Source: a virus. From it: DNA of 64,000 nucleotides. The translations under genes were made by a program, and so were the position numbers. Positions 1 through 64,000 of the stretch are shown here, piece by piece. The stretch lies in the UHGV virus genome UHGV-0214148; one strand, written 5' to 3'. The notes under the pieces are model-generated. The model did not search any database. It saw nothing but the letters and a program-made list of their open reading frames with translations, and was not told where the DNA came from. Numbering within the stretch: position 1 is the first letter of the stretch; every line of letters starts with the position of its first letter.

Positions 1-2
1 TT

Positions 3-371
3 GTGAATCTCATCTTAGACGATCCTCAAGCACACAAAGACTTGAAAACGGTAGACCGGCTGGGGTCTTTGCTTAACGACGTTGATAAACAAATCATTTC
101 CAAACGTCGCGTCGCTGCTGCACAGAAAAACAGCGAAGCTAACCAAGATTTGGCGAATGCACTTAATAGCATCCTCATGCAACGTGGCAATATCAAAATA
201 CGTCGTCACGATGAGGAAATCGAAGAAACCCAGGGCTACCAGCCCCCCGTTCCTGTTATTCCTGATGTTGAAGTAACAGAAGGGGAGCTGGCACCAGTAG
301 GTGAACAAATCGACGTTAAGTCCATTATGACGGCGGCGTTTGCACGTCCTGAACAGGGCGAGCAAGACTAA
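3..371 (+). CDS. hypothetical protein, probably 5'-truncated at window edge; acidic C-terminus
   Basis: Open frame running from the window start to a stop at 371; protein-like composition. The antisense ORF 15-467 looks like a shadow. Overlaps the convergent ORF 325-1047 by 47 bp. Confidence 0.4.
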   Translation: MNLILDDPQAHKDLKTVDRLGSLLNDVDKQIISKRRVAAAQKNSEANQDLANALNSILMQRGNIKIRRHDEEIEETQGYQPPVPVIPDVEVTEGELAPVGEQIDVKSIMTAAFARPEQGEQD

Positions 372-1047
372 ATAAAGCGGCATCTCGTGGGTCGACACCG
401 ACCCACTCTGCCATAAACCGGATATGTTCCTTAAACGGGTTAACGCCGTCTTGTTTGATTTGTTCAACCAACACTCCGGTCAGTTCTGGTGTGAGCATGG
501 CAGGGTGTGTGATGGTAAAGCTCGGAATCGGTTTTTTCAAGTGTGTGGCGTTAAGCTTAATCCACTCGAACCAATCGTACATTATCCAGCAATCCCACGC
601 CAATGACAATCTCCCCGGTGTGAGATCTTCTAACGACCAAGACACCAATTCAACTTGTACGTTATTGTAGTACATCCGAAACAGATTCAAAAAGGCTTGA
701 AGTTCTTCGCCTGTTAAATCCGTATAAGGCCACGTATTAATGGTAAGTGTGGGTTTTTCAATTGGCGAATGCATTTCGATTTCAAGCAACATACACTCGA
801 ATTCGTTTTTCATTGTTGCCAATAATTCAGTAGGCTGCGCATTAATCAACGCGCGCTTATCCCGCTTCCGCCACTCTTCATCCCATTTTTCAAATCCGAG
901 TACGCCAGCCCAAGCTTCTGTATAGCGACGACGATAAACGTCGTAGTCTAGCAATGCTAAGCTTTCAGGCTTAACGGCTTTTACCCAACCTAAACGCGTA
1001 TCAAATAACGTATCAATATCGATTAAGAAACGCCGAGATAATCTCAT
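325..1047 (-). CDS. hypothetical protein
   Basis: 240-aa ORF, stop/start-coupled (ATGA-type overlap) to the downstream minus ORF. The 3' end is uncertain because a hairpin at 386-409 lies inside the predicted C-terminus. Confidence 0.5.
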   Translation of the reverse strand: MRLSRRFLIDIDTLFDTRLGWVKAVKPESLALLDYDVYRRRYTEAWAGVLGFEKWDEEWRKRDKRALINAQPTELLATMKNEFECMLLEIEMHSPIEKPTLTINTWPYTDLTGEELQAFLNLFRMYYNNVQVELVSWSLEDLTPGRLSLAWDCWIMYDWFEWIKLNATHLKKPIPSFTITHPAMLTPELTGVLVEQIKQDGVNPFKEHIRFMAEWVGVDPRDAALFSLARPVQDVQTPPS

Positions 1048-1712
1048 GACGGATGGCCTATGTTGTTACCGATATGCATCGCTTTTAGGTACGCCGACCA
1101 CGTACGTGTTGCTTTAGAACTCGTTCGCTCCGCTCCAGGCAAATCAATACGCCCTTTACCGGTTTGGCGCAGTGATTGATAGAAAGCACGTTGTAGTGCG
1201 TCGTTACCACCACGCGCCCACAAGAACTCTTTCAGTGTCCAGTCGTGACCATCGGAATACATGATGTATGCTTCTGGGAAGGACACCCCGGATGCTTTGG
1301 AAGGTCCGACGACTTGACCGGAGAGTTTATCGCGAACTTTGTCGTTTTTCGCAACCGCCATTTTCTTTTCTTGCATCTGTGTCTGACGACGGACAGGCAA
1401 GCGTAAGACTAAGTGAGGGTAACGAGTACGGTGATAGACACCCGTTTTTGGTTCTGTTAACCAGAGTCGTTGCTCCAGGTTTACCCCGAGAATTTTGCAC
1501 ACCTCGATATTGCGCAGGTGGTCAATTTCGACTTTACTTCCCACCGGGTTGTAAATAGGCAAACCGTTACGAAGTCGGTTAAACTGTTCGTCGGTCATTC
1601 GCGCGAAGGCTTTCTTCGCGGCTTCGGCATTAATGCCAGAAGGGTCTACCAACTTTAAGATTTGTAAGGCGTAGGCTTCCGCCTTTTTACGCCGCGCTGG
1701 TTCGAGTTTCAT
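1044..1712 (-). CDS. hypothetical protein
   Basis: 222-aa ORF in a co-directional minus block; no motif recognised. Confidence 0.5.
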   Translation of the reverse strand: MKLEPARRKKAEAYALQILKLVDPSGINAEAAKKAFARMTDEQFNRLRNGLPIYNPVGSKVEIDHLRNIEVCKILGVNLEQRLWLTEPKTGVYHRTRYPHLVLRLPVRRQTQMQEKKMAVAKNDKVRDKLSGQVVGPSKASGVSFPEAYIMYSDGHDWTLKEFLWARGGNDALQRAFYQSLRQTGKGRIDLPGAERTSSKATRTWSAYLKAMHIGNNIGHPS

Positions 1713-1986
1713 TGTCTACCGCCTTACGTAAATTGGATAACGTTTCTGCTTCAAGCAGGTCAATCCAGTAGCTGATAGCTTCCGTGTTTTCAGGAAGTTC
1801 GGAACGTACTGGCGCATACCCGTAACGTACTAATAGATTCGAGTAATACTCAGCGACCTTTAAACAAAAGGATTCCAGATCGGGAAACGGGTGAGTGAAG
1901 GCTTCACGAAATTCGGCCGCTGTTTCTAAATTAACACTTGCCAATCCTTCACTTAAGCGTTCCACAATCTCCGTTTGATAACGCAT
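1687..1986 (-). CDS. hypothetical protein
   Basis: 99-aa ORF, acidic, overlapping the neighbouring minus ORF. Confidence 0.4.
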   Translation of the reverse strand: MRYQTEIVERLSEGLASVNLETAAEFREAFTHPFPDLESFCLKVAEYYSNLLVRYGYAPVRSELPENTEAISYWIDLLEAETLSNLRKAVDNETRTSAA

Positions 1987-2030
1987 GATGACTCCTTAGG
2001 TCGGGTAGGGTAAACCCTACCCGAGCCTAT

Positions 2031-3527
2031 TTATTTCTTTTTCGTCAGGAACTTCGGTTCTAGTCCATCGACAGCCATACCCAGAATAGTACGTGCAGTC
2101 AGTGTACGTTTACCACCTTTAGTTTCCTGGTCTTTAAACATCCAGTATTCTACCGTGTTGTCCAGAATTTCATTCCAGTCCCACTTCTCGTCAATCAGTT
2201 TGTAAATCTCACCCATGCTGAGATGATACTTCATTTCAAGACGATGGTAGTTGTTTTGCATATACGCAATTGCCGCAGTGATTTCTAAAGCGCGACGTAA
2301 GCGTGCGTTATCAGAAATCATGTCGCGGATTGTCGTGCGTTGGAATTTCACACCAGGTAGAATGTCCAGTTCTTTGATGGAGCCGCCACTACCGCTTGAT
2401 GTGAAACCAAAGTCTGACTTCTTCAGCGTGTCACTTAAATAGTGCCACAGGCTCAGGTGATATAACAGACCCATTTCCTGAGAGAAGATCATCTGAAATT
2501 TCACACCGGTGTGACCACCCTTCGCACGATACTGGGTAAAGGTGATAATCTTCAAGTCGTTTACCGACGCATTCATCGCTTTAGAACGTGACGTCGGATA
2601 AAGTTCTTCGTTAACACCGGTCTGTGCGTTATAGCTCTGGTCTTTCTTCAGTTCCCCTGATTTCGTCGCGACAATAAAAGAGTTTGTTAAGAAGCTAAGC
2701 TGACGGCGAGGAATACCTGCGAATTTTAGATCGTCGTTGGCGTCGTCGAGAATTTTCGCATTTGCTTTTTGTGCCTGTCGACCACCCGCCATCGCTTTCC
2801 CAGAGTCATCGGCCATCTGTGCCACGAAGCCCATGTAAAAACCGCCGCGTGCAAACGCAGACGGCCAGCGGCTCATCATATTCGATTTTTGCAGCGCATC
2901 GTGGGCGTTCAGGATGTTCTGATCAGAATCCCCGATATCCGTTTTTGCGTGCTTGTCTTCCAGCGAACTGGAATGCCATTCTGACAGGGAGTCGATAGAA
3001 TAAAGCCAGGGGTCCAGGATTTCTTTTAACTTGCGACGAACCGGATCGGGGAACGGTGTTACACGGGTTTTACCAGACATATACTGTTTGAAGCGTTTTT
3101 CAACTTCATCACGAATATAATCACTGTAATACTGTTCCCCAGGCATTACGTCAGAACCGACCAGGTTATAACGACCTTCGTGGATAAGCTCCAGTACAGA
3201 TGTTCCGTCGTCGATACCGTTGGCGTTCATGGCAGAGATGTACCCAGTTTCTAAACGATCGAGGGCAGCGGACACTTCTGTATCGTACTTAGAACCCCAC
3301 TCTGCTTTATAACGTTGCAGGATTTGGAAGATACAGAAATCTAACAAGGTGGATTTAAAAGTGTTACCGCGACCTGCGAAACCCATGATGTGGGCAAAAC
3401 CACCGTTAAGGTAGTACAAACCATCTTCACCTTTTTCGTAGTTACCTAAGGCATGATCCATGATGGTGTAAACGTTAAAACGTGGACGAATTACTTCACC
3501 GATAACTTGCTTAGTTGGGCCTGCCAT
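2031..3527 (-). CDS. P-loop NTPase, possible UvsX/RecA-like recombinase
   Basis: N-terminal GGFAHIMGFAGRGNTFKST (Walker A-like with FKS, as I recall for T4 UvsX GPSKSFKS) and a later LYSIDSLSEW (RecA-type Walker B-like IDSL). SD GGAGCGCTAA precedes the ATG. Family assignment is from memory, not from a search. Confidence 0.4.
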   Translation of the reverse strand: MAGPTKQVIGEVIRPRFNVYTIMDHALGNYEKGEDGLYYLNGGFAHIMGFAGRGNTFKSTLLDFCIFQILQRYKAEWGSKYDTEVSAALDRLETGYISAMNANGIDDGTSVLELIHEGRYNLVGSDVMPGEQYYSDYIRDEVEKRFKQYMSGKTRVTPFPDPVRRKLKEILDPWLYSIDSLSEWHSSSLEDKHAKTDIGDSDQNILNAHDALQKSNMMSRWPSAFARGGFYMGFVAQMADDSGKAMAGGRQAQKANAKILDDANDDLKFAGIPRRQLSFLTNSFIVATKSGELKKDQSYNAQTGVNEELYPTSRSKAMNASVNDLKIITFTQYRAKGGHTGVKFQMIFSQEMGLLYHLSLWHYLSDTLKKSDFGFTSSGSGGSIKELDILPGVKFQRTTIRDMISDNARLRRALEITAAIAYMQNNYHRLEMKYHLSMGEIYKLIDEKWDWNEILDNTVEYWMFKDQETKGGKRTLTARTILGMAVDGLEPKFLTKKK

Positions 3528-3542
3528 TTAGCGCTCCGATAA

Positions 3543-3842
3543 TTAACGATTCTTGGTCGGAAGAAGAAGACGGCGGTTGTGCCAGAATTCAAAGTAGGTC
3601 TCTACCCACTCAGTAACTTCTTCCGCATTTTCAGGATAAGGGTTTTCAATAGACTCGAAACGGCGTTTATTACGCTCGTCAATTTCCAGTTCCATAACAC
3701 GTTTACCGCTCGGGCACGACGTTACGCTCAAGACTTTTCCAACTTGAATAGGTTTACCGTTCTGACCTTTTTTAACAGGCGTCAGATAAATTTCCGGTTC
3801 TAAACGCGGTGTGGTGTTTCGAGTCAGTAATTTGATTTTCAT
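3543..3842 (-). CDS. hypothetical protein
   Basis: 99-aa ORF immediately downstream of the NTPase gene on the same strand. Confidence 0.45.
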   Translation of the reverse strand: MKIKLLTRNTTPRLEPEIYLTPVKKGQNGKPIQVGKVLSVTSCPSGKRVMELEIDERNKRRFESIENPYPENAEEVTEWVETYFEFWHNRRLLLPTKNR

Positions 3843-3940
3843 CGAGCTTTACCTTTATGGAAGAGTCTCGGTCATAAGGTTTGGGTGAACTGTAAAAAGA
3901 CTTTACTATGTAACCCTGACTTATAATCCGAGGTTTTAGA

Positions 3941-4696
3941 ATGAATGTAAATCCACTTGCAGCGTTATCTAGCTTCGCCGCTAAAGCGTCTGCAATCTTA
4001 CCGAAAGGGTTTAGCGGCCCTCAACAAGAGATTGCATTAACCACTTATGACGAGATGTCGGACGTTTCCAAGTGGATGCAACAAGAAAAATTCCTACACT
4101 TTGCGGGAATGTTGGTTATCGTTCCACCTGGGTTTAATACCTACGTGATGGATCATTTGAACCGCTTAGAATCCGTATGGAGTTCACTACAAAACATCTA
4201 TACGGGTATTCTGCTGCCGGTCGATAAACAACTTTCGGCCCTTACACATGATGTGGGGGTACTGTCATTACCGATTGGTTTCCGTTACAAAAACGTTAAT
4301 TTGCCGTTACGTAATGTTAACCCGAAAGACCTGGTTAACTTATTAGCGAAATCGTACACTAATAACGTTATTGACCAGCGACCAATTGAGAAGACGTACC
4401 ACAGCGCGTCTGAGATTGACGTTGCGTTCAATCGTGCTAAAGCCCTGAACGTTGAAATTACGAAACGTTTACGGACGAACATCGACAAGTCAATCGAGTC
4501 CATTCGCACTACGTCGGAAATCTTGTCTGAACAAAACATTCATCCGAATGTAGCAAAAGAACTGACGATGATGTTAGATTTTGCGTCCGATTGGGTGGAG
4601 CTGTTTGGTCTGTTCATGAAACAGGTTAACGAGTTAATCGAATGCCTGAACGTTACTGCCGAACGCTTAAAAGCGCTTAAGGCAAACAAAAAATAA
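3941..4696 (+). CDS. hypothetical protein
   Basis: 251-aa ORF with upstream SD; followed by a bidirectional terminator hairpin. Confidence 0.55.
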   Translation: MNVNPLAALSSFAAKASAILPKGFSGPQQEIALTTYDEMSDVSKWMQQEKFLHFAGMLVIVPPGFNTYVMDHLNRLESVWSSLQNIYTGILLPVDKQLSALTHDVGVLSLPIGFRYKNVNLPLRNVNPKDLVNLLAKSYTNNVIDQRPIEKTYHSASEIDVAFNRAKALNVEITKRLRTNIDKSIESIRTTSEILSEQNIHPNVAKELTMMLDFASDWVELFGLFMKQVNELIECLNVTAERLKALKANKK

Positions 4697-4702
4697 AAAA
4701 GT

Positions 4703-4750
4703 AAAGTTACCCCTAGACCACACGGTCTAGGGGTAAACTATTTATTTCCC
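4703..4750. terminator. bidirectional rho-independent terminator
   Basis: Perfect 13-bp inverted repeat TTACCCCTAGACC/GGTCTAGGGGTAA (4707-4736) flanked by an A-run upstream and a T-run downstream, between convergent genes. Confidence 0.7.
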
Positions 4751-5641
4751 ACGATAAAATCCAGAGATGTAACTCGGCGCTATCCATCGCCATTCGCGCC
4801 AGCGCATTTCTGACATTTTACCACACCATACACGCTTCCAATGCGCACGACGGATATGTGCGGCGCAATAAATCGCCAAACAAACCTCGTGTCCTTCCTT
4901 GCGTTGCTGCTCTATATCTTCCCATTGTACCGGACTTACATCTAAAACGACTGCTTCACTACGTGGGCGAATTTCTGTATCAGGAACATAACGAATGGAC
5001 CTTCCGCGAAATTCTTTCTTCTCGCGCTCAGTTCGTTTAATTCGTGACGAAAGATATAGCCCGATGTAGACCGCGTCGAGTAGTCGCTGATTCTCCTTAA
5101 CCGAAGTAAGGAGCGGCTTTAACTCCACGAAATCATCATTACTTTTATCGATCGTGTAAATCTCAAACTCCATGTATACCGACTCGCCATGTTCTTCGCA
5201 TGACATCACAAAGAGAACTTCTTCACCTTCGTAAAGACGTCTTCCGATAAATAACGTGATTGGACTTTCGTCGAGATTTACATTAACCGAGAAAGTAAAT
5301 GAAGGGATGGTTTCTATCCAGAAGTACGGGATATTTTTTAGTCTCTCAGTTTTTGCTAAGAGCGCCATCAGTTCTTCATCCGAGATGATTTCAACAGCAG
5401 CGTATTGCCATCCTAGTCCCAGAGACTGCTTAATCAGTCTGGGAATCTGTTCGGTAACACCATACTCACGATAGGTCGGATCTTTAACTGGCATAAACGT
5501 TACGGGTATTTGACGTTTATGCTCGTTAATGAACCGAATAAAACGACACTGATCTAATCCGTGAATTGTTTGGTGTGCCTTTTCTATTTGTTCACTCATG
5601 CGTCTTAGCGCTTTCCCGTAAAGTCTATTATTCGTTGTCAT
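4742..5641 (-). CDS. hypothetical protein, paralog of 5667-6593 (Arg/Trp-rich C-terminal motif)
   Basis: Start chosen at the internal ATG preceded by AGGAGTATTAAA. C-terminus IRRAHWKRVW...W..P....GFYRGK resembles that of the neighbouring ORF. Confidence 0.55.
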   Translation of the reverse strand: MTTNNRLYGKALRRMSEQIEKAHQTIHGLDQCRFIRFINEHKRQIPVTFMPVKDPTYREYGVTEQIPRLIKQSLGLGWQYAAVEIISDEELMALLAKTERLKNIPYFWIETIPSFTFSVNVNLDESPITLFIGRRLYEGEEVLFVMSCEEHGESVYMEFEIYTIDKSNDDFVELKPLLTSVKENQRLLDAVYIGLYLSSRIKRTEREKKEFRGRSIRYVPDTEIRPRSEAVVLDVSPVQWEDIEQQRKEGHEVCLAIYCAAHIRRAHWKRVWCGKMSEMRWREWRWIAPSYISGFYRGK

Positions 5642-5666
5642 TTTAATACTCCTAAACACTTTTAGC

Positions 5667-6593
5667 TTAATTGTGGGGTACGTAGCCACGGACAAATGTA
5701 GGTGGAATCCAACAAAGTTTTCTCTTTCTTTCACCATTTCTAGGGCCGACCCAATATCTGCGCCAGTGTGCGCGACGGATGTGGGCAGCCTTAGCATGTT
5801 TGATACCTTGCATGGTTTTCAAGTCAGTGTTAAACCCTTTTAGATAATTCACTTGTCCTGGCGTGATATCTATCTTAACATCGCGTTCACGAGGTTTAAC
5901 GTCGTAACTAATACTACCGTTCTTTTTGATTTCCTTGAACTTAATATCATTAAAAGACTCCCTGTAATTGGGCGGGATTAGCGTACACAGAAATATCATC
6001 GAAGTAGCGGCTTTGGCCAGAGATAACCATAGCATCTTTTCTTGTTCGGTCCGTACGCCAGTTGTATAATCGATTTCAACAAGCCCGTTTCCAACACTAC
6101 ATATCTCTAACGAGCAGGTGGCGATTGTGGTAACGCCTTCTGTTAACCCGTAATCAGTATTTGTAGCGATTATAATAAACCTTCTTTTCCCATTTTTTCG
6201 ATAGCCGAGAAAGAAAGTCTCATCCTCTTTACCTACGTCGATTGCTACAGTCCATGTGGGTATAAAGTCCAACCATTCTTCAGGGAATTTACTGGGCATC
6301 TCAGTCTCGAAAACAAGTTCTCTAAGTGCTTGGTTGGATATTAAGGAAGCACCACCGTATAGCCATCCAATTGCCAATGTTTGAGCGTGAAGGGAACGGG
6401 GATCTTTGAGACCTAACTCAGCGTCGTAAGGTATAAAGGCATTGGTTAAATGGTTACGATTCTTTTTTATCCATTTCGAGACAGGATTTTCCTTTATTCG
6501 GTTTTCTTCCATGACATTTTCAAGATGCTGAGACCCCATTTGTCTAAGGCAGTCTTTAATACCTTTTACTTTTTTACTTTTGTACAAATACAT
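5667..6593 (-). CDS. hypothetical protein, paralog of 4742-5641
   Basis: 308-aa ORF; C-terminus AAHIRRAHWRRYW...CWIPPTFVRGY shares the motif with the downstream gene; SD TAGGAGAATAAACC before the ATG. Confidence 0.55.
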   Translation of the reverse strand: MYLYKSKKVKGIKDCLRQMGSQHLENVMEENRIKENPVSKWIKKNRNHLTNAFIPYDAELGLKDPRSLHAQTLAIGWLYGGASLISNQALRELVFETEMPSKFPEEWLDFIPTWTVAIDVGKEDETFFLGYRKNGKRRFIIIATNTDYGLTEGVTTIATCSLEICSVGNGLVEIDYTTGVRTEQEKMLWLSLAKAATSMIFLCTLIPPNYRESFNDIKFKEIKKNGSISYDVKPRERDVKIDITPGQVNYLKGFNTDLKTMQGIKHAKAAHIRRAHWRRYWVGPRNGERKRKLCWIPPTFVRGYVPHN

Positions 6594-6625
6594 GGTTTAT
6601 TCTCCTAAAATGGTTAAAAACAAAG

Positions 6626-6650
6626 TAACCCTAGCCGAAGCTAGGGTGTC
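6626..6650 (-). terminator. rho-independent terminator
   Basis: Hairpin ACCCTAGC-CGAA-GCTAGGGT followed by a T-rich run on the minus strand, just downstream of the 6653-7141 stop. Confidence 0.55.
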
Positions 6651-6652
6651 TA

Positions 6653-7141
6653 TTAGTCGATTTTGACGTAATCAGGATAATTAGCTTTTAGCCACTCCCA
6701 TAGTTGCAGAGCAAGTTGGTTTTCGTTACGCTTGATGATTTCTACGATTTCGTTCAAGAGAGAGTCTTCAACCCAAATCCGGGTATAAAATTTTTCCCAT
6801 TCCGGTTCTGTATAAGGGACTAGCGGAGTAGGGAATCGACCCATGTGGTACGCATCAGAAACTTTCTTTAAGAACTCGTTGCGACCATGGCGTAGACGTT
6901 GCCGAACGTCTGTTTCTGTCATGCGCTTGCTTGATGGATCGAAGAAGTCAAGTATGATAAATATGTATCCAAATAAGCTCTGAGAAGAAAAGTAGGACGC
7001 GGCGTAGTCCGCCATCCAGGGAGTGTCTACAACCAACGGAGTCAACTTTTCTTCAATTTCTTTTCTTACACGTGTTCCGTTATTGAGAAATTCATGTACG
7101 AAATCGGTGTCACGAATATCGAAGTTATGATTTAAGTTCAT
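6653..7141 (-). CDS. hypothetical protein
   Basis: 162-aa ORF; 1-bp spacing to the upstream gene. Confidence 0.5.
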   Translation of the reverse strand: MNLNHNFDIRDTDFVHEFLNNGTRVRKEIEEKLTPLVVDTPWMADYAASYFSSQSLFGYIFIILDFFDPSSKRMTETDVRQRLRHGRNEFLKKVSDAYHMGRFPTPLVPYTEPEWEKFYTRIWVEDSLLNEIVEIIKRNENQLALQLWEWLKANYPDYVKID

Positions 7142-7142
7142 T

Positions 7143-7667
7143 TTATTGTCCTAAAATTGGGGAGAGTTTGTCTGCGGTGTTTAACAACGCTTTTGTAATT
7201 TCGTGGTTGGTCTCTTTTAGGATGACGCAGCAGAGAGTGGTATAAACCTCGATTGCTAACGTGATTTCTTGTTCAGTCAGACACGGTTCGGTACCGCCAA
7301 CCCCATAACGTTGCGCCGCATACTCAATTTCAAGTTTCAAACGTTTTCGTAGTGCCTCGTCATCAGTTAAACGCGTACACGCCCGATCGAAACGTCTATT
7401 GTAAGCCTCGATCTTGTGGACAATTTCGCGTCGCAGTTGGTCGACATTTACGTTATCATCAAGAGTGATGGTGACGTTGTCAACTAAACAGTAATGCACT
7501 GTGTGTCGTAAGTTGTGCAATGTGGCGACAGTAACGACCCGCTCCTGATGGTCGCTAAAGCCGTGAGCACCACAGAGCTTGCGTGCAACTGCGCCGGAGA
7601 TTTTCTCCTCTAGCGCTATCGGTGTGGCAATGGTTGTTTTCTTACGAAGCTGAATTAAAATATCCAC
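7143..7667 (-). CDS. hypothetical protein
   Basis: 174-aa ORF in a tightly packed operon. Confidence 0.5.
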   Translation of the reverse strand: MDILIQLRKKTTIATPIALEEKISGAVARKLCGAHGFSDHQERVVTVATLHNLRHTVHYCLVDNVTITLDDNVNVDQLRREIVHKIEAYNRRFDRACTRLTDDEALRKRLKLEIEYAAQRYGVGGTEPCLTEQEITLAIEVYTTLCCVILKETNHEITKALLNTADKLSPILGQ

Positions 7668-7669
7668 GA

Positions 7670-8212
7670 TTATACTCCTTTAGGTTGACCGTATTTTGAT
7701 GACAGGTAGATGAGCTCAGCATGGCAGATTTTCTCAACTAACCCGAGTGTCTCAAGGAAAATATCCCGGATACGGGACATTGTTTCGTTGGTAAGAATAT
7801 CGCTCCAACACGTTGTGTCTATTATATCCGTCGTTGAAGATTGTCGCTGCAGTATGGCGACATACACTTCGTCGAGGGTATCTGGAGCATTATTCTGTAA
7901 GTAATGCGCGGCATGTAGAAAGGCTTTCTCAAGAATCAGGTGAATATCCGTATCGGGATCAGTTACCCGCACCAAATGTGGGTATGTCATGGCCGAATGG
8001 ATTTTTCGCTCTAACTGTTCAATGAGATTATTCACCATCGCTTCTGAATCCAGGATAGTAATTTCGACCCCACTGTGTTCTTCAGAAATCTTGTTCTCAT
8101 GTACTGCTATCGCGTCGTGCAGTTCAAACGCAACGCGGCTACGCATCCCACTTAACAGTTTGTTTAATTTGCCCCGTGACTCGCTGAGTGAGAAATCGAT
8201 AAGTATTTTCAT
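7670..8212 (-). CDS. hypothetical protein
   Basis: 180-aa ORF in a tightly packed operon. Confidence 0.5.
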   Translation of the reverse strand: MKILIDFSLSESRGKLNKLLSGMRSRVAFELHDAIAVHENKISEEHSGVEITILDSEAMVNNLIEQLERKIHSAMTYPHLVRVTDPDTDIHLILEKAFLHAAHYLQNNAPDTLDEVYVAILQRQSSTTDIIDTTCWSDILTNETMSRIRDIFLETLGLVEKICHAELIYLSSKYGQPKGV

Positions 8213-8213
8213 G

Positions 8214-8951
8214 TTAATAGCCCTGATAAATGATGTCGTCGCGGTCTTTACGTAACTGGCAGTATGTTACGTCAGCACCGTTAGGGATTTGTACGCCAGC
8301 GTCTTCAAGATAAATAACACCAGTCTGATTACAGAAATAAAAAGACCACAAGTACGGATTGCCTTGACAACTGTTTTCACGATGATCGAAGGGCCAATAG
8401 CCTCGATACAATTCGTCGTAATCACCGCGCTCGATACCAAAAGCAATCATTTCTTTTTCCCACAATCTGCTTTCGGCGTCGTAAATCGAAAACCAGAAAC
8501 CGACGAGGTTCTTTGTCCGTTTAACGTTCATTAAGTCGTTATAAATGGGGTAGAGTGCTTTATTGAAACTTTCTAACAACTCTGGAGAGAGTAGAAAGTT
8601 CACGTAGTATTCTAGCCATTGATAAACGGCTTCCCAGACATCTTCAGAAGAGAAATGCTCGAATACGGCGTCATCACAATCGTAGTTATCGAAGACCCCT
8701 GAGAGATCTATTATGACGTCGCGAAGGTCAAAGTTTCGGTTGGTATTGACAGCCTCAATAACTTCGGAGATAAGGCGAGTAAAGACGTTTGTGCAGGCAG
8801 TCTGTGCGGTATAAAAGAATTCTCCTTGTACGGTTGACCACTTCGGGTCCTTCAAATGTTCATTGAAGTATTGTGGCCAAATTTTATAAAAGATTCCCTC
8901 GAACAACGAGGGGTTGATACGTTGTAATTGAGGGACATAAACTTTTAGCAT
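8214..8951 (-). CDS. hypothetical protein
   Basis: 245-aa ORF; SD GGAGTTATTAAA before the ATG. Confidence 0.5.
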   Translation of the reverse strand: MLKVYVPQLQRINPSLFEGIFYKIWPQYFNEHLKDPKWSTVQGEFFYTAQTACTNVFTRLISEVIEAVNTNRNFDLRDVIIDLSGVFDNYDCDDAVFEHFSSEDVWEAVYQWLEYYVNFLLSPELLESFNKALYPIYNDLMNVKRTKNLVGFWFSIYDAESRLWEKEMIAFGIERGDYDELYRGYWPFDHRENSCQGNPYLWSFYFCNQTGVIYLEDAGVQIPNGADVTYCQLRKDRDDIIYQGY

Positions 8952-8987
8952 TTTAATAACTCCAATGGTGTTACACCTGGATAATAT

Positions 8988-9656
8988 CTATCTAAGAATA
9001 TTTTTAGCGAAAAAAGGATCGACTATAAACTCCTTCACCTGTGAGTCATAACCCGAATGTATTTGATCGCTACTGAGCAAATACCCGTCTAAATCGTGTG
9101 GAAGAATCCAAGAATCCCCCTGTTTAAAAATACCATAATCTGTTGTTCCAGAGGAAAAAACGATTTCCTCTGGAGAGGAATAGATGTGGCGTAAGGCAAG
9201 ATCGGACGGCTTTAACACGATTAATCGAACGGGATGTTGACTGACTGCCTCTTTAATAAACTGTTCACGATTAAAGCAAATTATTTTTTCGGGGTAAGTT
9301 TCGAATTCAGCCCATGTCCGCCTGATAACTAATTTGGAAATCTTTCTCAATTCTTCAGAATGCTCTGCGTAGCCGATACACTCCTTGCGTACTTCATGAT
9401 TTTCTACCGATGCTGCGAATTTTTGGAATAGGTGTTGTTGGAAAAAGCCGTTCTCCGGGATATCACAACCTGCGTTGTATAGTGCAATGATCTCCCACAA
9501 CAACGAAAGAGAAAACACAAATGCTAACTTTTCCACCACTTCCCAATCTTCGGAGTAAGGGGCTTTAAAGCCCCAATACTGCCGTGCGTTATACATAAAG
9601 TGAGTTTGTAAAAACCGAGGGGCTTTTGACAAGACCTCACTATAAACGATCAGCAT
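8988..9656 (-). CDS. hypothetical protein
   Basis: 222-aa ORF overlapping the upstream RNase H gene by 7 bp. Confidence 0.5.
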   Translation of the reverse strand: MLIVYSEVLSKAPRFLQTHFMYNARQYWGFKAPYSEDWEVVEKLAFVFSLSLLWEIIALYNAGCDIPENGFFQQHLFQKFAASVENHEVRKECIGYAEHSEELRKISKLVIRRTWAEFETYPEKIICFNREQFIKEAVSQHPVRLIVLKPSDLALRHIYSSPEEIVFSSGTTDYGIFKQGDSWILPHDLDGYLLSSDQIHSGYDSQVKEFIVDPFFAKNILR

Positions 9657-11170
9657 TCAAGCTCCTTATCCGTCAATATTCGTTTGTTTGAATAATAGCC
9701 GCACCACAACCCATGATATTTTTCCCCGATATAAACCAACGCATATTCGATATACTGCCGTTCTGGACGCCGTACCGCCACGTAGAATCGTCCTTCTGGT
9801 TCTTTCATACGGTTGATTTCCGTACGCGTCGGTATGTCGATACCTCGAGTAAGGATAGTTTTAACCTTGTTTTTGCTACCAGGGATATGGATGGTTACGT
9901 CAAAACCTTTATCTACGTTACGATAAAAGTCTTTCTTCGGCTTACCTTTCTCATCGTAAAGCAGGTCAGTAATGTCGTTCATTACGACTGAGTTTTTCCC
10001 CTCCATGGCATCGCGTAACCAACCTGCAAGCTCATCACGAATCGTAATGCAGCGATAAGACAATAACGCGGGACGAAGAATTCGTGTAATCGAAAGATCT
10101 TCAAACATCCACAGGTTTTTGTCTTCGCTAAAATGCATCCGATCGATAGGAATACCGTTAGCTGCGGCTTCTGCGAACTTTTTACGCTTTACGAATAAGT
10201 TAAATACAACGGCGATGGGATCAAATTGACGTAAACGGGGCACCCCTTCCCACGCTTTCGCAGAGTGGGTATTTACTAACTCGTATACGTTATCCCACGG
10301 TTCTTTGGTAAACATTACGCAGAATTGTGCGTCTGGAATGTACTTACCAACGAAGACGATATCGTCCTTCTGTTTTGCATGGTTCCCACCGAACATGTAA
10401 TAAAGTTTATTACCGTTAACCGTAACCGTGGGATGGGGTTCGTTCACCATCGGGTAACAGAACTTCGTAACACAGATATCGGGAAAGGCAGACAAATTGA
10501 CACCTTCACCAACAACTTCTGGTTGCTGATCTTCCTCAGGCATCTCGTCTTTTGACCAATACGGTGTATAGTCTAGCCCATCGCCTCGTGCCGAGATACT
10601 TGAACCCTTCCGTGCTAACTCGTCGGCACGTTCGTTTCCATAGCGTCCTGAGTGCCCTTTAATTTTAAGGACACGAACACCTTTCCCTTCTTTCTTTAAC
10701 CGCTGTTTAACCTCCCACATCCGTTGGATTAATTCCAAGTTCGCAATAGGCGTACCGTCAGCACGACGCCAACCGCGTGCAGCCCAACCATCAATCCAAT
10801 CGTTATACGTGTTGACAACGTAAGATGCGTCGATATAGATAACATAGTTTTTGGCAACGAAAGGTGCGTGTTCGAAAACGGTCAGGAGAGCCACGAGTTC
10901 TGCAACGTCGGAGTGTGACATTTTTGGTACAGGCACAACACCGTCAATAAACTCCACGGTTTCAGGTAAAGGTGGAAGTTTTTCATCCTTGTTTATCTGG
11001 CGGTATCCTGACGTCGTAATCCCCTCGGGAATAGAGGGATGGCGATAAACCCGACCATCCTCAATCGCTTCACGATTAAATAAGTATCCATGAATCCCCG
11101 CTCCTGTACCGAGCGGGGAGGTCAAATGGCTACCATCCGTGTAAATTACTGCAACATCAACGTTCTTCAT
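9650..11170 (-). CDS. RNase HI-domain protein fused to a ~300-aa C-terminal domain of unknown function
   Basis: N-terminal ~190 aa carry RNase HI hallmarks: YTDGS near the start, then AELVAL, IDASY and GHSGRYGNERADELARKG. The C-terminal two thirds have no recognisable motif. Confidence 0.7.
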   Translation of the reverse strand: MKNVDVAVIYTDGSHLTSPLGTGAGIHGYLFNREAIEDGRVYRHPSIPEGITTSGYRQINKDEKLPPLPETVEFIDGVVPVPKMSHSDVAELVALLTVFEHAPFVAKNYVIYIDASYVVNTYNDWIDGWAARGWRRADGTPIANLELIQRMWEVKQRLKKEGKGVRVLKIKGHSGRYGNERADELARKGSSISARGDGLDYTPYWSKDEMPEEDQQPEVVGEGVNLSAFPDICVTKFCYPMVNEPHPTVTVNGNKLYYMFGGNHAKQKDDIVFVGKYIPDAQFCVMFTKEPWDNVYELVNTHSAKAWEGVPRLRQFDPIAVVFNLFVKRKKFAEAAANGIPIDRMHFSEDKNLWMFEDLSITRILRPALLSYRCITIRDELAGWLRDAMEGKNSVVMNDITDLLYDEKGKPKKDFYRNVDKGFDVTIHIPGSKNKVKTILTRGIDIPTRTEINRMKEPEGRFYVAVRRPERQYIEYALVYIGEKYHGLWCGYYSNKRILTDKELEC

Positions 11171-11172
11171 TC

Positions 11173-11907
11173 TTAATCCCTGGTTAATTGATCACGAATC
11201 TGCGGCGCAACATACTCGCCCGTTTTCAGTTCTTCGTGACAGGCTTTGGCGCGTTCAAACCCGTATTGGCGAGTGACCAAAGCGAGGTGGTAAATACGTG
11301 CCGTGGTGTAGGCTTCTTTTGCTGCATCCCACATTGCATGGTGCTCAAAAGCGGGCTTACCGCGTGTCCAGTAAATTTGCTCTACGGTTAGGTCAGGCTC
11401 GAACCCAAATGCAAAGGCTAAACGTTCTGCGGTACGATCGCTATCCAGTGCACTGAATTTACGGAACTTCCCTGGCGGAATATCACATTGTGCGAATGCG
11501 TTCATGAAAATCGGCGCATCGAAGTCAGGACCACGCATGGTAATAACAAACTCGTGTTTTGCGGTGATCTCCCCGAGCCATTTTTGCATCGCCCACAGCG
11601 CGTCTGGCAATGCTGTTGTCCCACCCCATGCCTCCGCATAAGCTTCACGAGACGGTGCGTATTCGGGTTCGCCTTTACCTTCCCACCAACCGACGGTTTG
11701 TGGGTCTTCGTGGAAAATGGCTTTTGCTTTAGGATCGTTAGGATCGATCCTGATGTATGAGGAACCGACCATTTTCAATGTAGGGACGTCAAAAGCCACT
11801 AAACCCGCACTTAACAGATAAGCATCGGGACGTAATGATTTGGTTTCAGCATCAGCGCCAATAACCAGCGTCGGAGTGTACGGGGTGACAATTTTTGGGT
11901 AGGTCAT
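11173..11907 (-). CDS. DEDDh-type 3'-5' exonuclease
   Basis: LVIGADAETKS (exo motif I D-x-E), RGPDFDAPI (motif II) and HHAMWDAA (motif III H-x4-D), in the order expected for the DnaQ/RNase T superfamily. Confidence 0.6.
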   Translation of the reverse strand: MTYPKIVTPYTPTLVIGADAETKSLRPDAYLLSAGLVAFDVPTLKMVGSSYIRIDPNDPKAKAIFHEDPQTVGWWEGKGEPEYAPSREAYAEAWGGTTALPDALWAMQKWLGEITAKHEFVITMRGPDFDAPIFMNAFAQCDIPPGKFRKFSALDSDRTAERLAFAFGFEPDLTVEQIYWTRGKPAFEHHAMWDAAKEAYTTARIYHLALVTRQYGFERAKACHEELKTGEYVAPQIRDQLTRD

Positions 11908-11959
11908 GTTGAATTCTCCTGTTAGTCTACATTAAAATAGTTACAAACGTTAAAAAGAA

Positions 11960-11996
11960 AGACCCTCCTGTACCACGAATGGGTACAGGAGGGGGT
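11960..11996 (-). terminator. rho-independent terminator
   Basis: 12-bp inverted repeat CCCTCCTGTACC/GGTACAGGAGGG with a T-run on the minus strand after the 11998-12456 stop. Confidence 0.65.
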
Positions 11997-11997
11997 G

Positions 11998-12456
11998 TCA
12001 GTACAAACACGATGTCAAGTATTGGTTGTACGAATCGAGTAGTGTCTGACGGTCGGAACGGTAATTCCACAACAAATTATTGAGTTTACGCGATAGGTCA
12101 CGGCTAATCTCCTGGGGCGTTAAAGAGCTTTCGTCAAGAGATAAGCGTTCAGGTACAACATGTAACTTCGGTAACTCATAACGCTCACAAAGTGGAGCCA
12201 GCATTGGTGGGCTCCAGCCACGTTTAACGGCTTGTTGGTTTAAATTTCGGGTGTAGACATAAACGTAGTAAGCATAGGTGTTGACATCCGCAACATACTC
12301 ACGCATTGCATTATTGTCAATTTTCCAATTCACCATTATCGGTGGTGTAGGAGGAAGTTCCAGTGGCCTATAAGCTGGACGTTTAACTTCGTCGCCGTAG
12401 CTATTACTCACCAACCCCATGAACACCATCATGATGAATAACAGCATTTTCATCAA
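11998..12456 (-). CDS. secreted protein with signal peptide (spanin-like candidate)
   Basis: N-terminal MMKMLLFIMMVFMGLVSNSYG is signal-peptide-like; gene abuts the upstream membrane-protein gene. No lipobox Cys. Confidence 0.45.
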   Translation of the reverse strand: MMKMLLFIMMVFMGLVSNSYGDEVKRPAYRPLELPPTPPIMVNWKIDNNAMREYVADVNTYAYYVYVYTRNLNQQAVKRGWSPPMLAPLCERYELPKLHVVPERLSLDESSLTPQEISRDLSRKLNNLLWNYRSDRQTLLDSYNQYLTSCLY

Positions 12457-12960
12457 TCACTCCTTAGAAGACGTTAGCGTCTTTATGATCTCCTGTCGAA
12501 AGCTGTTCGCATTTAAATTGCCAACAGGTCTCGCCGAAGCCTCTTTACGTTGTTCTGGTGTTGAAGCTGGATTAACAGGAGTTTCTGGTTTTGTCGAAGA
12601 CAGATCCTTCGCCGTACCGCTCGCTTTCGATGAATTAAACGTGCTTTCATATGGCGGTTTCTGGCCGAGGCAAACGAAGAGCCTGTCGTATAACTTCCCA
12701 TTATCTTCTTTTAGTTTATCTCGATCTTGTTTCATCTCTTGGTAAGACTGCGACATATAAGTGTCATGAGACTGCACTGCAACGAGCGCGTGAAACTGTT
12801 GTACATAGGCGTAGGAGACGAAGCCAGAATACGACAACAAGATCGTGATGATTAAAGTCATTATCTTGCTTGCTCTTGATACGTTTTCTCCTTCTCCTGG
12901 TTTAAATGCTTCCATTAACATCTGAAGGAAGAACGGAAGCACTTTAAAAAATGAACCCAT
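12457..12960 (-). CDS. membrane-anchored protein with coiled-coil region (i-spanin-like candidate)
   Basis: Hydrophobic segment IMTLIITILLSYSGFVSYAYV followed by charged coiled-coil-like sequence and a Pro/Thr-rich tail. Confidence 0.4.
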   Translation of the reverse strand: MGSFFKVLPFFLQMLMEAFKPGEGENVSRASKIMTLIITILLSYSGFVSYAYVQQFHALVAVQSHDTYMSQSYQEMKQDRDKLKEDNGKLYDRLFVCLGQKPPYESTFNSSKASGTAKDLSSTKPETPVNPASTPEQRKEASARPVGNLNANSFRQEIIKTLTSSKE

Positions 12961-12985
12961 TGCTCACCTCGGAGTATTTTTAATT

Positions 12986-14359
12986 ATGTTAGACTTACAA
13001 GGTTTTATTCAGATACCGGCACTGTTTGACAATCAGGACGGCGTCACCGCTCCGGTGGGCGAGCTGTCGGATTTGACACTCTCGTACGCGAAGAGTAAAC
13101 AGACGTTTACTAAAACCAATTTGCAAGTTCAATTGGTGACTTTTACGTCTAAACGAGAAAAACAGACGGTTGTTGTACCAGCCGAATTTTCTGATCATAT
13201 TCTAACCGTTTCTCAATGGATTTACCAGCAAGCCATCTTGGGGAATCTGAGAAATGACGAACTCGAATTCCAGCGCCTGTTATTAGGCCAATTCCAATCA
13301 ACCATTTCTGGTGTTCAGTCTGGTGCGATGATACAGACGAACAGTAACTGGTTCCCACGTTGGGTGAGCTGGAAATATGAAGTAACGGCAGATCAAGTAC
13401 AAGATGACACTGATGTAGATAATCAGATCATTGTTTGGTTCTCGGATGAAGACTTCGATCAAGATTACACAGGGTTCGAAATCGAAGTACAGATGCCGAT
13501 TTCACCAATCGACACATTTTTGTCGACCAAGTCAGTCGTTGAAAAGGCGATGGAAGGGTTTAACCTTACCGAACACCATAAGAAAATCAATGAGTTAATG
13601 GCAGGGTTTCCTTACACCGCTATCCAAACCAACTACTATACTTGGCACGATCAAGAAAACTACGAGTCTACCTTAGTTGTCCCCATGTCGGTTATTATCT
13701 ACGGACGTGCGGGAAAAAACCCAACGAAAATAAAGCAAGCGTTGCGTGAACATATTCTCGCTAATTCCAGCTTTACTGTCCCTATCGGGGTAAAAGTATT
13801 TCCCGAAATTTTCACTACCACGAAATTTACAATTGTCCCTGGATGGAAAATTCGTGGGATACCCAATGAGGAAGATGTGGCGGCGCTTTATTCCCCCATC
13901 CTTCCATATGATTTCTGGGTCAAAGCTATCAGTCGGTTTGGAGAATGGGCAGACCAGACGGTAGCAGAAAGAAATACTAAAACGATCAGTAAACCTACAA
14001 CAGACGTAACTGACTTACCAACAGTTTATAAATCATTAAACTGTGTTGTAATCAGTGGGCCGGAAAACGATACGCGGAAAGCGACCTTACACGAAACTAT
14101 CCCGGATTATGCGTTAATTGCGACGACTAACCCTGATATTGCGCGTATGTCGAAAACAACGACCGAATGGTTGGCGTTATTTTTCCAGGCACTTATTGCT
14201 GCGGAAGAATACCACCCGTATCAAACCAGCTTGGATATTGTAAAACTGGTCGATGAGGCTGACCCTGATAACTACTTCTGGGTGTTTGAATACGACAACG
14301 TAGAATATCGTATCCTGTCTCGGAAAGCGAAATGGTACACCGAGTTAGACGAGGAGTAA
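12986..14359 (+). CDS. hypothetical protein (possible virion protein)
   Basis: 457-aa ORF; tight 3-bp spacing to the next plus-strand ORF. Confidence 0.55.
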   Translation: MLDLQGFIQIPALFDNQDGVTAPVGELSDLTLSYAKSKQTFTKTNLQVQLVTFTSKREKQTVVVPAEFSDHILTVSQWIYQQAILGNLRNDELEFQRLLLGQFQSTISGVQSGAMIQTNSNWFPRWVSWKYEVTADQVQDDTDVDNQIIVWFSDEDFDQDYTGFEIEVQMPISPIDTFLSTKSVVEKAMEGFNLTEHHKKINELMAGFPYTAIQTNYYTWHDQENYESTLVVPMSVIIYGRAGKNPTKIKQALREHILANSSFTVPIGVKVFPEIFTTTKFTIVPGWKIRGIPNEEDVAALYSPILPYDFWVKAISRFGEWADQTVAERNTKTISKPTTDVTDLPTVYKSLNCVVISGPENDTRKATLHETIPDYALIATTNPDIARMSKTTTEWLALFFQALIAAEEYHPYQTSLDIVKLVDEADPDNYFWVFEYDNVEYRILSRKAKWYTELDEE

Positions 14360-14362
14360 TGA

Positions 14363-14986
14363 ATGGCTACGCGTTTACCACTCCAGGTACCAGTCAACAC
14401 CACGGGACTGTTCAAAGTAAAAACACCATTTACTTTAGCCGAGACGGTCATTTATACGGTAGAAGCGTCACGTACCTTCCCAGATTTAGTACGTCAGAAT
14501 ATTGACGTTTATAACTCGTATTACCAGCCAGTAGGGCTAGGACGTGAAGAATATTTAGCAGATGCGAATGTTAGTGCGTCGATCCTGACATTTAAATCTC
14601 GGGACGGTCAAGTTGTATACATACCTGACACCTACCTGGAATCATACCCAGGTTTATCCGGGATCACGTATCAACGAAATGTGTTAGTGGTAGATTTGGC
14701 ACTGGTACCGGATTACGTGAAAGTGTCGTCTATAACAAAAGACGTTTCAGATATTCTCACGCATACACTAGGGATTGAGCCGAAAGTTGAAATCACAACG
14801 CTCGAGTATGAAGGGAAGGTAACGGAGGAACAACACTTGCAGATGGAAGCGGCACGAAAAAATAAAATTCGTGAATCTATTCCATTAGGTGAGAAAGTTG
14901 CTGCGTTGACAGAAGAGAACAAAAAATTAAAAGAGTTAAACAACCAAATGTTAGAGATTCTTAAAGCTAACGGGTTAGTTAACTAA
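14363..14986 (+). CDS. hypothetical protein with C-terminal coiled coil
   Basis: 207-aa ORF; C-terminal EEQHLQMEAARKNKIRESIPLGEKVAALTEENKKLKELNNQMLEILK is heptad-like. Confidence 0.55.
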   Translation: MATRLPLQVPVNTTGLFKVKTPFTLAETVIYTVEASRTFPDLVRQNIDVYNSYYQPVGLGREEYLADANVSASILTFKSRDGQVVYIPDTYLESYPGLSGITYQRNVLVVDLALVPDYVKVSSITKDVSDILTHTLGIEPKVEITTLEYEGKVTEEQHLQMEAARKNKIRESIPLGEKVAALTEENKKLKELNNQMLEILKANGLVN

Positions 14987-14989
14987 AAA

Positions 14990-15030
14990 GATTACCCTAC
15001 TCCTTCGGGAGTAGGGTAGCTTTTATTTTA
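14990..15030. terminator. bidirectional rho-independent terminator
   Basis: Hairpin TACCCTACTCC-TTCG-GGAGTAGGGTA (14993-15018) followed by TTTTATTTT, between convergent genes. Confidence 0.7.
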
Positions 15031-15579
15031 AATGTCGACTTCTAGTTTACGGTAATCGATGACGCCTTGAGCAATCATAGCAGCAACATCGTTCCAGGTA
15101 CGAAAAATGAAGTAAACTGTGTCTCCGTTTAAAAAGATGTTAGATTCTTTATCCGGGAAATCATCTTCACTGAGGTAGTAGTAGGGTTTGTCGAATGGGA
15201 AGTCGCGCTCATCAGAGGAACCAAGTACCGCATAACGATTGCCACAATCAAACAGAATCTTCCAACCAGACATTTCACTATTAGCGTCAATACGATCGTC
15301 GATTTCAACGGTAATAGGAGAACGATCAAGAAAGCTGATTGTAACCTCCCCGTTATGCTGTCGTTTAAATCGACGAATATCTGTAGGCACAATTTCAGAT
15401 GCTGCTATAAGGGAATAAAGTTGTGTTACGGTGATCTTTTTGTAAACACTATCGCCATCCCACAAACGATCAAATAAGAAATTAGCCAGGAAATTTATAT
15501 CCTTTAAACGTGTGCGGAAAACAGAACCACGGCGAATACCGTAAGCCAGATGAGTTAAATATTCAGACGATGGAAACAT
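15028..15579 (-). CDS. hypothetical protein
   Basis: 183-aa ORF; SD TTAGGAGTATTAAA before the ATG. Confidence 0.5.
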   Translation of the reverse strand: MFPSSEYLTHLAYGIRRGSVFRTRLKDINFLANFLFDRLWDGDSVYKKITVTQLYSLIAASEIVPTDIRRFKRQHNGEVTISFLDRSPITVEIDDRIDANSEMSGWKILFDCGNRYAVLGSSDERDFPFDKPYYYLSEDDFPDKESNIFLNGDTVYFIFRTWNDVAAMIAQGVIDYRKLEVDI

Positions 15580-15604
15580 TTTAATACTCCTAAGGTGGAA
15601 AAAG

Positions 15605-15636
15605 AATTAACCCTACTCCCGGAGGAGTAGGGGATT
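15605..15636 (-). terminator. rho-independent terminator
   Basis: Hairpin CCCTACTCC-CGGA-GGAGTAGGG with a T-run on the minus strand downstream of the 15641-16573 stop. Confidence 0.6.
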
Positions 15637-15640
15637 TAAA

Positions 15641-16573
15641 TTACTTTTTGGTTTGACCAAGGTTTTCAAGAACCAGTTCACGAATGTACTTCTGAGTACG
15701 TTTTTTCGGCGGTAGAGCCATAAGAGTGTCAACGATTCCCTGGCCGCCGATAACCTTGCTGACGAGTTGTTGAACTTGGAAGAGTTCTGCTTCTTCGTCA
15801 CTGATCTCATTAGCTTGGTCTTTCTGACACAACGCTTCTACCAGGTCAGCTACGGATATTTCATTTTCGTCACCGGGGAAATCCAGGTTTAACGATTCGA
15901 AAACATCACGCTTAACGAGTACAGATTTCAGATCATCGTAGTTTTCACAAACGGCGACTTCTGTGCCAGGTACCGTTTCTTCTTCGTCTTGATCTTCATT
16001 CTCAGAGGCGAAGTAACTTACTTCTGTTGCGTGGAACGTTGCGTCAGCTTTTCTCAGTACGTAGCTCACATGCGACCAATTGCTCAGGATGAAGTAGACA
16101 ACACCCCCAATTAATCCGATGTTGCCCTGGCGAAGTTCGAGAGCAATTTCCAGGCGGCGTGAAATCTCACCCAAACCAAAGAAAGTCTCGTCGCAGGCCG
16201 CAACAACTTCGTACTGATTCACTCCTTGTTCTACAACAACGTACCAGTTATCCGGGAGAGGATACGGGTTGTGCATGAAAGAAAGTTCGTTCCCTGCGCC
16301 TGGGTCAACAGTAACGGATGTATGGCGCATTCCCATGGAGAAGTTGAACGTATCCCCGTTTTGAACCGCAATTGCACCGTCAATCGGAAGAATTTTGGTG
16401 GCACGATCAATAGAGAAAATCGCTTCCTGTGTAATTGAAGACTGATTACTGCCTAGGAAGTGATTACGCAGAAAAGCAGCGGTTTCACCTACAGTGGTTT
16501 GTAGCATATGGTAGTTATAACGACGACGCAGCGTGTTAGCCAGTTCGTAAATTACTTCAGATGGAAAAGTCAT
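15641..16573 (-). CDS. hypothetical protein
   Basis: 310-aa ORF, acidic C-terminal region. Confidence 0.5.
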   Translation of the reverse strand: MTFPSEVIYELANTLRRRYNYHMLQTTVGETAAFLRNHFLGSNQSSITQEAIFSIDRATKILPIDGAIAVQNGDTFNFSMGMRHTSVTVDPGAGNELSFMHNPYPLPDNWYVVVEQGVNQYEVVAACDETFFGLGEISRRLEIALELRQGNIGLIGGVVYFILSNWSHVSYVLRKADATFHATEVSYFASENEDQDEEETVPGTEVAVCENYDDLKSVLVKRDVFESLNLDFPGDENEISVADLVEALCQKDQANEISDEEAELFQVQQLVSKVIGGQGIVDTLMALPPKKRTQKYIRELVLENLGQTKK

Positions 16574-16626
16574 TTTAATAGTCCTCTTTTAGGTTTGTTC
16601 AAATCAACTAAGGGTTATGTAAAAAG

Positions 16627-17106
16627 TTAAAATAAAGGCAAGTTACGCCATTGTCCTACCGAGTAAAAAGCTTTTGGATGTTTACGGATATACGCTTTCG
16701 CTTCTTCTGGCAACCAACGATCGCCTGCCAGTTTTTGTTGTGCAACAATTACCGCCATCAACAAATAAGGGTTTTTCGCACCGGGGAACTTTGCATTGGT
16801 TTCTAGTGCAATATCCAACATTGACGACCAGCCCAGTAATTTATGTTGCGCCGGTAAACGTTCTTCAATATACATCAGCCATTTCATGATTTGTTTAGGC
16901 TTGTACGGACAGGTATAATTCGCCCAACACACCATGACGAACTTAATAACCTTCGCAATCACCCATACAGGGACAGTCACGAAAAGGCAGAAAATGGCCA
17001 ACTGTGAGGCGGGCGCTTCGACAAAAGTAACCGCTACAAGAACCATACACAGTTCAAGTACCACAAACCAAAAACGCGTTGGATAACGCCAAATGAATTT
17101 TATCAT
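16627..17106 (-). CDS. integral membrane protein
   Basis: Two to three hydrophobic helices in the N-terminal half (FWFVVLELCMVLVAVTFV, LAIFCLFVTVPVWVIAKVIKFVMV). Confidence 0.45.
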   Translation of the reverse strand: MIKFIWRYPTRFWFVVLELCMVLVAVTFVEAPASQLAIFCLFVTVPVWVIAKVIKFVMVCWANYTCPYKPKQIMKWLMYIEERLPAQHKLLGWSSMLDIALETNAKFPGAKNPYLLMAVIVAQQKLAGDRWLPEEAKAYIRKHPKAFYSVGQWRNLPLF

Positions 17107-17172
17107 AACTCTGTTCCTTTAGGGAATGAAAATAAAAGTACCCCTTACTCCGTATAGGGTAAGGGGTAGAAG

Positions 17173-17682
17173 TTAGAAGAACGGCTGATTTGGAATGACA
17201 GCGTACTCTAAAATGAACATATGTTCCGGGGCGTCTTCTTTACGCCAGACTTTGTGTGTCGACACAAGTTTTTCCAGAATCGTTAAGAAACTACGTTGGC
17301 AGTATGTGTTTTCACCAAGCAGTAGATTTTGAAGTTCTACAGTAGCGTCCATATACGCCTGTTTAAAGACTAAACTACGGTTATACTGCCCGGTAAAATT
17401 CCAAAGCAAGACCTTCCCTTCTTCGGTTTCTTTTACCGTTGGCCGTAAACCACAAATCCACAGTAAGGCAAGGTTGACGTTCCAGTCAAACTCTAAACCT
17501 TCTTCTTCGTCAACACCGAATGCTGTGGGTAAAGCATCGTAAAATTCGTGTTTCTCTGCGAATTCTTCATCCGACTTAATCTCGTCTTCGATACTGCTTC
17601 GGACGATACTGTAAACGTCTTTCGCGGTCAATTGTGCGGCTTTTGTAATGCCTTTATACCAATCGGTTACTACGATGCTCAA
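17173..17682 (-). CDS. hypothetical protein
   Basis: 169-aa ORF overlapping the upstream gene by 4 bp. Confidence 0.5.
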   Translation of the reverse strand: MSIVVTDWYKGITKAAQLTAKDVYSIVRSSIEDEIKSDEEFAEKHEFYDALPTAFGVDEEEGLEFDWNVNLALLWICGLRPTVKETEEGKVLLWNFTGQYNRSLVFKQAYMDATVELQNLLLGENTYCQRSFLTILEKLVSTHKVWRKEDAPEHMFILEYAVIPNQPFF

Positions 17683-18377
17683 AGGGTAACTCCTCTATTG
17701 ATTGGAAAACTCGTGTTTATCGTATCCCAAATTCTACTAACTTCCGCCAGTTGAATCTGACGTGGTGTTTTCTTCGCAAACGCAAGCTGACGTGGGGCCG
17801 AGCCCACAACAACAGGCACATCGATTTTCGCGCTATAGAACGCGGCGTCTTTCATAAAGCCTGCCATTTCTCGTTGTGCTGCTCGAGATTTGCTTTTGAT
17901 TCGCGTGTGAGCGCCACTTTCACCCCAGTGGTAAGCTAACGCAACTTCAGCCATGGTGGGCTTGCGTTTGAGTCGTTTGGTTAACCCCTTCTCAAGATGT
18001 TTAACATACGCAGTAGCCAGCAAAACAGCGTTACGCGGATTATACAAATCGGCATTCTGACTAAGACCTAATTCTTTTCCATAAAGCTTTAGCAGATTAC
18101 GCTTGGTACTTGGAAGCATCTGTACCAGGCTGTGTGCTCGTGAGCTTTTGTTGTAAGCCTTGGGATCAAAACGCGATTCACGATAAATCAGTGTAATCAT
18201 CAGCTTGGGATCAACGCCCTGCTTTCGTGAGATTTCCACAATTAACGGGCTGACTTTTTCGAACCGATGTTGGATTTGTGCAAACTCTCGCTGATGCTTA
18301 GAATGTGGCGTTGACGTTGACGCCTGTGCGTTAAACGCGAAAAGTGTTACCAGTAAAAGAAAGAAGATACGAAACAT
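17679..18377 (-). CDS. secreted lytic transglycosylase-like (SLT domain) protein
   Basis: Signal peptide MFRIFFLLLVTLFAFNAQA (start chosen at the ATG preceded by TGGAGAAACAAA), then an SLT-like core RESRFDPKAYNKSSRAHSLVQM and AYVKHL. Confidence 0.55.
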   Translation of the reverse strand: MFRIFFLLLVTLFAFNAQASTSTPHSKHQREFAQIQHRFEKVSPLIVEISRKQGVDPKLMITLIYRESRFDPKAYNKSSRAHSLVQMLPSTKRNLLKLYGKELGLSQNADLYNPRNAVLLATAYVKHLEKGLTKRLKRKPTMAEVALAYHWGESGAHTRIKSKSRAAQREMAGFMKDAAFYSAKIDVPVVVGSAPRQLAFAKKTPRQIQLAEVSRIWDTINTSFPINRGVTL

Positions 18378-18477
18378 TTTGTTTCTCCAGTTGGATTTAT
18401 ACATTTCCGTATTCCGTAAGACGAAATGACGGCGCGGACAGCTAATACTCCTTTGTTGTGTGCCCTAATGATAATAT

Positions 18478-19038
18478 CTATTTAAAAGAGTTTGGAATTA
18501 ATGACTCTGCTTCTTGGTACAGCTTATCAGGTAAGTATAACGTGTAGCGCTGCCTCCTCGGTTCAAGTTTTTTGTAAAGCCACAAAAAGATTTCTTGTCT
18601 TTCCCAGGAATCTAACCACCCATTTGCCATTCCCAACGGAGGGATAGCAACGCTGGTATCCAGATCCTCAACACAGTCTGCTAATGCGGTAATGCCCGCA
18701 GTAACATAAGAAACCTGGGATTTTAAACGCCAATGTGTTTTCGTGGGGAGCAAGATACACTTTTCGTCAGAGTAAACGTAAACGCTTCCAATCTTAATTT
18801 CGTCTTCACGACACCGCTTACGATAATCCTGATAAAGGTTGGGGTAGCGTTCACGACACGCGAGTGCAATACCGCGACCCATTGCTCCTACGCAGTTAAT
18901 GGTAACGACTTTATAGTCTTCGGGCGCATTAAAAAGATCGTTACCAATTTCAGATTCTTTACGTACCGTTAACATAACGAAACGCCCGGAGTTGATGTGT
19001 AGTATTAAAACGTGTACCGCCGATTGATAGCTCGACAA
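18478..19038 (-). CDS. putative macro-domain (ADP-ribose binding/processing) protein
   Basis: VVTINCVGAMGRGIALA resembles the macro-domain VxVNAAN...GGGVxxAI region. Weak, motif-only call. Confidence 0.35.
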   Translation of the reverse strand: MSSYQSAVHVLILHINSGRFVMLTVRKESEIGNDLFNAPEDYKVVTINCVGAMGRGIALACRERYPNLYQDYRKRCREDEIKIGSVYVYSDEKCILLPTKTHWRLKSQVSYVTAGITALADCVEDLDTSVAIPPLGMANGWLDSWERQEIFLWLYKKLEPRRQRYTLYLPDKLYQEAESLIPNSFK

Positions 19039-19062
19039 GTATAGCGATATATGTTTTACCCA

Positions 19063-19431
19063 TTATCGATTTTTCGTAATCCATTGCTTGACCGCCGCTT
19101 CTAAACCTTCGTGTTGTAAGCCCAGGCGCTGCATAGTCAGTGACAAGTTAAGCGTGTGGACGACCTGCTCACGGAACTGATGATCGTTCATACGGTCCCA
19201 GACATTCTCTACTGAAATATTGTGTTTCCAGAGCAAATAAGCTTCACGACACGATGCGCGACGAACTAAACTGGGTTTAACAAAAGGCAACTCGATTTCA
19301 GGCAAGTAACCTAAAAGCTTAACTAACGGCGTTACCTGCGTCTTACCGAAGTCACCACATTGATAACAAATTTGCAGAATATCAATTTCATTCAACGGTA
19401 TGCCGTAAATTGATGGGTTCTCTGTGAACAT
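19063..19431 (-). CDS. hypothetical protein
   Basis: 122-aa ORF; start preceded by GAGGAGAAT; overlaps the upstream ORF by 44 bp. Confidence 0.45.
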   Translation of the reverse strand: MFTENPSIYGIPLNEIDILQICYQCGDFGKTQVTPLVKLLGYLPEIELPFVKPSLVRRASCREAYLLWKHNISVENVWDRMNDHQFREQVVHTLNLSLTMQRLGLQHEGLEAAVKQWITKNR

Positions 19432-19633
19432 TCATATTCTCCTCAGGCTCGAAATGTGATTCGGGTGGCAACGTCCCTAAAGCCCCTTGGATACAAGCCG
19501 TCAGTGAAGGTTTGCCGAAACAGACCTTACCTATCGTCCCCACATTGGGATGCTGTAAGAACGCTTTCGCACGTTCGTATTCTTTCCAACAAATACTCGT
19601 ATCCAAACCACCCACTCCGTACGATTTTAACAT
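19388..19633 (-). CDS. hypothetical protein
   Basis: 81-aa ORF; low complexity; uncertain. Confidence 0.35.
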   Translation of the reverse strand: MLKSYGVGGLDTSICWKEYERAKAFLQHPNVGTIGKVCFGKPSLTACIQGALGTLPPESHFEPEENMNVHREPINLRHTVE

Positions 19634-19699
19634 AATTAGCTCTCCTGACGTAAATTTCTCACACTCATAGTGAGGTACGCCAAGAGAGCTTTATTGTTT

Positions 19700-20149
19700 T
19701 TAGAATGTTTTGCTAAAATCGACCCACTCACGATCGTGTGAGTAAACCGCTTGATAGCCGCGTCGGATGAAATACTCTTTTGCTTCTTTACATTTCGCAT
19801 ACATGCCAGTAACAATCTCGCCGAAAACTTCATCAGCTGCAATTGCTTTGAAAATCTCTTTCATTACACCCCGTTGACGATAGTCTGGGAGCACGTATAC
19901 CGAACGTATCTTAAGTGAACCGTTACGATTCCGATAACTACAGTATCCTACCGCGACATCATCCTGATACACCAGAACTATGCAGTTACCTTCGATCAGC
20001 TGTCGCGCATTTAACTTCGGCACCGACGTTTTGATTTTCAGTAACGTGGCCTGGTGGTCTAAGTAACGGTAGTGTAGTTTGAGTAAATCGGCAGCTTGAC
20101 GCTCACCGACTTTAGAAGATGCGTTCAACAAATAAATTTCCATTTGCAA
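19700..20149 (-). CDS. GNAT-family N-acetyltransferase
   Basis: Size (~149 aa) and YVLPDYRQRGVMKEIF, resembling GNAT motif A (acetyl-CoA binding R/Q-x-x-G-x-G/A). Confidence 0.5.
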   Translation of the reverse strand: MQMEIYLLNASSKVGERQAADLLKLHYRYLDHQATLLKIKTSVPKLNARQLIEGNCIVLVYQDDVAVGYCSYRNRNGSLKIRSVYVLPDYRQRGVMKEIFKAIAADEVFGEIVTGMYAKCKEAKEYFIRRGYQAVYSHDREWVDFSKTF

Positions 20150-20174
20150 ACCTTAGAGACGCAAAAAAGTAAAA

Positions 20175-20303
20175 TTAAAACCAACGCACGATGACGAATG
20201 CCGCAGCGGCTAATATGGCCGTGGTGATTATCAATCCACCCCATGAAAGTTCCGCGTCGTATAGTGCGGATATCGCTACATTCGTAGTGTTTATCGAGGT
20301 CAT
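20175..20303 (-). CDS. small hydrophobic peptide (42 aa)
   Basis: My own translation: MTSINTTNVAISALYDAELSWGGLIITTAILAAAAFVIVRWF, with SD AGGAGCAGAAA. Below the ORF-track size cutoff. Confidence 0.3.
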   Translation of the reverse strand: MTSINTTNVAISALYDAELSWGGLIITTAILAAAAFVIVRWF

Positions 20304-20470
20304 TTTCTGCTCCTAGTAATACCCTCACGTCGGAGGGTATTTTCCGGATTATTTGGGCGTTTAATCTTCAAACGCCCATCTGTGTTGTTTAACCAGCAAG
20401 TTTAAACCTTTACCGATTAACCACATCGCACCAAGTGTTAACAGAACCCCTTCAACCATATTCCCTTCTC

Positions 20471-20656
20471 CTAATTCCGCCATTCGCATTCGCGTTGACG
20501 CCAAATTGAACCCCACGATAGTTTAATCAGATAAGATGAAACTACCCATAAAATCATCACCACACAAAACATGACATAAAGAACCGCTAGAATGGACATG
20601 AAGCCAAACCCTGCCGCATCCACAATACGACGGAACCAATCAGTTTGCATAAACAA
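20471..20656 (-). CDS. small membrane protein (61 aa)
   Basis: Hydrophobic core GFGFMSILAVLYVMFCVVMILWVVSSYLI; overlaps the 3' end of the ATPase gene by 17 bp. Confidence 0.4.
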   Translation of the reverse strand: MFMQTDWFRRIVDAAGFGFMSILAVLYVMFCVVMILWVVSSYLIKLSWGSIWRQRECEWRN

Positions 20657-23144
20657 TTTTTACTCCTTCGTTATACACCGCAGGCAATGTCACCCCTTCC
20701 GGTTCGATGACACAGTACGATGCTTCATTAAGTTTAGAATGAACCTCGGCTTCGTGGGAGACTACCAACAGTTGGGAAAATTCTCCCGAGTTTGCTAACG
20801 TTTTAATAAAGCCGACCAGGTTGTTACGGTGCTCCTCATCCATGCCTTCCGAAGGCTCATCCAAAAGCAACGGAAACTGATGCAACTTCAGCGCTTTGTA
20901 CGCAGTCAGCCTGAACATCAGATTAAATATCGCACGCTGCGCCTTAGATCCTTTACGCACGTCAGGAACAGGCTCAGGATGCGTTTTTAGCTGGACAGGA
21001 AAAGTATAATCCAAATCGCCGTCAGTGAGGTCACAAGGCATAACGCGCATGGGGTACGTCCAGACTTGTTCGATATAACGCGTCATTAACTCTGTGATTC
21101 TAACGATAGCGTTGTAAAAATACTTTCTAAGTACACCCTTTTCTGGCGAGAAGGCTTGAATCATCAGTTTGTTATTGAACTGCTGGGCTTGTAAGTCAGC
21201 AAGTTCGCGTTCCAAACTGTTGAGCTGATTCAATTCATTTTCCATCTGACGATAACGTTCGCGTGCGGTTGTAAAAGCATCCAGCTTCCCTTCTCGAGCA
21301 CGTAAGAGTTCCTCGACGACTGTATTTGTCAACGTAACCTTAACATCACTCTCTAGCCGTTCGAATAACGCACTGAAATCATCTACAGCACGTTTAACAT
21401 TCACCAGATAGGTAAGTGTCGTGTTAGCCAGTTCGTGCTCTCTACGACGCATTGAGAGCATTTCTGTGGCTTTACCTAATCGCGACTGTTGGAAGGCGAT
21501 TTTCTGTTGTAAAGCGCCATCGACGTTACCAACGGCCGCTACGGCATCCTGCCATTCTTTTTCCGCCTTCACTAACCGTTGTCGGGTTTCATGATACTCA
21601 ATAGCAGAGTACAACTCGCTGTCAAACGCTGCGCATAGACTCCCGAACTGTTCACGTGATTCAGTGAAGACGTTACGTTCTTGCAAACGCTTAAAGAACA
21701 TGCTCAATACCGGGTCCTTTGAATACGTCAGTACAATCTCACGAACCTGCCGCATATAAGTTACATCAGATTCTAATTCAACACGATAGCGTAATAGGGC
21801 CTCTAACTGTGTTTGCAGTTCCGTGCGCTGCTGTTGTTGTCCGCGAATCGAAGACTCAAGTTCAGGTAAAGAACGCGTAACACCGGGCCGAAACTTAAAC
21901 CGACACTGCGGGCAATCCACTTCCGCTGTTTCTAAGTAGTGATTACGCTCGTGATTTAAATTCTGTAAAACGTTCTCCACTCGCTGGAGTCTATCCCGCA
22001 ACCCTGCGGTTTTTTGATCCATCACCAGAAGCCGTTCTTCCAAAACATTGAGTTTTTCGGTTGAATGAATTGCGTCCAGCGTTGTTCCTAACCGTTGCCC
22101 CCAGACACGCGCGTCGGTAGCCGCACGAAGTTGGTCTAAATTGACGTTGTCGTTAAATAGACCCGGAAAGAGATGCTCGGTGTCCCATTTGGTAAGTAAC
22201 TCACGTAAACGCGCCAATGTATTCTTGAGACCTTCGTGATTCCGCATCAGGTAGTCTTGTCGTGTTGACTCATCCATCAATAACGACAAGTCTTTATTCA
22301 ACATCGATACCTCTGTTTCAGTAGACACGACAGCTTCGCGGGCCGTCGCTTCGTTTTGTCGCGCGACCAGTATCTGTTCATCGGTAGGCAGGCCACCACG
22401 ATGTTGTAATATTGCGTCGATGGTTGGGCCCAAGCTGTTTAATAACGCTTGGATTGTTTCGATGGTGACGGCACGATTTAATCCTGGCAACTGTTCGATT
22501 TCTCGGTTCAATTCACGTAAATCCGATTCCAAACCTTTTAATCTCGTCGCTAACTGCTGCCGTTCTTCCTCGTTCTCAATAACACGCGTCCGTAATTCGG
22601 CGATCTTGCGGCTGGTGATTTCAATACCCCCATTTAAGGCAGTAAGGTTTTTACGTAAACGTTGATAAAACCCTAACGCGTAAGTGAGGTCAGAGGTACT
22701 TAAACGGTAAAACCATTTGCGGCGTAATTCGGTTCCCGCATCGGTTAACAACACCTCACCATTTAATAGTTCTTTAATCTCTTTCGTAATACCCGTGATT
22801 TCTTCAACACGGGAGTTGTAGACTTTCGCATTACCTTGCTCGACGATCTTTGTCCCCGTGGTCAGGTTCTCAATATCGCAAACCAAAGAGTTGCCTTTAC
22901 GGGCAACTTTGAATCGATAGCGTTGATCGCCAACTAAACAGTAGTTCGTGTAAGAACCGCCGTCCCTGAATTCAGTTTTAGCTGGTGCTAAGGGTAAGAA
23001 CACAGACAGTAGACTGGTTTTCCCGCAGCCGTTCCCACCCAGGATAATTGTTGTCGGAGACTGGATAGTGAAATCGAAGGTTTCAATTTCATGTAACCCC
23101 ATCCCCGTAAAACCTTTGAGTATAATGCGTTCAACTTTTAGCAT
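20640..23144 (-). CDS. Rad50/SbcC-like SMC-family ATPase
   Basis: N-terminal Walker A ILGGNGCGKTSLL, long coiled-coil middle with CPQCRF (possible zinc hook), C-terminal LLLDEPSEGMDEEHRN and VVSHEAEV (Walker B/D-loop/H-loop). Start placed at the ATG preceded by GGAGGTGGGT. Confidence 0.7.
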   Translation of the reverse strand: MLKVERIILKGFTGMGLHEIETFDFTIQSPTTIILGGNGCGKTSLLSVFLPLAPAKTEFRDGGSYTNYCLVGDQRYRFKVARKGNSLVCDIENLTTGTKIVEQGNAKVYNSRVEEITGITKEIKELLNGEVLLTDAGTELRRKWFYRLSTSDLTYALGFYQRLRKNLTALNGGIEITSRKIAELRTRVIENEEERQQLATRLKGLESDLRELNREIEQLPGLNRAVTIETIQALLNSLGPTIDAILQHRGGLPTDEQILVARQNEATAREAVVSTETEVSMLNKDLSLLMDESTRQDYLMRNHEGLKNTLARLRELLTKWDTEHLFPGLFNDNVNLDQLRAATDARVWGQRLGTTLDAIHSTEKLNVLEERLLVMDQKTAGLRDRLQRVENVLQNLNHERNHYLETAEVDCPQCRFKFRPGVTRSLPELESSIRGQQQQRTELQTQLEALLRYRVELESDVTYMRQVREIVLTYSKDPVLSMFFKRLQERNVFTESREQFGSLCAAFDSELYSAIEYHETRQRLVKAEKEWQDAVAAVGNVDGALQQKIAFQQSRLGKATEMLSMRRREHELANTTLTYLVNVKRAVDDFSALFERLESDVKVTLTNTVVEELLRAREGKLDAFTTARERYRQMENELNQLNSLERELADLQAQQFNNKLMIQAFSPEKGVLRKYFYNAIVRITELMTRYIEQVWTYPMRVMPCDLTDGDLDYTFPVQLKTHPEPVPDVRKGSKAQRAIFNLMFRLTAYKALKLHQFPLLLDEPSEGMDEEHRNNLVGFIKTLANSGEFSQLLVVSHEAEVHSKLNEASYCVIEPEGVTLPAVYNEGVKIVYAN

Positions 23145-23175
23145 ACCCACCTCCATAAAGACGGAGTGTGGTGTA

Positions 23176-23218
23176 AAAAGAAAAAAATAAAGAAAGGGAG
23201 AACCCGAAGGTTCTCCCT
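23176..23218 (-). terminator. rho-independent terminator
   Basis: GGGAGAACC-CGAA-GGTTCTCCC hairpin with a long T-run on the minus strand after the 23223-23831 stop. Confidence 0.65.
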
Positions 23219-23222
23219 AACG

Positions 23223-23831
23223 TTATTTGGTATACAGCTGATAACCCATTGAAGCCCAATAATCAATGTTCTTCGCGTTTTCTACCCAAACCTGTCCCGC
23301 CTTTGTGGCTAAGACTTCCATTGTCAATGTACAGATCAGATTTGTTACCTGGATACAATTTCCAGGTGTAACATCATCCAGATAAACCGGATATAAAAAC
23401 GGCGATTTAATGGATTGGTACGGGTAAGAATAGTGGCTACCGACTTTCCACCCTTCTTCTACAGGGCAGAGATTATAAGTGCGTGTTTCAGGAACTGCGT
23501 TTTCAGAGATCCAGTTAACAACATCGGCTTTGATTCGATCGTGGTCGATATAGTAGAACACAACACGTTGTGGGATACTTGTGGTACCAGCCGGGTCTAA
23601 AGCCTCCAACGCCTTAAAAGGCGACGTTAACAATGTTGTACTGTTCTCAAGTGCGTAAACCAACTTTTCGTAAGCGGTTGGCGTTTTGCGTTTAAAATAT
23701 TCCCGTAAGCGAGGGTACGCCAGGAAGCCCTCTACTTCTTCTTCCATTAAGTCAATGAATAAAGGCGTATGCGAAAATCGCTCTGCATTTTGCATCGCTT
23801 CAAGAAAACGAACTAATGTAATTTCGTTCAT
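23223..23831 (-). CDS. hypothetical protein
   Basis: 202-aa ORF; no metallophosphatase motifs, so not an obvious SbcD partner. Confidence 0.5.
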   Translation of the reverse strand: MNEITLVRFLEAMQNAERFSHTPLFIDLMEEEVEGFLAYPRLREYFKRKTPTAYEKLVYALENSTTLLTSPFKALEALDPAGTTSIPQRVVFYYIDHDRIKADVVNWISENAVPETRTYNLCPVEEGWKVGSHYSYPYQSIKSPFLYPVYLDDVTPGNCIQVTNLICTLTMEVLATKAGQVWVENAKNIDYWASMGYQLYTK

Positions 23832-23887
23832 CTGGTCTTTCCTTTTAGATCAAAAAAAGAAGCCCCGAGTAAACGGGGCCGGGCTAA

Positions 23888-24364
23888 TTACAGCCCTAAG
23901 TGCGTGAGTGATAAAATAGGTTGTGTTTCACCTTTAATCGTCGCGAAGGAACGATACATTTCTGCGTTACTTGAAAAAACTTCGTTAGCAACGATACATT
24001 CACCCGTCTCTAAAGAAAGGAGATAAATGTAGTCGCTCCATACGCTTTGTACCAACACCCACTCAAGTGCGGTATCATTTTCGCGTGTTGTTCGCAGGTG
24101 GTGAAAGTAAGGACGGATCGCATCAACTGCCGCATTAAAACGACGGTGATAAATTCGGGTTAAATCAAAGGTCCAGATTGTTTCCAGGTCGACTGGATGT
24201 AATGTGCGCACCGTTTCGATAATCGTCGACTGATCGTTAAGGCGCGAGGCTTCGGCGATACGTAGCAGTTTCCAGGCTACCGTTAAGTTGTGGCGAATTT
24301 GTTCAGGTTTAGCCGACAGGTCATGATGAAATTGCGCAGCTTGGTAAACGTTAGATAATTGCAT
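23888..24364 (-). CDS. hypothetical protein
   Basis: 158-aa ORF preceded by the recurring CCTAAAGGAGTATTAAAATG initiation context. Confidence 0.5.
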   Translation of the reverse strand: MQLSNVYQAAQFHHDLSAKPEQIRHNLTVAWKLLRIAEASRLNDQSTIIETVRTLHPVDLETIWTFDLTRIYHRRFNAAVDAIRPYFHHLRTTRENDTALEWVLVQSVWSDYIYLLSLETGECIVANEVFSSNAEMYRSFATIKGETQPILSLTHLGL

Positions 24365-24430
24365 TTTAATACTCCTTTAGGTAAATATGTCGTAAAAAGG
24401 ACCCCGGACGTACCGGGGCCAAGACTACAC

Positions 24431-24820
24431 TCAAAGATCTAATTCGATAGCACCAGCCATCTTGCCCCGTTCTTCTATAACGATCAGATAACGGTCGCGA
24501 GATTTGCTTTTAGCGAGAGTTAAGACAACGGTAGGGTCGCACGTTTTCGTGGTGATAGGAAGAACCTCTCTTGCGACGGAATCGAGCAGAAAGTAATAAC
24601 CTGCGGGACACATTGTGCCGCCATCAGCTTTTACCAGAATATAGCGCCCGTCTGCGCCGACTTCTTGGCAGATTGTTTCACCGACTTCGCAAACTTCAAA
24701 CCCCGGAGGATTGTACTGGTAATCGGTATTGTTGTTTGGGGTTAGCAGTAAATCGTTAACTTGAGTAGATGCTGCTACACTCAGGGAGAAGAAGAATGCT
24801 AAAACGCAGACGAGACGCAT
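24431..24820 (-). CDS. small secreted protein (signal peptide)
   Basis: MRLVCVLAFFFSLSVAAS signal-like N-terminus; 129 aa. Confidence 0.5.
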   Translation of the reverse strand: MRLVCVLAFFFSLSVAASTQVNDLLLTPNNNTDYQYNPPGFEVCEVGETICQEVGADGRYILVKADGGTMCPAGYYFLLDSVAREVLPITTKTCDPTVVLTLAKSKSRDRYLIVIEERGKMAGAIELDL

Positions 24821-24830
24821 GAGTTACTCC

Positions 24831-25241
24831 TTAAATTTTAAGTTTATCCATAGCTACAACGATAGGTTTTTCCGAAGTGTCTAATATCCCTACCATTGGC
24901 ACACCATCTACGACTTCGAAGAATGGTTTGTTATTACCAGAGCATAGACGTTTGTCGTTGTATTCGAGACGCTGAGCCTTCCACGTTTCGAGGTTGAGTA
25001 CGGACATTGGGCTGTCGTAGCACCAGGCACCACCTTGCTCAACGATGAATACGTATCTGCTACCTTTGTATTTAAACAGGCTCTTTGCCTGGCAGTACAA
25101 CCCGTCTATTTCCGTACAATAGAAATCATCGGTGCTATTGACGTACTTAATATTGTCTGGCAACTGTATTGTCTTTGCTGTAGCGTTGACAGAGAACAGA
25201 ACAGCCATTGCAATGAGAAGAGTATTAATGATAGTTTTCAT
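24831..25241 (-). CDS. small secreted protein (signal peptide)
   Basis: MKTIINTLLIAMAVLFSVNATA signal-like N-terminus; 136 aa. Confidence 0.5.
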   Translation of the reverse strand: MKTIINTLLIAMAVLFSVNATAKTIQLPDNIKYVNSTDDFYCTEIDGLYCQAKSLFKYKGSRYVFIVEQGGAWCYDSPMSVLNLETWKAQRLEYNDKRLCSGNNKPFFEVVDGVPMVGILDTSEKPIVVAMDKLKI

Positions 25242-25252
25242 GATAAAAGTCC

Positions 25253-25738
25253 TTAGTATTTAGATTGTTCTACGTACTTCTTAACCAGGTAAGCGAATTC
25301 GGCAACACCGATATCACCGAACCAAATCAGGTAACCGGGGTCGATGTTGTAGTAATAACCGACGAGTTTCTTGGTGTGTGGGTTGTATAGCGTTACGATG
25401 TATTCCCAACCACAAGCGTTAGCTTTACAACCGCCACTTTCAATCCAGATTTTGTTGTTGATGTTTACCGGATACATGTTACCGCCAGGGCCATCCATGT
25501 AACCTTTAGAGCCGAACATACCATCCAGTCCCACAGGGTCTAGTGTTTTATCAACAACGGCTTTAAACGACTTATCGGTATCGTACAAGTCGTTGATGTT
25601 TGGGCACGCATTTGGCTGGCCTTCCCAAGCGTTTCCATCACAGGTAAGCAATTCGTCTACGGAGGCCGCATCTACAGTTGGCGTGGCACCGATAAACAAG
25701 AAAACCAGAAAGAACATCAGTGTATGTAAACGTTTCAT
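25253..25738 (-). CDS. small secreted protein (signal peptide)
   Basis: MKRLHTLMFFLVFLFIGATPTVDA signal-like N-terminus; 161 aa. Confidence 0.5.
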   Translation of the reverse strand: MKRLHTLMFFLVFLFIGATPTVDAASVDELLTCDGNAWEGQPNACPNINDLYDTDKSFKAVVDKTLDPVGLDGMFGSKGYMDGPGGNMYPVNINNKIWIESGGCKANACGWEYIVTLYNPHTKKLVGYYYNIDPGYLIWFGDIGVAEFAYLVKKYVEQSKY

Positions 25739-25756
25739 TGTAACTACTCCTTTAGA

Positions 25757-26149
25757 TTATTCGGCAGGACGATTTAAGGTAACGCGTCCGATTAATTCAG
25801 CGTTGTGAAAGAAGTCCACAGCGGTATAGTTACCAACTGATAGCGGATGGATACTAACTGACATTACTTTTGGTTGTTCGCAGGCGATATCCGTCAGGCG
25901 TTGGTAGACTTGTGCACGAGTGTCAGCAATGAGTAATCCCGTACACGTTTCACCACGCACTAAACGATAAACTTGCAGTTTACCGAAACTGCGCATTAAC
26001 GTAGGCGTCTCATCCGGGTTGATAATCGGTGACTCAGGAGCCGGTTCGTAATAGCGGACATCCGAATCACCGAAAGCATAAGTGCCAGTAATTCCGACCG
26101 CACAGAAAACAATGATAGTATAAAGTATAGTTCTGATATTCATTTTCAC
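25757..26149 (-). CDS. small secreted protein (signal peptide)
   Basis: MKMNIRTILYTIIVFCAVGITGTYA signal-like N-terminus; 130 aa. Confidence 0.5.
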   Translation of the reverse strand: MKMNIRTILYTIIVFCAVGITGTYAFGDSDVRYYEPAPESPIINPDETPTLMRSFGKLQVYRLVRGETCTGLLIADTRAQVYQRLTDIACEQPKVMSVSIHPLSVGNYTAVDFFHNAELIGRVTLNRPAE

Positions 26150-26171
26150 GCACTCTAAAAAAGATTAATAC

Positions 26172-26633
26172 TTATTTGTTAGGACGGGTGTGTCCACAGT
26201 TCTGGAAGAAAGTTTCAGATAAACGATCGCCTTCTACGGTAAAGTTAGCGGCATCGTTACCATTGATACTCACACTGAAAGTTTTGGCATTACCGATAGC
26301 AATAACGAAAGCAACCCAAGCGTGTTCTGCCTTGTCGCTACCGTCCACGGTAGGGATGTTATAGGTTTTGCCGTTTACGACAATATCCATCGTGTTATCT
26401 TCAGCGTTAGTTGCACCTACGGGTTCCCCGTAATACCAAACCATGCGACCGTAAAATTTGCGATTCACAGTTTCTGTGTCACAGTTGATAGACAGTCCGT
26501 TTCCGGCGGTGTCTTCGATTTCGTAAACTGCCTGGCCAGGGTTTTGTATTTGTTCCCAACTATTGATTGCAGCGTATGCGCTATTGAGGCCGAAAGTTAA
26601 AATGGTTATTAAGAATGTGATAAAGGTTTTCAT
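26172..26633 (-). CDS. small secreted protein (signal peptide)
   Basis: MKTFITFLITILTFGLNSAYA signal-like N-terminus; 153 aa. Confidence 0.5.
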   Translation of the reverse strand: MKTFITFLITILTFGLNSAYAAINSWEQIQNPGQAVYEIEDTAGNGLSINCDTETVNRKFYGRMVWYYGEPVGATNAEDNTMDIVVNGKTYNIPTVDGSDKAEHAWVAFVIAIGNAKTFSVSINGNDAANFTVEGDRLSETFFQNCGHTRPNK

Positions 26634-26679
26634 TGAAATGCTCCTTCGAGTTATGGGGAAGCTCCCACAAATTATGAAA

Positions 26680-27051
26680 TTAAATAACTGTGTTGGGTAA
26701 TGCTTTAATCTGTGTATAACTATCTCCGATACCTCTTATCATTTCCAGACGCTCTTCTGTAGAAAGGCTTTGGTTAATGTCTTTGTCAAGATTGAACAGT
26801 GTCAAGAGTTTTGCAATTGCAACCGTCAAGTTGTCGGACAGCTCGTTGTTTTTACGCCATTCTTCGTTACGGAAAATAGAGATAAGGTCTTTCGCCTGGC
26901 CTTCAGCGTGCGGTTTGGCTAACTGCGCGTCACGCTGTTCGATAAGGTATGCTTCGTTAGTAAGTAAACGTTTCAGGTTTTCTGGGTTAGTGGCAGCGCG
27001 AGTAACGATCATTAATACAACAAACGGGTCTTTAAATAATTCGTTTTTCAT
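26680..27051 (-). CDS. hypothetical protein
   Basis: 123-aa ORF preceded on its sense strand by the conserved ~76-bp leader repeat. Confidence 0.5.
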   Translation of the reverse strand: MKNELFKDPFVVLMIVTRAATNPENLKRLLTNEAYLIEQRDAQLAKPHAEGQAKDLISIFRNEEWRKNNELSDNLTVAIAKLLTLFNLDKDINQSLSTEERLEMIRGIGDSYTQIKALPNTVI

Positions 27052-27057
27052 CTTTAG

Positions 27058-27133
27058 TTCTCCTAAAATGGTTTTCGTTAAGTGAGAGCTTTTGTACTCT
27101 CACCTAAGTAATATATATCTGAAATTATTTTTA
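27058..27133 (-). repeat. conserved ~76-bp 5' leader cassette, copy 1 (hairpin plus AT-rich 21-bp motif)
   Basis: Nearly identical to 63307-63383; contains the inverted repeat GTGAGAG/CTCTCAC (27082-27103) and TAAGTAATATATATCTGAAAT (27105-27125), directly upstream of the 26680-27051 start. Confidence 0.6.
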
Positions 27134-27144
27134 ATATTAACGAA

Positions 27145-27178
27145 CAAAAAAATAAAAGGTGGGGGTAAACCCCCACCG
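27145..27178 (-). terminator. rho-independent terminator
   Basis: GGTGGGGG-TAAA-CCCCCACC hairpin followed by a T-run on the minus strand after the 27182-27760 stop. Confidence 0.7.
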
Positions 27179-27181
27179 ATG

Positions 27182-27760
27182 TTATACATCGAACCGATAC
27201 TGCCGGGAGTTAATGAGGAATTCGGTATTCAGCTCAATCCATTCGAGTAAATCACCCAACGGTAATCGGTTTGGGTTTTCTAACTCAATAGACGCTACCG
27301 GATAAGAGTTTACTAATTCCGTAATTGTATCAATACCCTCTTGCGTTCCATCGTCTTCTAAGGTGATTGTAAACGGCATATCGGTACGATCCGCATTAGG
27401 ATTGTACAAACTGACTTTTGTTGCTTGGACAAACGCAGACAGGTCGTCACGTATAATGCGTGTATCAGGCGATAGAACTACCCAGAGATGCTGCCCTGGC
27501 TGGAGTTTACGTTTTGCGTAGTTTAAGAAAGGACTTGCCATCAAGTTTTCCAAACCACAACAGATGCTACGTAACTGTATTCCGCGCGGATCTCGGTAAT
27601 CCACATCGAAAATTCCCACAGGTTCATTCGCTGCCTGTTTTATCAGAAAGGCCAATACCGTGTCCGCTCTTTCTGGTAAGGAAAGCTCTATTCCCTCAAG
27701 CTCCCCATCGACGAGATTTTCTAACCAAACGTCTTTTCGCATTTCTATTAATCGGTACAC
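27182..27760 (-). CDS. hypothetical protein
   Basis: 192-aa ORF. Confidence 0.5.
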   Translation of the reverse strand: MYRLIEMRKDVWLENLVDGELEGIELSLPERADTVLAFLIKQAANEPVGIFDVDYRDPRGIQLRSICCGLENLMASPFLNYAKRKLQPGQHLWVVLSPDTRIIRDDLSAFVQATKVSLYNPNADRTDMPFTITLEDDGTQEGIDTITELVNSYPVASIELENPNRLPLGDLLEWIELNTEFLINSRQYRFDV

Positions 27761-27772
27761 GGTTCCACCTCA

Positions 27773-28546
27773 CTAATAATTAAGTTTTACATCGGCAATA
27801 AACAGCAATTGTTTACCATGTTGCTGCACTTCTTTCCAACCTAGTTTCATAGCAGCGTCAACAACATCTAACATGCTGTAACGGGACATCAAAGATTCTG
27901 ATTTTGTTCCTGACATTAAGTAAAGTGGCTCATTAGGGCTACGGTCACGTGCGTCAGGAAGTTCCCGAGAGACTGCTGATCCTTCGGGTACGGTAACAAC
28001 ATGAATCACGGTAAATGGTCTCTTGTGCGTCAGATAGATACGAAACCCAACGTGTTCAGATTCATGAAAGACTTTCTTCACAACCACATCTTTTAGTGTC
28101 GTCTGAACATCAGCCCCAGGTAATATCGTGGTTTCACGTGAAACGAAACAACGGCTATTTTCAATCGTGGAGAAATAATTACGTATCGGCAAACTAGCGT
28201 TATGATCGCGCAGTTTTTTGCTCAGTAGATCGAAGTTCAGTTCTTTAACCTTTTCTAGCCATTCTTTGGCTTGTTGAATGTAATAACTACCAACAGCGCG
28301 ATAAGTTAATACCTTACCTGTGCTCACTTGCCAGAGCTTGATGCTTAGTGAATTTGGCTTATAGCGACGATACTCACCACGCGTATAGTTGATGCGCTCG
28401 TAACGCTCTACACCGTCAACGGGTGCAGTTTCGACCGATTGTAATTGCAGCGTACGATCTAATCTATCGGCAAATAGTAGTGATGTTAGCGGGCCTTCGA
28501 TCATATACGGTTCGGTTTTAAAGATATCGTCTAAATGGACTTTCAT
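27773..28546 (-). CDS. hypothetical protein, member of tandem paralog family (conserved C-terminal GW...QLLF motif)
   Basis: C-terminus LGWKEVQQHGKQLLFIADVKLNY resembles the C-termini of the next upstream ORFs. Confidence 0.5.
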   Translation of the reverse strand: MKVHLDDIFKTEPYMIEGPLTSLLFADRLDRTLQLQSVETAPVDGVERYERINYTRGEYRRYKPNSLSIKLWQVSTGKVLTYRAVGSYYIQQAKEWLEKVKELNFDLLSKKLRDHNASLPIRNYFSTIENSRCFVSRETTILPGADVQTTLKDVVVKKVFHESEHVGFRIYLTHKRPFTVIHVVTVPEGSAVSRELPDARDRSPNEPLYLMSGTKSESLMSRYSMLDVVDAAMKLGWKEVQQHGKQLLFIADVKLNY

Positions 28547-28613
28547 TTCTATTTCCTTCTTAACAAAAGCCGCGACTAAAGCGCGGCAGTTAGAGAAAGT
28601 GTATTTTCACTTA

Positions 28614-29765
28614 TTAGAGGTCAGCAACAAACAACAGCTGACTGCCGTATTTTTGCACGTCAGCCCAACCGTAGTCTTTCCCGATTATAGGTAGATGTAA
28701 AATATCCAGCTTCTCGTCTTTCGCTTTTAGTTTCGCCATTAACGCATTGGACTCCTCAGCACTGAGGAGTAATGCTGGCTCTTTTTCAGTACGTCCTTCT
28801 GCGGTTGGGAAGAAATTGTAATAGCTGCGAGTAGGTAAATCGACAGAAAAACTACGATTGCCTATTCTGGCGATGAACGCAACTCCTTCACAGTTAGCAT
28901 CTACACTGCACGACCATCCCGCCTCCGTTAAAAGACCTTTTAACAGACACCACACTTTAAGTTGGTTCTTAGAAACTGTACGGTAAATAGCAAGATGTTC
29001 AGGAAGTAAATGTACGCCCATAACCACGTTTTCAGATTTCTCGTCAAGCAACTCTGGATGCTGTATCGGGAACAATAATTCAGTGATACCCACGTTATCA
29101 ATTTTGTTAACAAAATCAGTTAATTCATCTTTTAAGGTAGACACTTGATTTTCTCCTTTGTCTTCAATAATCAGGTGGGGTTCGCCGCTAATTAAAATGT
29201 GGTAAACGAGATCGTCAGTAGAACGGTAAGTGAGCTTGATTGCTTTATCACTTAATATTTCGTAGCGGAAGAAACTTTCGTACCAACTTGAGCCGAAATC
29301 GTTTTGTGTAAGCTCCTGCTCAACTTTGATGGTTTTTGCTTCAAAGCCGATTAACTCGCTTAATAACGCGAGTTCTTGTTTAGTTAAAATAGCTACACCG
29401 TGAAAGGGCACTTGTTCAAGCTGAAAACATAACTTAGTGACTTCACCATTTGGGAAGACCTTAAACATAATCTTCCGGTTGCTACTCTTTTCCCTAACAA
29501 CGAGTTTACGGTAATTTAGTCCACAATTTGTGTAAGCCGCGAACTGGTAACCTTCAATTTCTTCATCGGAAGTACAGACATCGACAGGCGCGATAATCTC
29601 ATCGTATTCACTAAGTACACAGCAGCCCAATTTATAACCAAACAACGTATGTTGTAAAAAATAGTCGAGGGTTAAGCTTGGTAGTGGCCAAGCCCGATTA
29701 TAGCATCTGTCCATCAGTTCTTTTAGGTACTTGGCATGTCTTGGTTTAGAAATAATATTTCGCAT
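28614..29765 (-). CDS. hypothetical protein, member of tandem paralog family
   Basis: C-terminus YGWADVQKYGSQLLFVADL. Confidence 0.5.
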   Translation of the reverse strand: MRNIISKPRHAKYLKELMDRCYNRAWPLPSLTLDYFLQHTLFGYKLGCCVLSEYDEIIAPVDVCTSDEEIEGYQFAAYTNCGLNYRKLVVREKSSNRKIMFKVFPNGEVTKLCFQLEQVPFHGVAILTKQELALLSELIGFEAKTIKVEQELTQNDFGSSWYESFFRYEILSDKAIKLTYRSTDDLVYHILISGEPHLIIEDKGENQVSTLKDELTDFVNKIDNVGITELLFPIQHPELLDEKSENVVMGVHLLPEHLAIYRTVSKNQLKVWCLLKGLLTEAGWSCSVDANCEGVAFIARIGNRSFSVDLPTRSYYNFFPTAEGRTEKEPALLLSAEESNALMAKLKAKDEKLDILHLPIIGKDYGWADVQKYGSQLLFVADL

Positions 29766-29796
29766 TTTTACTCTCCTTTAGGGGTTTTTTCGTTAC

Positions 29797-30351
29797 TTAA
29801 GCAGGGCAAGCTAAGAACAACAACTGCTGACCGATTTTACGTACGGTATACCAACCGTGGGCTTTAGCGACCGCGATCAACGTTTCCCAGTCATCAACAT
29901 CACATTGCTCGTTCCGAAGTTTTGTAAAGAGTGCTTCGGCTTCGTCTTGGTTTAATAACTTACCTGGATTATCAGGGGTGGTGCCAGAAGGGGTTGGAAA
30001 GAAATCGTATTGACACGCTAAGAGAAAATCAACCAGATACTTGGTGTTCTCTTTATAAACCAGCGTGGAAGTCTTCCCTTCGTGGAAGAAGCTGCCTGTT
30101 TTCCAAACGCTATCTTTCAGTAAGCTCTGAAGGTAATCTGTAAAGCCCGTTCTAAATGGGATATGCGTTTTACGCGTGATGTTGCGACGCAGCGGGGTTT
30201 CCTCTACAGCTTGTACACTTACCCCTACTATCATCGCACCTGGCTGGATAATGGTATTGGTCAGTACGGTATAAGGACGGACAAAGAAATGTTCGCCTAC
30301 GCCTTTTTCAAGGGTTTGGATAATTTCATTTTTCAGTTCAGTTTGAAACAT
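29797..30351 (-). CDS. hypothetical protein, member of tandem paralog family
   Basis: C-terminus HGWYTVRKIGQQLLFLACPA. Confidence 0.5.
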   Translation of the reverse strand: MFQTELKNEIIQTLEKGVGEHFFVRPYTVLTNTIIQPGAMIVGVSVQAVEETPLRRNITRKTHIPFRTGFTDYLQSLLKDSVWKTGSFFHEGKTSTLVYKENTKYLVDFLLACQYDFFPTPSGTTPDNPGKLLNQDEAEALFTKLRNEQCDVDDWETLIAVAKAHGWYTVRKIGQQLLFLACPA

Positions 30352-30377
30352 GGTATATTCTCCTTTTAGGTTTTTAC

Positions 30378-31112
30378 TTACGCGGTTTTAATTAGCAGCA
30401 GATAGCCCTTCGTAATCTCAGCACAACTCCACCCTTTTACGGCAGCGACACCACGAAGGTAATTTTCTGTGTGATACTGTAAAAACGGATCGTCTGGATT
30501 AATCTCAACTAGGTGAGTGGCTTTAGAAATCGTTTCCGCCTCTGGGATTTGTTTTGTTAAGCCTGATGCAATCAGTTCAATAACGCGGTATCCCTCTAAC
30601 CAAGAAACATAGATACGTAAACCGTATAACTTACCGTTATCTTTTAAGGGATAAAGACTGATGCCCCGGCCGAGCAACGTTAATTCTACATCAGTGGGAA
30701 GGTTTTCTACATGCTTGATTAACCCTACCCCATGTCTAAACAGTGGGAAGTAAGAGTATAGCGTCAGCATACTGCTTCCTCCAATAAACGTAACATCGGA
30801 AACGGTAGGCGTGCTGGCAATGAGGCGAACATGTTCCGCTACGACTTCAAGTTCGGCGTCACTGATCAATTTATAGAATAAAATGACGCTGGTTTCGGTA
30901 TTAAGAACAAAGAAGAACCGGTTGGCGTGACTGCTTATCGTGTATTCGTCAACCATGCTGTCGATAACGTCACTGTCTGGATAATCTTCGGGTTTAATTG
31001 TTTCAGCAGAGACTAACTTAGCAGGTTGGGATTGCCCTATTAGTTCATTAACCACCGTAGAAGAAAGTTCTAAACTGGTGTTAGTAAAGATATCGTCTAA
31101 TAATTCACTCAT
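30378..31112 (-). CDS. hypothetical protein, possible distant member of the same paralog family
   Basis: C-terminus KGWSCAEITKGYLLLIKTA is similar to the GW...QLLF motif. Confidence 0.45.
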   Translation of the reverse strand: MSELLDDIFTNTSLELSSTVVNELIGQSQPAKLVSAETIKPEDYPDSDVIDSMVDEYTISSHANRFFFVLNTETSVILFYKLISDAELEVVAEHVRLIASTPTVSDVTFIGGSSMLTLYSYFPLFRHGVGLIKHVENLPTDVELTLLGRGISLYPLKDNGKLYGLRIYVSWLEGYRVIELIASGLTKQIPEAETISKATHLVEINPDDPFLQYHTENYLRGVAAVKGWSCAEITKGYLLLIKTA

Positions 31113-31487
31113 GATTTACTCGCTAATCTCAATAAAGGGGAGTCTATTATTATGGATTGTAAAAGAGGTATAAGGAAGTCACTACGTTCCTCTGGGAAGA
31201 GTATGTCGGTATACTACGTATACCTCCGCTATTTATATCCGTATACATAATGCCCCCTACCCCCTACCGGTATCCCGAGTAGCAGAATAAAGGGGCAGAC
31301 TGTAAAATTTTAGTACCTGTTATCGGAAGGTACTAAATGGAGTGTAGTCTTTAAGCCGTTTGAGCAGCTCATTGAGACTTTCTTTCTTTTTAGTAGACAT
31401 GATCTGTCTCCCCAAATGGTTTAATCAATCCGTTTCGAATGAAACGTGTCCGTAGGGGCTGAACTGGCACTTCAGCCCCTATTCACT

Positions 31488-31508
31488 TAAGTAATATATA
31501 TCTGAAAT
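31488..31508 (+). promoter_or_regulatory. third copy of 21-bp AT-rich motif TAAGTAATATATATCTGAAAT, upstream of 31534 start
   Basis: Exact 21-bp match to the motif inside the two leader repeats, 25 bp upstream of a plus-strand ATG; preceded by the hairpin GGGGCTGAA/TTCAGCCCC. Confidence 0.4.
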
Positions 31509-31533
31509 CAATTCCGATCTAAGGAACGTCCCG

Positions 31534-32499
31534 ATGGAGAAATCCAGTGTTGATTTTTTCTCAATTGGTATCGTCGCGGAAGACAAACCCCGTGGTACAG
31601 ATCGGGTAAAAGTGATACCAATTGAAACCAACTTTGCTAACCCTACCGTGGTGCAATCTGTTTCTTCAGCAACTGAAAAGACGCATGAAACGTCTGGCGC
31701 AACAGATAACCTAACCATTAAGACGGGTAACACGATAACAGCAAAGTGGTGGAAGTTTAACTCCAACCGAATTAATTCCCCTGACGTTAAACGAGAAGAC
31801 TACGTTATCTTGTTACGTTTGGGGAAAACCGATATTTATTTTTGGATTGATCTGAACTTCGCTAACGTTAAGCGATTAGAAGATGCGGTTTATGCGTGGT
31901 CGGCTGACCCTGAAAACCAAATGGCGGATGACTTGTCCAATGCGTATGTGTTGAACGTTTCGACGATTGACAAACATATCACGCTAAGAACAAGTATGGT
32001 GAACGGTGAGAAAGCGGCGTGGTTATTTCAGTTTGATAATGCAAATGGCACGTGGCAGTGTGTTGACCACAAAGGGAATAAGTATTACATTAACTCGGTG
32101 GAAGATGATCTCGGGTTTGAGAATGCGATGCTCTCAAAAGTGAACATCAACAAAGAAGATGCGTTCATTTATTCAAAGCGTTCTATTAACCTGGAAACGA
32201 AAACAATTAATGAAAAATGCGAAGTTCGCAATACGGAAGCAGCGAAATCCGTTACGTTTAAAACGCAAACCTGGTTAACGGAAGCAGGGAGTTCGACAAC
32301 ATTTAAAACGCCGAACTTTAAACAAGAAGGGAATGAAGCGATGTTCACCGGTAATCTGGAAATCGCTAAGAACTTCAAATACGGCGGTACGGGTGAAGGC
32401 GTGGGTGTCTTTACGGTTAAAGATGCCGTTATTTCTGGTATTACCTTTAGCGTTCACATTCACCAAGGTAAACATGGCCCGACATCACCTCCGCAATAA
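31534..32499 (+). CDS. hypothetical protein (possible virion protein)
   Basis: 321-aa ORF with SD AAGGAA; Thr/Asn-rich beta-like composition. Confidence 0.5.
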   Translation: MEKSSVDFFSIGIVAEDKPRGTDRVKVIPIETNFANPTVVQSVSSATEKTHETSGATDNLTIKTGNTITAKWWKFNSNRINSPDVKREDYVILLRLGKTDIYFWIDLNFANVKRLEDAVYAWSADPENQMADDLSNAYVLNVSTIDKHITLRTSMVNGEKAAWLFQFDNANGTWQCVDHKGNKYYINSVEDDLGFENAMLSKVNINKEDAFIYSKRSINLETKTINEKCEVRNTEAAKSVTFKTQTWLTEAGSSTTFKTPNFKQEGNEAMFTGNLEIAKNFKYGGTGEGVGVFTVKDAVISGITFSVHIHQGKHGPTSPPQ

Positions 32500-32704
32500 T
32501 TCCCCTTTTTCTTACGTTGTTTTTATATATTGTGACCTGACGTTGGTAAAACTTTTTATCAACACTTTTCTTAAACCCATCGTTTAGTTAAGCAGGCCAC
32601 TTTTTCGCGCACTCTACTCCTCCCTACGGGGAGGAGCTATCTTATGCTTCGGTTGTAACACACGTCGGTCTTAGACCACTAACCTTTTGAAATGGAGAGC
32701 TGTT

Positions 32705-32914
32705 ATGTCTATTAAAGAGTTCTCTTCTGCTGAGCATATTCCAGAAGAGTTTAAGAAAATCGGTAACGTCAGCGCTTTCGGCGATACCGTTGATCATGTA
32801 ACTGGTAAACTGGCTGCTGAAGCCGAAAAAATTGGCGGCGACGCATTCAAAGTTATCGGTATTTCCGGCAACAACAAACTGCACGGTAACGCGATTGTCT
32901 ACAAAAAAGACTAA
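32705..32914 (+). CDS. DUF1471 (BhsA/YdgH/McbA-like) domain protein lacking a signal peptide
   Basis: 69 aa; EEFKKIGNVSAFGDTVDHVTGKLAAEAEKIGGDAFKVIGISGNNKLHGNAIVYKK matches the enterobacterial DUF1471 pattern. Start at the ATG preceded by GGAGAG. Confidence 0.6.
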   Translation: MSIKEFSSAEHIPEEFKKIGNVSAFGDTVDHVTGKLAAEAEKIGGDAFKVIGISGNNKLHGNAIVYKKD

Positions 32915-32976
32915 GCGAAAAAAAAAACGTGCTACTCCTACCCTCTAAGAGGGTAGGAGGTTACTTTATTTTTTTC
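32909..32976. terminator. bidirectional rho-independent terminator
   Basis: A10 run, hairpin CTCCTACCCTC-TAA-GAGGGTAGGAG (32935-32959), then a T-run; lies between convergent genes. Confidence 0.75.
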
Positions 32977-34228
32977 GTGCTTTAAAGCGATGCATTTCTA
33001 AATACACTTTTTCCCAGGGACCGAATGGACCAACGATTGCTTGAGCATCGTTAATCTTCTTCTGATTATACCACCGGGCTTCACGAAAGACGTAGTTTTG
33101 ACTGTCGAATTCGGTAGTGTTAAATACCCACTCACCTTCCTCCCACGTAGGCCAATAACCTACCGTCTTACCAAATCGATTATTTAAGTACCCTAATGGT
33201 TTTTCAGAATCAGGATCGTTGGGGTCCTTGAGGTAACAGCGTCCCCAAACGGCGTTATGCGAAACACCCACGACTTCTTCTTCTAAATACGGATTATCTA
33301 CCGTAAAGATAAAAGAGGATTCGTGGAGTAAAAGTGCCTTTAATGTTTCGGGGTTGCGAATACGTTGGACATTAGTAGGTGTTGATAAATCCCCCACACC
33401 GATGGCGTCCCAGTCGTAATAGCGACGGGTTTCCAGAACGGTCCGTGCAAGATCAAAATTCGGTAAAGAAATCATGATCGCACGGTCGGAGAAATAACCC
33501 CCCGGAGGCAACCAACGTAACAGTCCACCGATGACGAAACCCACCGTTTTTCCCGTGATAGATTCGGGCAGCGAAATCATTAACGTGGAGTAATAGTCAC
33601 GTGTAGTGTCGAGCTTGTTTAGGGTAAGGTTGGCAATGGGGTAAGTTTTAACATTCCCTAACTGACCAAAAACCATACAGCCGATATCTGGCGTACAGGC
33701 TCTCCGTACGATTTTACCGGCCCCGGGTAATCGGACACCTACGGTATCTGTCTGGTGCGGTACCCATTGACCGTTAATGTTGTACAGTACACTATTACGG
33801 TATTTGTCCTTCCACTTGTCCTCACAAACGATGACAACGTCATCAGCATCATCTAAGCTGAAATCTTGACTGTGGTGGTACCCAGGCGGACACAGGTACG
33901 TTTCAACGGGTACGTCGGCATTAATCGATTGGTAATGTGCCCAACCGAATTCGAGTTTCGGCAATCCGGCTTTTAGAGTGGGGATGACGTTTCCGGCTTT
34001 TTCATTTAACCAATCTTGTAAAGTGTCTGTTCGGTTTTGTAGTTCGGCAAGATGATATTGGCTGACTAACGTATAGTCTTTACCAAGTGCACTTAAACCG
34101 ATCTCAAAGGTGTGGTAGTCTGAACACAACGTAGTTAAGGGTTGCGTGACATCGATGGCTCCCCAGGTACGGGACTCTCGAGAGAAGCCAAAAGCGCTGT
34201 CGGGCCGCACTTGATAAGCAGTAGTCAC
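32966..34228 (-). CDS. hypothetical protein (possible virion/tail-associated)
   Basis: 420-aa ORF, divergent from the fiber operon. Confidence 0.5.
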   Translation of the reverse strand: MTTAYQVRPDSAFGFSRESRTWGAIDVTQPLTTLCSDYHTFEIGLSALGKDYTLVSQYHLAELQNRTDTLQDWLNEKAGNVIPTLKAGLPKLEFGWAHYQSINADVPVETYLCPPGYHHSQDFSLDDADDVVIVCEDKWKDKYRNSVLYNINGQWVPHQTDTVGVRLPGAGKIVRRACTPDIGCMVFGQLGNVKTYPIANLTLNKLDTTRDYYSTLMISLPESITGKTVGFVIGGLLRWLPPGGYFSDRAIMISLPNFDLARTVLETRRYYDWDAIGVGDLSTPTNVQRIRNPETLKALLLHESSFIFTVDNPYLEEEVVGVSHNAVWGRCYLKDPNDPDSEKPLGYLNNRFGKTVGYWPTWEEGEWVFNTTEFDSQNYVFREARWYNQKKINDAQAIVGPFGPWEKVYLEMHRFKARKK

Positions 34229-34296
34229 AGCTCTTTTCCTCTATAGATTCAAGTCATAGTATGAACTTCGACGCCCACGGATTATAGGAGTAGAGA

Positions 34297-37200
34297 ATGG
34301 CTGTCGTCTTAGACCCACACTTCAAAAAACCGGGGAATAAAATAACCGGTGAAGCGGTCGCCGTCATTGGTACGAAATACCGAATGTTGGTACCTGCCCA
34401 CGCCCCTTTTTTCACCACATCCCTGGTGGTCAAGAGCGGCGGCAAAACACTGACCTTAGGCGACGATTACATTATTACACACCCGTACGAGACCGGTATG
34501 TTGCGCACAGCCTATCTCATTCACGGGATGATTTGGATTGTTAATGACAAATACAAATCGAATTTTACGGTAGATTACCACGCCGTTGGTTGTGGTCAGG
34601 CTACCCAACAACAGATTACCGCAGAACGCGAACTCAATAAAGATAAATACCCGACTACGTGTCAGTGGGACACCGTCATCGGGGACGTTTACTTTCCGCC
34701 GGTCGATATCCAGTTCGATTGGGAGAATTGGAAAGGTGAACTGGAATTAATGCAGGCTATTGCTGGATTAGGCGATTCGTTAGGGGAAGTCGTGAGTCGA
34801 CTTAACCCCATCGCACGCAATACCCTGGATTTAGAATACCGTGCTAACAGCAAGGTTATCACTTCCGAGCAGTATGCCGCATACGACAATAAAGGTGGGT
34901 TCACCTACAACACTACCCGTCATCGTTATAGCTTGAGTTATAAAACTGCAACCTTTAACAACTACGCCCTGTCAGTGAAACATAGAATTCCTGCTATTCT
35001 GCCAGACATGACGAAATTGAATCCAAACGAACAGATCGATTGGATGCTCTGTTATGCTAACGGCGGGGCAAGTATTCTACGGCTGCAGCTAAAACAGCGC
35101 AAAATCTCACTGGTCTTAACGGTCGCTATTGGTAGCGGTTCAACAAACTACGATTATACGTTAATCAACGGTTTAACTGACGATGAGTTAAAAAACGATA
35201 TCGATTTTAGTGTAACCCGTCAACCCGGAAACGGTGTTTACGTCATCGTAGTAAAAACAAATAAACAGACCATGGATTATACATTCAATGTCGATACGCC
35301 ACCTGATGAGTTCTCGGCAGGGTATTCGAAAACGGATGTTGCTAAATGGTTGAAGTCTAAAACGAACATTAACCTGAACTGGTATGCTGGACAAAAAGAT
35401 TATGTTCAAATTCGTTCTTTACCCGGTGCACCAGAACCTGACGTCGATAACGATGTTTACCAGTTAATAGTTAAATACCATCAATTAGTTGAGCAGCTGT
35501 ATCGTAACGCGCCTGCACACGAACACGTTACACGTAAGGACAACCCGCACACCGATACGTGGGGCCCGATCCGTGCGTTACAGCTGAATGGTATTGCGTC
35601 GGATGCCGCGTTAGCTTACGGGAAAACGAAACAACAGTTAACGGATTATGTTAATGCTAAGTACCCAACACAAGCAACGTTAACCGCACAGAAAAAACTG
35701 CTTCGTGAATCGGCGAACAAGAACGTTAACGGCACGATTACCACACTTCCGGGTTTTACTTCGTTCACGACGGAAGTTGATCCGGTTTCGATGTCGAAAT
35801 ACGTGAGTCCTCGTTTTAGCGAAAGCTACGTTAGTAATGGTCACAGGTATCACGGTGCGCTTCGTTACACAGGAACGAAGAGTGGATTCGCCACTTCTTT
35901 TAATGCGGTACCTGCCAACCTGCAAGATATTGACTTTATTGTTACCGGACGTAAAACAGCGTCTGGTAATGAAGCTGTCGGTACGGTTAGCCTACGTTTC
36001 TATCAGAAACCTGGTACTAACTCTGGAAAATTTATCCAGCTTACAGGTGAAATTTCTGCGGGTAAAGTCGGCGTTAAGTTGGAACTGAACGGTTTTTCGA
36101 ATACCACACCGGAAGTTCAGTATCTTTCCCAAGCCCCTAATCCAGCAATACCGGATGGGGATTTTACTCTGCGTTTTCAACTGAAACGCACAGGGAACGT
36201 GTTTGATGTCGTTATTACCATAAACGGCAAGACATACAGTGCACGTGTTAACTTCACTAACATGGACGCTGCACTAGAAGCATTGGAGAATAGCCACCAC
36301 TTTAAATCATTGATCAGTAATGTTGCTGACAACGTCACTATTAGCTCGGGGAATAAAGGTAACACGGTTACCATTAAGAAAGCGCCCGACGTCGTTGACG
36401 GGACCCGTTTAGGTGCCCAGTTTGTCGTTGACCCGAAATCCATTAAGTTTATTGGACAAGGTTCAACCGAGGTTAATGCGGGGAATAACCCTGTAACGTT
36501 TCAAGCAGGTACTAACCAACTTATATTGTATCCTGATGATCGTGGGTTACAGTGGCGTGGTAAGAAACTCTTAGACCCCACTACCGTGGCTCCGTATCTG
36601 CCAGGCAATACCGCGGGCGGTACGGGATTATTCTACGGTACATCTACAACCACGGTAGAGCTTACCGGTAGCGGGATAAAAGCATCGCCGTTCGTAGCGA
36701 CTTTTATTCTCCCTACCGCGACCGATACAACAGCCCTGGCAGCTTGGCAGTTGACCGATGAGTTTGGTACCGCTGAAAACCTTGCAGCAACGCCAGCACT
36801 GATTGAAAAACTCGATGCGGAGTTCACCGGTAAATTAGTTGCGGTTAAATCGTACATTAACGACATGCAACTTACCAGCTCGGTCACTATCGACAAAATT
36901 ACCTTTGGTTTAGGTAACGTTGCGAATACACCCGATGTCAATTTACCGATTTCTACAGCACAACGTGCGGAGTTAGATAAATACTCGCCTAAAGTTCACC
37001 AACACCCGTTTACCGCTTTTGGTACTGGGAACGCAACCACAGCGAAACGTGGTCTGATTAAATTTGGTCTGGATGTGGATGATGCGACTTTAGCACTCGA
37101 TGGGAGTGTGGTAATGGCGCAGACTACCCAGATTGAAAAATTGGAAAGTGCTGTCGGGGGTGTTGACTCGGAGGCACGTCTCGACATTATACGTTTTGGT

Positions 37201-38619
37201 AAGTCTGGTAACGACTTAATTGATGTTACGGTCAAAGACAAAATACTGGTTACACTTCCAGCATCAACGTATTTTATCGGTGGCGAAACATACACCGTGC
37301 CGTTGACGACGATTAACGTCAGTGAACGTTTTCCGAAGTTGAATACAGAAATCTACGCGGGGATTTTTGTTGATATTGTTGACAACAAAGCGAAGTACAT
37401 TATTCACGACAGCTACAGTCAAGCTGAAACGGATACCATGACGCGTGTGGGATTAATCGGCGTCAATGACCTTTCTGAAGTGTTCGTTACAGAGATGCGT
37501 AACGTCACACGGCTGGACGATTTCCGTGAACTGAAAGATCACGCTGCTGACGATAACGCGCATATTCACCGCTCCACGACACGTGCAGTGCTTGGGTTAG
37601 CTAACTTAACGGTAGGTGCGCCCTGCTGGGCTTCGGGACTCCAGGCAGTAGTACGTGGTGAAGCAGATTGGCGTTATGTCGTCGGTGGACAGTATAGAGC
37701 CTTAGACGGGGTGAAATACGACCAGCTCGCATCAAAGTGGGTTTTCGATGCGAAAGGGGTAAGTGATAACCTTCATGGTTTTATTCACAACTTATTCCCG
37801 ACTTTCAAAAACGCAGGAATGCGGGTAAGTTGGGAAACAGAAAGCAACGCAAAAACCGGAACAGTGTTAGAAACTGTTTTAGGTTGTTGGAAGAACACCG
37901 ACGGCGAGTTTATGCGGTTGTCATTACTCATCACTCGCGGTTATCGTTTAACTGACAGTAACGGTGAATATTGTTACGCAGGGTTCGGTTTGAACTTCGG
38001 TAGCGGGAAATCGGTAGTGGTAGGTTTCACACCAACGAAGCGTGTTACAGCTGCACCGTGGAGTTCATTACAACCTGACGTAACGTTTACCCACACCCGT
38101 GGTGCAAACAACGCAATAACGTTTAATGCATCGCTGACTTTAGCTGGCACTGTGTATACTATCGTGGTGTTTTTATCCGCGACAGATAAATACGTAAGCT
38201 GTACGGCAGCAGGGGGAACTACGCAGAAAATCCCATTAGCCGACCGTTTAACCGGGTTCAATATCGAACCTATCGTTAACGATCCGTATACCCCTATTTA
38301 CTACGGTTTAGGGGGACTTTATGAGGATGAGGTTCGTGCCAACATCCGCTCTACAGCAGACAGCGCAACTGCGAACAAAGTCTACGGTACGTTGTTGGAC
38401 TATGTTAGCAACTATTCCTCATTAAATCGAGTACGCGTCATGGAATTGGCCGGTGTCAGCTCAGACCCCGAAACGCTTAATGCGTTAGTGGCAACTGAAT
38501 TTAATAACAGCCTGGCGGATTACGCTGCGTTACCGATACCTCCTTATCTTAACAAGGAGCGCGTAATGTCGTTTATCGACACCAACAATAAAGTGCAGGC
38601 GGTAATCATTCGCGATTAA
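34297..38619 (+). CDS. large fiber-like virion protein 1 (putative tail fiber)
   Basis: 1440 aa, Thr/Gly/Asn/Val-rich. Shares with the next three genes an N-terminal pattern PF[FY]...V....G.DY..[LI]. SD TAGGAG precedes the ATG. Confidence 0.55.
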   Translation: MAVVLDPHFKKPGNKITGEAVAVIGTKYRMLVPAHAPFFTTSLVVKSGGKTLTLGDDYIITHPYETGMLRTAYLIHGMIWIVNDKYKSNFTVDYHAVGCGQATQQQITAERELNKDKYPTTCQWDTVIGDVYFPPVDIQFDWENWKGELELMQAIAGLGDSLGEVVSRLNPIARNTLDLEYRANSKVITSEQYAAYDNKGGFTYNTTRHRYSLSYKTATFNNYALSVKHRIPAILPDMTKLNPNEQIDWMLCYANGGASILRLQLKQRKISLVLTVAIGSGSTNYDYTLINGLTDDELKNDIDFSVTRQPGNGVYVIVVKTNKQTMDYTFNVDTPPDEFSAGYSKTDVAKWLKSKTNINLNWYAGQKDYVQIRSLPGAPEPDVDNDVYQLIVKYHQLVEQLYRNAPAHEHVTRKDNPHTDTWGPIRALQLNGIASDAALAYGKTKQQLTDYVNAKYPTQATLTAQKKLLRESANKNVNGTITTLPGFTSFTTEVDPVSMSKYVSPRFSESYVSNGHRYHGALRYTGTKSGFATSFNAVPANLQDIDFIVTGRKTASGNEAVGTVSLRFYQKPGTNSGKFIQLTGEISAGKVGVKLELNGFSNTTPEVQYLSQAPNPAIPDGDFTLRFQLKRTGNVFDVVITINGKTYSARVNFTNMDAALEALENSHHFKSLISNVADNVTISSGNKGNTVTIKKAPDVVDGTRLGAQFVVDPKSIKFIGQGSTEVNAGNNPVTFQAGTNQLILYPDDRGLQWRGKKLLDPTTVAPYLPGNTAGGTGLFYGTSTTTVELTGSGIKASPFVATFILPTATDTTALAAWQLTDEFGTAENLAATPALIEKLDAEFTGKLVAVKSYINDMQLTSSVTIDKITFGLGNVANTPDVNLPISTAQRAELDKYSPKVHQHPFTAFGTGNATTAKRGLIKFGLDVDDATLALDGSVVMAQTTQIEKLESAVGGVDSEARLDIIRFGKSGNDLIDVTVKDKILVTLPASTYFIGGETYTVPLTTINVSERFPKLNTEIYAGIFVDIVDNKAKYIIHDSYSQAETDTMTRVGLIGVNDLSEVFVTEMRNVTRLDDFRELKDHAADDNAHIHRSTTRAVLGLANLTVGAPCWASGLQAVVRGEADWRYVVGGQYRALDGVKYDQLASKWVFDAKGVSDNLHGFIHNLFPTFKNAGMRVSWETESNAKTGTVLETVLGCWKNTDGEFMRLSLLITRGYRLTDSNGEYCYAGFGLNFGSGKSVVVGFTPTKRVTAAPWSSLQPDVTFTHTRGANNAITFNASLTLAGTVYTIVVFLSATDKYVSCTAAGGTTQKIPLADRLTGFNIEPIVNDPYTPIYYGLGGLYEDEVRANIRSTADSATANKVYGTLLDYVSNYSSLNRVRVMELAGVSSDPETLNALVATEFNNSLADYAALPIPPYLNKERVMSFIDTNNKVQAVIIRD

Positions 38620-38632
38620 GGAGAATTTTTTG

Positions 38633-41600
38633 ATGAAAGCGTATCCTTACGATCCTCGGGGGACGAAAACCGAGAATCACTTCTTAGAGGAGCGTATCAT
38701 CGGGTCAGAAAACAACAACGATCGGGTGGTGATTCTAGACCATCGCCCGTTTTTTGAAGATTTAGTCGTCAGACAACCAGGTTCAACCACCCCACTGAGT
38801 CGTGGGGTGGACTACGAACTGCAATATCAGCTGACGGAACTGGATGACTCGGTAGCAGCCAACGTGTATTGTGGGGTACACCTTATCAACCCTTCCATCA
38901 AAGGCATCGTAACCTTTGAAGGACAAATGCTCGGCGGTACGTTCTACGACCCGTTTGTTGATATTCTCGATGAACTGGTGAAATATTTGAATAACCCAGT
39001 CAGTGCTGACTGGTTGTTATTAGAAGGCAGACCGTCGTTATACCCGGCTACGCCTGCGGCAACGTCCTGGGCGGATTTGCTGAACAAAAAATATTTAGCG
39101 TCGGCAGTTCACGATATTGAATTGAAAACCGACGACGCTAACCAGTTAATTAAAGACAAATTAGCTGAAGTTAAAGCGTTAGTCGCCGCGCTGGGTAAAG
39201 AAATCGAGGCATTTAACTACCCGGCACACATCGCGGAAACCAACCCGCACCAAACTACTTCTGCACAGATTAGCGCACATCCTGTTAACTTGAAAACACC
39301 CGACACCTTTATGGCGTACGGGTTAAAGTTGAAAGCACTGACGGATGAACTGAAAGCGTTTCGTTTACCACAGTCAGTTATTGACACGTATATCTCCCAC
39401 TGGATTTCTTCAGAAGTACGGGGTGTGTTTAACTGTACGGTGTCAGGAAACCGTGCACAATTCCGCTCAAAAAACGGTGAGTCAGAAATCATTTTTGCGA
39501 ATGATGGCTTTACGTTAAAATCCAACGGTTCTGTGGTGTTGGCGGTAGGGCATCTGGAGGGAACGGGTGCAGGACGTTACATTAACTGGCGTGCTGGTAA
39601 AAACACCTTACGTATCGAGTCAACAGGCGATGCTTTAGGGATGAACAAACTCACCCTAAACGGTAACCCGTTACTGACTACCACGGCGTTGATGGAATAC
39701 CAACAAGATCCTGATGCTGGCGGGAGCGGCGGCGGTGACCCTGATGACTCGAAGGTGTACATCGAAGGCCGTAATGGGATTAGCTTCACCGGTAAAGGCT
39801 CTCGGACCGATCCTATCGTGGGTACTATCGACCCGACGAAAGCGACAACCGCTGAAAAAGGTGTTGTTAAGCTTAAAACTGGTAAAGGTACAGAAACGGT
39901 TGGGGTTGCAGCAACGCCAGCGTCATTAACACCTTATTCGACCGACCTATCAGGGTATGTGGCTAAAACGACCATGATTAACGGTAAGCCAATGAATGAC
40001 GGCTCCAGGACAATCACGAAAGCTGACCTGGGGTTAGGGCAAGCGGATAACACCGCAGACCTTGACAAACCGTTGTCAACCGAGTTAACTAAGGCGGTTA
40101 GCGGTCTAGCAGATGTAGGCCATCATCACGATTGGTCGGAGTTAGGCATTTATAAAGCTTCTCAATCTGTTTACGGTATTGGACGTTATGCAACTAACCA
40201 GAACGGTTTGGTTGAAAACCGTGCAGTGGTACCGAACATCTTAAAAGAGCTTTCGGCACGTTTAAGTGTGGTCGCTGCGGCAATTGCAAATGCGAAAGAA
40301 GGAACAGTAACGGATTTCGCTGCTGTAAAAGGCGCAGACTGGCGATTTAATAGCCAGGGTACGGCAATCTCCGTTCAGGATTTGAAATATTTCTATTTGC
40401 TGGACGGCACGAAAGGTGACAGTACCGTTACCGGTGCGATTGACCTGCAAACCACCCCGATGTTTAACTGGTTCTCACCGAATAACCAACTTGAGCTGAC
40501 TTGGGCTACGGGTAAGGTGAGTAACGGTACGGGAATCAACTGGACGGGTATTGAAGAACCGCCATTGATGGGGTTCCAGTCTGTCCCGGTAGGTAAAACC
40601 GCTACGCAGATGGGTGACCAGTCAGTTGTTACTGTATTGGCAAAAACGCGTGTAAAAGCATACCAACCGAAGCTCTGGGTTTATGCTGCTGGGGGTGGTC
40701 CGGTTACGGTTTACATTAACGGTATCCAGGCCGCTTCAGGCGAGTCCCCACTCGTTGCGGTGTACGAAACGTCGTCAGACGTTGAAAATTACACAGTGGC
40801 GGTTAAAGCCGAGTGCAGCGACACGACTAAATCCGCAGCGGTACAGTTCGAAGTTTACGATGGTGACTACCCCGTTTATTTCAGTGGTCCTGAAACGCGC
40901 GTAGAGCTTCTCCAGGAGTTTGTTACAACGCACGTAGGGGTTCGTCACTATTTGTACGTTAACATGCTCACAGGCTCTTTGTATTCGCGTGCTGAACCGA
41001 TTCAGAGTATTGCCGTTGACCCAGAGCGCGGTTATATCGGATATGTTGATATCGTTCCTGGTCAGTCTTACGCGAATAAAACTGTGGGGTTTGAAACCAC
41101 GTTTGATTTCGGGAAAAGTGCGGAAGTTAGCGAGCACATCAGCACTCGTAAGGCACACGGACTCAGCGCTGTTGACTGGGCGTTAACGGATAACCCACGG
41201 CTGCCGTTATTAAACCGTGCTATTGCTGAACCAAGAGCGTGTATCTTTAGGAAACCGTTAGCAACCGCTACAGGGGATGTTTTCCATCTTGTCAGTCGCG
41301 GCCTTTATACCTACGCACACAACCAAAACGTGAAGTCGAGTCTTCAATACGTTGTGATACCTGAAGGTGCTACGCCGTATTGTTGGTTTACACCATTTAA
41401 CCCGAAAGAAAACAACGCACCGACATTCGAAGGCTCGTTTGCGTTCGATGTTGACGATGTTGGTGGAACGCAAGCCCTTGCTGCTGCGCCGGATTTGGTT
41501 CTATGCACGTCAACGCAAGGTAGCAGCGTTAAACGTCGCTATCTGCGCATTGACCTAACTACCAAAACCTGTAAGTTGGGGATTGGTTCCCGTTCAGATT

Positions 41601-42814
41601 CTGCTGTTACGGATATTCCGTTAGTGATGGAGGAGTCTGGGGAAACGGCAGTGGCCGCAACGTTTAAGGATGTGTTGTTCAACGGTGAGGAAACCAACCC
41701 CGCGACGCTCGACTTGATAGGTTGGGGTGCCAGCCGAGATAAAATTTCTGCAAACCATGCACCTCGTGGCATGATTCGGTATCGTTACAACGTAAACACA
41801 CGGGTATTACGTTTAGCACTGACGTTCTCACAGTTCGGAACGACAACAGTTAAACATCGACAGCTGGAGATTCAATTCCCGTTCGATTTAGTGGATTATT
41901 TCACTGGCGACGGTGTGGGATTGTCGTTTAAAGAACTGTCTGCGAAATGTCGTGTAACGATTAGTCACGCGCTGATTGATCCGGCTACGAGTAACGTCGA
42001 CATTGATAAGTACCATTACTTACGTTCGTTGTTCGAATCGTATCTGGATTCTTCCGTTGGGTATTTGGCTGATACCAAAGACGTTGATTTTAGTCAGTCT
42101 GTGATTGACCCTGCGACTTACGAGGTTAGTCAAAAATACCGCGTTACAGAAAGCATCGCGCTGCCAACCGGCCAGGGAAGTGTTGCTGTTTCCCATGACG
42201 GCCAGTTGCCTGCGCAGTTCTTTGACCGTAAGCTGTCTCGTGGTGCCTTGATGGCCAAGAAAGGTGAACTCAACGCTTCCTGGAATAATGAGTGGAGCAC
42301 GACTAAAGCTGCTGCGAGTCGTTATCGCCATAAACTCATTCTACGCTTTGCACAAGGTGCTGATAAACAGCAGTATCGCGTTGCAAAAGTGGCCGGGACG
42401 GTGAAGTCTAACTGGCCGGGTAAAGTGATTATTGGTGATGCCGGGAAGGACCCGTATGTATCGGCTATTGATAGCGTATCTTTTGCGCTTTCGACCGCCT
42501 CTGATACAGGTAAAGCGATTACTCTTACGCCAAAGGACTTACGTGTAGGTCAGGACATTTATATTGTCTTAGAACCACCCGGCAATAATCCAGAAGGTTA
42601 TGAACTTAACTTCACTTGTTCGTTAGATGTCACTGACGAGAAAAGTGTCCGTCAAGATCAACTCAATGCACAGAGTTTCGAACTCCGTAGCGGCGAAAGT
42701 CAGTTCTTAATGGAGAAACGCAACCCGTACCACATCACGAGTAAAGCGTGGAAGTGGATTTTGGCTGTACTGAAACGTGAACTTAACGGGAAGCAGTTAG
42801 GGGATCGTACTTAG
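38633..42814 (+). CDS. large fiber-like virion protein 2 (putative tail fiber)
   Basis: ~1393 aa; N-terminal RPFFEDLVV...RGVDYEL pattern; SD AGGAG 10 nt upstream; abuts fiber 1. Confidence 0.55.
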   Translation: MKAYPYDPRGTKTENHFLEERIIGSENNNDRVVILDHRPFFEDLVVRQPGSTTPLSRGVDYELQYQLTELDDSVAANVYCGVHLINPSIKGIVTFEGQMLGGTFYDPFVDILDELVKYLNNPVSADWLLLEGRPSLYPATPAATSWADLLNKKYLASAVHDIELKTDDANQLIKDKLAEVKALVAALGKEIEAFNYPAHIAETNPHQTTSAQISAHPVNLKTPDTFMAYGLKLKALTDELKAFRLPQSVIDTYISHWISSEVRGVFNCTVSGNRAQFRSKNGESEIIFANDGFTLKSNGSVVLAVGHLEGTGAGRYINWRAGKNTLRIESTGDALGMNKLTLNGNPLLTTTALMEYQQDPDAGGSGGGDPDDSKVYIEGRNGISFTGKGSRTDPIVGTIDPTKATTAEKGVVKLKTGKGTETVGVAATPASLTPYSTDLSGYVAKTTMINGKPMNDGSRTITKADLGLGQADNTADLDKPLSTELTKAVSGLADVGHHHDWSELGIYKASQSVYGIGRYATNQNGLVENRAVVPNILKELSARLSVVAAAIANAKEGTVTDFAAVKGADWRFNSQGTAISVQDLKYFYLLDGTKGDSTVTGAIDLQTTPMFNWFSPNNQLELTWATGKVSNGTGINWTGIEEPPLMGFQSVPVGKTATQMGDQSVVTVLAKTRVKAYQPKLWVYAAGGGPVTVYINGIQAASGESPLVAVYETSSDVENYTVAVKAECSDTTKSAAVQFEVYDGDYPVYFSGPETRVELLQEFVTTHVGVRHYLYVNMLTGSLYSRAEPIQSIAVDPERGYIGYVDIVPGQSYANKTVGFETTFDFGKSAEVSEHISTRKAHGLSAVDWALTDNPRLPLLNRAIAEPRACIFRKPLATATGDVFHLVSRGLYTYAHNQNVKSSLQYVVIPEGATPYCWFTPFNPKENNAPTFEGSFAFDVDDVGGTQALAAAPDLVLCTSTQGSSVKRRYLRIDLTTKTCKLGIGSRSDSAVTDIPLVMEESGETAVAATFKDVLFNGEETNPATLDLIGWGASRDKISANHAPRGMIRYRYNVNTRVLRLALTFSQFGTTTVKHRQLEIQFPFDLVDYFTGDGVGLSFKELSAKCRVTISHALIDPATSNVDIDKYHYLRSLFESYLDSSVGYLADTKDVDFSQSVIDPATYEVSQKYRVTESIALPTGQGSVAVSHDGQLPAQFFDRKLSRGALMAKKGELNASWNNEWSTTKAAASRYRHKLILRFAQGADKQQYRVAKVAGTVKSNWPGKVIIGDAGKDPYVSAIDSVSFALSTASDTGKAITLTPKDLRVGQDIYIVLEPPGNNPEGYELNFTCSLDVTDEKSVRQDQLNAQSFELRSGESQFLMEKRNPYHITSKAWKWILAVLKRELNGKQLGDRT

Positions 42815-42900
42815 GACAGACTGCCTGCGGGCAGTTGTGTGTCCGTAGGTAACCCCTCCCTGTAATGGGGAGGGGTATCCATTTTATTTAAAAGTAGGAG
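42815..42900 (+). terminator. intra-operon hairpin/terminator-like element
   Basis: CCCCTCCC-TGTAATG-GGGAGGGG hairpin followed by TATCCATTTTATTT between fiber genes 2 and 3. Confidence 0.45.
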
Positions 42901-42908
42901 TCTTTACG

Positions 42909-45900
42909 ATGCCGAGAGAAGACGCGGCGCAGTTTAACGGTACGCTAAGCACAGCGACGTACCCTAACCGATTTAACGTGGTCATTCCGCCTGAAGGACC
43001 TTTTTATCGTATCGGATTAAAACTCACAGTAGCCGACGATACCGCGCCTAACGGACGTCGTACTCTGATTGAGGGGCTGGACTACTATTTAGGCTATTAC
43101 TTTAAAGAACTCGCCGAAGCTGAACAAGATCAGATTTATGGCGGGTTTATGTTGCTTACTGCAACAGAAATCGAATATGAGATTTTAGGGGTAGCACGGC
43201 AGTATCGTGTACCGCAATCTGAAATCGGGAAGTTCTTAGTTCGTACTGACCTGAAAGACCCACGTAACGTGGACTGGTCGGAGTTAATGGCGTACGCGCC
43301 GGTTATTCAACCAATCGACCCCCCTGCTAACTTAGAAGAAGCTATTCTGAGGGACGAGGTCGTTAAAGCGTTGAACGATATCCGCAAGAAAATCATTCAG
43401 CGTTCAACAGAGTTAGATGCGGCCTTCACCGAAGTCACTAACCTTATTTACGAGAACGGTAAAAAGATTTTCGATGAAGAACTATACCAACACCACCTTA
43501 ATCCTAACGCTCACCAGTATACGACCAATGACGTTGGGGCCCTTCCGGTTTTAGGACGTGCTGTTGACGCTACAAAAGCGTTTGGGTTGACAATTGACCA
43601 ACTGGCTACGCTGATGGGTTCGGCGGGCATTGAGCAATCAGACGTTGAACAGCTAATGGGTGAAGCCCTCGGTACCGTTTACGGTCGTTGGGGCACCACG
43701 AACGGTAACGAACTAACGTTTAAAACACCGGGTGGACACATCATCAGCATCCGTGGTGATAAGTGGTTAATTACCTCCCCGCAACCGTTAGTGATTAAAG
43801 CAGACCAAGACAACAACGAATCCGGTTTGGCGGTTGAGTTTAGTGCGGGACTGAATACGCTTTGGGTACACTCTGGGTCAGAACAGGATGTATTAGCACC
43901 GGTCTATAACTCTGTGTATCTCGTTACACCAGAAATGGTGAACATGTACCTGACGTCTGTAACGTTACTTGAAGCGAATGCCTATTTCAAACCGTCAGAC
44001 ACCGTAAAACCGTACGGTACAGCGAAGCAGTCTAACCCACTAACGTTGAACGCGAATATTCCCACAGCAACCGAGTCGGTTTATGGGGTGTTTTCGATTA
44101 CGAATATCGCAACCTCTGTAGCGCTAGGCACTGCTATTTCCCAAAAGGCTGTGACCGAGTTAAAAAACCGGTTGGACTTGTACGTTGACGACGACTACAC
44201 GGTTAACGGTAGAGGGTTTGTTAAGACAGGCGACAACATGGTGTTAACCTTAACGAAGGCCGATTTCGGTATCGATAAGATGAATAACACCACACCCATC
44301 GCTAAACCGGTAACAAAAGCATTAGCGAACGTGCTGAAAAATAAAAGTTTGAAGGTACACACGCACACTACCGCTGATTTGGATAATGTCCCGATTGGTA
44401 GCGCAACAGTGGACGGTATCTTACAGCTGTGGGATGCGATTGATACCACGAATGATAAAGCCGTCACATCACGCCAAGGGTGGCTGTTCGCAAAAGAGAT
44501 TAAGAAGGTCTCTGATAAACTGAATACCCTCTTGCCCGCATGGACAACGGCCGGGAGCAAATATACCAACAATTCGATATTGCCGATCTTGTCGATGGGT
44601 AATTACGAAGGTTATGGTAAAAACATGGATGCGCTCCAGATGGTTATAGGGGTACAACAAGGTAAGCTTTATGCTTTAATTAGCTCTAAATCCGCCCTTC
44701 CGGGAACCGAGGGTATTTATTACGCCGTTGCCGGGTTAAAAAACGACAAAAGTCTTGGTGAAATTTACAAAACAACGTTCCGTTATAAGCCGAAAGGGTT
44801 AGAGACGAATTATCCTGGGGTGGAACTAAAAGAAATTACCGTTACGGGTACCGAAGCATTTATAGCGAAAGGCAGCGACGATAATTACTATTTAGTTAAA
44901 CTGAACGGTTCAATGGATTACACCAAACATACCGATGTCAGGTTGGTAACTTTCTCAGAATTTGTTTCAGAAACAACATGGGAATTTGTGCCGAATATGT
45001 TCATGGATCGTGTGGTCATAGCCGATAACGGCGTCTATGTTTTGCGTACGATGCTAATGGCCGATCTGAAAAACAATAGTCTGGTGGACTACATTAAGGA
45101 TACTCCGCAACCTATGTTCCGTGTTGGGTTATTGCGACTTAATAAAACCGATCGGTTTGAACAGGTTGATTTAAGCTCTACACGAAAAATCGGTAAGTGT
45201 GCCGATTTGGTTGAACCTGGCGCGTTCGATGTAGATAATCCGAATACGAAGCGTCTTGCCTACTTCACTGCGGAAGGCAAAGCGTTGTGGACAGTGAATT
45301 TACAATTAACTAGAGGGGTGTCAAGATGGATAACGCCCGTTGTTAAGGACGGTAATCTGTTAACCGTCGGCGTGTCTGGCGTTTGTCTTGGTTTTTCTTC
45401 AACGAAAGGTACCACATTCGGGCCATGGAATGGTGCTTATCGTCTCGACCTATTAACCGGGGAGGTTGGGTTAGAGACAACTAACATCTTCCCAATCAAA
45501 ATCGATACTACAGGTTGCTACTTAAAAGACGGAACAAAAATAGAGCTGAAATGGAAATGGGCTACTCGAAGTTCTGGCTATATGGCCGACAATAGAATCT
45601 GTGTCGGTGATATGGTTTATTCTTGCTGCTGTTCGACAGAAAAACAACTTGCACCGTCTCTCCATTACCAGAAACTCCCAGAAGGAGTTAGTTATCTGGA
45701 CTATGTTAAGTTGAGTGCGGGGTATGAGGGGCAATCTACGTTTGAAAATCGGATAAACCCTGTGGTGGGTTCGGTGTGGAAACCGTCTATGACTCTACCA
45801 TTGTTCTTCCCAGGAACAAACAAAGTATGGCTTAAACATCAAAAAACGGCTTATTTCATTGAAGCCGAATATGATAAAGATACGACTTATGGTTATCCTG

Positions 45901-48095
45901 GATACGGCGGGTTTGGACCAACATCCCGCCGTGTTGAAAAAAAAGCGAACGAATACGGCGTATTGACAAATATACCGCTGGTTGTTACGCCAGACATACC
46001 GAAAGGTCTACTAGATGGGGCTTACTTTATCGGTGCTGAAAGTAAACCATGTAAAGTTGTTTACGGTACCACTACGGTGGCTAGTGATCGGTTGTCTATC
46101 GATGCGGCAGAATGGGCGAAGTTGACTAATATTGTTCAGTCCAGCCAGTTCTCTGGGGCTTCTAACGGCAACGCCTATGAGCGGATTAGCGTAGCTAAGA
46201 CCAAAAAGAACAACTACAGTTTGTCCTTTTGGGTGCTTGGTCAAACGATGTCTGGTGGTCCGCTTTGTATCGCGATAGTGAGTCTTATCTATAAAGACAC
46301 TGACGGGGTAAATAAGTTTGCTTTTTACTTCTTTCAGGTAAAACCGACTATAACCAACGGGGTCATAAGGTTCGTTAGTTCGGAAGCGAGAATGATGACG
46401 TTCAGGGAAAAAATGGCCAGTAACGCCATTAATCTCTCACCCACAGCTTTTAATGGTGAACTTAAACAACGCTCCGGTCAAGTTTTCCTTTATTCGCAAG
46501 ACGGACAAAAGTTCAGATTCTCAATACATAACCTGGTTGGCGGGAATCTTGTAGGATCAGAGATTTCTTTTGCTTTTGGGATAAACTTGACTAAAAAAGG
46601 AGAATGGTTTACCGGCGAAATTCATCGGGCGTGGGGCTATACGTATACGCTGAATAATACATCTGAAGTCTATATACCCGATCTCTCGGGCATCGCGCTA
46701 TTGACTTGTAACTCGGAAGATTTAAACGAGTTGTATCTCGGTGGCGAACAGTATAGAATCTCTGATTTGTTTAACAAAAAATATACTGTTATCGATAAGA
46801 TTATTATTGGCGGCGTACAAACACAGAGCGGTTGGAATTTCTATCTGACGGAGGAAACCGAGTTAAGTTTTGGAAATAAAAGATATACCGTTCCAAGATG
46901 GTCCGTTGATTTAAGCGATGAATTCCCGACTAATCACGCTAACCAGACATTCTACGTTTATGCTGAAGTGGTCGGTTCTACTGCCCAATACCGCATCGGT
47001 TTAGAGCAGTTAGCTGATACCTCGTCGAGACTGTTTGTTGGGACAGTAACCACTGATTCGAACCGTATTACGGATATCAGTATCGATAAAGTAAAACGGT
47101 TAGGTCGTGTAAAAGAGCTGGAAAATCATGCCTCGGTTGTTGATCAGCACGATGTGGCGCAGGCGTTCGACAGGAAAACTGGTCCACTATTAACAGTGGT
47201 TAATAAACCCGTTAAAGCCATTACAGCATCTGCGAGCAAGGGTGCTGGGTATGTCGATGGCCAGAAATGGAATACGTTGTCCGGGATTGCAACGCGGCCC
47301 AGGTTGCCGGTACAGGAAACCTATTCAGGTTATAAAAGTATCAGCAGGGTGGCGTATGAGAACTGCGCTGACCAGTTCTGGCAGAAAGCGGTTGCTGCGA
47401 ACGTTGCAGCGGCTACTGCTTCTGAGAACAAACAAGCAGCAACCGCGAACATGAAGTGGCTGGGCGCGTATACGAGACCGACTACCGGTGCGAGTGTGTG
47501 TCTGGTACTAAGTCTACGTGTTAAAGTACCTGGTAATCCCGGCACCGCTAATCGTAGACTGAAAATCAGGCTTGCGGCTCCGACAGGTATAACTGAAGTT
47601 CGTTACGGGTTAAATCAGTCTGGCGGTACGATGGCTGAACAGACAGTAACGTTGACTGCCAACAGTTATCTGGAAAAAGAGCACGCCGGATTTAAGCCAG
47701 CCGAAGAAGTTCGTGTTCATGCTACCTTTGTCATTCCAAAAAATGAATACGAGAGTTACCGTACGAAGTTCGGTGCGGTTCAGTTGATTGACGTTGAATC
47801 GAACACTGTCATTAAACAGACAGATATCGACACACCGTTTTTCGTGTACACCGCCACGGAGCAAGCGGCACAATCTGGTTTGGTGTATAAAGCGGTTAAG
47901 AGTCAGTTTCGTCAACTCCCGGCTCAACCTGTCGTCATTGTAACTGATGGACAGACAGGGACTACGCCACCGGTGAAAACCTCGTTTGCTGACGGGACAT
48001 TAACGGTCTACGTGGCAACCACGTACGACGCGGTTAACCCAGCACAAACACGCGATATCGACAAGCTCCAGTTCAATCTTATGTTTACATCTTAA
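42909..48095 (+). CDS. large fiber-like virion protein 3 (putative tail fiber)
   Basis: 1728 aa; N-terminal GPFYRIGLKLTV...LIEGLDYYLG pattern; SD AGGAG precedes the ATG. Confidence 0.55.
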   Translation: MPREDAAQFNGTLSTATYPNRFNVVIPPEGPFYRIGLKLTVADDTAPNGRRTLIEGLDYYLGYYFKELAEAEQDQIYGGFMLLTATEIEYEILGVARQYRVPQSEIGKFLVRTDLKDPRNVDWSELMAYAPVIQPIDPPANLEEAILRDEVVKALNDIRKKIIQRSTELDAAFTEVTNLIYENGKKIFDEELYQHHLNPNAHQYTTNDVGALPVLGRAVDATKAFGLTIDQLATLMGSAGIEQSDVEQLMGEALGTVYGRWGTTNGNELTFKTPGGHIISIRGDKWLITSPQPLVIKADQDNNESGLAVEFSAGLNTLWVHSGSEQDVLAPVYNSVYLVTPEMVNMYLTSVTLLEANAYFKPSDTVKPYGTAKQSNPLTLNANIPTATESVYGVFSITNIATSVALGTAISQKAVTELKNRLDLYVDDDYTVNGRGFVKTGDNMVLTLTKADFGIDKMNNTTPIAKPVTKALANVLKNKSLKVHTHTTADLDNVPIGSATVDGILQLWDAIDTTNDKAVTSRQGWLFAKEIKKVSDKLNTLLPAWTTAGSKYTNNSILPILSMGNYEGYGKNMDALQMVIGVQQGKLYALISSKSALPGTEGIYYAVAGLKNDKSLGEIYKTTFRYKPKGLETNYPGVELKEITVTGTEAFIAKGSDDNYYLVKLNGSMDYTKHTDVRLVTFSEFVSETTWEFVPNMFMDRVVIADNGVYVLRTMLMADLKNNSLVDYIKDTPQPMFRVGLLRLNKTDRFEQVDLSSTRKIGKCADLVEPGAFDVDNPNTKRLAYFTAEGKALWTVNLQLTRGVSRWITPVVKDGNLLTVGVSGVCLGFSSTKGTTFGPWNGAYRLDLLTGEVGLETTNIFPIKIDTTGCYLKDGTKIELKWKWATRSSGYMADNRICVGDMVYSCCCSTEKQLAPSLHYQKLPEGVSYLDYVKLSAGYEGQSTFENRINPVVGSVWKPSMTLPLFFPGTNKVWLKHQKTAYFIEAEYDKDTTYGYPGYGGFGPTSRRVEKKANEYGVLTNIPLVVTPDIPKGLLDGAYFIGAESKPCKVVYGTTTVASDRLSIDAAEWAKLTNIVQSSQFSGASNGNAYERISVAKTKKNNYSLSFWVLGQTMSGGPLCIAIVSLIYKDTDGVNKFAFYFFQVKPTITNGVIRFVSSEARMMTFREKMASNAINLSPTAFNGELKQRSGQVFLYSQDGQKFRFSIHNLVGGNLVGSEISFAFGINLTKKGEWFTGEIHRAWGYTYTLNNTSEVYIPDLSGIALLTCNSEDLNELYLGGEQYRISDLFNKKYTVIDKIIIGGVQTQSGWNFYLTEETELSFGNKRYTVPRWSVDLSDEFPTNHANQTFYVYAEVVGSTAQYRIGLEQLADTSSRLFVGTVTTDSNRITDISIDKVKRLGRVKELENHASVVDQHDVAQAFDRKTGPLLTVVNKPVKAITASASKGAGYVDGQKWNTLSGIATRPRLPVQETYSGYKSISRVAYENCADQFWQKAVAANVAAATASENKQAATANMKWLGAYTRPTTGASVCLVLSLRVKVPGNPGTANRRLKIRLAAPTGITEVRYGLNQSGGTMAEQTVTLTANSYLEKEHAGFKPAEEVRVHATFVIPKNEYESYRTKFGAVQLIDVESNTVIKQTDIDTPFFVYTATEQAAQSGLVYKAVKSQFRQLPAQPVVIVTDGQTGTTPPVKTSFADGTLTVYVATTYDAVNPAQTRDIDKLQFNLMFTS

Positions 48096-48135
48096 CGCCA
48101 CGGGACAAGGACGTCTCGGATTAAGGAGAGTGGCC

Positions 48136-49335
48136 ATGGCCTCCATTGTATACCAATACCCTTTAGATTTAACGGGAAGCCTAACCTCTAACGCCGTGGA
48201 GCGTCAGGTTACGTTAGGTACAGGTAAAGTTAACCGTGCGTTTGCTTTTCCTGATGGACCGTTTTATGCTGATACGTTCCGCTTGCGGGTTGCTAACCGA
48301 CCCGATGCGACGTATGAGCGCGGAACGGACTATGAGTTGATTTTTGCACACCCGGCTTACGAGAAATTGACGAAGAACCGGGAAGTGGTAATGGCGGTTG
48401 TTGTAACGAACACCGCGATTCCGACCGATATCACGGTATCGGCGCAAGTAGTCGGGGGCCCGCAGTCGGCAAACGTGACTGCGATAGAACAGGCGATTGC
48501 TGAGTTGAATCTCGATAATCGAACTGTTGGCTTTAAAGACTTGCGAAATGTTCCTGATACATTTCCGTCGGCACCGACGTATAAAGACGTCGGCGATATT
48601 TACGGCTTCGAATATATCATTACAGTGCTCGCTGGCATTAAAGATGCGATAACGGCGGGCGATGCTGTACAGCTTGAGAACATCAAAGCGATTCTCGAAA
48701 GCCTGAAAAACGATTTCCTGGACGCACTGAACGCGCACATTAACGCCACGGGTAACGTCCACCATCTGGACATTCATCAGGTTAACGGGTTAACGGAAAC
48801 GGAGATCCGTGCACTGATTCGTGACGTACAGTCTGCCATCGATGCAACGATTGCCGATATCAATGCATTGAAGAAAGCGGACGAAGCGTTAGGAAAACGT
48901 ATTGATGCTGTTGTCAAATCTTTGGAAGCGTGGAACGACCAACTTAACGTCGTTGCACAAAACTACCAGAAAATGGCACTGGCAATGGCGAACCTAAACT
49001 CGTTAGTGTTACAGTTACAGAAAAATATCAACGATCTGAGCACCAAACTCAACCAAGCGATTCAACGTATTGCTGCGTTAGAACAGCGGGGTAATGAGTC
49101 CGATCAGAAAATTGATAAACTGCAACAAAACCTGGATGCGCTTAAACAGCAGGTTAATAATAACACGAACGCAATCAGTCAGGCGAACCAGAACCTGCAA
49201 AACCATATTGCGGCAGATAACCCACACACAGGCTATCTCCACAAGAAATACGGTGGTGTGGTTCAGGCTCCAGTACACGTTAACGCTAACTTGACGTCCC
49301 GTGATGACGTTCAGGCAGAAGCGGGTACGAAATAA
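48136..49335 (+). CDS. fiber-like protein 4 with long coiled coil
   Basis: ~400 aa; N-terminal GPFYADTFRLRV...RGTDYELIF pattern; central Gln/Asn/Leu heptad-rich region (residues ~230-360). Confidence 0.55.
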   Translation: MASIVYQYPLDLTGSLTSNAVERQVTLGTGKVNRAFAFPDGPFYADTFRLRVANRPDATYERGTDYELIFAHPAYEKLTKNREVVMAVVVTNTAIPTDITVSAQVVGGPQSANVTAIEQAIAELNLDNRTVGFKDLRNVPDTFPSAPTYKDVGDIYGFEYIITVLAGIKDAITAGDAVQLENIKAILESLKNDFLDALNAHINATGNVHHLDIHQVNGLTETEIRALIRDVQSAIDATIADINALKKADEALGKRIDAVVKSLEAWNDQLNVVAQNYQKMALAMANLNSLVLQLQKNINDLSTKLNQAIQRIAALEQRGNESDQKIDKLQQNLDALKQQVNNNTNAISQANQNLQNHIAADNPHTGYLHKKYGGVVQAPVHVNANLTSRDDVQAEAGTK

Positions 49336-49345
49336 CTTTATTACA

Positions 49346-49391
49346 GGAGGAACTATGCTTATGGGCGTAGTCCTCCATTCTTTTTTATTTT
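49346..49391 (+). terminator. rho-independent terminator between fiber gene and peptide genes
   Basis: GGAGGA...TCCTCC stem followed by ATTCTTTTTTATTTT, ending 9 bp before the first precursor-peptide start. Confidence 0.65.
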
Positions 49392-49399
49392 AAGGATAC

Positions 49400-49798
49400 G
49401 TGATGGCGATCAGTGTTAAAAATGTACGTGACCGAATCACCAACGTAGAGAACCAAATGGCAACTGGCCCACGTGTTGATCCGCAAGTTGCGTCGAAAGC
49501 ACATAATGCCGCCGACACTTTTTCGGGTTGGACGCCAAGTCGGTTAGACTGCGGGGGAAGTTGCAGCTGGACGTGCTCAAACGGCTGTACGCACGGCTGT
49601 ACGAGTTGTTCGGGCACCTGTACGTCAGTATGTGTAGGTAGCTGCTCCTCTGCGTGCGGTAACCAGTGTACTGGATGTAGTTCAACATGTTCCGGCGGCT
49701 GTTCAGGTTGCAGTGGGACCTGTGGGGGTGCTTGCTCGGGCCGTTGTTCTACGGGTTGTTCTGGTGCTTGCTCTGGTGGCTGTTCTGGCCCAACCTAA
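49400..49798 (+). CDS. Cys-rich precursor-like peptide A (leader plus CxxxC-repeat core)
   Basis: 132 aa. ~49-aa leader (AISVKNVRDRITNVENQ...SRLD), then a core starting CGGSCSWTCS with ~21 Cys, mostly at 4-residue spacing and separated by Gly/Ser/Thr. SD AAGGA upstream. Confidence 0.65.
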   Translation: MMAISVKNVRDRITNVENQMATGPRVDPQVASKAHNAADTFSGWTPSRLDCGGSCSWTCSNGCTHGCTSCSGTCTSVCVGSCSSACGNQCTGCSSTCSGGCSGCSGTCGGACSGRCSTGCSGACSGGCSGPT

Positions 49799-49808
49799 GA
49801 GGTGAAAA

Positions 49809-50207
49809 ATGGCAATTGGATTACCTGCGCTACAAGCGCGGCTAAATAACATTGACAACACTGCATTGAAGAATACGGGTGCAGTGCAAAACTATATTCG
49901 TGGGAAAGCGACGAACAACGCAGACTTATTCGGTGGACAAGCTCGCAACCATTACGACTGTGGTGGGAGCTGTAGCTGGACCTGTTCGAGCTGTTCTGGT
50001 GGTTGTACAGGGAACGCATCAGGCGGCTGTGGTTCTTCGTGTTCTGCAAACTGTGTATCAGGTTGCAGCGCAGGCTGTAGCGGATGTTCGAATACATGTT
50101 CTGGTGGCTGCTCAGGAAGCTGTACGGGGAGTTGTTCTAACTCGTGTGTGGGAAACTGTTCTTCAGGCTGTTCGGGCAGTTGTTCTGGTGGGTGTTCTGG
50201 GAGGTAA
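49809..50207 (+). CDS. Cys-rich precursor-like peptide B (paralog of A)
   Basis: 132 aa; leader ends ...NHYD; core begins CGGSCSWTCS and carries ~20 Cys in CxxxC spacing. SD AAGAGGTG upstream. Confidence 0.65.
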   Translation: MAIGLPALQARLNNIDNTALKNTGAVQNYIRGKATNNADLFGGQARNHYDCGGSCSWTCSSCSGGCTGNASGGCGSSCSANCVSGCSAGCSGCSNTCSGGCSGSCTGSCSNSCVGNCSSGCSGSCSGGCSGR

Positions 50208-50209
50208 TT

Positions 50210-50416
50210 GTGATTAGCCTTAAGAACCTTCGTGATCGATTAGTAACAGCGGAAGGGTATATTACGACCGCTAACGCAAACAACTATATTGCAAACCAGG
50301 GCACCGTGTCTTCAACCAATAACCTTGCCGGTTTACCTTTAAGCCATTATAACTGTAACGGCGGATGTAGCTGGTCGTGTAGCGGTAGCTGTAGTAAAGG
50401 TGCGGGGGGAAGGTAA
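50210..50416 (+). CDS. Cys-rich precursor-like peptide C (short-core paralog)
   Basis: GTG start 2 bp after the peptide B stop, with GGGAGG inside the end of gene B as SD. 68 aa: leader VISLKNLRDRLV...SHYN, then core CNGGCSWSCSGSCSKGAGGR. Confidence 0.55.
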   Translation: MISLKNLRDRLVTAEGYITTANANNYIANQGTVSSTNNLAGLPLSHYNCNGGCSWSCSGSCSKGAGGR

Positions 50417-50565
50417 CTAAGCCCTCCAGTGGTAGTATGTCTATTACGCAATAACCGAGTTAATCGTACGGGTTTACTGCTGAGTTTCAAGTTACCGGTA
50501 GGCAATGGCGCGGTGGGTTCTATACCCTGAATGTCCGTTTGACCGTGAAATAATTGGAGCAATCA

Positions 50566-51453
50566 ATGAAGAATGATTTACATTTAGCGTACAAAACAAT
50601 TTTCAATCATCCACTTCACATTTCTTCCCCTGATTCCGTACGTGCACACTTAGCAGATGAAGTTCGTCTGCTGACTCAGTTGCCGGGCGAATGGCCTAAA
50701 GTGCGCGGACGTTTCTTTACCGATCGTAAAAACTATCGTGTAGAAAATACGTTTAAGATTCGTGATCTGACGGCAGAAAGTGTGGTGGTCTTTACCGGTG
50801 ACTCCGAGTTGCGTGGTAAACTGGTTGCGGGTAAATATTTCTTTAGTGACGGGATTTTGAATAACTCCGTAGATATGGAATTGTTCTTTACCCCATTTGA
50901 AGAAATGGGCGCAAAACCGGTTGCCCGTCGTTGGTGGTCACCGGATTACTTAGGCTCGTTCCCGTATTTCTTTACCCTGGTAACACCAGAAACGAAGAAC
51001 TATTTCGATACGGAATCGTATATCGAAATTGAAGGGTACGAAGCGTTAGGGATTAATTGCTTAGCGGATTTAATGGCGTATAGCTATAAGTTCGTGTGGG
51101 ATCGTGAACGTTCCGTGTGGGTTGCCCTGACAGATGAACACGAAATCACAAAACGCATCCGTAAGCCTTGGATGCAGCATTTGATTCAAACACGTGTTGG
51201 CGAGCATCCGTCAACAGAAGCGGATCTGGCAAAACTCGTTAGTTTCTTAATGACGAAAGTCACGTTAACTAACGAAGAGAAAGCAGCAGTGTCGGCGGTG
51301 TTGGACCGTAACGTAACGTTGGCGGATTTAGAACGTTTAAATGTCCGTTATAAAGACCTTAACCGTATTTTGGAAGCGTATAACTCTCCATTCTTGTTAA
51401 CCCCTGGTGCTAACGTAGACGACGATCCTTTGTTCGCCATTGATTATATTTAA
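50566..51453 (+). CDS. hypothetical protein in peptide/radical-SAM operon (accessory candidate)
   Basis: ~295-aa ORF between the peptide genes and the radical-SAM genes; SD TGGAG; no motif recognised. Confidence 0.55.
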   Translation: MKNDLHLAYKTIFNHPLHISSPDSVRAHLADEVRLLTQLPGEWPKVRGRFFTDRKNYRVENTFKIRDLTAESVVVFTGDSELRGKLVAGKYFFSDGILNNSVDMELFFTPFEEMGAKPVARRWWSPDYLGSFPYFFTLVTPETKNYFDTESYIEIEGYEALGINCLADLMAYSYKFVWDRERSVWVALTDEHEITKRIRKPWMQHLIQTRVGEHPSTEADLAKLVSFLMTKVTLTNEEKAAVSAVLDRNVTLADLERLNVRYKDLNRILEAYNSPFLLTPGANVDDDPLFAIDYI

Positions 51454-51474
51454 AAACGACCGGAGTCACCTGCA

Positions 51475-52398
51475 ATGACAACCAATGCAGAACCAAGGTT
51501 ATCGAATCGTTTATACGATAAACCCACCGTATTGTCCGTAGTCGCTACGTCCAAGTGCAACCTGGATTGTAGCTTCTGCGGTGGAGCCTATTACATGAAT
51601 CGTGAAGATTCTCCGCGAGAGTTTCAACGTGAGCGAATTTTGGAAGCGCTGGAAGCTAATCCAACCATTACCGAAATTCAGTGGACGGGTGGTGAGCCAT
51701 TACTGGCAACCCGTAAAATTGAGGCGTTTGTTGACGAATTAAAAGTGATTCGTCCAGAACTCAAACACCAGTTGTATACCAATGGCTTAAAGATGCGTAA
51801 ATCGCATCTCCCGTTGCTAAAACAGTTTGACAATGTCTACGTTAGCATCGATGGGTTTAAGTCGTCTGAGCGCCCGTTTATGCGCTTTATTGACGAAGGC
51901 TGTTACGAAGCACTGGAAACGATCTACGAGCTGGATAATGTCCAGACTTGGGGTGTCCTGACACGGGACCGTTTAGGGGACAAACGCTGGCACGAAGATA
52001 TTATTCAGCTGCACAGCGCGATTTACCATTACGGTTTCCGTGCAATGACGTTACTCTTAGATGCGAAAATGCCAAAACCTTTATCGCCCGACCACGTCAT
52101 GAACTTTATTTACGGCTACTATCAGGTTCAGGATAACATTGAACGACTGAATGTAGTAAATAGTCGTGAATGCGGCTTTACGGTAAGTAAAGTGTTTGAA
52201 GAAGGGTGTAACGTTTGCAGCGAAAGTCTTTGGATTAATGCAGACGGTGGTGAGCACCAACTCCAGAATGCACCTAACGTTCTGGAATCGGGATGTAACC
52301 AACTGGCCTTCTCTATCGGTGTAGAGGCGTACGAATATATTCGTCGCGTAGTGATGGCAGGGCGTAATAGAGGGGCGGCAAATGAGTCAAGTAAATGA
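51475..52398 (+). CDS. radical SAM enzyme with C-terminal Cys cluster (SPASM/twitch-like)
   Basis: CNLDCSFC at residues 28-35 (CxxxCxxC), GGEPLL glycine-rich motif, and C-terminal cysteines CGF...EGCNVCSES...SGCNQ. Confidence 0.75.
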   Translation: MTTNAEPRLSNRLYDKPTVLSVVATSKCNLDCSFCGGAYYMNREDSPREFQRERILEALEANPTITEIQWTGGEPLLATRKIEAFVDELKVIRPELKHQLYTNGLKMRKSHLPLLKQFDNVYVSIDGFKSSERPFMRFIDEGCYEALETIYELDNVQTWGVLTRDRLGDKRWHEDIIQLHSAIYHYGFRAMTLLLDAKMPKPLSPDHVMNFIYGYYQVQDNIERLNVVNSRECGFTVSKVFEEGCNVCSESLWINADGGEHQLQNAPNVLESGCNQLAFSIGVEAYEYIRRVVMAGRNRGAANESSK

Positions 52399-53704
52399 AT
52401 TCCCTAAGCAGTTAACGTATCAGATCGTAACCAACCTTTCGTGTAACCTGGACTGCGAATATTGTTACGAACGTAAGTACCCGCGTAACAACAAAGCGGC
52501 GGATATTGTTGATTTCTTACACGCCTGTTTTGAACGTGATAAAAACGAACCGAATGTTGAAGTTATTATCGACATTATCGGTGGTGAGCCGTTCATGCAG
52601 CCTAAACTGCTGCTGGCTGCGTTTGAAACCGCTGAGCAGTTGTGTAAAGAACACAACCGACCGTTTATGTTTAGTATCTCCACGAACGGAACGCTGTTAG
52701 ATCGTCCGTTGAACCGTGAGATTGTAGAACGTTGGAAAGACAAACTTTCGGTTGGGGTTTCGATTGACGGCTTACCTGAGTCCCATGACCGTTATCGTAT
52801 CTTCACAACAACACGCCAGGGTTCTTACGAAGCCGCAGTACGTGGCTATAACTACTTAAAAGAGGTTGGCATTGCAGAGCTCGGCGTAAAAGCAACCTTT
52901 ACGTTAGAAACGCTGCCGTTCTATGCTGCGGGGATGAAGTCATTAATTGACATTACTGGCGGTGGGACAATTTCTGGAAACGTAACTTTCGAAGACGTTA
53001 TGCCACGTAGCATGGCGACGTCAATCGCTTTACAGATGATGGATGTGATAGATTACTGGGTTGAGAAAGGATTACACACCAACCCACGTAATATCTTATC
53101 GCACATCATTCCAGAAGGGTTGGATTTCGATACGATTTGGGAACCGAACTGGCGTGACCAGTTACTGTATAATGACACCGTACGGTTGAACCCAGAACGT
53201 TTACGTCCGTTCTGTGGGACGTTAACGCACATGACGTGCTTAGGGTTTGACCGTAAGATCTTTGGCTGTAACCGCTTTATGTCAACGGTAACGTCGCGTT
53301 CTGCGGTGTTTGAGTTGGTAGGTCGGGAATTCGTCAGTCTGGACAACGGTAAATTGTTAGAAGAGATTCAAACGCAATATACCAACTACCCAGAGACCTG
53401 TTTAGGTTGTCCGATGAAACACGCTTGTGGTAGCTGCGCGGCTGCTTCTTACGAGAACGGGGAAGGAACGTTAGAAGACCGTAAAGCGTATCACGCTGAA
53501 CGACGTCAGTGCGGCTGGACGACAGCGAAACTGATGGTGGCGGAATACTGGAAACAGAAGATGGGTACGACGTCAGCAAAAGCGTTCCATGACACGAGCA
53601 TGTGTTATTGCCCACGCTGTGTTCGTGAACGTGCCCAAAAGGAAAAATTATTAAGAGAAGCCAAAGATGAAACCAATTCTGATCAACAATATTACGAAGC
53701 GTAG
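52382..53704 (+). CDS. radical SAM / SPASM-domain enzyme (peptide-maturase-like)
   Basis: CNLDCEYC at residues 21-28, GGEPF, and a C-terminal canonical SPASM pattern CLGCPMKHACGSC (CxxCx5CxxxC) plus further Cys pairs. Overlaps the preceding radical-SAM gene by 17 bp. Confidence 0.8.
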   Translation: MSQVNEFPKQLTYQIVTNLSCNLDCEYCYERKYPRNNKAADIVDFLHACFERDKNEPNVEVIIDIIGGEPFMQPKLLLAAFETAEQLCKEHNRPFMFSISTNGTLLDRPLNREIVERWKDKLSVGVSIDGLPESHDRYRIFTTTRQGSYEAAVRGYNYLKEVGIAELGVKATFTLETLPFYAAGMKSLIDITGGGTISGNVTFEDVMPRSMATSIALQMMDVIDYWVEKGLHTNPRNILSHIIPEGLDFDTIWEPNWRDQLLYNDTVRLNPERLRPFCGTLTHMTCLGFDRKIFGCNRFMSTVTSRSAVFELVGREFVSLDNGKLLEEIQTQYTNYPETCLGCPMKHACGSCAAASYENGEGTLEDRKAYHAERRQCGWTTAKLMVAEYWKQKMGTTSAKAFHDTSMCYCPRCVRERAQKEKLLREAKDETNSDQQYYEA

Positions 53705-54239
53705 AATTCGACTTCTGGATAAGTTTCTGGAAAACAGTAAGCTATTCGGTTGTTATGTGGTGATTAACGGTGAAGATTTTACCGATGACGTAAAACGCTT
53801 ACTGATTCGTCACGGCGTGACTGTAATCATCCCAATGTACTGCACCGAACTTACTGACCTGTCGGTCGCGGAAATTGAAAAACGTAACCCAGGGTTTGAA
53901 GAACGGGTATTGGATTTCCCACGTCACAAAATTGCGTTTCTACGCCGCTCTTTAAGCGAACCCAGCGCAGAATCTATCACTGTGTTGGCATTGTCCTTCC
54001 CCGGCATTACTATCTTCGCAACACGTAACCCGAACTCACCGATTGATGGGTTTTACGATGAGCGGGAGAAATTTAATAGCGTGATTTTTCCTGAGCTAAC
54101 GCCAGAAGAATGCCAGGGTATCCGTATCGATTGGGAATCTGACTTCGACACAAGATTCCGTCATATCGATTTTGAACTGTTAATCGAATTAGGGTTGATT
54201 AAAGGAGACGATGAATGTCTGCTACTGGTGAAGGCTTAA
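53667..54239 (+). CDS. hypothetical protein (operon member)
   Basis: 190-aa ORF overlapping the radical-SAM gene end by 38 bp. Confidence 0.5.
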   Translation: MKPILINNITKRRIRLLDKFLENSKLFGCYVVINGEDFTDDVKRLLIRHGVTVIIPMYCTELTDLSVAEIEKRNPGFEERVLDFPRHKIAFLRRSLSEPSAESITVLALSFPGITIFATRNPNSPIDGFYDEREKFNSVIFPELTPEECQGIRIDWESDFDTRFRHIDFELLIELGLIKGDDECLLLVKA

Positions 54240-54886
54240 CGAAAGAAGAAATCCGTCGCCGTTATTTTGCGCACGATTTACCGATCGACCGTCATGGTAA
54301 CTACATGGAGAAAATCGGTAGCGAAGATCACGGCCGTACAGGGTTTTGTGCGTTACTGCACTATAAGCTGATTGATGGGATGTCTGATCGCGAAGCATTG
54401 GAACAAATGCGTAACTACGACATGTCTGAAATCGAAGCACGGTTTACGCTACAGAAAGCGAAAGACTTTGTTAACGACACGTTGGGGATTGACCTGGAAG
54501 AAATTCGTGCAGGTTTACGTTCCACGGTGCGGTACATCTTTACCGATGTTCAGAAAATTCTAAGCGCTTTGGAATTCCGTTATCAGGATGCACGCTATGC
54601 TGAGATTCAGGTAGGTGATTTCACTTTCCAGGCAGATGAGAAGTCACAGGTAGCACTGAGTCGTTATATCCAGTCAGAAACTGCGCCAGCGTATTGGTTA
54701 ACGGCTAACAACACCCGTATCGAACCGTTTACGTTAGAACAGTGCAAGACGTTGCTGGCAGCAATCGTTGAGCGTGATCAAAGACTACACCACGCAATGT
54801 CTGAGCAGAAAAGAGAAGTCAGGGCTTGGGCTGAAGCACGTGATTACGATTCGATAAAAGCGTTTGCGTTAGAGCAAGGGCTGTAA
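54215..54886 (+). CDS. hypothetical protein (operon member)
   Basis: 223-aa ORF; SD GGAG 7 nt upstream; overlaps the previous ORF by 25 bp. Confidence 0.5.
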   Translation: MSATGEGLTKEEIRRRYFAHDLPIDRHGNYMEKIGSEDHGRTGFCALLHYKLIDGMSDREALEQMRNYDMSEIEARFTLQKAKDFVNDTLGIDLEEIRAGLRSTVRYIFTDVQKILSALEFRYQDARYAEIQVGDFTFQADEKSQVALSRYIQSETAPAYWLTANNTRIEPFTLEQCKTLLAAIVERDQRLHHAMSEQKREVRAWAEARDYDSIKAFALEQGL

Positions 54887-54894
54887 TCGACAGC

Positions 54895-54955
54895 GAAAAA
54901 AAAAAACAGTATACCTACCTCCCGTAATAGGAGGTAGGTATTTTTATTTTTTCTT
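54895..54955. terminator. bidirectional rho-independent terminator
   Basis: A-run, hairpin ATACCTACCTCC-CGTAAT-AGGAGGTAGGTAT (54911-54941), then TTTTTATTTTTT; between convergent genes. Confidence 0.75.
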
Positions 54956-55484
54956 AGGACGTAAAACCGTCCAGCTCACCGTTGGTGGTGGCCAGGTCAA
55001 TACGATTATCAACAACCTTCGGCGTAATTACGAAAGTTGCCATTACACCTGGCTTATAACGGAGGTTCTTTTCAGTAACGGTACACGTTACCGTACGCAG
55101 AGTGACGCTATCGTGTTCGTCTTTCTGGTCTTCGGTGGTGTACTCAACGTCACCAGGTGCGATAGAGTCGTCAGGTTTTACTTTATTGATGTAAAACTGT
55201 AATCGGTCGCGTAGTTCGTTTTCTCCAGTCCAGAGAGCCAAATCGTCCGTTACCTCAATGCGTCCGACAACGCCAGGTTCCAGACGATCGTAATGCAGTT
55301 CGATTGCGCCTTTAAAATTTTCAGACTCTGTACGTGCGGTCATGGTAACTTTGGTATTTTTATCGCCCTTTTCAAGAGCGACAGGTTGACCAAAAGTTAC
55401 CTCTTTATCAGTGACCTGATGCGGTAGCTCTGTGTTAGCAGCATTATAAAGCGCAACTAACATCATCTGGTTAGTAGCTGCCAT
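54954..55484 (-). CDS. hypothetical protein, paralog of 55552-56083 (conserved C-terminal GELDGFT)
   Basis: 176 aa; shares KITLTAKAES-NFKG and the C-terminal LDGFT motif with its neighbour. Confidence 0.5.
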   Translation of the reverse strand: MAATNQMMLVALYNAANTELPHQVTDKEVTFGQPVALEKGDKNTKVTMTARTESENFKGAIELHYDRLEPGVVGRIEVTDDLALWTGENELRDRLQFYINKVKPDDSIAPGDVEYTTEDQKDEHDSVTLRTVTCTVTEKNLRYKPGVMATFVITPKVVDNRIDLATTNGELDGFTS

Positions 55485-55551
55485 TATCTTAAATCCTTAA
55501 AATGAAAGTTAAAGAAATATCGGGGGAGGTTACCACCCCCCCCCGAATCAA

Positions 55552-56083
55552 TTACTCTTTAGGCGCTGGTGCGGTGAAGCCATCCAGTTCACCTTCCAAA
55601 CCGTTCAGTGCTACTTTCTCAATAGCTGGAGGGGTAACTTTATACGTCGCAACAGTACCTGGCAGGAACTTCAAGTGGCCAGCCACAACCGTTACCACGT
55701 AAATGGTTTTGCCTTCTTCTTCACGAGAGATAGTTTGCAGGTCGTTTTCACCGAACTCGTCATCGGTGTACCCTTTCTCAGCCATGGCTGCGTTAACTTT
55801 CGCCAGGATTTTCGTCGGTGAATCGAAATCGGTAGTAGGTGCAGTTACTTCAACTTCACCAACGATGTCGCAGGAAAGACGAGTATAGTGGAATTCTTTC
55901 TCGCCTTTGAAGTTCTGGCTTTCTGCCTTGGCGGTCAGAGTAATTTTAGTGTTGCGGCCAGCTTCTCCGGTGAACTCAGCGACAGCACTAAAATTAACAT
56001 CATTTACAGTCAGCTTAGAAGCAGTTTGGTTGTTTTTAGCAATTACAATCTCGATAAGCTGCTGTTGAAAAGTTTTAGCCATT
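55552..56083 (-). CDS. hypothetical protein, paralog of 54954-55484
   Basis: Start placed at the ATG preceded by GAGGTAAAAACA; ~177 aa; C-terminal GELDGFT. Confidence 0.5.
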
Positions 56084-56222
56084 GTTTTTACCTCGTAAGT
56101 AGTATGGGTGGTTTGCATAGTATTGTTCGGATTATAGAAGTGTTGTTAATAGTTATGACAGACAGCAGTAAGGGTTGTCTGTAAAATTATTATTTTTTAA
56201 CTTTTTATAGAAGGGTGAAAAC

Positions 56223-56705
56223 ATGCTAAAACGTTTTCTATTTGTTGTAACTGCAGCACTTTCGTTGGCAAGCTGTGCCCTACAACCCACCGCTAACGGT
56301 CAATTCTCGACTGTACCCGTAGAGCCACACGACATGGTTATTTACACCTGTATGGGTGTAGAGCAAGATTTTGTAAATTATAAACCTGTCGTCAATTCGA
56401 CTAACCTAATGTTAGGCTCAGTAACTGTAATCGATACTGGTGCTAACTGGGTAGCCACCTGGCCAAATGGTAAGATTGAGTCACCCCAACTTTATAAAGA
56501 TCTATTAGGTAAAGTTAATGGAAATATCGATCCTATCACGGGACAACGTTACTACCGTGTAAATGGGTTACTTTCAAAAACACCAACATTTGCGTATTCT
56601 ACTTTAGAATATAAAACGGGTGATGGTAAAGGCATTACTTTCTTCCACTGTAAAGAAGGTGTAGCGTCTGACACTGGAACAATGCTCCATCCTGCGGAAC
56701 AATAA
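56223..56705 (+). CDS. putative lipoprotein
   Basis: MLKRFLFVVTAALSLASCALQP carries a lipobox-like LASC after a hydrophobic signal sequence. Confidence 0.5.
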   Translation: MLKRFLFVVTAALSLASCALQPTANGQFSTVPVEPHDMVIYTCMGVEQDFVNYKPVVNSTNLMLGSVTVIDTGANWVATWPNGKIESPQLYKDLLGKVNGNIDPITGQRYYRVNGLLSKTPTFAYSTLEYKTGDGKGITFFHCKEGVASDTGTMLHPAEQ

Positions 56706-56707
56706 AA

Positions 56708-56748
56708 ACTACCCTACTCCTTAACGGGAGTAGGGTATAGTCATTTTA
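56708..56748 (+). terminator. rho-independent terminator
   Basis: ACCCTACTCC-TTAACG-GGAGTAGGGT hairpin followed by a T-rich run. Confidence 0.65.
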
Positions 56749-56820
56749 ACCGCCAAATCGTGCGTAGAACGCATTCTAAGCGCCTTTATACAAAATAAGG
56801 TATAAACGCCTTAGAAATAA

Positions 56821-57336
56821 TTAAATCTCGACTAAGGCGCTCCAATCGATTGGTTTTTGCTTAACAACCTTCACAGTACCTCGATTTGGTGACCAGAAAG
56901 TAATGTTAGGCTGGTTACGAACGTCGATGTGTAACCAACTGATGTCACATTCAATAAAGTGAATGAACGGAAACTCGTCAGGGTTAGCAGCGATATAGTC
57001 GTGGACCTGTTTTACGGTGCTATCCAGCAACGTTGCATCAATGGCGTTACCGAATTTGTGTTGACTTCCTGAATCGGCGTAAAGCTGCAACGCACGTTGT
57101 TTATAACTACCGCCCTTAGGCTTTTCTTGATTAATAAAGAAGTCTAAGGTTCTTAGTCCGCGTTGTTGTGCAGCGGTTGAGTTAATGACCATTCTACCGA
57201 AACGATTACGAATCTGCTGTAGCGAAATCATTAACAACGGATTCATAAACCGAATTGCAGAATCGCCGTATTTGGCAATATAAGACTGTGGTACTAACTC
57301 TTTGAGTTTAAAGTTACTCGGATTTGGATGAAACAT
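56821..57336 (-). CDS. peptidase M15-like (VanY/DD-peptidase fold) protein
   Basis: SQHKFGNAIDA fits the S-x-H-x-x-G-x-A-x-D zinc-binding motif, with a later WLHID His/Asp. Confidence 0.5.
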   Translation of the reverse strand: MFHPNPSNFKLKELVPQSYIAKYGDSAIRFMNPLLMISLQQIRNRFGRMVINSTAAQQRGLRTLDFFINQEKPKGGSYKQRALQLYADSGSQHKFGNAIDATLLDSTVKQVHDYIAANPDEFPFIHFIECDISWLHIDVRNQPNITFWSPNRGTVKVVKQKPIDWSALVEI

Positions 57337-57979
57337 CTTCCCTCCCAGACAGAAAAGCCCGTTTGATGTTCAGGTATTTGACATTAACGGGACATTCTGT
57401 GGTGATATCAATACGTTCGTGGTCAGGGATTGCAGGTTCCTTAAACTCGCGAACGAATAAATAGTTTCGATTGTAATCTAACGTACGAAACGCGTTAGTG
57501 CTGTAGGATGGCTTTGCATTAGGATCTGCGTAGGCATCCCAGCCGAATTCAACAACGGCCTTATAAAATGTTTGGCAGATATAAGGCGAGATTTCCAACG
57601 ACTGCATAATACGCAGGAAAGTTAAGTCAGAGAACTCTTTATCGATGAAACGCGAAACGTTACCACCCGGTGTCATGGGATAGCTACGCTCCGTGTTGCA
57701 TTTTTGATAGAGTAAGTCGTGAATACAGGCCGCAGGTGCCCACGGTCCGTCAGGATGGAAAATTCCCTGGAGGTGTTCAGGAATTGACGCTAAATCAGTA
57801 ACGAACCCTTTCGGTGCTGTTAACCACAGTTGTGTGTCAGGCAATACACCCGTTAAATAAACCGCACGGTCTAAGTGTACGTGGTCGTGATATATCTCAC
57901 GTAACGTAAACGGATAATGGTAATCCTCCGTTAATACAAACCACTTATTGTCTAAACGTTTATATTGAAGCTTCTCCAT
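57314..57979 (-). CDS. DUF1353-like protein
   Basis: GFVTDLASIP and AACIHDLLY resemble the TDGAS-P / HD-LY signatures I recall for DUF1353. Start at the internal ATG after GGGAAGG. Confidence 0.4.
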   Translation of the reverse strand: MEKLQYKRLDNKWFVLTEDYHYPFTLREIYHDHVHLDRAVYLTGVLPDTQLWLTAPKGFVTDLASIPEHLQGIFHPDGPWAPAACIHDLLYQKCNTERSYPMTPGGNVSRFIDKEFSDLTFLRIMQSLEISPYICQTFYKAVVEFGWDAYADPNAKPSYSTNAFRTLDYNRNYLFVREFKEPAIPDHERIDITTECPVNVKYLNIKRAFLSGREDVSSKSE

Positions 57980-57994
57980 TACCCACACCTTCCC

Positions 57995-58099
57995 TTATAG
58001 AAACCAGAAAAATTCGTATCCACGCTTTTCGTCTTTACGTTTCCGCCCAGACGTTAACGCTTTCCACAATAGTGCTAAGAGTTTAGCAAACCAGTTCAT
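57995..58099 (-). CDS. small peptide (34 aa) translationally coupled to endolysin
   Basis: My own translation: MNWFAKLLALLWKALTSGRKRKDEKRGYEFFWFL. Its ATG overlaps the endolysin TGA stop (ATGA). Below the ORF-track cutoff. Confidence 0.3.
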   Translation of the reverse strand: MNWFAKLLALLWKALTSGRKRKDEKRGYEFFWFL

Positions 58100-58686
58100 T
58101 TTACTAACCCCGCCTTCACTACATAATCCGGCATTTCCCTGAACACACGTGCATACCAACCGTAAGCGAATTTTTCATTCTTCTTACGCTTTTCGGAGAT
58201 TTCTGTGTAGTAAGTTACCTGGTGTGAGATTAACGCAAAGATTAAAATGCCTAATCCCTCGCCTTTACGGTAATTCAGATAAGCATTCAGAGCACCTAGC
58301 GTTTTAGGCCCCATACCGCCGTCGGTGTCAATATCTGCGTAAAGTTTCCCTTCGTTATTTAAAACGTTGAGAATACGTTGTAACGATTTCACACAATTAA
58401 CGCGGCCAGAGTTAATAGCAAAATCAAACATCCGGTCGGCGAGTATCGGCGAGATAGCGAAAATCTCATCGAGTTTAAGTTTCTTCCACCAACCACGATC
58501 GTAAATGTCAAACGCTTGCGCACGGGTCAGATCTTTCATTCTTCCTTTGTACCCGTATTCGCGTGCAGTTGTCAGTGTTACCCCGTGACAGGTTTCCCCA
58601 CCTTTATCGTCAGGGTCGTTCACGTACCCGCCTTCTAAATCTGTTTTCGAAGCAATAATACCTTCTTTAGTCCAACGTTCGGCCAT
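58096..58686 (-). CDS. endolysin, glycoside hydrolase family 108-like with peptidoglycan-binding domain
   Basis: N-terminal LEGGYVNDPDDKGGETCHGVT matches the GH108 signature EGGY-NDP-D-GG-T; C-terminal half resembles PG_binding_3. Confidence 0.75.
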   Translation of the reverse strand: MAERWTKEGIIASKTDLEGGYVNDPDDKGGETCHGVTLTTAREYGYKGRMKDLTRAQAFDIYDRGWWKKLKLDEIFAISPILADRMFDFAINSGRVNCVKSLQRILNVLNNEGKLYADIDTDGGMGPKTLGALNAYLNYRKGEGLGILIFALISHQVTYYTEISEKRKKNEKFAYGWYARVFREMPDYVVKAGLVK

Positions 58687-58709
58687 TTTGTTTAACTCCT
58701 CTTTTACAC

Positions 58710-58745
58710 AAAAAAAGAAAAGAGGGTGGGATTACCCCACCCTGT
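58710..58745 (-). terminator. rho-independent terminator
   Basis: GGGTGGG-ATTA-CCCCACCC hairpin with a T-run on the minus strand after the 58758-59222 stop. Confidence 0.65.
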
Positions 58746-58757
58746 AGTTATTTCTTC

Positions 58758-59222
58758 TTAGCGAGATGGCTTGGCTGGCGCTGCGGCGACAGCCGGTTTA
58801 CGCGCAACGCGTACTGTAAAACCACCGACCCAGGTTAGGCACTCAGGACGGAAGAAAATACCGTGCTCGATTGCACTGCCGTCTAGCGGTAACGCACCAA
58901 CCTGCTCTACCCATACATCGTCTTCTGTAAGGGTTAAGCCATACTGCTCGTTAATTACAGGCAGCAAGTCCGCAGTCGTGGTTGCTGCCTCAACTAACAG
59001 TTTCGGCAATACGTTGAGGAAATACAAACCTGCATCAATGCGGTTATACTGGAACGTTTGCTTATTAACATAACCGAGATTCTTAACCGGCACAACCGTA
59101 ATTTCGGTGTTGTACGTACCGGTACTTACGACGGGCTCACCCAATGTGACTTTGGCGGTGTCGAGCTCGGCGTCTGGGTTAGCCTTTTTAATAAGGTCGA
59201 AGATAGTTTCTTGACTGGTCAT
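58758..59222 (-). CDS. hypothetical protein (possible structural)
   Basis: 154-aa ORF with Ala/Pro-rich C-terminus. Confidence 0.5.
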   Translation of the reverse strand: MTSQETIFDLIKKANPDAELDTAKVTLGEPVVSTGTYNTEITVVPVKNLGYVNKQTFQYNRIDAGLYFLNVLPKLLVEAATTTADLLPVINEQYGLTLTEDDVWVEQVGALPLDGSAIEHGIFFRPECLTWVGGFTVRVARKPAVAAAPAKPSR

Positions 59223-59235
59223 TACTGTAATCCTC

Positions 59236-60084
59236 TTAATCTAAGAATCCCGGTAAGACCGAATTAGTCTTGGCTAATTCAATCTTCGACTTCGGACGAT
59301 CGGTTCCGTTAAAGTGAATTAACAGTTTACCGGTCAGGTTAGAACACATACCGCTTAGGGCGAGTACCAGCACACGCGTGTACTTCGCATTTGCGCCTTC
59401 GAAACCTGCGGTAGGGCCATCGTAGATAACCTTAGCACCGAACAAGTTATTAGCAGCGTTCTTAGGTACGCTTACCCATTTCTCATCAACAACGTTAGTC
59501 AGTTTAGTAGCTAACTCTACTAAGTCTACGGTGCCGTTGATGGTAATTGGATCAAGGTAATCTTTTTCTGCGGTGAAGTCAATTGGGTAAGAATAAACCG
59601 CAGCGTTACCTTTCTTAGTGGACGGATACTCTACCAGGTTTTCTAATTGAGTAACAGGTAACAGTTTAGCCAGATCAATAGGGTCGCGTAGCGTGAGTGT
59701 CACCTCGCCACACCACTCGTAGGATTTCTCGTTAGCGGTAAGCTGATGGGTTTCACCTTCAACTTTCGCATCAACGATATCCGACGGTAGAATATTTAAA
59801 TCGTATTTTGCGTTGATTGCATTAAGCAAATCTGCAGCGGTTACAACACCGTCGTTACCGAATACCAACTCACCTGTTAGGTATTCGGGCAAATTACGAC
59901 GATGGTAAGTCACGGTTAAAGTAGTAGACTCATCGCCTTTGAGTTTAGAAGTCAGAACCACCTGGGTATCAACCCCAGTACCAGTAGGTTCGCCGATATC
60001 AACATCACTGAAAGTCAATGGCGGAACAATATTGTTTTCAGTGTTGATGAGTTTTAGCAGTTTCTGTTTTGACGTAAGAGACAT
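59236..60084 (-). CDS. hypothetical protein (possible structural)
   Basis: 282-aa ORF. Confidence 0.5.
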   Translation of the reverse strand: MSLTSKQKLLKLINTENNIVPPLTFSDVDIGEPTGTGVDTQVVLTSKLKGDESTTLTVTYHRRNLPEYLTGELVFGNDGVVTAADLLNAINAKYDLNILPSDIVDAKVEGETHQLTANEKSYEWCGEVTLTLRDPIDLAKLLPVTQLENLVEYPSTKKGNAAVYSYPIDFTAEKDYLDPITINGTVDLVELATKLTNVVDEKWVSVPKNAANNLFGAKVIYDGPTAGFEGANAKYTRVLVLALSGMCSNLTGKLLIHFNGTDRPKSKIELAKTNSVLPGFLD

Positions 60085-60251
60085 CGCGTTAACTCACAAT
60101 AAGTAAAAAGGTTTAAGAGGTCGTTTTACATCCCTCAGCCAGCATAGGAATAGTCGAGTAGAGGGTAAGCAAAGTAGTGTCAAAATAACAAAAAAAGAAA
60201 AGGGAAAGAAAATTAATTCCGCTATAGACCGAAGCCTATAGCGGAGTGAGA

Positions 60252-60683
60252 TTAACGAACGTTGTGTGCTAAGTACATCAGGGTACGGGTGTCGATATCA
60301 CGAGAAGTTTGTGACATCTGACTCAGTAGAGCGCTGGCAGTAGGGTCATTGTAAACGCGACTTAACCACTCGTCAACCATTTCTGGTACAGTGTCGACCA
60401 GAAGCGGATAGTTAAGATTTTCCAGCGTGTATTCAACGAATTCGTGCATCAGATTCTGGTCACGATGCATAGTGTCACCTAACTCACCTACAGGGTACTC
60501 TTCGCGAGGACGTTTGCCCCAGCTACAGATGTGCATGTAGTTAGTATTCACAATTTCCTGATATTCTTCTAACTTAACTAAATCGAAATCAGTATTTGGA
60601 CGACAGAAACCTGCTAAAACGCCCAGAGCAATAGGGTTGTTACGAATGTAGTTACGGATATCATCTTTTAATACGAAAAACAT
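60252..60683 (-). CDS. hypothetical protein, paralog of 61550-61978
   Basis: 143 aa; shares DIRNYIRNNP vs DLRDYIRKYP and VxEWxxRxxNDP with the paralog. Confidence 0.5.
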   Translation of the reverse strand: MFFVLKDDIRNYIRNNPIALGVLAGFCRPNTDFDLVKLEEYQEIVNTNYMHICSWGKRPREEYPVGELGDTMHRDQNLMHEFVEYTLENLNYPLLVDTVPEMVDEWLSRVYNDPTASALLSQMSQTSRDIDTRTLMYLAHNVR

Positions 60684-60759
60684 TTTAATACTCCTTTAGG
60701 TAAATACAATAATAGAGGGGTGGTTTACCACCCCTTAGATGAATCTAGAACGTCGTTAA

Positions 60760-61527
60760 TTAACGACGTTTTTGACAATTAGGACAATCGCAATCTTTGT
60801 TGTAAATATCAAAAATCTTTTCGAGAACCATGGCACGTGCTTTTTCGATATAAGAATCCGTTGAAACTATTCGCATAAAGTTCGTTAATGATTTGAAAAC
60901 CTCAACATCGTTGTCGATCAAAACGGTGAGCGTTTCACCTTTGTAAACGGATTGATGAATTTTCTCCTTGTGTTCGTGAACAGCCACACGCATGAGTTCA
61001 TCAGCGGTATCTTTTCCGATACCATGAATCGAAATAAGTCGAACAGCGTCGTTATCGATCAGCTTAACGATAGAACGAATATCTTCCATGAGGTTACGAT
61101 CGTCTTTCTTCAATCGAACGAGGAGCTTGCTGTTATCCCAGTAAATGCCTAAATCGTCGTGATAGAGGGTCTCTAACGCTTCTTTAATTTCCTTAATCTT
61201 CTTACCTTCGTACCAGAGGACGTGCGGTTCGTCTTTCTGCTGTTTTTCGGCCTCGGCTTTCGGTTGTTCAGTCTCGGTCGTTTCTACCCAGGCGTTCGTG
61301 GTACCTTCTGCTGGGTTGAGTAACTCACCGATTTCTTTCGCAATAGTGTCACAAAGATAATCGTTGCTGTGAGTCCAGTAGAACACGATGCTTTCATCAT
61401 TGAGTTGTTCTACACGGAAATGCACACCTTTATCCAGGAATATGCGATAAAGTTGATCGAGTAACTGTGCTTCAGGAACCGGACGGATTTCAGTTTTAAC
61501 GAGCGGGGTAATTTCGATACTAAACAT
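60760..61527 (-). CDS. hypothetical protein
   Basis: 255-aa ORF; C-terminal CDCPNCQKRR. Confidence 0.5.
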   Translation of the reverse strand: MFSIEITPLVKTEIRPVPEAQLLDQLYRIFLDKGVHFRVEQLNDESIVFYWTHSNDYLCDTIAKEIGELLNPAEGTTNAWVETTETEQPKAEAEKQQKDEPHVLWYEGKKIKEIKEALETLYHDDLGIYWDNSKLLVRLKKDDRNLMEDIRSIVKLIDNDAVRLISIHGIGKDTADELMRVAVHEHKEKIHQSVYKGETLTVLIDNDVEVFKSLTNFMRIVSTDSYIEKARAMVLEKIFDIYNKDCDCPNCQKRR

Positions 61528-61549
61528 GTCATTTTTTCCTTTTGGTAAA

Positions 61550-61978
61550 TTAACTGTAATTGTGCTTAAAGAACTCTAAAGCACGCTGGTCGTTTGTAAT
61601 CGCCGTTGTGGACATTCGTTTTAACGCCTGGCGACAGTAAGGGTCATTAAGAATACGTTGCTGCCAAGCATTGACTATTTCCGTCACTGTTTCCCCTTCT
61701 ACAGCAGTGTTAAGTTTATCGAGGCAGTGTCGGCCTAACAGAAACGCAACCGCATAATCTGTAAACATCTCTGTGCCGAAAGGACCATCAGGATAATCGC
61801 AACGTTTACGTACTGAGGTTGCGGTAATGGAGTTATATGCGGTTTTTATTATCTCGTGAAATTGTTCCACAGTTAAGACGTTAACGTCAGTACCTGAAAG
61901 CGTAAGTGATGCCAGTACAGGAATACTGGCTGGGTACTTACGGATATAATCACGCAAATCTGAATTGAGCGTCTTCAT
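61550..61978 (-). CDS. hypothetical protein, paralog of 60252-60683
   Basis: 142 aa; shared N-terminal and central motifs with 60252-60683. Confidence 0.5.
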   Translation of the reverse strand: MKTLNSDLRDYIRKYPASIPVLASLTLSGTDVNVLTVEQFHEIIKTAYNSITATSVRKRCDYPDGPFGTEMFTDYAVAFLLGRHCLDKLNTAVEGETVTEIVNAWQQRILNDPYCRQALKRMSTTAITNDQRALEFFKHNYS

Positions 61979-62726
61979 TCTTGAACCCCTTTGTTTTTAT
62001 CCAATATAAGCAATTTGTACCAACCTGAACTGGTTCGATCCTATCGAGTTCTTCCATCAAAGCCAGATAAGTCTGCCAAACGATTTGACGTTCGAGGAAA
62101 AATGATGTTGTGCCATTAGACCTAACACAAGCACGTACCAGGTGCTCGGTTTGTGAAAACTGTATATTAACGTTGTTCAGGACACGTTGAATAGTATCAG
62201 AATCGTAATGCGCGAAACGATCTTTGTGTACCAGAACCAACTCTATAGGCGTGGAATCGTCATTGACTGAAAAAGGTTCGTCAATACGAATAAGGTTATT
62301 CCGGTGAGGTACCCCATCATAACCGAGCGTATAAACATCCATACCTTCCCCTGGGTTACAGTCGAAATACTCCAGAAGTTTATCAGCGTTTTTCTCCGCC
62401 GAACGTTTAAAGTAAACAATATAAACGCCATGACTAACCTTCTCAACTTCGTATACTTTTTCGGAGAGTGCCCTGAAGATTGCCATGACGTTTAATCTTC
62501 CTTTGTCTTTAGCAACGTAACTTGCAACTAAACACGTTGCTTCACCACGAAGAACATCGTCAATGAACTCTTTTGCTCGTTTTAATTCATCCTCGTTAAA
62601 ACCACCGATAGTGAGCTCATTCCCACAAATCTGATAAGCAAGATGTGGAGTAACGTTTTTCAGGAAACTCGTAATGATGTGCGTGTATGCCCAAAGACTA
62701 CTATTCTTAAACTCGATAGTTTTCAT
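61950..62726 (-). CDS. hypothetical protein
   Basis: 258-aa ORF overlapping the downstream paralog gene by 29 bp. Confidence 0.5.
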   Translation of the reverse strand: MKTIEFKNSSLWAYTHIITSFLKNVTPHLAYQICGNELTIGGFNEDELKRAKEFIDDVLRGEATCLVASYVAKDKGRLNVMAIFRALSEKVYEVEKVSHGVYIVYFKRSAEKNADKLLEYFDCNPGEGMDVYTLGYDGVPHRNNLIRIDEPFSVNDDSTPIELVLVHKDRFAHYDSDTIQRVLNNVNIQFSQTEHLVRACVRSNGTTSFFLERQIVWQTYLALMEELDRIEPVQVGTNCLYWIKTKGFKNEDAQFRFA

Positions 62727-62793
62727 TTTATTTTCCTTTTGGTTTTACAAGTCGAAATAATAGGGTAAGGGAATCCCTTACCCTATAGCGTAA

Positions 62794-63300
62794 TTAAACG
62801 TTGAAGTTAAAACGTACGTCTAAGATATTGGATATAAGATTGAAAAGTTCAACTTTGGTAGCTAAACCGGCTCTTAAGTAAACGTCAAAGCTATCCTTAC
62901 GGAAACTAAATTTAACCGAACTACCTAGCTCCTTTCTGAATTCGTCATAAAGTTCGTACTTATCGACATCCGTTAAGTCTTTATCGAATTCTACCGTGAA
63001 GCGATATTTTTCTTTGGCTTCCATTCCTTTAGTGTAAACCGCACATTTAGCGGTGGTGGTACCGACGATTTCGCACACCATATTGAACATTTCCTCATCG
63101 GTACGTACTGCGGCGGTGTAACCAATATCGATGGAGTCTTTACGGAAACCCATAAAGAACAACGCACCGAAGTGTTTGCGGAAAGCTTTATACAGCGCAT
63201 CTTTTTCATCTTCGGTTAATACGTAGTCCAGTTCAACAGTAAACTTGTAATCTTCTTTAGAAACGAATTCTTTAGCATAATCAACTTTAGTGAAGTTCAT
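62794..63300 (-). CDS. hypothetical protein with internal tandem repeat
   Basis: 168 aa; two ~60-aa internal repeats (YKFTVELDYVLTEDEKDALYKAFRKHFG... and YRFTVEFDKDLTDVDKYELYDEFRKELG...). Preceded by leader repeat copy 2. Confidence 0.5.
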   Translation of the reverse strand: MNFTKVDYAKEFVSKEDYKFTVELDYVLTEDEKDALYKAFRKHFGALFFMGFRKDSIDIGYTAAVRTDEEMFNMVCEIVGTTTAKCAVYTKGMEAKEKYRFTVEFDKDLTDVDKYELYDEFRKELGSSVKFSFRKDSFDVYLRAGLATKVELFNLISNILDVRFNFNV

Positions 63301-63306
63301 GGTATA

Positions 63307-63383
63307 TTCTCCTAAAATGGTTTTTCGTTAAGTGAGAGCTTTTGTACCCTCACCTAAGTAATATATATCTGAAATTATTTTTA
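63307..63383 (-). repeat. conserved ~76-bp 5' leader cassette, copy 2
   Basis: Near-identical to 27058-27133 (one substitution in the hairpin arm, one extra T), directly upstream of the 62794-63300 start. Confidence 0.6.
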
Positions 63384-63686
63384 TTAAAACCCCGCAATAA
63401 AACTACCTAGCGAGACACGCTGTAGGTATTTTGGTTTGCGTGCCAGGTAACAGTTCTTAGGATTACCTATTGCCATCTGCGCAACTGCACGTTCTAAACG
63501 CGGTGCTTCTAAGATGGCGCGATAGTTCCCTTCGTAATGCATTAACCACGCACACTCTTCAACGAAACGTTTTGCTTCGCGATAATCTAACGTACGAATT
63601 AACTTCTTGCCCCGGTATTGTTTTACATCACCGTTTTGACAAAATACAATAGTTTCACGATTCATTGATAATCTCCCAGAATTCAC
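63384..63686 (-). CDS. hypothetical protein
   Basis: 100-aa ORF. Confidence 0.45.
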   Translation of the reverse strand: MNSGRLSMNRETIVFCQNGDVKQYRGKKLIRTLDYREAKRFVEECAWLMHYEGNYRAILEAPRLERAVAQMAIGNPKNCYLARKPKYLQRVSLGSFIAGF

Positions 63687-63792
63687 GTACTAAATTACTT
63701 TTATATCCTTCAACCTCGGCACGACAACCTTTTGAGATTTTCTCAAGCACTGTCAGCCCACCCTCTTTAGATAGCTTACCTTCGCAGATCAA

Positions 63793-63984
63793 TTAAGATA
63801 TTGCACAGAGCTTGTAATAAAGTTCCCATTGTTCGGTGATTGATTTCGACTGTACCTTGATCAGTTCATCTTGCGTAGCAATAAGTTTTTCGCTGATCTC
63901 ACAGACATCGCATTTCTTACGTTTAAAGAATTCGATTAGTTTAAAAACCACTGTTACCTCCTCTGGCAATCCAGGTCGCCACAC
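63793..63984 (-). CDS. hypothetical protein (start possibly beyond window or at GTG)
   Basis: 63-aa ORF at the window edge with a Cys pair (CDVCE); uncertain. Confidence 0.3.
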   Translation of the reverse strand: MWRPGLPEEVTVVFKLIEFFKRKKCDVCEISEKLIATQDELIKVQSKSITEQWELYYKLCAIS

Positions 63985-64000
63985 GCATATGGGCGTCTTG

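What the first reader, a model, noticed from the sequence alone, without database searches (positions are those of the whole stretch)
20175..23144. Rad50/SbcC-like ATPase without an adjacent SbcD-like nuclease, followed by small membrane peptides
The 834-aa ATPase has Walker A, coiled coil, CPQC hook-like motif and Walker B/H-loop like Rad50/SbcC/T4 gp46. The neighbouring genes lack metallophosphatase motifs (no gp47/SbcD-like partner in this window). Downstream on the same strand are two to three very small hydrophobic ORFs (61, ~32 and 42 aa). Either the nuclease partner is encoded elsewhere, or this ATPase works in a different context.
Basis: partly seen in the sequence, partly recalled or inferred. 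Interest (0 to 1): 0.45.

Follow-up and report, generated by a model that had tools for sequence, protein, structure and literature searches.

The report
Jumbo-phage SbcC ATPase; nuclease encoded far away
This is the SbcC/Rad50-type DNA-repair ATPase of a giant phiKZ-like phage. Its SbcD nuclease partner is encoded about 87 kb away rather than next door, a split gene arrangement already published for this phage family, so the finding is real but ordinary.

Summary
An 834-aa ORF (20640..23144, minus strand) is a Rad50/SbcC-type ABC ATPase with Walker A, a roughly 510-residue antiparallel coiled coil, an invariant CPQC hook at its midpoint, Walker B, D-loop and H-loop. Three small hydrophobic ORFs (61, 32 and 42 aa) follow it, and the window holds no SbcD/Mre11 homologue.

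The window comes from a Chimalliviridae (phiKZ-like) jumbo phage, closest to Erwinia phages Asesino and phiEaH2 (71% aa) and Salmonella phage SPN3US (58%). Two IMG/VR genomes of about 221-225 kb carry a 99%-identical SbcC, and each has an SbcD homologue about 87 kb downstream. Its metallophosphatase residues are conserved and its profile matches Mre11/SbcD structures. SbcC and SbcD each hit 290 phage records with almost the same genus distribution.

Thomas et al. 2016 (PMC5105663) already described this arrangement: SPN3US gp186 is an essential SbcC, its SbcD is "drastically separated" in the genome, and a small transmembrane protein gene lies just downstream. phiKZ orf165 and orf065 are core genes with knock-down phenotypes.

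The small ORFs are real genes. They are conserved, have dN/dS of 0.1-0.4, and the first overlaps the SbcC stop codon. Their function is unknown, and their link to SbcC holds only in part of the family.

Verdict: already known, low interest.

The parts
20640..23144 (-). SbcC/Rad50-like ABC ATPase, 834 aa. It is the orthologue of SPN3US gp186, phiKZ gp165 and Asesino gp207.
   Evidence: PHROG 77 'SbcC-like subunit', E=1.4e-91. Pfam SMC_N E=1.8e-8, below the curated cut-off. 71% aa identity to Asesino and 58% to SPN3US. AF2 model pLDDT 81.8. Best Foldseek hit is Rad50 in 7zr1, E=5.6e-18. The family profile hits P. furiosus Rad50, E=7.7e-7.
23016..23039 (-). Walker A / P-loop, GGNGCGKT (residues 36-43)
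   Evidence: Located. G36, N38, G39, G41 and K42 are invariant in 26 homologues.
21903..21914 (-). CPQC zinc-hook-type motif (residues 411-414) at the apex of the coiled coil
   Evidence: Located. C411 and C414 are invariant. phiKZ gp165 has CPSC at the equivalent place. In the AF2 model it lies between helices 365-405 and 426-474.
20751..20954 (-). C-terminal ABC lobe motifs: signature-like KGSKAQR (731-737), Walker B PLLLDE (758-763), D-loop SEGMD (765-769), H-loop VVSHE (794-798)
   Evidence: Located. S733, Q736, D762, E763, D769 and H797 are invariant. This region aligns to the P. furiosus Rad50 Walker B to H-loop segment.
23150..23154 (-). Shine-Dalgarno GGAGG, 5 nt upstream of the ATG at 23144
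   Evidence: Read from the sequence.
23195..23218 (-). Terminator-like hairpin (10-bp stem followed by a T-run) between the upstream 202-aa gene and the ATPase gene. It suggests that the ATPase gene starts a transcription unit.
   Evidence: Pattern scan. This is an inference; chimallivirus promoters are not covered by the tool.
20471..20656 (-). Small ORF A, 61 aa from TTG (59 aa from the ATG at 20650). It has one long hydrophobic segment (about residues 14-43) and overlaps the ATPase stop codon by 17 nt. It is the homologue of SPN3US gp187 and Asesino gp208.
   Evidence: phrog_16515 E=9.4e-5. Conserved with the same overlap in relatives. dN/dS 0.33 against the 87%-identity group. Called as a 59-aa gene in public assemblies. 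The SPN3US counterpart has a TMHMM-predicted transmembrane domain (PMC5105663).
20361..20459 (-). Small ORF B, 32 aa, hydrophobic N-terminal half and a conserved (W/Y)(L/I)(I/V/M)(G/R/A)(K/G/R) core (WLIGK in the window)
   Evidence: phrog_13448 E=1.5e-8. Conserved in Seoulvirus and in Machina-like phages. dN/dS 0.38. Called as a 32-aa gene in L020.
20175..20303 (-). Small ORF C, 42 aa, with a C-terminal hydrophobic anchor (residues 22-40)
   Evidence: No PHROG match. Homologous ORFs are present in the 87% group and in SPN3US/SPLA5c, where the ORF is unannotated. dN/dS 0.10. AGGAG lies upstream.

Best explanation
The 834-aa protein is the SbcC/Rad50-type subunit of the phage's own SbcCD (Mre11-Rad50-like) complex, in a Chimalliviridae jumbo phage. 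Its nuclease partner is a divergent SbcD/Mre11-type metallophosphatase of about 382 aa, encoded about 87 kb away in the roughly 221-225 kb genome. Splitting functionally linked genes in this way is typical of phiKZ-like genomes.

Inferred mechanism, by analogy with E. coli SbcCD, Mre11-Rad50 and T4 gp46/47:
- Two ATPase heads engage on ATP binding.
- The long coiled coils, joined through the CxxC hook, clamp DNA ends.
- The SbcD dimer cuts and resects those ends.
- This feeds recombination-dependent replication and repair. A UvsX-like recombinase gene lies in the same window.

The orthologue is essential in SPN3US, and in phiKZ it lacks transposon insertions and shows a knock-down phenotype.

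The three small membrane-protein genes downstream are real, conserved genes that are probably co-transcribed with the ATPase. The first is positioned for translational coupling. Their role is not known. A membrane tether for the complex, as once suggested for T4 gp47.1, is a hypothesis only.

Shown here: the homology, motifs and fold; the absence of SbcD from the window; its presence far away in near-identical genomes; co-occurrence across the family; and conservation of the small ORFs. Inferred: complex formation and the biochemical mechanism.
For: - Family assignment of the ATPase: PHROG 77 SbcC-like, E=1.4e-91. The profile hits Rad50 structures first. The AF2 model has a head-coil-hook-coil-head layout and its best Foldseek hit is Rad50 of the C. 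thermophilum MRN complex, E=5.6e-18. The catalytic and hook residues are invariant.
- Partner in near-identical genomes: IMG/VR contig 3300029126_000001 (225,000 bp) has a 99%-identical SbcC at 53.7-56.2 kb and SbcD at 143.1-144.2 kb. Contig 3300045988_113438 (220,786 bp) has SbcC at 150.9-153.4 kb and SbcD at 19.1-20.3 kb, which is about 86.5 kb downstream if the map is circular. These loci are 95-97% nt identical to the window across the ATPase region.
- Partner identity: the SbcD family keeps D22, H24, G57-D58, G97-T-P-S-H101-D102, H180, H212 and H214. Its profile matches T. maritima Mre11 (3qg5, E=4.9e-9, near full length) and E. coli SbcD (E=1.1e-6). It also matches PHROG 100 SbcD-like, E=8.5e-64.
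- Co-occurrence: tblastn with SbcC and with SbcD each finds 290 phage records with almost the same genus distribution. One Salmonella Braenderup assembly (locus-tag prefix E1L24_) carries both genes.
- Other family members: in SPN3US, SbcD is at 21.0-22.2 kb and SbcC at 168.9-171.4 kb. In phiKZ, orf065 is at about 55 kb and orf165 at 169.1-171.6 kb.
- Literature: SPN3US gp186 is an essential SbcC, and the SbcC and SbcD genes are 'drastically separated' in SPN3US, phiKZ and relatives (PMC5105663). phiKZ orf165 has no transposon insertions (bioRxiv 10.1101/2025.11.23.690004). ASO knock-down of phiKZ 065 and 165 gives phenotypes, and both are listed as core genes (PMC12571901).
- Pathway context: a UvsX-like recombinase gene lies at 2031..3527.
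Against: - No physical interaction between this SbcC and SbcD has been shown, here or in the papers read.
- Similarity to cellular Rad50/SbcC is remote. Pfam SMC_N scores 34.5 bits against a 40-bit cut-off. NCBIfam Rad50 scores 39.6 bits against a cut-off of 847.
- The signature motif is atypical (KGSKAQR rather than S-G-G-type).
- The position expected for the Q-loop glutamine appears to hold a nearly invariant Thr (T134). This was not checked by structural alignment.
- The SbcD family has GTPSHD in place of the canonical GNHD motif III, and single sequences get no Pfam Metallophos hit.
- I could not retrieve the SbcD gene from the very genome the window was cut from, only from relatives that are 95-99% identical.
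Confidence: 0.9

Rival explanations
1. The ATPase is an SMC-like component of a different system, for example a Lamassu (LmuB)-like, Wadjet (JetC)-like or other defence or counter-defence module. In that case it works without an Mre11-type nuclease.
For: PADLOC gives an LmuB match, E=1.3e-18, 65.5 bits, over residues 2-803. Lamassu LmuB and Wadjet JetC structures appear among the Foldseek hits (ranks 11-18).
Against: - The LmuB score (65 bits) is far below the phage SbcC family score (309.5 bits). LmuB is itself a Rad50-like protein, so some cross-match is expected.
- No neighbouring gene matches any PADLOC model, so there is no LmuA or LmuC partner.
- The gene is a conserved core gene of a lytic phage family and is essential for SPN3US growth, which does not fit an accessory defence module.
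- It co-occurs with SbcD in 290 records for each query.
Confidence: 0.03
2. The ATPase pairs with a different nuclease encoded nearer by. Candidates are the DEDD-type exonuclease at 11173..11907, the RNase H-domain protein at 9650..11170, or one of the two uncharacterised upstream genes (23223..23831 and 23888..24364).
For: Those genes lie on the same strand within 1-12 kb of the ATPase gene. The two upstream genes have no assigned function.
Against: - No known Rad50/SbcC-type ATPase is known to me to use a DEDD or RNase H nuclease as its partner (own knowledge).
- The upstream genes are separated from the ATPase gene by terminator-like hairpins. They have no nuclease motifs or family hits.
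- In phiKZ, PhiPA3, Deimos-Minion and Vibrio USC-1 the gene upstream of SbcC is instead a divergently oriented baseplate gene, so this neighbourhood is not conserved.
- A bona fide SbcD exists elsewhere in the genome.
Confidence: 0.03
3. The small membrane proteins are functional partners of SbcC. They could tether or regulate the SbcCD complex at the cell membrane, as was proposed for T4 gp47.1.
For: - ORF A overlaps the SbcC stop codon by 17 nt. The overlap or abutment is kept in Erskinevirus, Seoulvirus, the 87% group, Machina-like phages and Phobos.
- No terminator-like hairpin separates SbcC from ORFs A and B.
- The analogy with T4 gp47.1 was raised in PMC5105663.
Against: - The linkage is not family-wide. 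phiKZ, Deimos-Minion and Vibrio USC-1 have no small transmembrane gene directly after SbcC.
- The PhiPA3 and Phobos small proteins do not look homologous to ORF A.
- The number of small transmembrane genes between SbcC and the acetyltransferase gene varies, from 3 here to about 5 in SPN3US. That looks like a variable cassette of small membrane genes.
- In nucleus-forming phages, DNA replication is enclosed in a protein shell away from the membrane (own knowledge of the family), which makes a membrane tether hard to picture.
Confidence: 0.12

Closest known systems
Salmonella phage SPN3US gp186 (SbcC subunit) with gp27 (SbcD) and gp187 (63-aa transmembrane protein); Thomas et al. 2016, PMC5105663
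   Same: It is the orthologue (58% aa, full length) with the same local gene order: 202-aa gene, SbcC, small transmembrane ORFs, GNAT acetyltransferase, macro-domain protein, SLT transglycosylase. The SbcD gene is likewise far away. A small transmembrane gene likewise overlaps the end of SbcC. gp186 was shown to be essential using amber mutants.
   Different: This window is from a different, undeposited phage lineage with no megablast match in the phage collection. It has three small ORFs between SbcC and the acetyltransferase gene, against about five in SPN3US.
Pseudomonas phage phiKZ gp165 (SbcC-like) and gp065 (nuclease)
   Same: Same family (about 25% aa identity). Same Walker A and CPxC hook. 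The partner is unlinked (about 55 kb against 169 kb). Both are core Chimalliviridae genes with fitness phenotypes.
   Different: phiKZ has no co-directional small transmembrane gene immediately after the SbcC gene. A divergently oriented baseplate gene lies directly upstream.
T4 gp46/gp47 and E. coli SbcCD (bacterial Mre11-Rad50)
   Same: The architecture is the same: an ABC ATPase head split by a coiled coil with a CxxC hook, plus an Mre11-type metallophosphatase partner. The inferred role is the same: DNA-end processing for recombination-dependent replication. The SbcD family profile matches E. coli SbcD and T. maritima Mre11 structures.
   Different: In T4 and E. coli the genes are adjacent or in one operon; here they are about 87 kb apart. 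Sequence similarity is detectable only with profiles or structure. SbcD motif III is GTPSHD instead of GNHD, and the SbcC signature motif is atypical.
Lamassu LmuB (SMC/Rad50-like defence ATPase)
   Same: It shares the Rad50-like head and coiled-coil fold, with weak profile and fold matches.
   Different: There are no LmuA or LmuC neighbours. The gene is an essential core gene of a lytic phage, and the match to phage SbcC is much stronger.

Membership tests
Rad50/SbcC family (ATPase subunit of Mre11-Rad50 / SbcCD) | Bipartite ABC ATPase head: N-terminal Walker A; C-terminal signature motif, Walker B, D-loop and H-loop | tested here: met
   GGNGCGKT (36-43), PLLLDE (758-763), SEGMD (765-769) and VVSHE (794-798), with the key residues invariant in 26 homologues. 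The C-terminal lobe aligns to the P. furiosus Rad50 Walker B to H-loop segment. The signature motif is atypical (KGSKAQR), but S733 and Q736 are invariant.
Rad50/SbcC family (ATPase subunit of Mre11-Rad50 / SbcCD) | Long antiparallel intramolecular coiled coil between the two head lobes | tested here: met
   The AF2 model (pLDDT 81.8) has helices at 154-405 and 426-664, broken by short loops. Foldseek aligns it full length to Rad50 and SMC proteins.
Rad50/SbcC family (ATPase subunit of Mre11-Rad50 / SbcCD) | CxxC zinc hook at the coiled-coil apex, in place of an SMC hinge domain | tested here: met
   CPQC at 411-414 lies at the midpoint of the coil (residue 409). C411 and C414 are invariant, and phiKZ has CPSC. 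Zinc binding itself cannot be tested with these tools.
Rad50/SbcC family (ATPase subunit of Mre11-Rad50 / SbcCD) | Significant similarity to curated family models | tested here: inconclusive
   PHROG 77 SbcC-like gives E=1.4e-91. However, Pfam SMC_N scores 34.5 bits, below the 40-bit cut-off, and NCBIfam Rad50 PRK01156 scores 39.6 bits against a cut-off of 847. The protein is a member of a phage-specific SbcC-like family and only remotely related to the cellular models.
Rad50/SbcC family (ATPase subunit of Mre11-Rad50 / SbcCD) | A cognate Mre11/SbcD metallophosphatase encoded in the same genome | tested here: met
   Absent from the window. Present about 87 kb away in genomes whose SbcC is 99% identical. 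The metal-ligand residues are conserved, the profile matches Mre11/SbcD structures, and SbcC and SbcD each hit 290 phage records. The SbcD was not retrieved from the exact source genome.
Rad50/SbcC family (ATPase subunit of Mre11-Rad50 / SbcCD) | Physical complex with SbcD and ATP-dependent nuclease activity | not testable with these tools
   This needs biochemistry. No paper I read reports it for a chimallivirus protein.
Rad50/SbcC family (ATPase subunit of Mre11-Rad50 / SbcCD) | Q-loop glutamine in the N-terminal lobe | not tested
   By eye, the expected position (LLTDAG, residues 132-137) carries a nearly invariant Thr134 rather than Gln. No structure-based alignment was made, so the register is uncertain.
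Lamassu LmuB | Adjacent LmuA effector (with or without LmuC) in a defence operon | tested here: not met
   No neighbouring gene hits any PADLOC model. The ATPase itself hits LmuB only weakly, at 65.5 bits.
SMC proper (Smc/MukB/condensin type) | Globular hinge dimerisation domain at the coiled-coil apex, and a kleisin partner | tested here: not met
   The apex is a 20-residue CxxC loop (residues 406-425), not a hinge domain. The best structural match is Rad50, not an SMC.

The most novel reading that the evidence does not exclude
In this enterobacterial branch of nucleus-forming jumbo phages, the small membrane protein whose gene overlaps the SbcC stop codon (ORF A, the SPN3US gp187 homologue), possibly with ORFs B and C, may be a true accessory subunit. 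It would place or regulate the SbcCD complex at the cell membrane, outside the phage nucleus. That could serve host or competitor DNA degradation rather than replication of the enclosed phage genome.
Probability: 0.08. Interest if true: 0.5.

Novelty: already known. Interest (0 to 1): 0.1.

Why it matters
It matters little beyond correct annotation. The window's ATPase can be labelled the SbcC subunit of the phage SbcCD complex, and the missing nuclease is an artefact of viewing 64 kb of a genome of about 221-225 kb. The split of SbcC and SbcD, the essentiality of SbcC and the downstream small transmembrane gene were all described for SPN3US and phiKZ in 2016 and re-confirmed by recent phiKZ functional genomics.

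Two modest open points remain:
- What the conserved small membrane proteins downstream of SbcC do.
- Whether SbcCD of nucleus-forming phages acts inside the phage nucleus.

Tried and rejected
- **Megablast of the 3.2-kb region** against phages, complete E. coli genomes and plasmids gave no match. The phage has no close deposited relative in those collections.
- **Retrieving the SbcD gene from the source genome did not succeed.**
  - The Logan contig SRR29133897_244 (191,461 bp) encodes the identical SbcC protein but is only 99.1% nt identical to the window, so it may not be the source.
  - Look-ups of SbcD cluster representatives P0003, P0004 and P0005 landed in other samples.
  - The look-up of P0143 collapsed the long contigs into 'similar places not shown'.
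  - Two scans of IMG/VR settled the question instead, by finding both genes on the same contigs.
- **Single-sequence searches with the SPN3US SbcD** found nothing in Pfam or PDB. Only the family profile reached Mre11/SbcD.
- **A literature search for 'phiKZ gp165'** returned papers about a differently numbered PhiPA3 protein and was dropped.
- **The Lamassu/defence reading** was considered because of the PADLOC LmuB hit. I rejected it on score, gene neighbourhood and essentiality.
- **Nearby nucleases as alternative partners** were considered and rejected.
Full report
**What is in the sequence**

An ORF runs on the minus strand from 23156 to 20640. A GGAGG at 23150-23154 lies 5 nt upstream of the ATG at 23144, and public gene calls give the same 834-aa product.

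The protein has these motifs:
- Walker A, GGNGCGKT (residues 36-43)
- CPQC (411-414)
- a signature-like KGSKAQR (731-737)
- Walker B, PLLLDE (758-763)
- D-loop, SEGMD (765-769)
- H-loop, VVSHE (794-798)

In an alignment of 26 homologues reaching down to 31% identity, the catalytic residues and both hook cysteines are invariant.

An AlphaFold2 model (mean pLDDT 81.8) shows an N-terminal head lobe, ascending helices 154-405, a short loop carrying CPQC, descending helices 426-664 and a C-terminal head lobe. The hook lies at the midpoint of the coiled-coil region. The best Foldseek match in the PDB is Rad50 of the Chaetomium thermophilum Mre11-Rad50-Nbs1 complex (E=5.6e-18). Smc5/6, condensin, MukB, Lamassu LmuB and Wadjet JetC follow. 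The family profile hits P. furiosus Rad50 first (E=7.7e-7), and PHROG 77, 'SbcC-like subunit of palindrome specific endonuclease', matches at E=1.4e-91.

Curated cellular models match only weakly. Pfam SMC_N is below its cut-off, and NCBIfam Rad50 is far below its cut-off. This is a phage-specific, remote branch of the Rad50/SbcC family.

**Where the window comes from**

tblastn finds the protein in 290 phage records, all jumbo phages. The closest are Erwinia phages Asesino, Stratton and phiEaH2 (70-71% aa) and Salmonella phage SPN3US (58%). Pseudomonas phiKZ-like phages are at about 25%. Erskinevirus and Seoulvirus are genera of the family Chimalliviridae.

Local gene order matches Asesino and the SPN3US-like phage SPLA5c. 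It runs: 202-aa gene, SbcC, small ORFs, GNAT acetyltransferase, macro-domain protein, SLT transglycosylase.

There is no nucleotide-level match in the phage, plasmid or E. coli collections. The exact protein belongs to a 285-member cluster. That cluster occurs on contigs of about 220-226 kb in assemblies labelled Salmonella, E. coli and Shigella.

**The missing nuclease**

- tblastn with the SPN3US SbcD gives nothing better than E=0.57.
- No ORF has the metallophosphatase motif chain.
- The upstream genes have no family hits.

The partner does exist elsewhere in the genome.
- In SPN3US, the SbcD-like gene is at 21.0-22.2 kb and SbcC at 168.9-171.4 kb.
- In IMG/VR contig 3300029126_000001 (225,000 bp), a 99%-identical SbcC lies at 53.7-56.2 kb and SbcD at 143.1-144.2 kb.
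- In IMG/VR contig 3300045988_113438 (220,786 bp), a 99%-identical SbcC lies at 150.9-153.4 kb and SbcD at 19.1-20.3 kb.

Both IMG/VR contigs are 95-97% nt identical to the window across this region. On a circular map, both place SbcD about 87 kb downstream of SbcC. For this window, that means about 66 kb beyond its low-coordinate end.

Several lines of evidence identify the distal gene as an SbcD.
- The family keeps D22, H24, G57-D58, G97-T-P-S-H101-D102, H180, H212 and H214.
- It matches PHROG 100 'SbcD-like' at E=8.5e-64.
- Its profile aligns almost full length to T. maritima Mre11 (3qg5, E=4.9e-9) and also hits E. coli SbcD.
- Single sequences escape Pfam, and motif III is GTPSHD rather than GNHD.

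The two genes also occur together. Searches with SbcC and with SbcD each return 290 phage records with almost the same genus distribution. One Salmonella Braenderup assembly carries both genes.

**What the literature already says**

Thomas et al. 2016 (PMC5105663) report all of the following:
- SPN3US gp186 is the SbcC subunit, is essential (amber mutants) and corresponds to phiKZ ORF165.
- gp27 is the SbcD subunit.
- The gene immediately downstream, gp187, encodes a 63-aa protein with a predicted transmembrane domain. The authors compare it with T4 gp47.1.

Later phiKZ work agrees. orf165 tolerates no transposon insertions (bioRxiv 10.1101/2025.11.23.690004). ASO knock-down of phiKZ 065 (nuclease) and 165 (SbcC-like) gives phenotypes, and both are listed as core genes (PMC12571901). 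SbcCD is also described as among the most conserved jumbo-phage functions (PMC11448039). The finding therefore restates a published feature.

**The small ORFs**

All three are real genes.
- ORF A (20471..20656) has 61 aa from a TTG with GGAG 6 nt upstream, or 59 aa from the ATG at 20650. It overlaps the SbcC stop codon by 17 nt.
- ORF B (20361..20459) has 32 aa.
- ORF C (20175..20303) has 42 aa.

Each has a ribosome-binding site and a hydrophobic stretch. Each has homologues in the 87%-identity group, in Erskinevirus and in Seoulvirus. ORF C is present but unannotated in SPLA5c. Compared with the 87% group, dN/dS is 0.33, 0.38 and 0.10 respectively. ORFs A and B match PHROGs of unknown function.

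No terminator-like hairpin separates SbcC from ORFs A and B. A strong one (23195..23218) precedes the SbcC gene.

The association with SbcC holds in the enterobacterial clade, including Machina-like phages and Phobos. It is absent in phiKZ, Deimos-Minion and Vibrio USC-1. In PhiPA3 and Phobos the small transmembrane genes do not look homologous to ORF A. The number of small transmembrane genes in this slot also varies between phages. A functional link to SbcCD is therefore possible but unproven, and I rate it at about 0.1.

**Most likely mechanism**

The ATPase most likely forms an SbcC2-SbcD2 complex with the distally encoded nuclease. By analogy with E. coli SbcCD, Mre11-Rad50 and T4 gp46/47, that complex would process DNA ends, hairpins and blocked ends to support recombination-dependent replication and repair of the phage genome. 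A UvsX-like recombinase (2031..3527), an RNase H-domain protein and a DEDD exonuclease are encoded in the same window.

Complex formation and the enzymology are inferred. The homology, fold, motif conservation, genomic separation and co-occurrence are shown here.

**Rivals**

A Lamassu- or Wadjet-like role was considered because PADLOC LmuB matches at 65 bits. It fails on score, on the lack of partner genes and on the gene's status as an essential core gene of a lytic phage. Pairing with a nearby non-Mre11 nuclease has no support.

**Verdict**

The arrangement is already known, so interest is low.

Noticed in passing
window 24431..26633 (minus strand): There are five tandem genes for small proteins of 129, 136, 161, 130 and 153 aa. 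Each starts with a signal-peptide-like hydrophobic N-terminus (for example MKTIINTLLIAMAVLFSVNATA). This looks like a cluster of exported proteins in a jumbo phage. The 153-aa protein carries a Pfam YfjT hit in the near-identical locus L004. Two of them match PHROGs of unknown function.
   Followed up: partly
window as a whole; clusters seen: This phage lineage has no megablast match in the phage collection (release of August 2025). Its SbcC and SbcD nevertheless fall in clusters of 285 and 248 sequences. These occur on contigs of about 220-226 kb in assemblies labelled Salmonella enterica, E. coli and Shigella flexneri. That suggests a widespread, undeposited jumbo phage carried along with enterobacterial isolates, either as a carrier state or as contamination.
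   Followed up: partly
window 17679..18404 (minus strand): This SLT-domain lytic transglycosylase (Pfam SLT, E=4.9e-15) has a signal-peptide-like or SAR-like N-terminus (MFRIFFLLLVTLFAFNAQAST). It is annotated 'putative endolysin' in Asesino. It lies about 2 kb downstream of the small membrane ORFs on the same strand, so a lysis-related role for some of those ORFs cannot be excluded.
   Followed up: no
window 23195..23218, 23861..23880, 24400..24420 (minus strand): A GC-rich hairpin followed by a T-run follows each of three consecutive genes upstream of SbcC. Terminator-like signals after each gene are notable in a phage family that transcribes with its own RNA polymerases.
   Followed up: no
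window 34297..48095 (plus strand): Three consecutive very large paralogous genes (1440, 1394 and 1728 aa) share N-terminal regions. All three hit PHROGs 2163, 7449, 7557 and 8078, which are annotated as virion structural proteins or are of unknown function.
   Followed up: partly
L038 (phiKZ), L040, L041, L042 compared with L001 and the window: In phiKZ, PhiPA3, Deimos-Minion and Vibrio USC-1 the SbcC gene sits directly next to a divergently oriented baseplate-assembly gene. In the SPN3US/Erskinevirus clade about 8-10 kb of small genes, including the secreted-protein cluster, are inserted between the two.
   Followed up: partly
L008 4886..6691 (relative from Logan SRR23468750): In this clade the SbcD gene lies about 3.3 kb downstream of a gene with a faint Pfam hit to chimallin, the phage-nucleus shell protein. 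It is also near an RNA polymerase beta-subunit gene.
   Followed up: no
window 2031..3527, 9650..11170, 11173..11907 (minus strand): A UvsX-like recombinase (phrog_97, E=1.1e-55), an RNase H-domain ribonuclease (the counterpart of phiKZ gp155, by annotation and position) and a DEDD-type exonuclease are scattered in the same window. This is another case of DNA-metabolism genes being dispersed rather than clustered in this phage family.
   Followed up: partly

What the first reader, a model, noticed from the sequence alone, without database searches (positions are those of the whole stretch)
24431..26633. Tandem array of five small genes each encoding a signal-peptide protein
Five consecutive minus-strand genes (129-161 aa) each begin with a typical Sec signal peptide and have Gly/Asn/Tyr/Cys-containing mature domains. 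A block of exported small proteins in a lytic phage suggests periplasmic or envelope functions such as superinfection exclusion, receptor masking, or inhibition of host envelope defence.
Basis: partly seen in the sequence, partly recalled or inferred. Interest (0 to 1): 0.6.

Follow-up and report, generated by a model that had tools for sequence, protein, structure and literature searches.

The report
Early operon of exported phage proteins
A giant E. coli phage makes a set of five small proteins that are sent into the space around the cell wall; one has the fold of a known bacterial lysozyme inhibitor and, with its neighbour, is a two-gene cassette also found in nearly half of E. coli genomes, so the set probably shields the cell wall of the infected cell against rival phages.

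Summary
In detail: five back-to-back minus-strand genes (24431-26633) each start with a Sec-type signal peptide and have an even number of cysteines in the mature part. It is not a tandem duplication. P1 and P2 are paralogs, P5 belongs to the YfjT family, P3 has the Ivy (lysozyme / lytic-transglycosylase inhibitor) fold with a CKANAC loop aligned on Ivy's CKPHDC, and P4 is a phage-specific family. With an upstream 123-aa gene they form one unit between two terminators. It sits behind a 26-nt AT-rich motif that heads the same block in SPN3US- and Erskinevirus-like jumbo phages and looks like their early (virion RNA polymerase) promoter. The SPN3US orthologs are absent from the virion proteome. 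P3+P2 is a cassette shared at 69-79% nucleotide identity with CP4-type islands in about 45% of complete E. coli genomes. A preprint reports that knocking down an Ivy-like E. coli gene with a CKANTC loop, probably one of these homologs, raises T7 plating. Best reading: an early periplasmic shield, with P3 blocking cell-wall-cutting enzymes of incoming phages, like T4 Spackle but with another fold. The main rival is control of the phage's own Sec-exported SLT endolysin. No biochemical function was tested, and P1, P2, P4 and P5 have no assigned activity.

The parts
27158..27177 (-). Intrinsic terminator ending the upstream gene (192 aa); upstream boundary of the unit
   Evidence: 8-bp stem with 7 GC pairs, followed by a T-run
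27100..27125 (-). 26-nt AT-rich conserved motif ATTTCAGATATATATTACTTAGGTGA; presumed early (virion RNA polymerase) promoter of the unit
   Evidence: Three copies in the window against 0 expected. The same motif heads the orthologous block in SPN3US, STsAS, pEa29, Asesino, phiEaH2 and 8 IMG/VR or metagenome relatives. It resembles published early-promoter motifs of RNAP-encoding jumbo phages. Early timing is inferred, not measured.
26680..27051 (-). 123-aa first gene of the unit; no signal peptide; present in only some relatives
   Evidence: ORF and SD; phrog_27024, unknown function; absent in L019 and L065-68, present in L022 and L064
26172..26633 (-). P5: exported 153-aa protein of the YfjT family (PF27224), 2 conserved Cys
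   Evidence: 87.6% identical to a phage protein with a precomputed PF27224 hit. BLASTP against K-12 YfjT gives 24% identity, E = 8e-15. The P5-family profile hits K-12 YfjT at 2e-49. 15 homologs in 1.8 billion representatives.
25757..26143 (-). P4: exported 128-aa protein (phrog_9424), 2 mature Cys; conserved first gene of the core block in all relatives
   Evidence: Similarity to P1 and to lipoprotein YfjS is only weak.
25253..25738 (-). P3: exported 161-aa Ivy-fold protein with a disulfide loop C104-K-A-N-A-C109
   Evidence: AF2 pLDDT 85, pTM 0.80. The top 8 Foldseek PDB hits are all Ivy, and the next hit has E > 0.5. Sub-threshold Ivy hits in Pfam and NCBIfam. hhalign places CKANAC on CKPHDC.
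24831..25241 (-). P2: exported 136-aa protein, 4 conserved Cys, paralog of P1; forms a cassette with P3 that is shared with E. coli islands
   Evidence: hhalign between families 72-97%. An island homolog 66-68% identical lies next to the Ivy-like gene. AF2 model is all-beta, pLDDT 71.5, with no specific fold match.
24431..24820 (-). P1: exported 129-aa protein, 4 conserved Cys, paralog of P2 (phrog_5248)
24400..24420 (-). Intrinsic terminator ending the unit, 10 nt after the P1 stop codon
   Evidence: 8-bp stem with 7 GC pairs
17679..18404 (-). Context, not part of the operon: 241-aa SLT lytic transglycosylase with its own Sec signal peptide (putative endolysin); candidate target under the rival explanation
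   Evidence: Pfam SLT 4.9e-15, phrog_4067; N-terminus ...FAFNAQA|STS; annotated as putative endolysin in relatives

Best explanation
The five genes, together with an upstream 123-aa gene, form one transcription unit of a jumbo E. coli phage related to SPN3US. The unit is probably transcribed early by the virion RNA polymerase. Its five small products are exported by Sec into the periplasm and stabilised there by disulfide bonds.

One product, P3, is a divergent member of the Ivy structural family. Ivy proteins insert a disulfide-clamped loop into the active site of lysozymes and lytic transglycosylases. I propose that P3, probably with its cassette partner P2 and perhaps the other three proteins, binds and blocks peptidoglycan-cutting enzymes that other phages carry on their tails or internal cores. 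An already infected cell then cannot be penetrated again. This is superinfection exclusion at the cell wall: the same job as T4 Spackle, done with a different fold.

The same P3+P2 cassette sits in CP4-type islands of about 45% of E. coli genomes, where it would act as a host defence.

Shown here: the gene structure, the signal-peptide-like N-termini, the family relationships, the Ivy fold and loop, the conserved promoter-like motif and terminators, and the sharing with islands. Taken from the literature: absence of the SPN3US orthologs from virions, and the knock-down effect of an Ivy-like E. coli gene with a CKANTC loop on T7. Inferred: early timing, actual export, the molecular target, and any role for P1, P2, P4 and P5.

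The confidence given (0.45) is for the proposed function. For 'exported early operon containing an Ivy-fold protein' I would give about 0.85.
For: - ORFs, spacing and SD sequences.
- Signal-peptide features, and a run of five with P = 2.7e-4.
- Even mature Cys counts, conserved in orthologs.
- Terminators bracketing the unit.
- 26-nt motif present 3 times in the window (0 expected) and conserved at the head of the block in phages that otherwise share no nucleotide similarity. It matches the description of early vRNAP promoters (PMC5312081; PMC7598289).
- P3 model with pLDDT 85. Top 8 PDB hits are all Ivy, probability 1.00, TM 0.58-0.69.
- 7 of 12 P3-family members hit Pfam Ivy below threshold. 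NCBIfam Ivy E = 1.3e-3. CKANAC aligns on CKPHDC.
- Ivy inhibits lytic transglycosylases as well as lysozyme: PMC3660660 and PMC10139938.
- An Ivy-like E. coli O121 protein with a CKANTC loop, the same loop as homologs P0042/43/46: knock-down raises T7 plating efficiency (bioRxiv 10.1101/2024.04.20.590424).
- The P3+P2 cassette is adjacent in islands and 79% / 69% nucleotide-identical to the phage copies. It is in 2330-2452 of 5426 E. coli genomes. Its neighbours are anti-restriction, RadC and CbtA/CbeA genes.
- One phage lineage's P3 allele is 85-92% identical to island alleles but 65% identical to the window allele, which indicates repeated exchange.
- SPN3US gp180-183 are absent from the virion proteome.
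- T4 Spackle is the precedent: PMC7677548.
Against: - No biochemical or genetic test of this phage's proteins exists.
- P3 fails the curated sequence thresholds for Ivy. It also lacks the loop histidine that Ivy inserts into lysozyme (Asn instead), so its target may differ or it may not inhibit at all.
- E. coli Ivy is only a weak lytic-transglycosylase inhibitor in one study.
- The T7 result is a CRISPRi knock-down in a preprint, on a longer (about 225-aa) variant. I matched that variant to the family only by its loop motif and Ivy-like fold, not by sequence. Polar effects on the downstream P2-like gene are possible.
- P1, P2, P4 and P5 have no functional annotation. The P2 model found no inhibitor-like fold. 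PADLOC has no match.
- Early expression is inferred from a motif only.
- SPN3US-like phages lack the Ivy-like gene and carry a P1/P2 paralog (F85) in its place, so the Ivy-type activity is not the conserved core of the block.
- Signal peptides were judged by a simple rule, not by SignalP.
Confidence: 0.45

Rival explanations
1. Lysis-clock control. The exported proteins, above all Ivy-like P3, bind the phage's own Sec-exported SLT lytic transglycosylase (the putative endolysin at 17679-18404). They keep it inactive in the periplasm until late in infection, so they set lysis timing rather than exclude other phages.
For: The window encodes an SLT-domain enzyme with a classical signal peptide. 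Relatives annotate it as the endolysin. It is conserved in the same phage groups that carry the block. Ivy-family proteins inhibit lytic transglycosylases. A secreted endolysin needs some restraint.
Against: The P3+P2 cassette is common in E. coli islands that have no such endolysin, so the family's function does not depend on it. SPN3US and Erskinevirus keep the exported endolysin but have no Ivy-like gene. The knock-down of an Ivy-like E. coli gene with a CKANTC loop points to an effect on an unrelated incoming phage. No interaction was tested.
Confidence: 0.2
2. Exported accessory ('moron'-like) proteins with some other envelope role unrelated to peptidoglycan hydrolases. Examples: masking or modifying a receptor, tuning envelope stress responses, or protecting against colicins, tailocins or type VI effectors. 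P3's Ivy fold would then be reused as a binding scaffold for a different partner.
For: Four of the five proteins have no recognisable function. P3 lacks the Ivy loop histidine. YfjT and YfjS are uncharacterised island proteins. Alleles are swapped between close relatives: P5 is 72% identical where its neighbours are 91-99%. That is typical of genes in an arms race, but it does not say which one.
Against: The loop C-K-x-x-x-C-G and the following strand are conserved in register with Ivy. The only functional datum for what appears to be a homolog is an anti-phage effect.
Confidence: 0.25
3. The hydrophobic N-termini are not cleaved signal peptides. The proteins would be membrane-anchored, or virion or assembly components, rather than soluble periplasmic factors.
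For: No dedicated predictor was run. The P4 site (TYA|F) is less canonical, and its Erskinevirus orthologs read TYI|Y or TYL|V.
Against: The n/h/c architecture and small-x-small sites are conserved across orthologs. Mature cysteines are paired. Ivy is a periplasmic protein. SPN3US orthologs are not detected among the virion proteins listed in Table S4, which has no entry between gp173 and gp193.
Confidence: 0.05

Closest known systems
Ivy (inhibitor of vertebrate lysozyme; Pfam PF08816, NCBIfam NF007443; PDB 1GPQ, 1XS0, 1UUZ, 4PS6)
   Same: P3 shares the fold (Foldseek top 8 hits) and a Sec signal peptide. It has a six-residue disulfide loop C-K-x-x-x-C followed by G and a beta-strand, aligned in register with CKPHDC-G. 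Sub-threshold sequence hits point the same way.
   Different: Only 12-17% identity, below the curated cut-offs. The loop reads CKANAC, so the His that enters the lysozyme active site is missing. P3 has an extra N-terminal disulfide (C33-C45). It is encoded by a lytic jumbo phage and by mobile islands rather than as a core Rcs-regulated gene. It is paired with a second exported protein (P2). No viral Ivy-fold protein was found in BFVD.
Bacteriophage T4 Spackle (Sp), the periplasmic inhibitor of the gp5 tail lysozyme
   Same: A small, early, signal-peptide-bearing periplasmic phage protein that blocks the cell-wall-cutting enzyme of a superinfecting phage (PMC7677548). This is the proposed way of working.
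   Different: No sequence or fold relation was found. Spackle did not appear among the fold-search hits for P3. Spackle is a single gene, whereas this is a five-gene block. The target and the activity are untested here.
E. coli island cassette: Ivy-like protein with a CKANTC, CKAHAC or CKSNAC loop, plus an adjacent 136-aa exported protein (hypo_04657 of E. coli O121 in bioRxiv 10.1101/2024.04.20.590424 appears to be the Ivy-like member)
   Same: 58-66% protein identity to P3 and 66-68% to P2. Same gene order. 69-79% nucleotide identity across both genes.
   Different: Chromosomal, in CP4-type islands between dynamin / RdcB / patatin genes and DUF932 / anti-restriction / RadC / CbtA-CbeA genes. 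Many copies carry a 65-aa N-terminal extension derived from a neighbouring exported gene. There it would act as a host factor against phage, not as a phage gene.
YfjS-YfjT / YafY-YkfB module of E. coli K-12 cryptic prophages CP4-57 and CP4-6
   Same: P5 is a YfjT-family member. In Yersinia rohdei a homolog of the P1/P2 paralog family (F85) occupies the YfjS position next to YfjT. P4 and P1 show a weak two-cysteine resemblance to YfjS.
   Different: YfjS/YafY are lipoproteins, and PF20494 does not hit P1, P2 or P4. The function of YfjS and YfjT is unknown.

Membership tests
Ivy family (PF08816 / NF007443) | Three-dimensional fold: central antiparallel beta-sheet flanked by helices | tested here: met
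   AF2 model of mature P3 has pLDDT 85 and pTM 0.80. Foldseek against PDB ranks 1-8 are all Ivy entries, E 6e-4 to 4e-2, probability 1.00, TM 0.55-0.69. Rank 9 has E = 0.55.
Ivy family (PF08816 / NF007443) | Sequence score above the curated family threshold | tested here: not met
   P3 has no Pfam hit at E <= 10. 7 of 12 relatives hit PF08816 only at E >= 0.0077. NCBIfam NF007443 gives 18.6 bits against a cut-off of 180. A PDB profile search found no Ivy.
Ivy family (PF08816 / NF007443) | Protruding six-residue disulfide loop (CKPHDC) at the beta-hairpin | tested here: met
   P3 C104-KANA-C109 lies between model strands 72-80 and 88-95. hhalign aligns it column for column with CKPHDC-G of E. 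coli Ivy (E = 5.9e-4, probability 29%).
Ivy family (PF08816 / NF007443) | Loop histidine that enters the lysozyme active site | tested here: not met
   P3 has Asn at that position (CKANAC). The family varies: CKAHAC, CKSNAC, CKANTC, CKSDAC.
Ivy family (PF08816 / NF007443) | Periplasmic location through a Sec signal peptide | tested here: inconclusive
   N-terminus MKRLHTLMFFLVFLFIGATPTVDA|A fits the n/h/c and AXA rule. No dedicated predictor or experiment.
Ivy family (PF08816 / NF007443) | Inhibition of C-type lysozyme or lytic transglycosylase | not testable with these tools
   Needs purified protein and an enzyme assay.
YfjT family (PF27224), for P5 | Sequence match to the family model or its members | tested here: met
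YfjS/YafY lipoprotein domain (PF20494), for P4, P1 and P2 | Sequence match to the family model | tested here: not met
   No PF20494 hit at E <= 1 for P1, P2 or P4, while K-12 YfjS scores 1.4e-68. hhalign probabilities are only 2-10%, although both cysteines align.
YfjS/YafY lipoprotein domain (PF20494), for P4, P1 and P2 | Lipobox (L-x-x-C) lipoprotein signal | tested here: not met
   P1, P2 and P4 have AXA-type sites and no lipobox cysteine at the cleavage site.
T4 Spackle-type superinfection exclusion protein | Homology (sequence or fold) to Spackle | tested here: not met
   No PHROG or Pfam link. The P3 fold search returns Ivy only. The P2 model returns only weak beta-propeller-blade matches.
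T4 Spackle-type superinfection exclusion protein | Early, exported, non-virion phage protein | tested here: inconclusive
   Early-promoter-like motif. Signal peptides. SPN3US orthologs absent from virions. Timing and export were not measured.
Other periplasmic lysozyme inhibitors (PliC/MliC and similar), for P1, P2, P4 and P5 | Sequence match to a Pfam or NCBIfam family | tested here: not met
Known anti-phage defence systems (PADLOC-DB 2.0) | Match to any defence-protein model | tested here: not met
   No hit at E <= 1 for P1-P5, P0033 or P0014.

The most novel reading that the evidence does not exclude
The block is a modular periplasmic 'anti-lysin shield'. It would be a set of unrelated small exported binders (Ivy-like, P1/P2 family, P4, YfjT-like), each neutralising a different class of cell-wall-attacking enzyme: phage tail or core lysins, and perhaps type VI or bacteriocin muramidases. 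The modules are traded as cassettes between jumbo phages and CP4-type islands. If so, the very common and so far unannotated E. coli genes (P3+P2 cassette in about 45% of genomes, and the YfjS/YfjT modules) form a widespread envelope-level anti-phage defence that current defence catalogues miss.
Probability: 0.2. Interest if true: 0.8.

Novelty: new variant of a known kind. Interest (0 to 1): 0.62.

Why it matters
[quoted passage not shown] I found nothing on it for nucleus-forming jumbo phages, which are of interest for therapy because they evade DNA-targeting defences.

If P3 is a working inhibitor, it would be a phage-encoded Ivy-type protein. No viral protein in BFVD shares the fold.

It would also give a testable function to a pair of 'hypothetical' genes present in nearly half of sequenced E. 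coli, including the probiotic strain Nissle 1917, and to the YfjT-type genes of the K-12 cryptic prophages.

Practically, such cassettes could lower the efficacy of therapeutic phages that depend on tail or core lysins. They could also explain strain-to-strain differences in plating.

The conserved 26-nt motif is also a ready marker for presumed early operons in this phage group.

Tried and rejected
- Nucleotide searches of the block against GenBank phages found nothing (near mode) or only a 190-nt patch (distant mode). tblastn of P3 and P5 against phages found nothing.
- The first homolog search with P1 gave only 5 near-identical hits. A family alignment was needed.
- P3 family against P1/P2 family: no relation. 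The positional swap of P3 for the F85 paralog in SPN3US-like phages is therefore replacement, not divergence.
- P3-family and P5-family profiles against PDB sequences: no meaningful hits. Pfam on P5 relatives gave noise only. PADLOC gave nothing.
- I suspected that P4, P1 and P2 are YfjS-like. hhalign aligns both cysteines, but probabilities are 2-10%. The one genome-contig scan returned only YfjS copies 88-100% identical, which gave no extra sensitivity. I leave this open and do not claim it.
- The 180-aa island protein against the P1/P2 family: not significant.
- One viral scan failed because the alignment was too divergent.
- No SPN3US transcriptome and no literature on signal peptides in SPN3US were found. 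gp180-183 are not discussed in the SPN3US papers. YfjT has no functional literature.
- Sigma-70 promoter scan: fewer sites than in shuffles, none useful.
Full report
**1. What is in the sequence**

One search lists five minus-strand ORFs at exactly the reported coordinates:
- P1, 24431-24820, 129 aa
- P2, 24831-25241, 136 aa
- P3, 25253-25738, 161 aa
- P4, 25757-26149, 130 aa
- P5, 26172-26633, 153 aa

They are 10-22 nt apart and mostly preceded by AGGAG. P4 probably starts at the ATG at 26143, as its orthologs do.

Every N-terminus has a basic start, a 13-16-residue uncharged hydrophobic core and a small-x-small site. With the same rule only 8 of 71 ORFs in the window look like this. A run of five has permutation P = 2.7e-4. 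The mature parts hold 4, 4, 4, 2 and 2 cysteines, as expected for disulfide-bonded periplasmic proteins. Cysteine is 2.7% of mature residues against 1.0% in the rest of the window. SignalP was not available, so export is well supported but not proven.

**2. Which phage**

There is no nucleotide match in GenBank phages. The proteins are 45-53% identical to those of Salmonella phage SPN3US (Seoulvirus) and of Erwinia phages Asesino and phiEaH2 (Erskinevirus), with the same gene order next to the SbcC/SMC-like gene. Near-identical genomes exist as IMG/VR contigs of about 225 kb. A 221,873-bp circular "plasmid" of an E. coli urine isolate carries the whole block at 80% nucleotide identity. The host is therefore most likely E. 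coli.

**3. The transcription unit**

Strong terminators on the minus strand lie at 27177-27158 and 24420-24400. They bracket a 123-aa gene without a signal peptide (26680-27051) plus P5 to P1.

Fifty-seven nucleotides upstream of the 123-aa gene lies ATTTCAGATATATATTACTTAGGTGA. This 26-mer occurs three times in the window against zero expected. The same motif heads the orthologous block in SPN3US (between gp179 and gp180), STsAS, pEa_SNUABM_29, Asesino, phiEaH2 and all metagenomic relatives, although these genomes share no other nucleotide similarity.

Published work states that RNAP-encoding jumbo phages carry a highly conserved AT-rich motif of about 10 nt upstream of early operons, and that it proved to be the virion-RNAP promoter wherever it was tested. 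AR9 has AAATATATATTAT-N6-G (PMC5312081; PMC7598289). I therefore infer that the block is an early operon. This was not measured.

**4. Not one family but several**

- Profile comparison shows that P1, P2 and the SPN3US gp181 family (F85) are paralogs with four conserved cysteines (hhalign 72-97%).
- P4 (phrog_9424) is conserved in all relatives. Its link to P1 is only weak.
- P5 is a YfjT-family protein. It is 87.6% identical to a phage protein with a stored PF27224 hit. It matches K-12 YfjT directly and by profile. The local Pfam copy lacks that model.
- P3 has no PHROG or Pfam hit.

Block composition varies among relatives:
- Window lineage: [123 aa] and/or P5, then P4-P3-P2-P1.
- SPN3US: P4-F85-P2-P1.
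- Erskinevirus: two other genes, then P4-F85-P2-P1.

**5. P3 has the Ivy fold**

With 12 homologs the AlphaFold model of mature P3 reached pLDDT 85 and pTM 0.80. Foldseek against the PDB put eight Ivy chains (4PS6, 1UUZ, 1GPQ, 1XS0) in ranks 1-8, with probability 1.00 and TM 0.55-0.69. Rank 9 had E = 0.55.

Sequence evidence is weak but consistent:
- 7 of 12 family members hit Pfam Ivy below threshold.
- NCBIfam's Ivy model scores E = 1.3e-3 for P3 and 3.9e-4 for an E. coli homolog.
- hhalign places P3's C-K-A-N-A-C-G exactly on Ivy's C-K-P-H-D-C-G. I checked my recalled Ivy sequence against PDB 1GPQ.

P3 is thus a divergent Ivy-fold protein. It fails the curated family cut-offs and lacks the loop histidine. 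Relatives carry CKAHAC, CKSNAC, CKANTC or CKSDAC. No viral structure in BFVD resembles it (best E = 0.24).

The P2 model was weaker (pLDDT 71.5). It matched only generic beta-propeller blades.

**6. Link to bacterial islands**

P3 homologs of 58-66% identity are chromosomal E. coli proteins. They lie in CP4-type islands between dynamin-like GTPase / RdcB(YjcZ) / patatin genes and DUF932 / anti-restriction / RadC / DUF987 / CbeA-CbtA genes.

In many islands the Ivy-like gene is followed directly by a 136-aa exported protein that is 66-68% identical to P2. The two-gene stretch is 79% nucleotide-identical to one phage relative and 69% to the window.

blastn of the whole block against 5,426 complete E. 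coli genomes matches only window 25749-24806, which is P3 plus P2. It does so in 2,452 genomes, with up to four copies, all annotated "hypothetical".

One phage lineage's P3 allele is 85-92% identical to island alleles but 65% identical to the window allele, so exchange has happened more than once.

A homolog of the F85 paralog sits in a Yersinia rohdei island in the YfjS position, next to YfjT. K-12 CP4-57 and CP4-6 carry YfjS-YfjT and YafY-YkfB at the equivalent place. Three of the block's families are therefore shared with one slot of these islands.

**7. Functional evidence from elsewhere**

- Ivy inhibits C-type lysozyme, and also lytic transglycosylases, weakly in E. coli.
- A preprint on host factors for T7 describes E. 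coli O121 Hypo_04657 as Ivy-like with a CKANTC loop, the loop of homologs P0042/43/46. It reports that knocking the gene down raises T7 fitness and plating efficiency. I matched it to the P3 family by the loop motif and the Ivy-like fold, not by sequence.
- The SPN3US virion mass-spectrometry table has no entry between gp173 and gp193. The orthologs gp180-183 are therefore not virion proteins.
- T4 Spackle shows that an early periplasmic phage protein can exclude superinfecting phage by inhibiting the tail lysozyme.

**8. Interpretation**

The most economical reading is an early operon that fills the periplasm of the infected cell with small disulfide-bonded binders. At least P3, and probably its cassette partner P2, would block peptidoglycan-cutting enzymes of incoming phages.

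I give this function about 0.45. The P3 fold assignment is solid, but the activity, the target and the timing are all inferred, and four proteins remain functionally blank.

**9. Main rival**

The main rival comes from a gene 6 kb away. ORF 17679-18404 is an SLT lytic transglycosylase with its own classical signal peptide, and relatives annotate it as the endolysin. An Ivy-type inhibitor could restrain this secreted enzyme and set lysis time.

Two points count against this:
- The cassette thrives in bacterial islands without such an enzyme.
- SPN3US-like phages keep the exported endolysin but carry no Ivy-like gene.

The two roles are not exclusive.

**10. Novelty**

The way of working has a precedent in Spackle. 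The fold is known from Ivy, and the E. coli homolog has been noted once in a preprint. As far as the searched literature and structure libraries show, these points are new:
- an Ivy-fold gene in a phage;
- its pairing with the P1/P2 family as a mobile cassette;
- its placement in a conserved, early-promoter-headed block of exported proteins in SPN3US-type jumbo phages;
- the very high prevalence of the cassette in E. coli.

I rate it a new variant of a known kind, with interest 0.62.

Noticed in passing
window 17679-18404 (-): 241-aa SLT-domain lytic transglycosylase with a classical cleavable-looking Sec signal peptide (…FAFNAQA|STS). Relatives annotate it as the putative endolysin. A Sec-exported endolysin in a jumbo phage raises the question of how it is held inactive.
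   Followed up: partly
window 31483-31508 (-) and 63350-63375 (-): Two further copies of the 26-nt early-promoter-like motif. The copy at 63350 shares the whole leader of about 85 nt, down to the Shine-Dalgarno sequence, with the copy upstream of the exported-protein unit. This suggests a duplicated promoter-leader module.
   Followed up: partly
L074 (NZ_CP173450.1, 'plasmid p98232-contig_4', 221,873 bp circular): A relative of this jumbo phage is deposited as a circular plasmid of an E. coli urine isolate. It carries the whole block at 79.8% nucleotide identity. It is either a carried or pseudolysogenic phage, or phage DNA co-assembled with the isolate.
   Followed up: no
L013 7098-7640 and L072 6001-6672: In E. 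coli islands a 180-aa exported, Cys-rich protein lies upstream of the Ivy-like gene. In the 223-227-aa Ivy-like variants its first ~65 residues are fused in front of the Ivy-like signal peptide, apparently by deletion.
   Followed up: partly
window 27773-28546 (-) and 28614-29765 (-): Two adjacent genes (257 and 383 aa) end in the same module of about 60 aa (…G(K/S)QLLF(I/V)AD…, phrog_26772). They are local paralogs of unknown function just upstream of the unit.
   Followed up: no
window 11998-12456 (-) and 56223-56705 (+): Two more ORFs with strong signal-peptide-like N-termini (phrog_8165 and phrog_9559, both of unknown function), outside the block.
   Followed up: no
L064-L068 compared with window 24431-27051: Mosaic divergence among close relatives. 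In L065, P5 is 72% identical while its neighbours are 91-99%. In L066/L067, P3 is 65-67% and P2 75-76% identical while P4 is 92-94%. This pattern fits allele replacement in the exported genes.
   Followed up: partly
window 34297-48095 (+): Three very large adjacent genes (1440, 1394 and 1728 aa). The two I scanned (1440 and 1728 aa) share virion-structural PHROG families (phrog_7557, 7449, 2163, 8078), so they form a paralogous set of giant virion proteins.
   Followed up: no

What the first reader, a model, noticed from the sequence alone, without database searches (positions are those of the whole stretch)
27058..27133. Repeated ~76-bp leader cassette with internal hairpin upstream of unrelated genes
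Nearly identical ~76-bp sequences lie immediately upstream of two unrelated minus-strand genes (26680-27051 and 62794-63300), about 36 kb apart. Each contains a 7-bp-stem hairpin (GTGAGAG...CTCTCAC) and the AT-rich block TAAGTAATATATATCTGAAAT, then runs into the SD. Such conservation in non-coding DNA suggests a shared promoter plus a structured 5' UTR: a protein-binding operator, RNase processing site or translational control element. The second copy has a single substitution in one hairpin arm that could tune stability.
Basis: seen in the sequence. Interest (0 to 1): 0.7.

Follow-up and report, generated by a model that had tools for sequence, protein, structure and literature searches.

The report
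Jumbo-phage early promoter and leader cassette
The repeated 78-base element is the standard "early" promoter of a phiKZ-like giant phage, of the kind read by the RNA polymerase the virus carries in its particle. It is fused to a short leader whose first bases fold into a hairpin, so it is real and functional-looking but of an already known kind.

Summary
Two copies of about 78 nt (27058-27134 and 63307-63384, minus strand) differ by one substitution and one 1-nt indel. They sit in front of unrelated genes. A third copy (promoter part only) lies at 31483-31507, and a variant lies at 8973-8997.

The window is a fragment of an SPN3US/phiEaH2-like jumbo phage. The core A/T-tract-TTTCAGATATATATTAC-N4-GTGA matches the published early promoter consensus of phiKZ-like phages (phiKZ TATATTAC; 201phi2-1; OBP; N1M2). 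That promoter class is attributed to the virion-packaged multisubunit RNA polymerase. By the published rule (start 6 nt after the motif), transcription would start at G27101 and G63351. The hairpin would then lie at the very 5' end of a roughly 50-nt leader, followed by a generic strong ribosome-binding site.

The same core recurs several times per genome in 75 phage records and in dozens of metagenomic jumbo-phage contigs. A start-proximal hairpin with varying, mutually complementary arms follows about half of the canonical copies, against about 6% of controls.

The near-identity of the two window copies reflects cassette exchange at the promoter. A relative lacks the 449-nt segment (leader plus the 123-aa gene).

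The most likely hairpin role is 5'-end protection of early mRNA; this is inferred, not shown. Verdict: a new member of a known kind, of modest interest.

The parts
27148..27177 (-). Intrinsic terminator closing the upstream operon (the one driven by copy 3): GGTGGGGG-TTTA-CCCCCACC followed by a T-run
   Evidence: Terminator scan, (stem 27177-27158, 8 pairs, 7 of them G-C); sequence.
27108..27136 (-). Copy 1 promoter: A/T tract (27125-27136) plus core TTTCAGATATATATTAC (27108-27124)
   Evidence: Matches the published phiKZ-like early promoter consensus (PMC7058600 Table 2). The same 17-mer occurs in 80 IMG/VR loci and 75 phage records.
27101..27107 (-). Copy 1 spacer TTAGGT plus the predicted transcription start G27101 (6 nt after the core)
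   Evidence: Inferred from the rule AAATATATATTAT-(6N)-G+1 in AR9 and a start 6 nt downstream of the motif in phiKZ and phiR1-37 (PMC5312081). Not measured for this phage.
27082..27103 (-). Copy 1 hairpin GTGAGAGT-ACAAAA-GCTCTCAC. It has 8 pairs as DNA sequence; 6 pairs (27084-27101) lie in the predicted RNA and begin at nt 1
   Evidence: Folding.
27052..27081 (-). Copy 1 linker UUAACGAAAACCAUUUU, Shine-Dalgarno AGGAG (27060-27064) and spacer up to the ATG at 27051
   Evidence: Sequence. The motif TTTTAGGAGAA / CTAAAGGAGTA is the general ribosome-binding context of this phage's genes.
24400..27051 (-). Six-gene operon of small proteins of unknown function driven by copy 1 (26680-27051, 26172-26633, 25757-26149, 25253-25738, 24831-25241, 24431-24820). 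It ends at the terminator 24400-24420
   Evidence: ORFs; terminator; PHROG and Pfam hits give only 'unknown function'.
26647..27095 (-). 449-nt segment (hairpin loop and 3' arm, linker, ribosome-binding site, the 123-aa gene and a 33-nt spacer) that is replaced by 32 nt in the related contig L076. The break falls exactly after GTGAGAGT
   Evidence: blastn of the window against relatives; alignment; ORFs.
63358..63384 (-). Copy 2 promoter: A/T tract plus core TTTCAGATATATATTAC (63358-63374). It overlaps the 3' end of the upstream ORF 63384-63686, and no terminator lies upstream
63332..63353 (-). Copy 2 hairpin GTGAGGGT-ACAAAA-GCTCTCAC (A>G gives a G.U pair); predicted start G63351
63301..63331 (-). 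Copy 2 linker (A5 instead of A4), Shine-Dalgarno AGGAG (63309-63313) and spacer up to the ATG at 63300
60716..63300 (-). Four-gene operon driven by copy 2 (62794-63300, 61950-62726, 61550-61978, 60760-61527). It ends at the terminator 60716-60735
31483..31513 (-). Copy 3: same promoter (core 31491-31507; TTAAGTGA; predicted start G31484) with a different leader
31453..31481 (-). Copy 3 leader hairpin: 11 pairs, AGGGGCUGAAG-UGCCAGU-UCAGCCCCU register, starting 4 nt after the predicted start
   Evidence: 91-nt leader: -30.9 kcal/mol, z -3.2.
8973..8997 (-). Probable variant early promoter TCTTAGATAGATATTATCCAGGTGT in front of gene 8214-8951, with a short leader and no hairpin
   Evidence: Degenerate-consensus scan, (4 mismatches; 0.05 such hits expected by chance); sequence.

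Best explanation
The element is a promoter-leader cassette of a phiKZ-like (SPN3US/Erskinevirus-related) jumbo phage.

The upstream half (A/T tract, TTTCAGATATATATTAC, 4 nt, GTGA) is an early-class promoter. In phiKZ, 201phi2-1, AR9 and phiR1-37 this class is used by the virion-packaged multisubunit RNA polymerase immediately after DNA injection, independently of the host polymerase.

Transcription is predicted to start at the G located 6 nt after TTAC (G27101, G63351, G31484). The conserved first transcribed bases (GAGAGU) then form the 5' arm of a hairpin that leaves no unpaired 5' nucleotide. This is followed by an A-rich, largely unstructured linker and a consensus Shine-Dalgarno sequence about 8 nt before the ATG, giving a 5' UTR of about 50 nt. 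Each copy drives a short operon of small genes of unknown function that ends at an intrinsic terminator.

The hairpin most likely acts at the RNA level as a 5'-terminal stem-loop that shields early mRNA from 5'-end-dependent decay. This step is inferred, not shown.

The two copies are nearly identical because the leader was copied or exchanged by recombination at the shared promoter when a gene cassette was inserted. It is not because the 78 nt form one indivisible regulatory site.
For: Phage identity:
- The window encodes jumbo-phage virion proteins, a UvsX-like recombinase, SbcC and RNase H.
- One virion protein is 84% identical to that of phiEaH2 and 78% to that of SPN3US, with 288 jumbo-phage records matching.
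- SPN3US is documented to package a virion RNA polymerase (PMC5105663).

Promoter identity:
- The core matches the published early-promoter consensus: phiKZ TATATTAC; 201phi2-1 TTTRARR_BTATATTACDWHDGTG; OBP and N1M2 WWWWWTTTCARRYAKATATTATYWAAGTGWA (PMC7058600).
- phiKZ's own sites read TTTAAACAG-TATATTAC-N4-(G/T/A)TGA.
- The review PMC7598289 states that every RNA-polymerase-encoding jumbo phage has such an AT-rich motif, centred near -10, upstream of its early operons.

Multi-copy family:
- 3 perfect copies and 1 variant lie in the window, all co-oriented with downstream genes.
- There are 252 places in 75 phage records and 80 IMG/VR loci.

Transcription start: AR9 uses AAATATATATTAT-(6N)-G+1, and phiKZ and phiR1-37 start 6 nt downstream of the motif (PMC5312081).

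Downstream genes: all are small proteins of unknown function, as reported for early promoters of 201phi2-1 (PMC11512511). Sigma-70-like sites are depleted in the region (17 found versus 32.3 +/- 5.6 expected).

Hairpin:
- Among 52 distinct canonical instances, 33 have no unpaired 5' nucleotide, against 20% of controls.
- 24 of 52 have a perfect stem of at least 6 pairs starting at nt 1-2, against 5.7% of controls (p about 1e-16).
- At least 16 different stem sequences occur, e.g. GAGAG/CUCUC, GAUAG/CUAUC, GAGCAUUGA/UCAAUGCUU and GAUUAGU/ACUAAUC.
- Swapping 3' halves between instances raises the mean energy from -6.6 to -4.25 +/- 0.26 kcal/mol.
- The sense strand folds better than the antisense strand (-6.56 versus -5.70 kcal/mol, p = 0.015).

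Cassette exchange:
- Relative L076 is 94% identical on one flank and 85% on the other, but has 32 nt in place of window 26647-27095. There the same promoter directly drives the orthologue of the window's 153-aa gene.
- Relative L049 shares the insertion.
Against: - No transcript data exist for this phage or, as far as I could find, for any SPN3US-like phage. The start site and the early timing rest on analogy with phiKZ, AR9, phiR1-37 and 201phi2-1.
- No RNA-polymerase subunit gene was identified within the 64-kb window itself.
- The hairpin is not universal. It is missing from about 40% of canonical instances, from most variant promoters (7 of 23 have a stem of at least 5 pairs), from the window's own variant at 8973-8997, and from most phiKZ early promoters examined.
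- Evidence that the structure acts in RNA rather than DNA is only suggestive. A detection-unbiased count gives 28 G.U versus 12 A.C positions (p = 0.11), and 11 versus 7 at internal positions.
- Among the close orthologues there is no double-sided compensatory change.
- Many instances are related by descent, so the p-values overstate independence.
- The stabilising function is inferred from E. coli mRNA biology, not tested.
Confidence: 0.72

Rival explanations
1. The hairpin is a recognition site for a phage protein acting on the nascent early transcript or on the DNA. It could be an operator, or a nut/boxB-like antitermination or regulatory site, that controls early operons as a group.
For: The 5' arm (GAGAG/GAGAU) is conserved across promoters and phages. 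Early operons contain internal terminator-like sites, e.g. 28569-28587. Antitermination has been suggested for 201phi2-1 (PMC11512511).
Against: Loop sequence and length (3-11 nt) and the distal stem differ between promoters of one genome: ACAAAA at copies 1 and 2 against a different 11-pair hairpin at copy 3. The stem register slides between instances. Many promoters lack the hairpin. The conserved 5' arm is explained more simply as the initially transcribed part of the promoter.
Confidence: 0.1
2. The inverted repeat acts in DNA. A hairpin or cruciform in the melted promoter region would help the virion polymerase to initiate or escape (as with the hairpin promoters of phage N4), or would serve as a recombination hotspot.
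For: The repeat abuts the promoter. The unbiased G.U versus A.C count does not exclude a strand-neutral structure. The indel breakpoint lies exactly at the 5' arm.
Against: N4-type promoter hairpins lie upstream of the start and have a fixed 3-nt loop (stated from my own knowledge of N4). Here the structure is downstream of the predicted start, with variable loops. G.T pairs are frequent in the stems (28 of 275 positions). The sense strand folds better than the antisense strand. In copy 2 the substitution keeps pairing only on the sense strand. phiKZ promoters of the same class mostly lack the repeat, so it is not required for the polymerase class.
Confidence: 0.08
3. The element is an ordinary host sigma-70 promoter with a leader, and the phage's early genes are read by the host polymerase.
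For: TATATT inside the core can be read as a -10 hexamer. The simple scan lists TTAATA-16-TATATT at 63360-63387 (9 of 12 matches).
Against: There is no conserved -35 element, and copy 1 was not picked up by the same scan. Conservation extends over about 30 nt in a pattern unlike sigma-70 promoters. That pattern is shared with phages of Pseudomonas, Klebsiella, Erwinia and Salmonella. phiKZ early transcription is rifampicin-resistant and independent of protein synthesis (PMC7598289). Sigma-70-like sites are depleted in the window.
Confidence: 0.04
4. The hairpin has no function of its own. The two window copies look structured only because one recent duplication copied a leader that happens to contain an inverted repeat.
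For: The two copies are related by copying. Within the orthologue set no compensatory double change is seen.
Against: Start-proximal hairpins with many unrelated stem sequences follow the same promoter in dozens of loci and phages, far above controls. The swap test shows arm-specific complementarity. Copy 2's cassette has about 2 substitutions plus a 3-nt indel across about 86 nt relative to relative L048, while its flanks are only 87-90% identical.
Confidence: 0.08

Closest known systems
Early (virion RNA polymerase) promoters of phiKZ-like jumbo phages (phiKZ, 201phi2-1, OBP, N1M2, AR9, phiR1-37)
   Same: Same core (TATATTAC with an upstream TTTCAR element and A/T tract, and a downstream GTG(A)). 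Same location at the head of operons of small unknown genes, same multi-copy distribution, and a predicted start 6 nt after the motif.
   Different: This is the clade-specific version: TTTCAGATATATATTAC-YTAG-GTGAGA, with a conserved initially transcribed GAGAG/GAGAU. In the SPN3US/Erskinevirus-like clade a start-proximal hairpin usually follows; phiKZ promoters mostly lack one. No transcript mapping exists for this clade in the literature I could search.
PeSL cassettes (promoter-early stem-loop) of T4-type phages (PMC2839356, PMC4122927)
   Same: Short repeated intergenic cassettes that combine a GGGG...CCCC terminator stem-loop, an AT-rich tract, an early promoter and a Shine-Dalgarno sequence. 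They flank small non-essential genes and serve as crossover points for insertion, deletion or replacement of gene modules. Here copy 1 has exactly that layout, and an indel breakpoint lies inside the cassette.
   Different: PeSL promoters are sigma-70-type and read by the host polymerase. The PeSL stem-loop is the upstream terminator, not a structure in the transcript's 5' end. Mini-circles or recombination activity were not, and cannot be, tested here.
5'-terminal stabilising stem-loops of bacterial and phage mRNAs (E. coli ompA leader; phage T7 gene 10 leader, which begins GGGAGACC...). Named from my own knowledge, not checked in the library.
   Same: A hairpin with no or very few unpaired 5' nucleotides, partly built from the conserved initially transcribed sequence of a phage-polymerase promoter, upstream of an unstructured ribosome-binding region.
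   Different: The function is unproven here, and the stems are shorter and weaker (6-8 pairs; about -6 to -11 kcal/mol).
Hairpin promoters of the phage N4 virion RNA polymerase
   Same: A virion-packaged polymerase, and an inverted repeat associated with an early promoter.
   Different: The N4 polymerase is a single-subunit enzyme that recognises a DNA hairpin with a 3-nt loop upstream of the start. Here the repeat lies at or after the predicted start, loops are 3-11 nt, and the conserved recognition element is the AT-rich motif.

Membership tests
phiKZ-type early (virion RNA polymerase) promoter | Highly conserved AT-rich core of about 10 nt (TATATTAC/T) centred near -10 | tested here: met
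   ATATATATTAC is present in all three copies. Consensus from PMC7058600 and PMC7598289.
phiKZ-type early (virion RNA polymerase) promoter | Extended upstream element (TTTCAR / T-rich and A/T tract) and a conserved G/TG 4-6 nt downstream that marks the start | tested here: met
   AAAAATAATTTCAGATATATATTAC-TTAG-GTGA matches the OBP, N1M2 and 201phi2-1 consensus position by position. phiKZ sites show the same layout. The 6N-G+1 rule comes from PMC5312081.
phiKZ-type early (virion RNA polymerase) promoter | Many copies per genome, intergenic, co-oriented with operons of small unknown (early) genes, and conserved in related phages | tested here: met
   3 copies plus 1 variant in 64 kb, all co-oriented. 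252 places in 75 phage records and 80 IMG/VR loci. Downstream genes are of unknown function.
phiKZ-type early (virion RNA polymerase) promoter | The phage encodes and packages a multisubunit virion RNA polymerase | not tested
   No polymerase subunit was identified among the window ORFs I scanned. This is inferred from close relatives: SPN3US packages gp240, gp241, gp218, gp42 and gp244 (PMC5105663).
phiKZ-type early (virion RNA polymerase) promoter | Primary transcripts start here within minutes of infection, independent of host polymerase and of protein synthesis | not testable with these tools
   Requires dRNA-seq or primer extension with and without rifampicin or chloramphenicol.
T4-type PeSL mobile regulatory cassette | Strong sigma-70-like early promoter | tested here: not met
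   There is no conserved -35 element, and the conserved pattern is the phiKZ-type motif.
T4-type PeSL mobile regulatory cassette | Upstream terminator stem-loop (often GGGG...CCCC) joined to the promoter | tested here: inconclusive
   Present at copy 1 (27158-27177) and at the phiEaH2 and Asesino copies. Absent at copy 2 and copy 3.
T4-type PeSL mobile regulatory cassette | Indels or replacements between related genomes have their breakpoints in the cassette | tested here: met
   One case: window 26647-27095 versus 32 nt in L076, with the breakpoint right after GTGAGAGT.
5'-terminal stabilising stem-loop | Hairpin beginning within about 0-2 nt of the 5' end of the primary transcript | tested here: inconclusive
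   Met if the start is the G 6 nt after the motif (0 unpaired nt at copies 1 and 2; 33 of 52 instances). The start site itself is inferred.
5'-terminal stabilising stem-loop | Removal of the hairpin shortens mRNA half-life | not testable with these tools
   Needs mutant and compensatory constructs with half-life measurements.
N4-type DNA-hairpin promoter | Hairpin with a 5-7 bp stem and a 3-nt loop upstream of the start, recognised as DNA | tested here: not met
   The repeat lies at or after the predicted start, loops are 3-11 nt, and the register is variable.
Any curated RNA family (Rfam 15) | Match at or above the family's gathering score | tested here: not met
   0 matches in the whole window. 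Only sub-threshold noise appears around the element: 17-24 bits against gathering scores of 51-120.

The most novel reading that the evidence does not exclude
In the enterobacterial SPN3US/Erskinevirus-like branch of nucleus-forming jumbo phages, transcripts made by the virion RNA polymerase carry a class-specific 5' tag. This tag is a hairpin whose 5' arm is the conserved initially transcribed sequence of the early promoter. Beyond passive end protection, it would have a dedicated role in the early infection compartment. Examples are helping the sigma-less polymerase clear the promoter, or marking early mRNA for extrusion from the membrane-bound early-infection vesicle, whose mRNA export mechanism is unknown (bioRxiv 10.1101/2023.09.20.558163).
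Probability: 0.12. Interest if true: 0.6.

Novelty: new member of a known kind. Interest (0 to 1): 0.33.

Why it matters
For annotation: the motif gives a direct handle on the early transcription units of an uncultured jumbo phage. It marks three or four early operons in this window, each with a predicted start, leader and terminator. The small unknown genes behind them are candidate host-takeover genes.

For phage biology:
- Most canonical early promoters of this clade are followed by a start-proximal hairpin with co-varying arms. I did not find this described in the searchable literature. It is cheap to test in the cultured relatives SPN3US and Asesino.
- The indel breakpoint inside the cassette suggests that jumbo phages shuffle early genes at their promoters, much as T4-type phages do at PeSLs.

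None of this changes the current picture of jumbo-phage transcription.

Tried and rejected
- Similarity to the SP6/T7 single-subunit polymerase promoter (my first impression from TTAGGTGA): dropped once the jumbo-phage context and the published phiKZ-type consensus were found.
- Known RNA family: no hit in Rfam at gathering scores for the whole window, and only noise at E <= 1 around the element.
- Terminator or attenuator reading of the hairpin: no U-run follows it in the window copies.
- G.U versus A.C strand asymmetry as proof of an RNA-level structure: my first counts looked decisive but were biased, because the detection rule itself favoured G.U. An unbiased count gives 28 versus 12 (p = 0.11), so I downgraded this to 'suggestive'.
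- Formal covariation on the orthologue and paralogue alignment: no double-sided change, which is uninformative at this low divergence.
- One covariance model for the whole family: not built. The stem register and loop length slide between instances, so no single consensus structure exists.
- Generality in phiKZ: the first 50 kb has 8 early promoters with the same layout but no consistent hairpin. I did not fetch the rest of the genome.
- Published start-site tables for phiKZ and 201phi2-1: the supplements are not held, and the Ceyssens 2014 paper is not held. The 6-nt rule was taken from PMC5312081 instead.
- Searches for any report of promoters or hairpins in SPN3US-like phages found nothing relevant.
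Full report
**Observation.** Read on the minus strand, copy 1 is:

...GGTGGGGGTTTACCCCCACC TTTTATTTTTTTGTTCGTTAATATT AAAAATAA TTTCAGATATATATTAC TTAG GTGAGAGTACAAAAGCTCTCAC TTAACGAAAACCATTTT AGGAG AACTAAAG ATG

Copy 2 is:

...TTTTAAT AAAAATAA TTTCAGATATATATTAC TTAG GTGAGGGTACAAAAGCTCTCAC TTAACGAAAAACCATTTT AGGAG AATATACC ATG

- A 58-nt probe finds just these two sites, with 0 and 1 mismatch. No shuffle of the window gives any match.
- An alignment with relatives delimits the shared block to 27058-27134 versus 63307-63384. It carries one substitution and one 1-nt indel, and the flanks are unrelated.
- The downstream proteins (123 aa and 168 aa) have no detectable similarity.
- The hairpin is an 8-pair stem with a 6-nt loop: -10.9 kcal/mol for copy 1 and -10.0 kcal/mol for copy 2, z about -4.9.
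It missed a third copy of the promoter half at 31483-31513 and a probable variant at 8973-8997 (4 mismatches to a degenerate consensus, 0.05 expected by chance).

**What the window is.**
- The ORFs include an SbcC-like nuclease subunit, a UvsX-like recombinase, a large RNase H-type ribonuclease, a radical-SAM protein, a baseplate protein and several very large 'virion structural proteins' of PHROG families typical of giant phages.
- One virion protein is 84% identical to that of Erwinia phage phiEaH2, 82% to Asesino and 78% to Salmonella phage SPN3US. It has homologues in 288 jumbo-phage records.
- At the DNA level nothing in the phage collection matches the 2.5 kb around the element, except the element itself in phiEaH2, Stratton and Asesino.
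- The window is therefore a fragment of a new phiKZ-like (nucleus-forming, Chimalliviridae-type) jumbo phage close to the Erskinevirus and Seoulvirus genera. Closer relatives exist only as metagenomic contigs of 220-225 kb.

**What the upstream half is.**
- The 17-mer TTTCAGATATATATTAC occurs as 252 places in 75 phage records of this clade. It also occurs in 80 IMG/VR loci, mostly on contigs of 200-246 kb.
- A paper on Klebsiella jumbo phage N1M2 tabulates the predicted early promoters of phiKZ-like phages (PMC7058600):
  - phiKZ: TATATTAC
  - 201phi2-1: TTAWTAVAA_HYWTTTRARR_BTATATTACDWHDGTG
  - OBP: BSHAWWWWWTTTYARRYAKATATTATYWWADTG
  - N1M2: TBYAWWWWWTTTCARRYAKATATTATYWAAGTGWA
- The window element (AAAAATAATTTCAGATATATATTACTTAGGTGA) fits this consensus position by position. 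phiKZ's own sites read ...TTTAAACAG TATATTAC NNNN (G/T/A)TGA.
- According to the review PMC7598289:
  - Every RNA-polymerase-encoding jumbo phage has such a highly conserved AT-rich motif, centred near -10, in front of its early operons.
  - Wherever transcripts were profiled, the motif proved to be the early promoter.
  - Early transcription is independent of host polymerase and of protein synthesis, so it is attributed to the virion-packaged multisubunit polymerase.
- For the start site, PMC5312081 gives AAATATATATTAT-(6N)-G+1 for AR9. It also states that phiKZ and phiR1-37 have a conserved start 6 nt downstream of the consensus.
- Applied here, the start is the second G of GTGAGAG: G27101, G63351 and G31484. 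This step is inference by homology of the motif, not measurement.

**Transcription units.**
- Copy 1 heads six small genes and ends at a terminator at 24400-24420.
- Copy 2 heads four genes and ends at a terminator at 60716-60735.
- Copy 3 heads the genes from about 31400 down to 27182 and ends at the terminator 27158-27177, which directly precedes copy 1.
- All downstream proteins are of unknown function. This matches the report that early promoters of 201phi2-1 sit in front of hypothetical genes (PMC11512511).
- Sigma-70-like sites are under-represented in this region: 17 against 32.3 +/- 5.6 expected.

**The hairpin and leader.**
With the inferred start, the RNA begins GAGAGUACAAAAGCUCUC. 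This gives six pairs starting at nt 1 (-6.6 and -5.7 kcal/mol) and a 5' UTR of 50-51 nt. The Shine-Dalgarno sequence lies about 20 nt beyond the hairpin and is not part of it, although the predicted fold of copy 1 pairs the ribosome-binding region in a weak, separate helix.

The ribosome-binding part (TTTTAGGAGAA) is simply the usual context of this phage's genes. Only the hairpin and the linker CTTAACGAAAACC are special to the two copies.

I collected every distinct sequence that follows the exact 17-mer and keeps the TGA box, giving 52-55 instances.
- Most show a compact hairpin beginning at the RTGA box: 46 of 54 minimum-free-energy structures start within its first three bases. The mean z against shuffles is -2.1.
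- Counted from the inferred start, 33 of 52 have no unpaired 5' nucleotide, against 20% of random 34-mers from the same loci.
- 24 of 52 have a perfect stem of at least 6 pairs starting at nt 1-2, against 5.7% of random segments (binomial p about 1e-16).
- The stems are not one sequence. At least 16 different arm pairs occur, including GAGAG/CUCUC, GAUAG/CUAUC (SPN3US), GAGAUUGC/GUAAUCUU, GAGCAUUGA/UCAAUGCUU, GAUUAGU/ACUAAUC and AUGAUAC/GUAUCAU. Loops are 3-11 nt and the register slides.
- Exchanging 3' halves between instances weakens folding from -6.6 to -4.25 +/- 0.26 kcal/mol, and none of 30 permutations came close to the real value.

So what is conserved is a structure next to the start, built on the conserved first transcribed bases. 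It is not a sequence.

Several limits apply.
- The hairpin is missing from about 40% of canonical instances.
- It is missing from most weaker variant promoters: only 7 of 23 have a stem of at least 5 pairs.
- It is missing from most of the eight phiKZ promoters I examined. It is therefore a clade habit, not a requirement of the polymerase class.
- Among the close orthologues and paralogues only one-sided (wobble) changes occur.
- Many instances are related by descent, so the p-values overstate independence.

**RNA or DNA?**
- The sense strand folds better than the antisense strand: -6.56 versus -5.70 kcal/mol, Wilcoxon p = 0.015.
- In copy 2 the substitution preserves pairing only in the sense RNA.
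- My first G.U versus A.C counts overstated the case, because the search rule itself favoured G.U. A count that treats both equally gives 28 G.U against 12 A.C positions (p = 0.11), and 11 against 7 internally.
- I therefore treat an RNA-level structure as likely but not demonstrated.

**Why the two copies are nearly identical.**
- Relative L076 (a contig of 220,786 bp) is 94% identical to window 16626-26646 and 85% identical to window 27096-28823. It has only 32 nt where the window has 449 nt (26647-27095).
- In L076 the same promoter directly drives the orthologue of the window's 153-aa gene (26172-26633), through its own, different hairpin leader.
- The window, and its closest relative L049, carry instead a leader like that of copy 2 plus the 123-aa gene. 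The junction falls exactly after GTGAGAGT.
- Copy 2's leader is present at its own locus in all four relatives (L038, L042, L048, L075). The shared leader is thus ancestral at locus 2 and secondary at locus 1.
- This is the behaviour described for PeSL cassettes of T4-type phages, where repeated terminator/early-promoter/Shine-Dalgarno cassettes act as crossover points for gene modules (PMC2839356, PMC4122927). Copy 1 even has the same layout: a GGGG...CCCC terminator, an A/T tract, a promoter and a Shine-Dalgarno sequence.
- It is an analogy of mechanism, not membership. The promoter here is not sigma-70-type, and I have a single breakpoint.
- Copy 2 is also better conserved than its surroundings. 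It has about 2 substitutions plus a 3-nt indel across about 86 nt relative to L048, while its flanks are only 87-90% identical.

**Mechanism, with the steps marked.**
- Shown by sequence and comparison: the element belongs to the phiKZ-type early promoter family. It is multi-copy and co-oriented with operons that end at terminators. A start-proximal hairpin is enriched after such promoters in this clade. The leader was exchanged as a cassette.
- Inferred from the literature on related phages: the virion polymerase uses it, the start lies 6 nt after the motif, and the timing is early.
- Inferred from general mRNA biology (my own knowledge: 5'-terminal stem-loops such as those of the ompA and T7 gene 10 leaders hinder 5'-end-dependent decay by RppH and RNase E): the hairpin protects early mRNA.
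- Rivals: a protein-recognition or antitermination site, a DNA-level structure, a host sigma-70 promoter, and an accidental repeat. They are weighed in the rival list, and none fits the variable loops and stems, the clade-wide enrichment and the promoter consensus as well.

**Novelty and score.** The promoter class is known and is routinely predicted in such genomes, so this is a new member in an unsequenced relative. The regular start-proximal hairpin and the cassette breakpoint are modest additions. I did not find them described, but the searchable library is incomplete. The most novel reading still open is that the hairpin is a dedicated tag of virion-polymerase transcripts, connected with promoter escape or with export from the early-infection vesicle, whose export mechanism is unknown. 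I give that about 0.12.

Noticed in passing
24362-24387 and 60681-60706 (minus strand): An identical 26-nt leader, TATTTACCTAAAGGAGTATTAAAATG, lies directly after the terminators that close the two early operons driven by copies 1 and 2. It precedes genes 23888-24364 and 60252-60683. This is a second repeated junction, possibly another promoter or leader class.
   Followed up: partly
14992-15019, 15611-15632, 56710-56737: Recurrent, partly bidirectional terminators share the stem CCCTACTCC...GGAGTAGGG. The same stem precedes the promoter copy in phiEaH2 and Asesino (L001 about 3055-3085; L002). It recalls the conserved terminator motif reported for phiKZ.
   Followed up: no
14000-33000: Sigma-70-like promoter matches are under-represented (17 found against 32.3 +/- 5.6 in shuffles). 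This is consistent with a phage that does not rely on the host polymerase.
   Followed up: no
49400-49798 and 49809-50207 (+ strand): Two adjacent ORFs are rich in Cys, Gly, Ser and Thr, with CxxxC-type repeats (GCSGTCGGACSGRCSTGCSGACSGGCSG...). They correspond to the 12-nt-periodic DNA repeats D1 and D5.
   Followed up: no
62794-63300 (minus strand): The protein behind copy 2 has a sub-threshold Pfam match to the NTF2-fold immunity protein family Imm-NTF2 (23.8 bits against a cut-off of 25; E = 5e-5). This is a hint at an anti-toxin or defence-related early gene.
   Followed up: no
8973-8997 (minus strand): A variant of the early promoter (TCTTAGATAGATATTATCCAGGTGT) lies in front of gene 8214-8951, with a predicted leader of only about 23 nt and no hairpin.
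   Followed up: partly
31483-31533: Copy 3 of the promoter lies in a divergent intergenic region and overlaps the leader of the + strand baseplate gene (31534-32499). An early and a presumably late transcription unit therefore share about 50 bp.
   Followed up: no
60252-60683 and 61550-61978 (minus strand): These two genes are paralogues (both PHROG 8484, unknown function). One lies inside the copy 2 early operon and the other just after its terminator.
   Followed up: no
L004-L083 leaders, e.g. L004, L010, L011, L007: Many early leaders in SPN3US- and Erskinevirus-like phages share a further box, (A/T)ATCGAC(C/T)AT, 8-15 nt upstream of the Shine-Dalgarno sequence. The window has the related CGAAAACCAT. 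Its role is unknown.
   Followed up: no
28614-29765 and 27773-28546 (minus strand): Two genes of the copy 3 operon share a C-terminal domain (PHROG 26772), with a terminator-like hairpin between them at 28569-28587.
   Followed up: no
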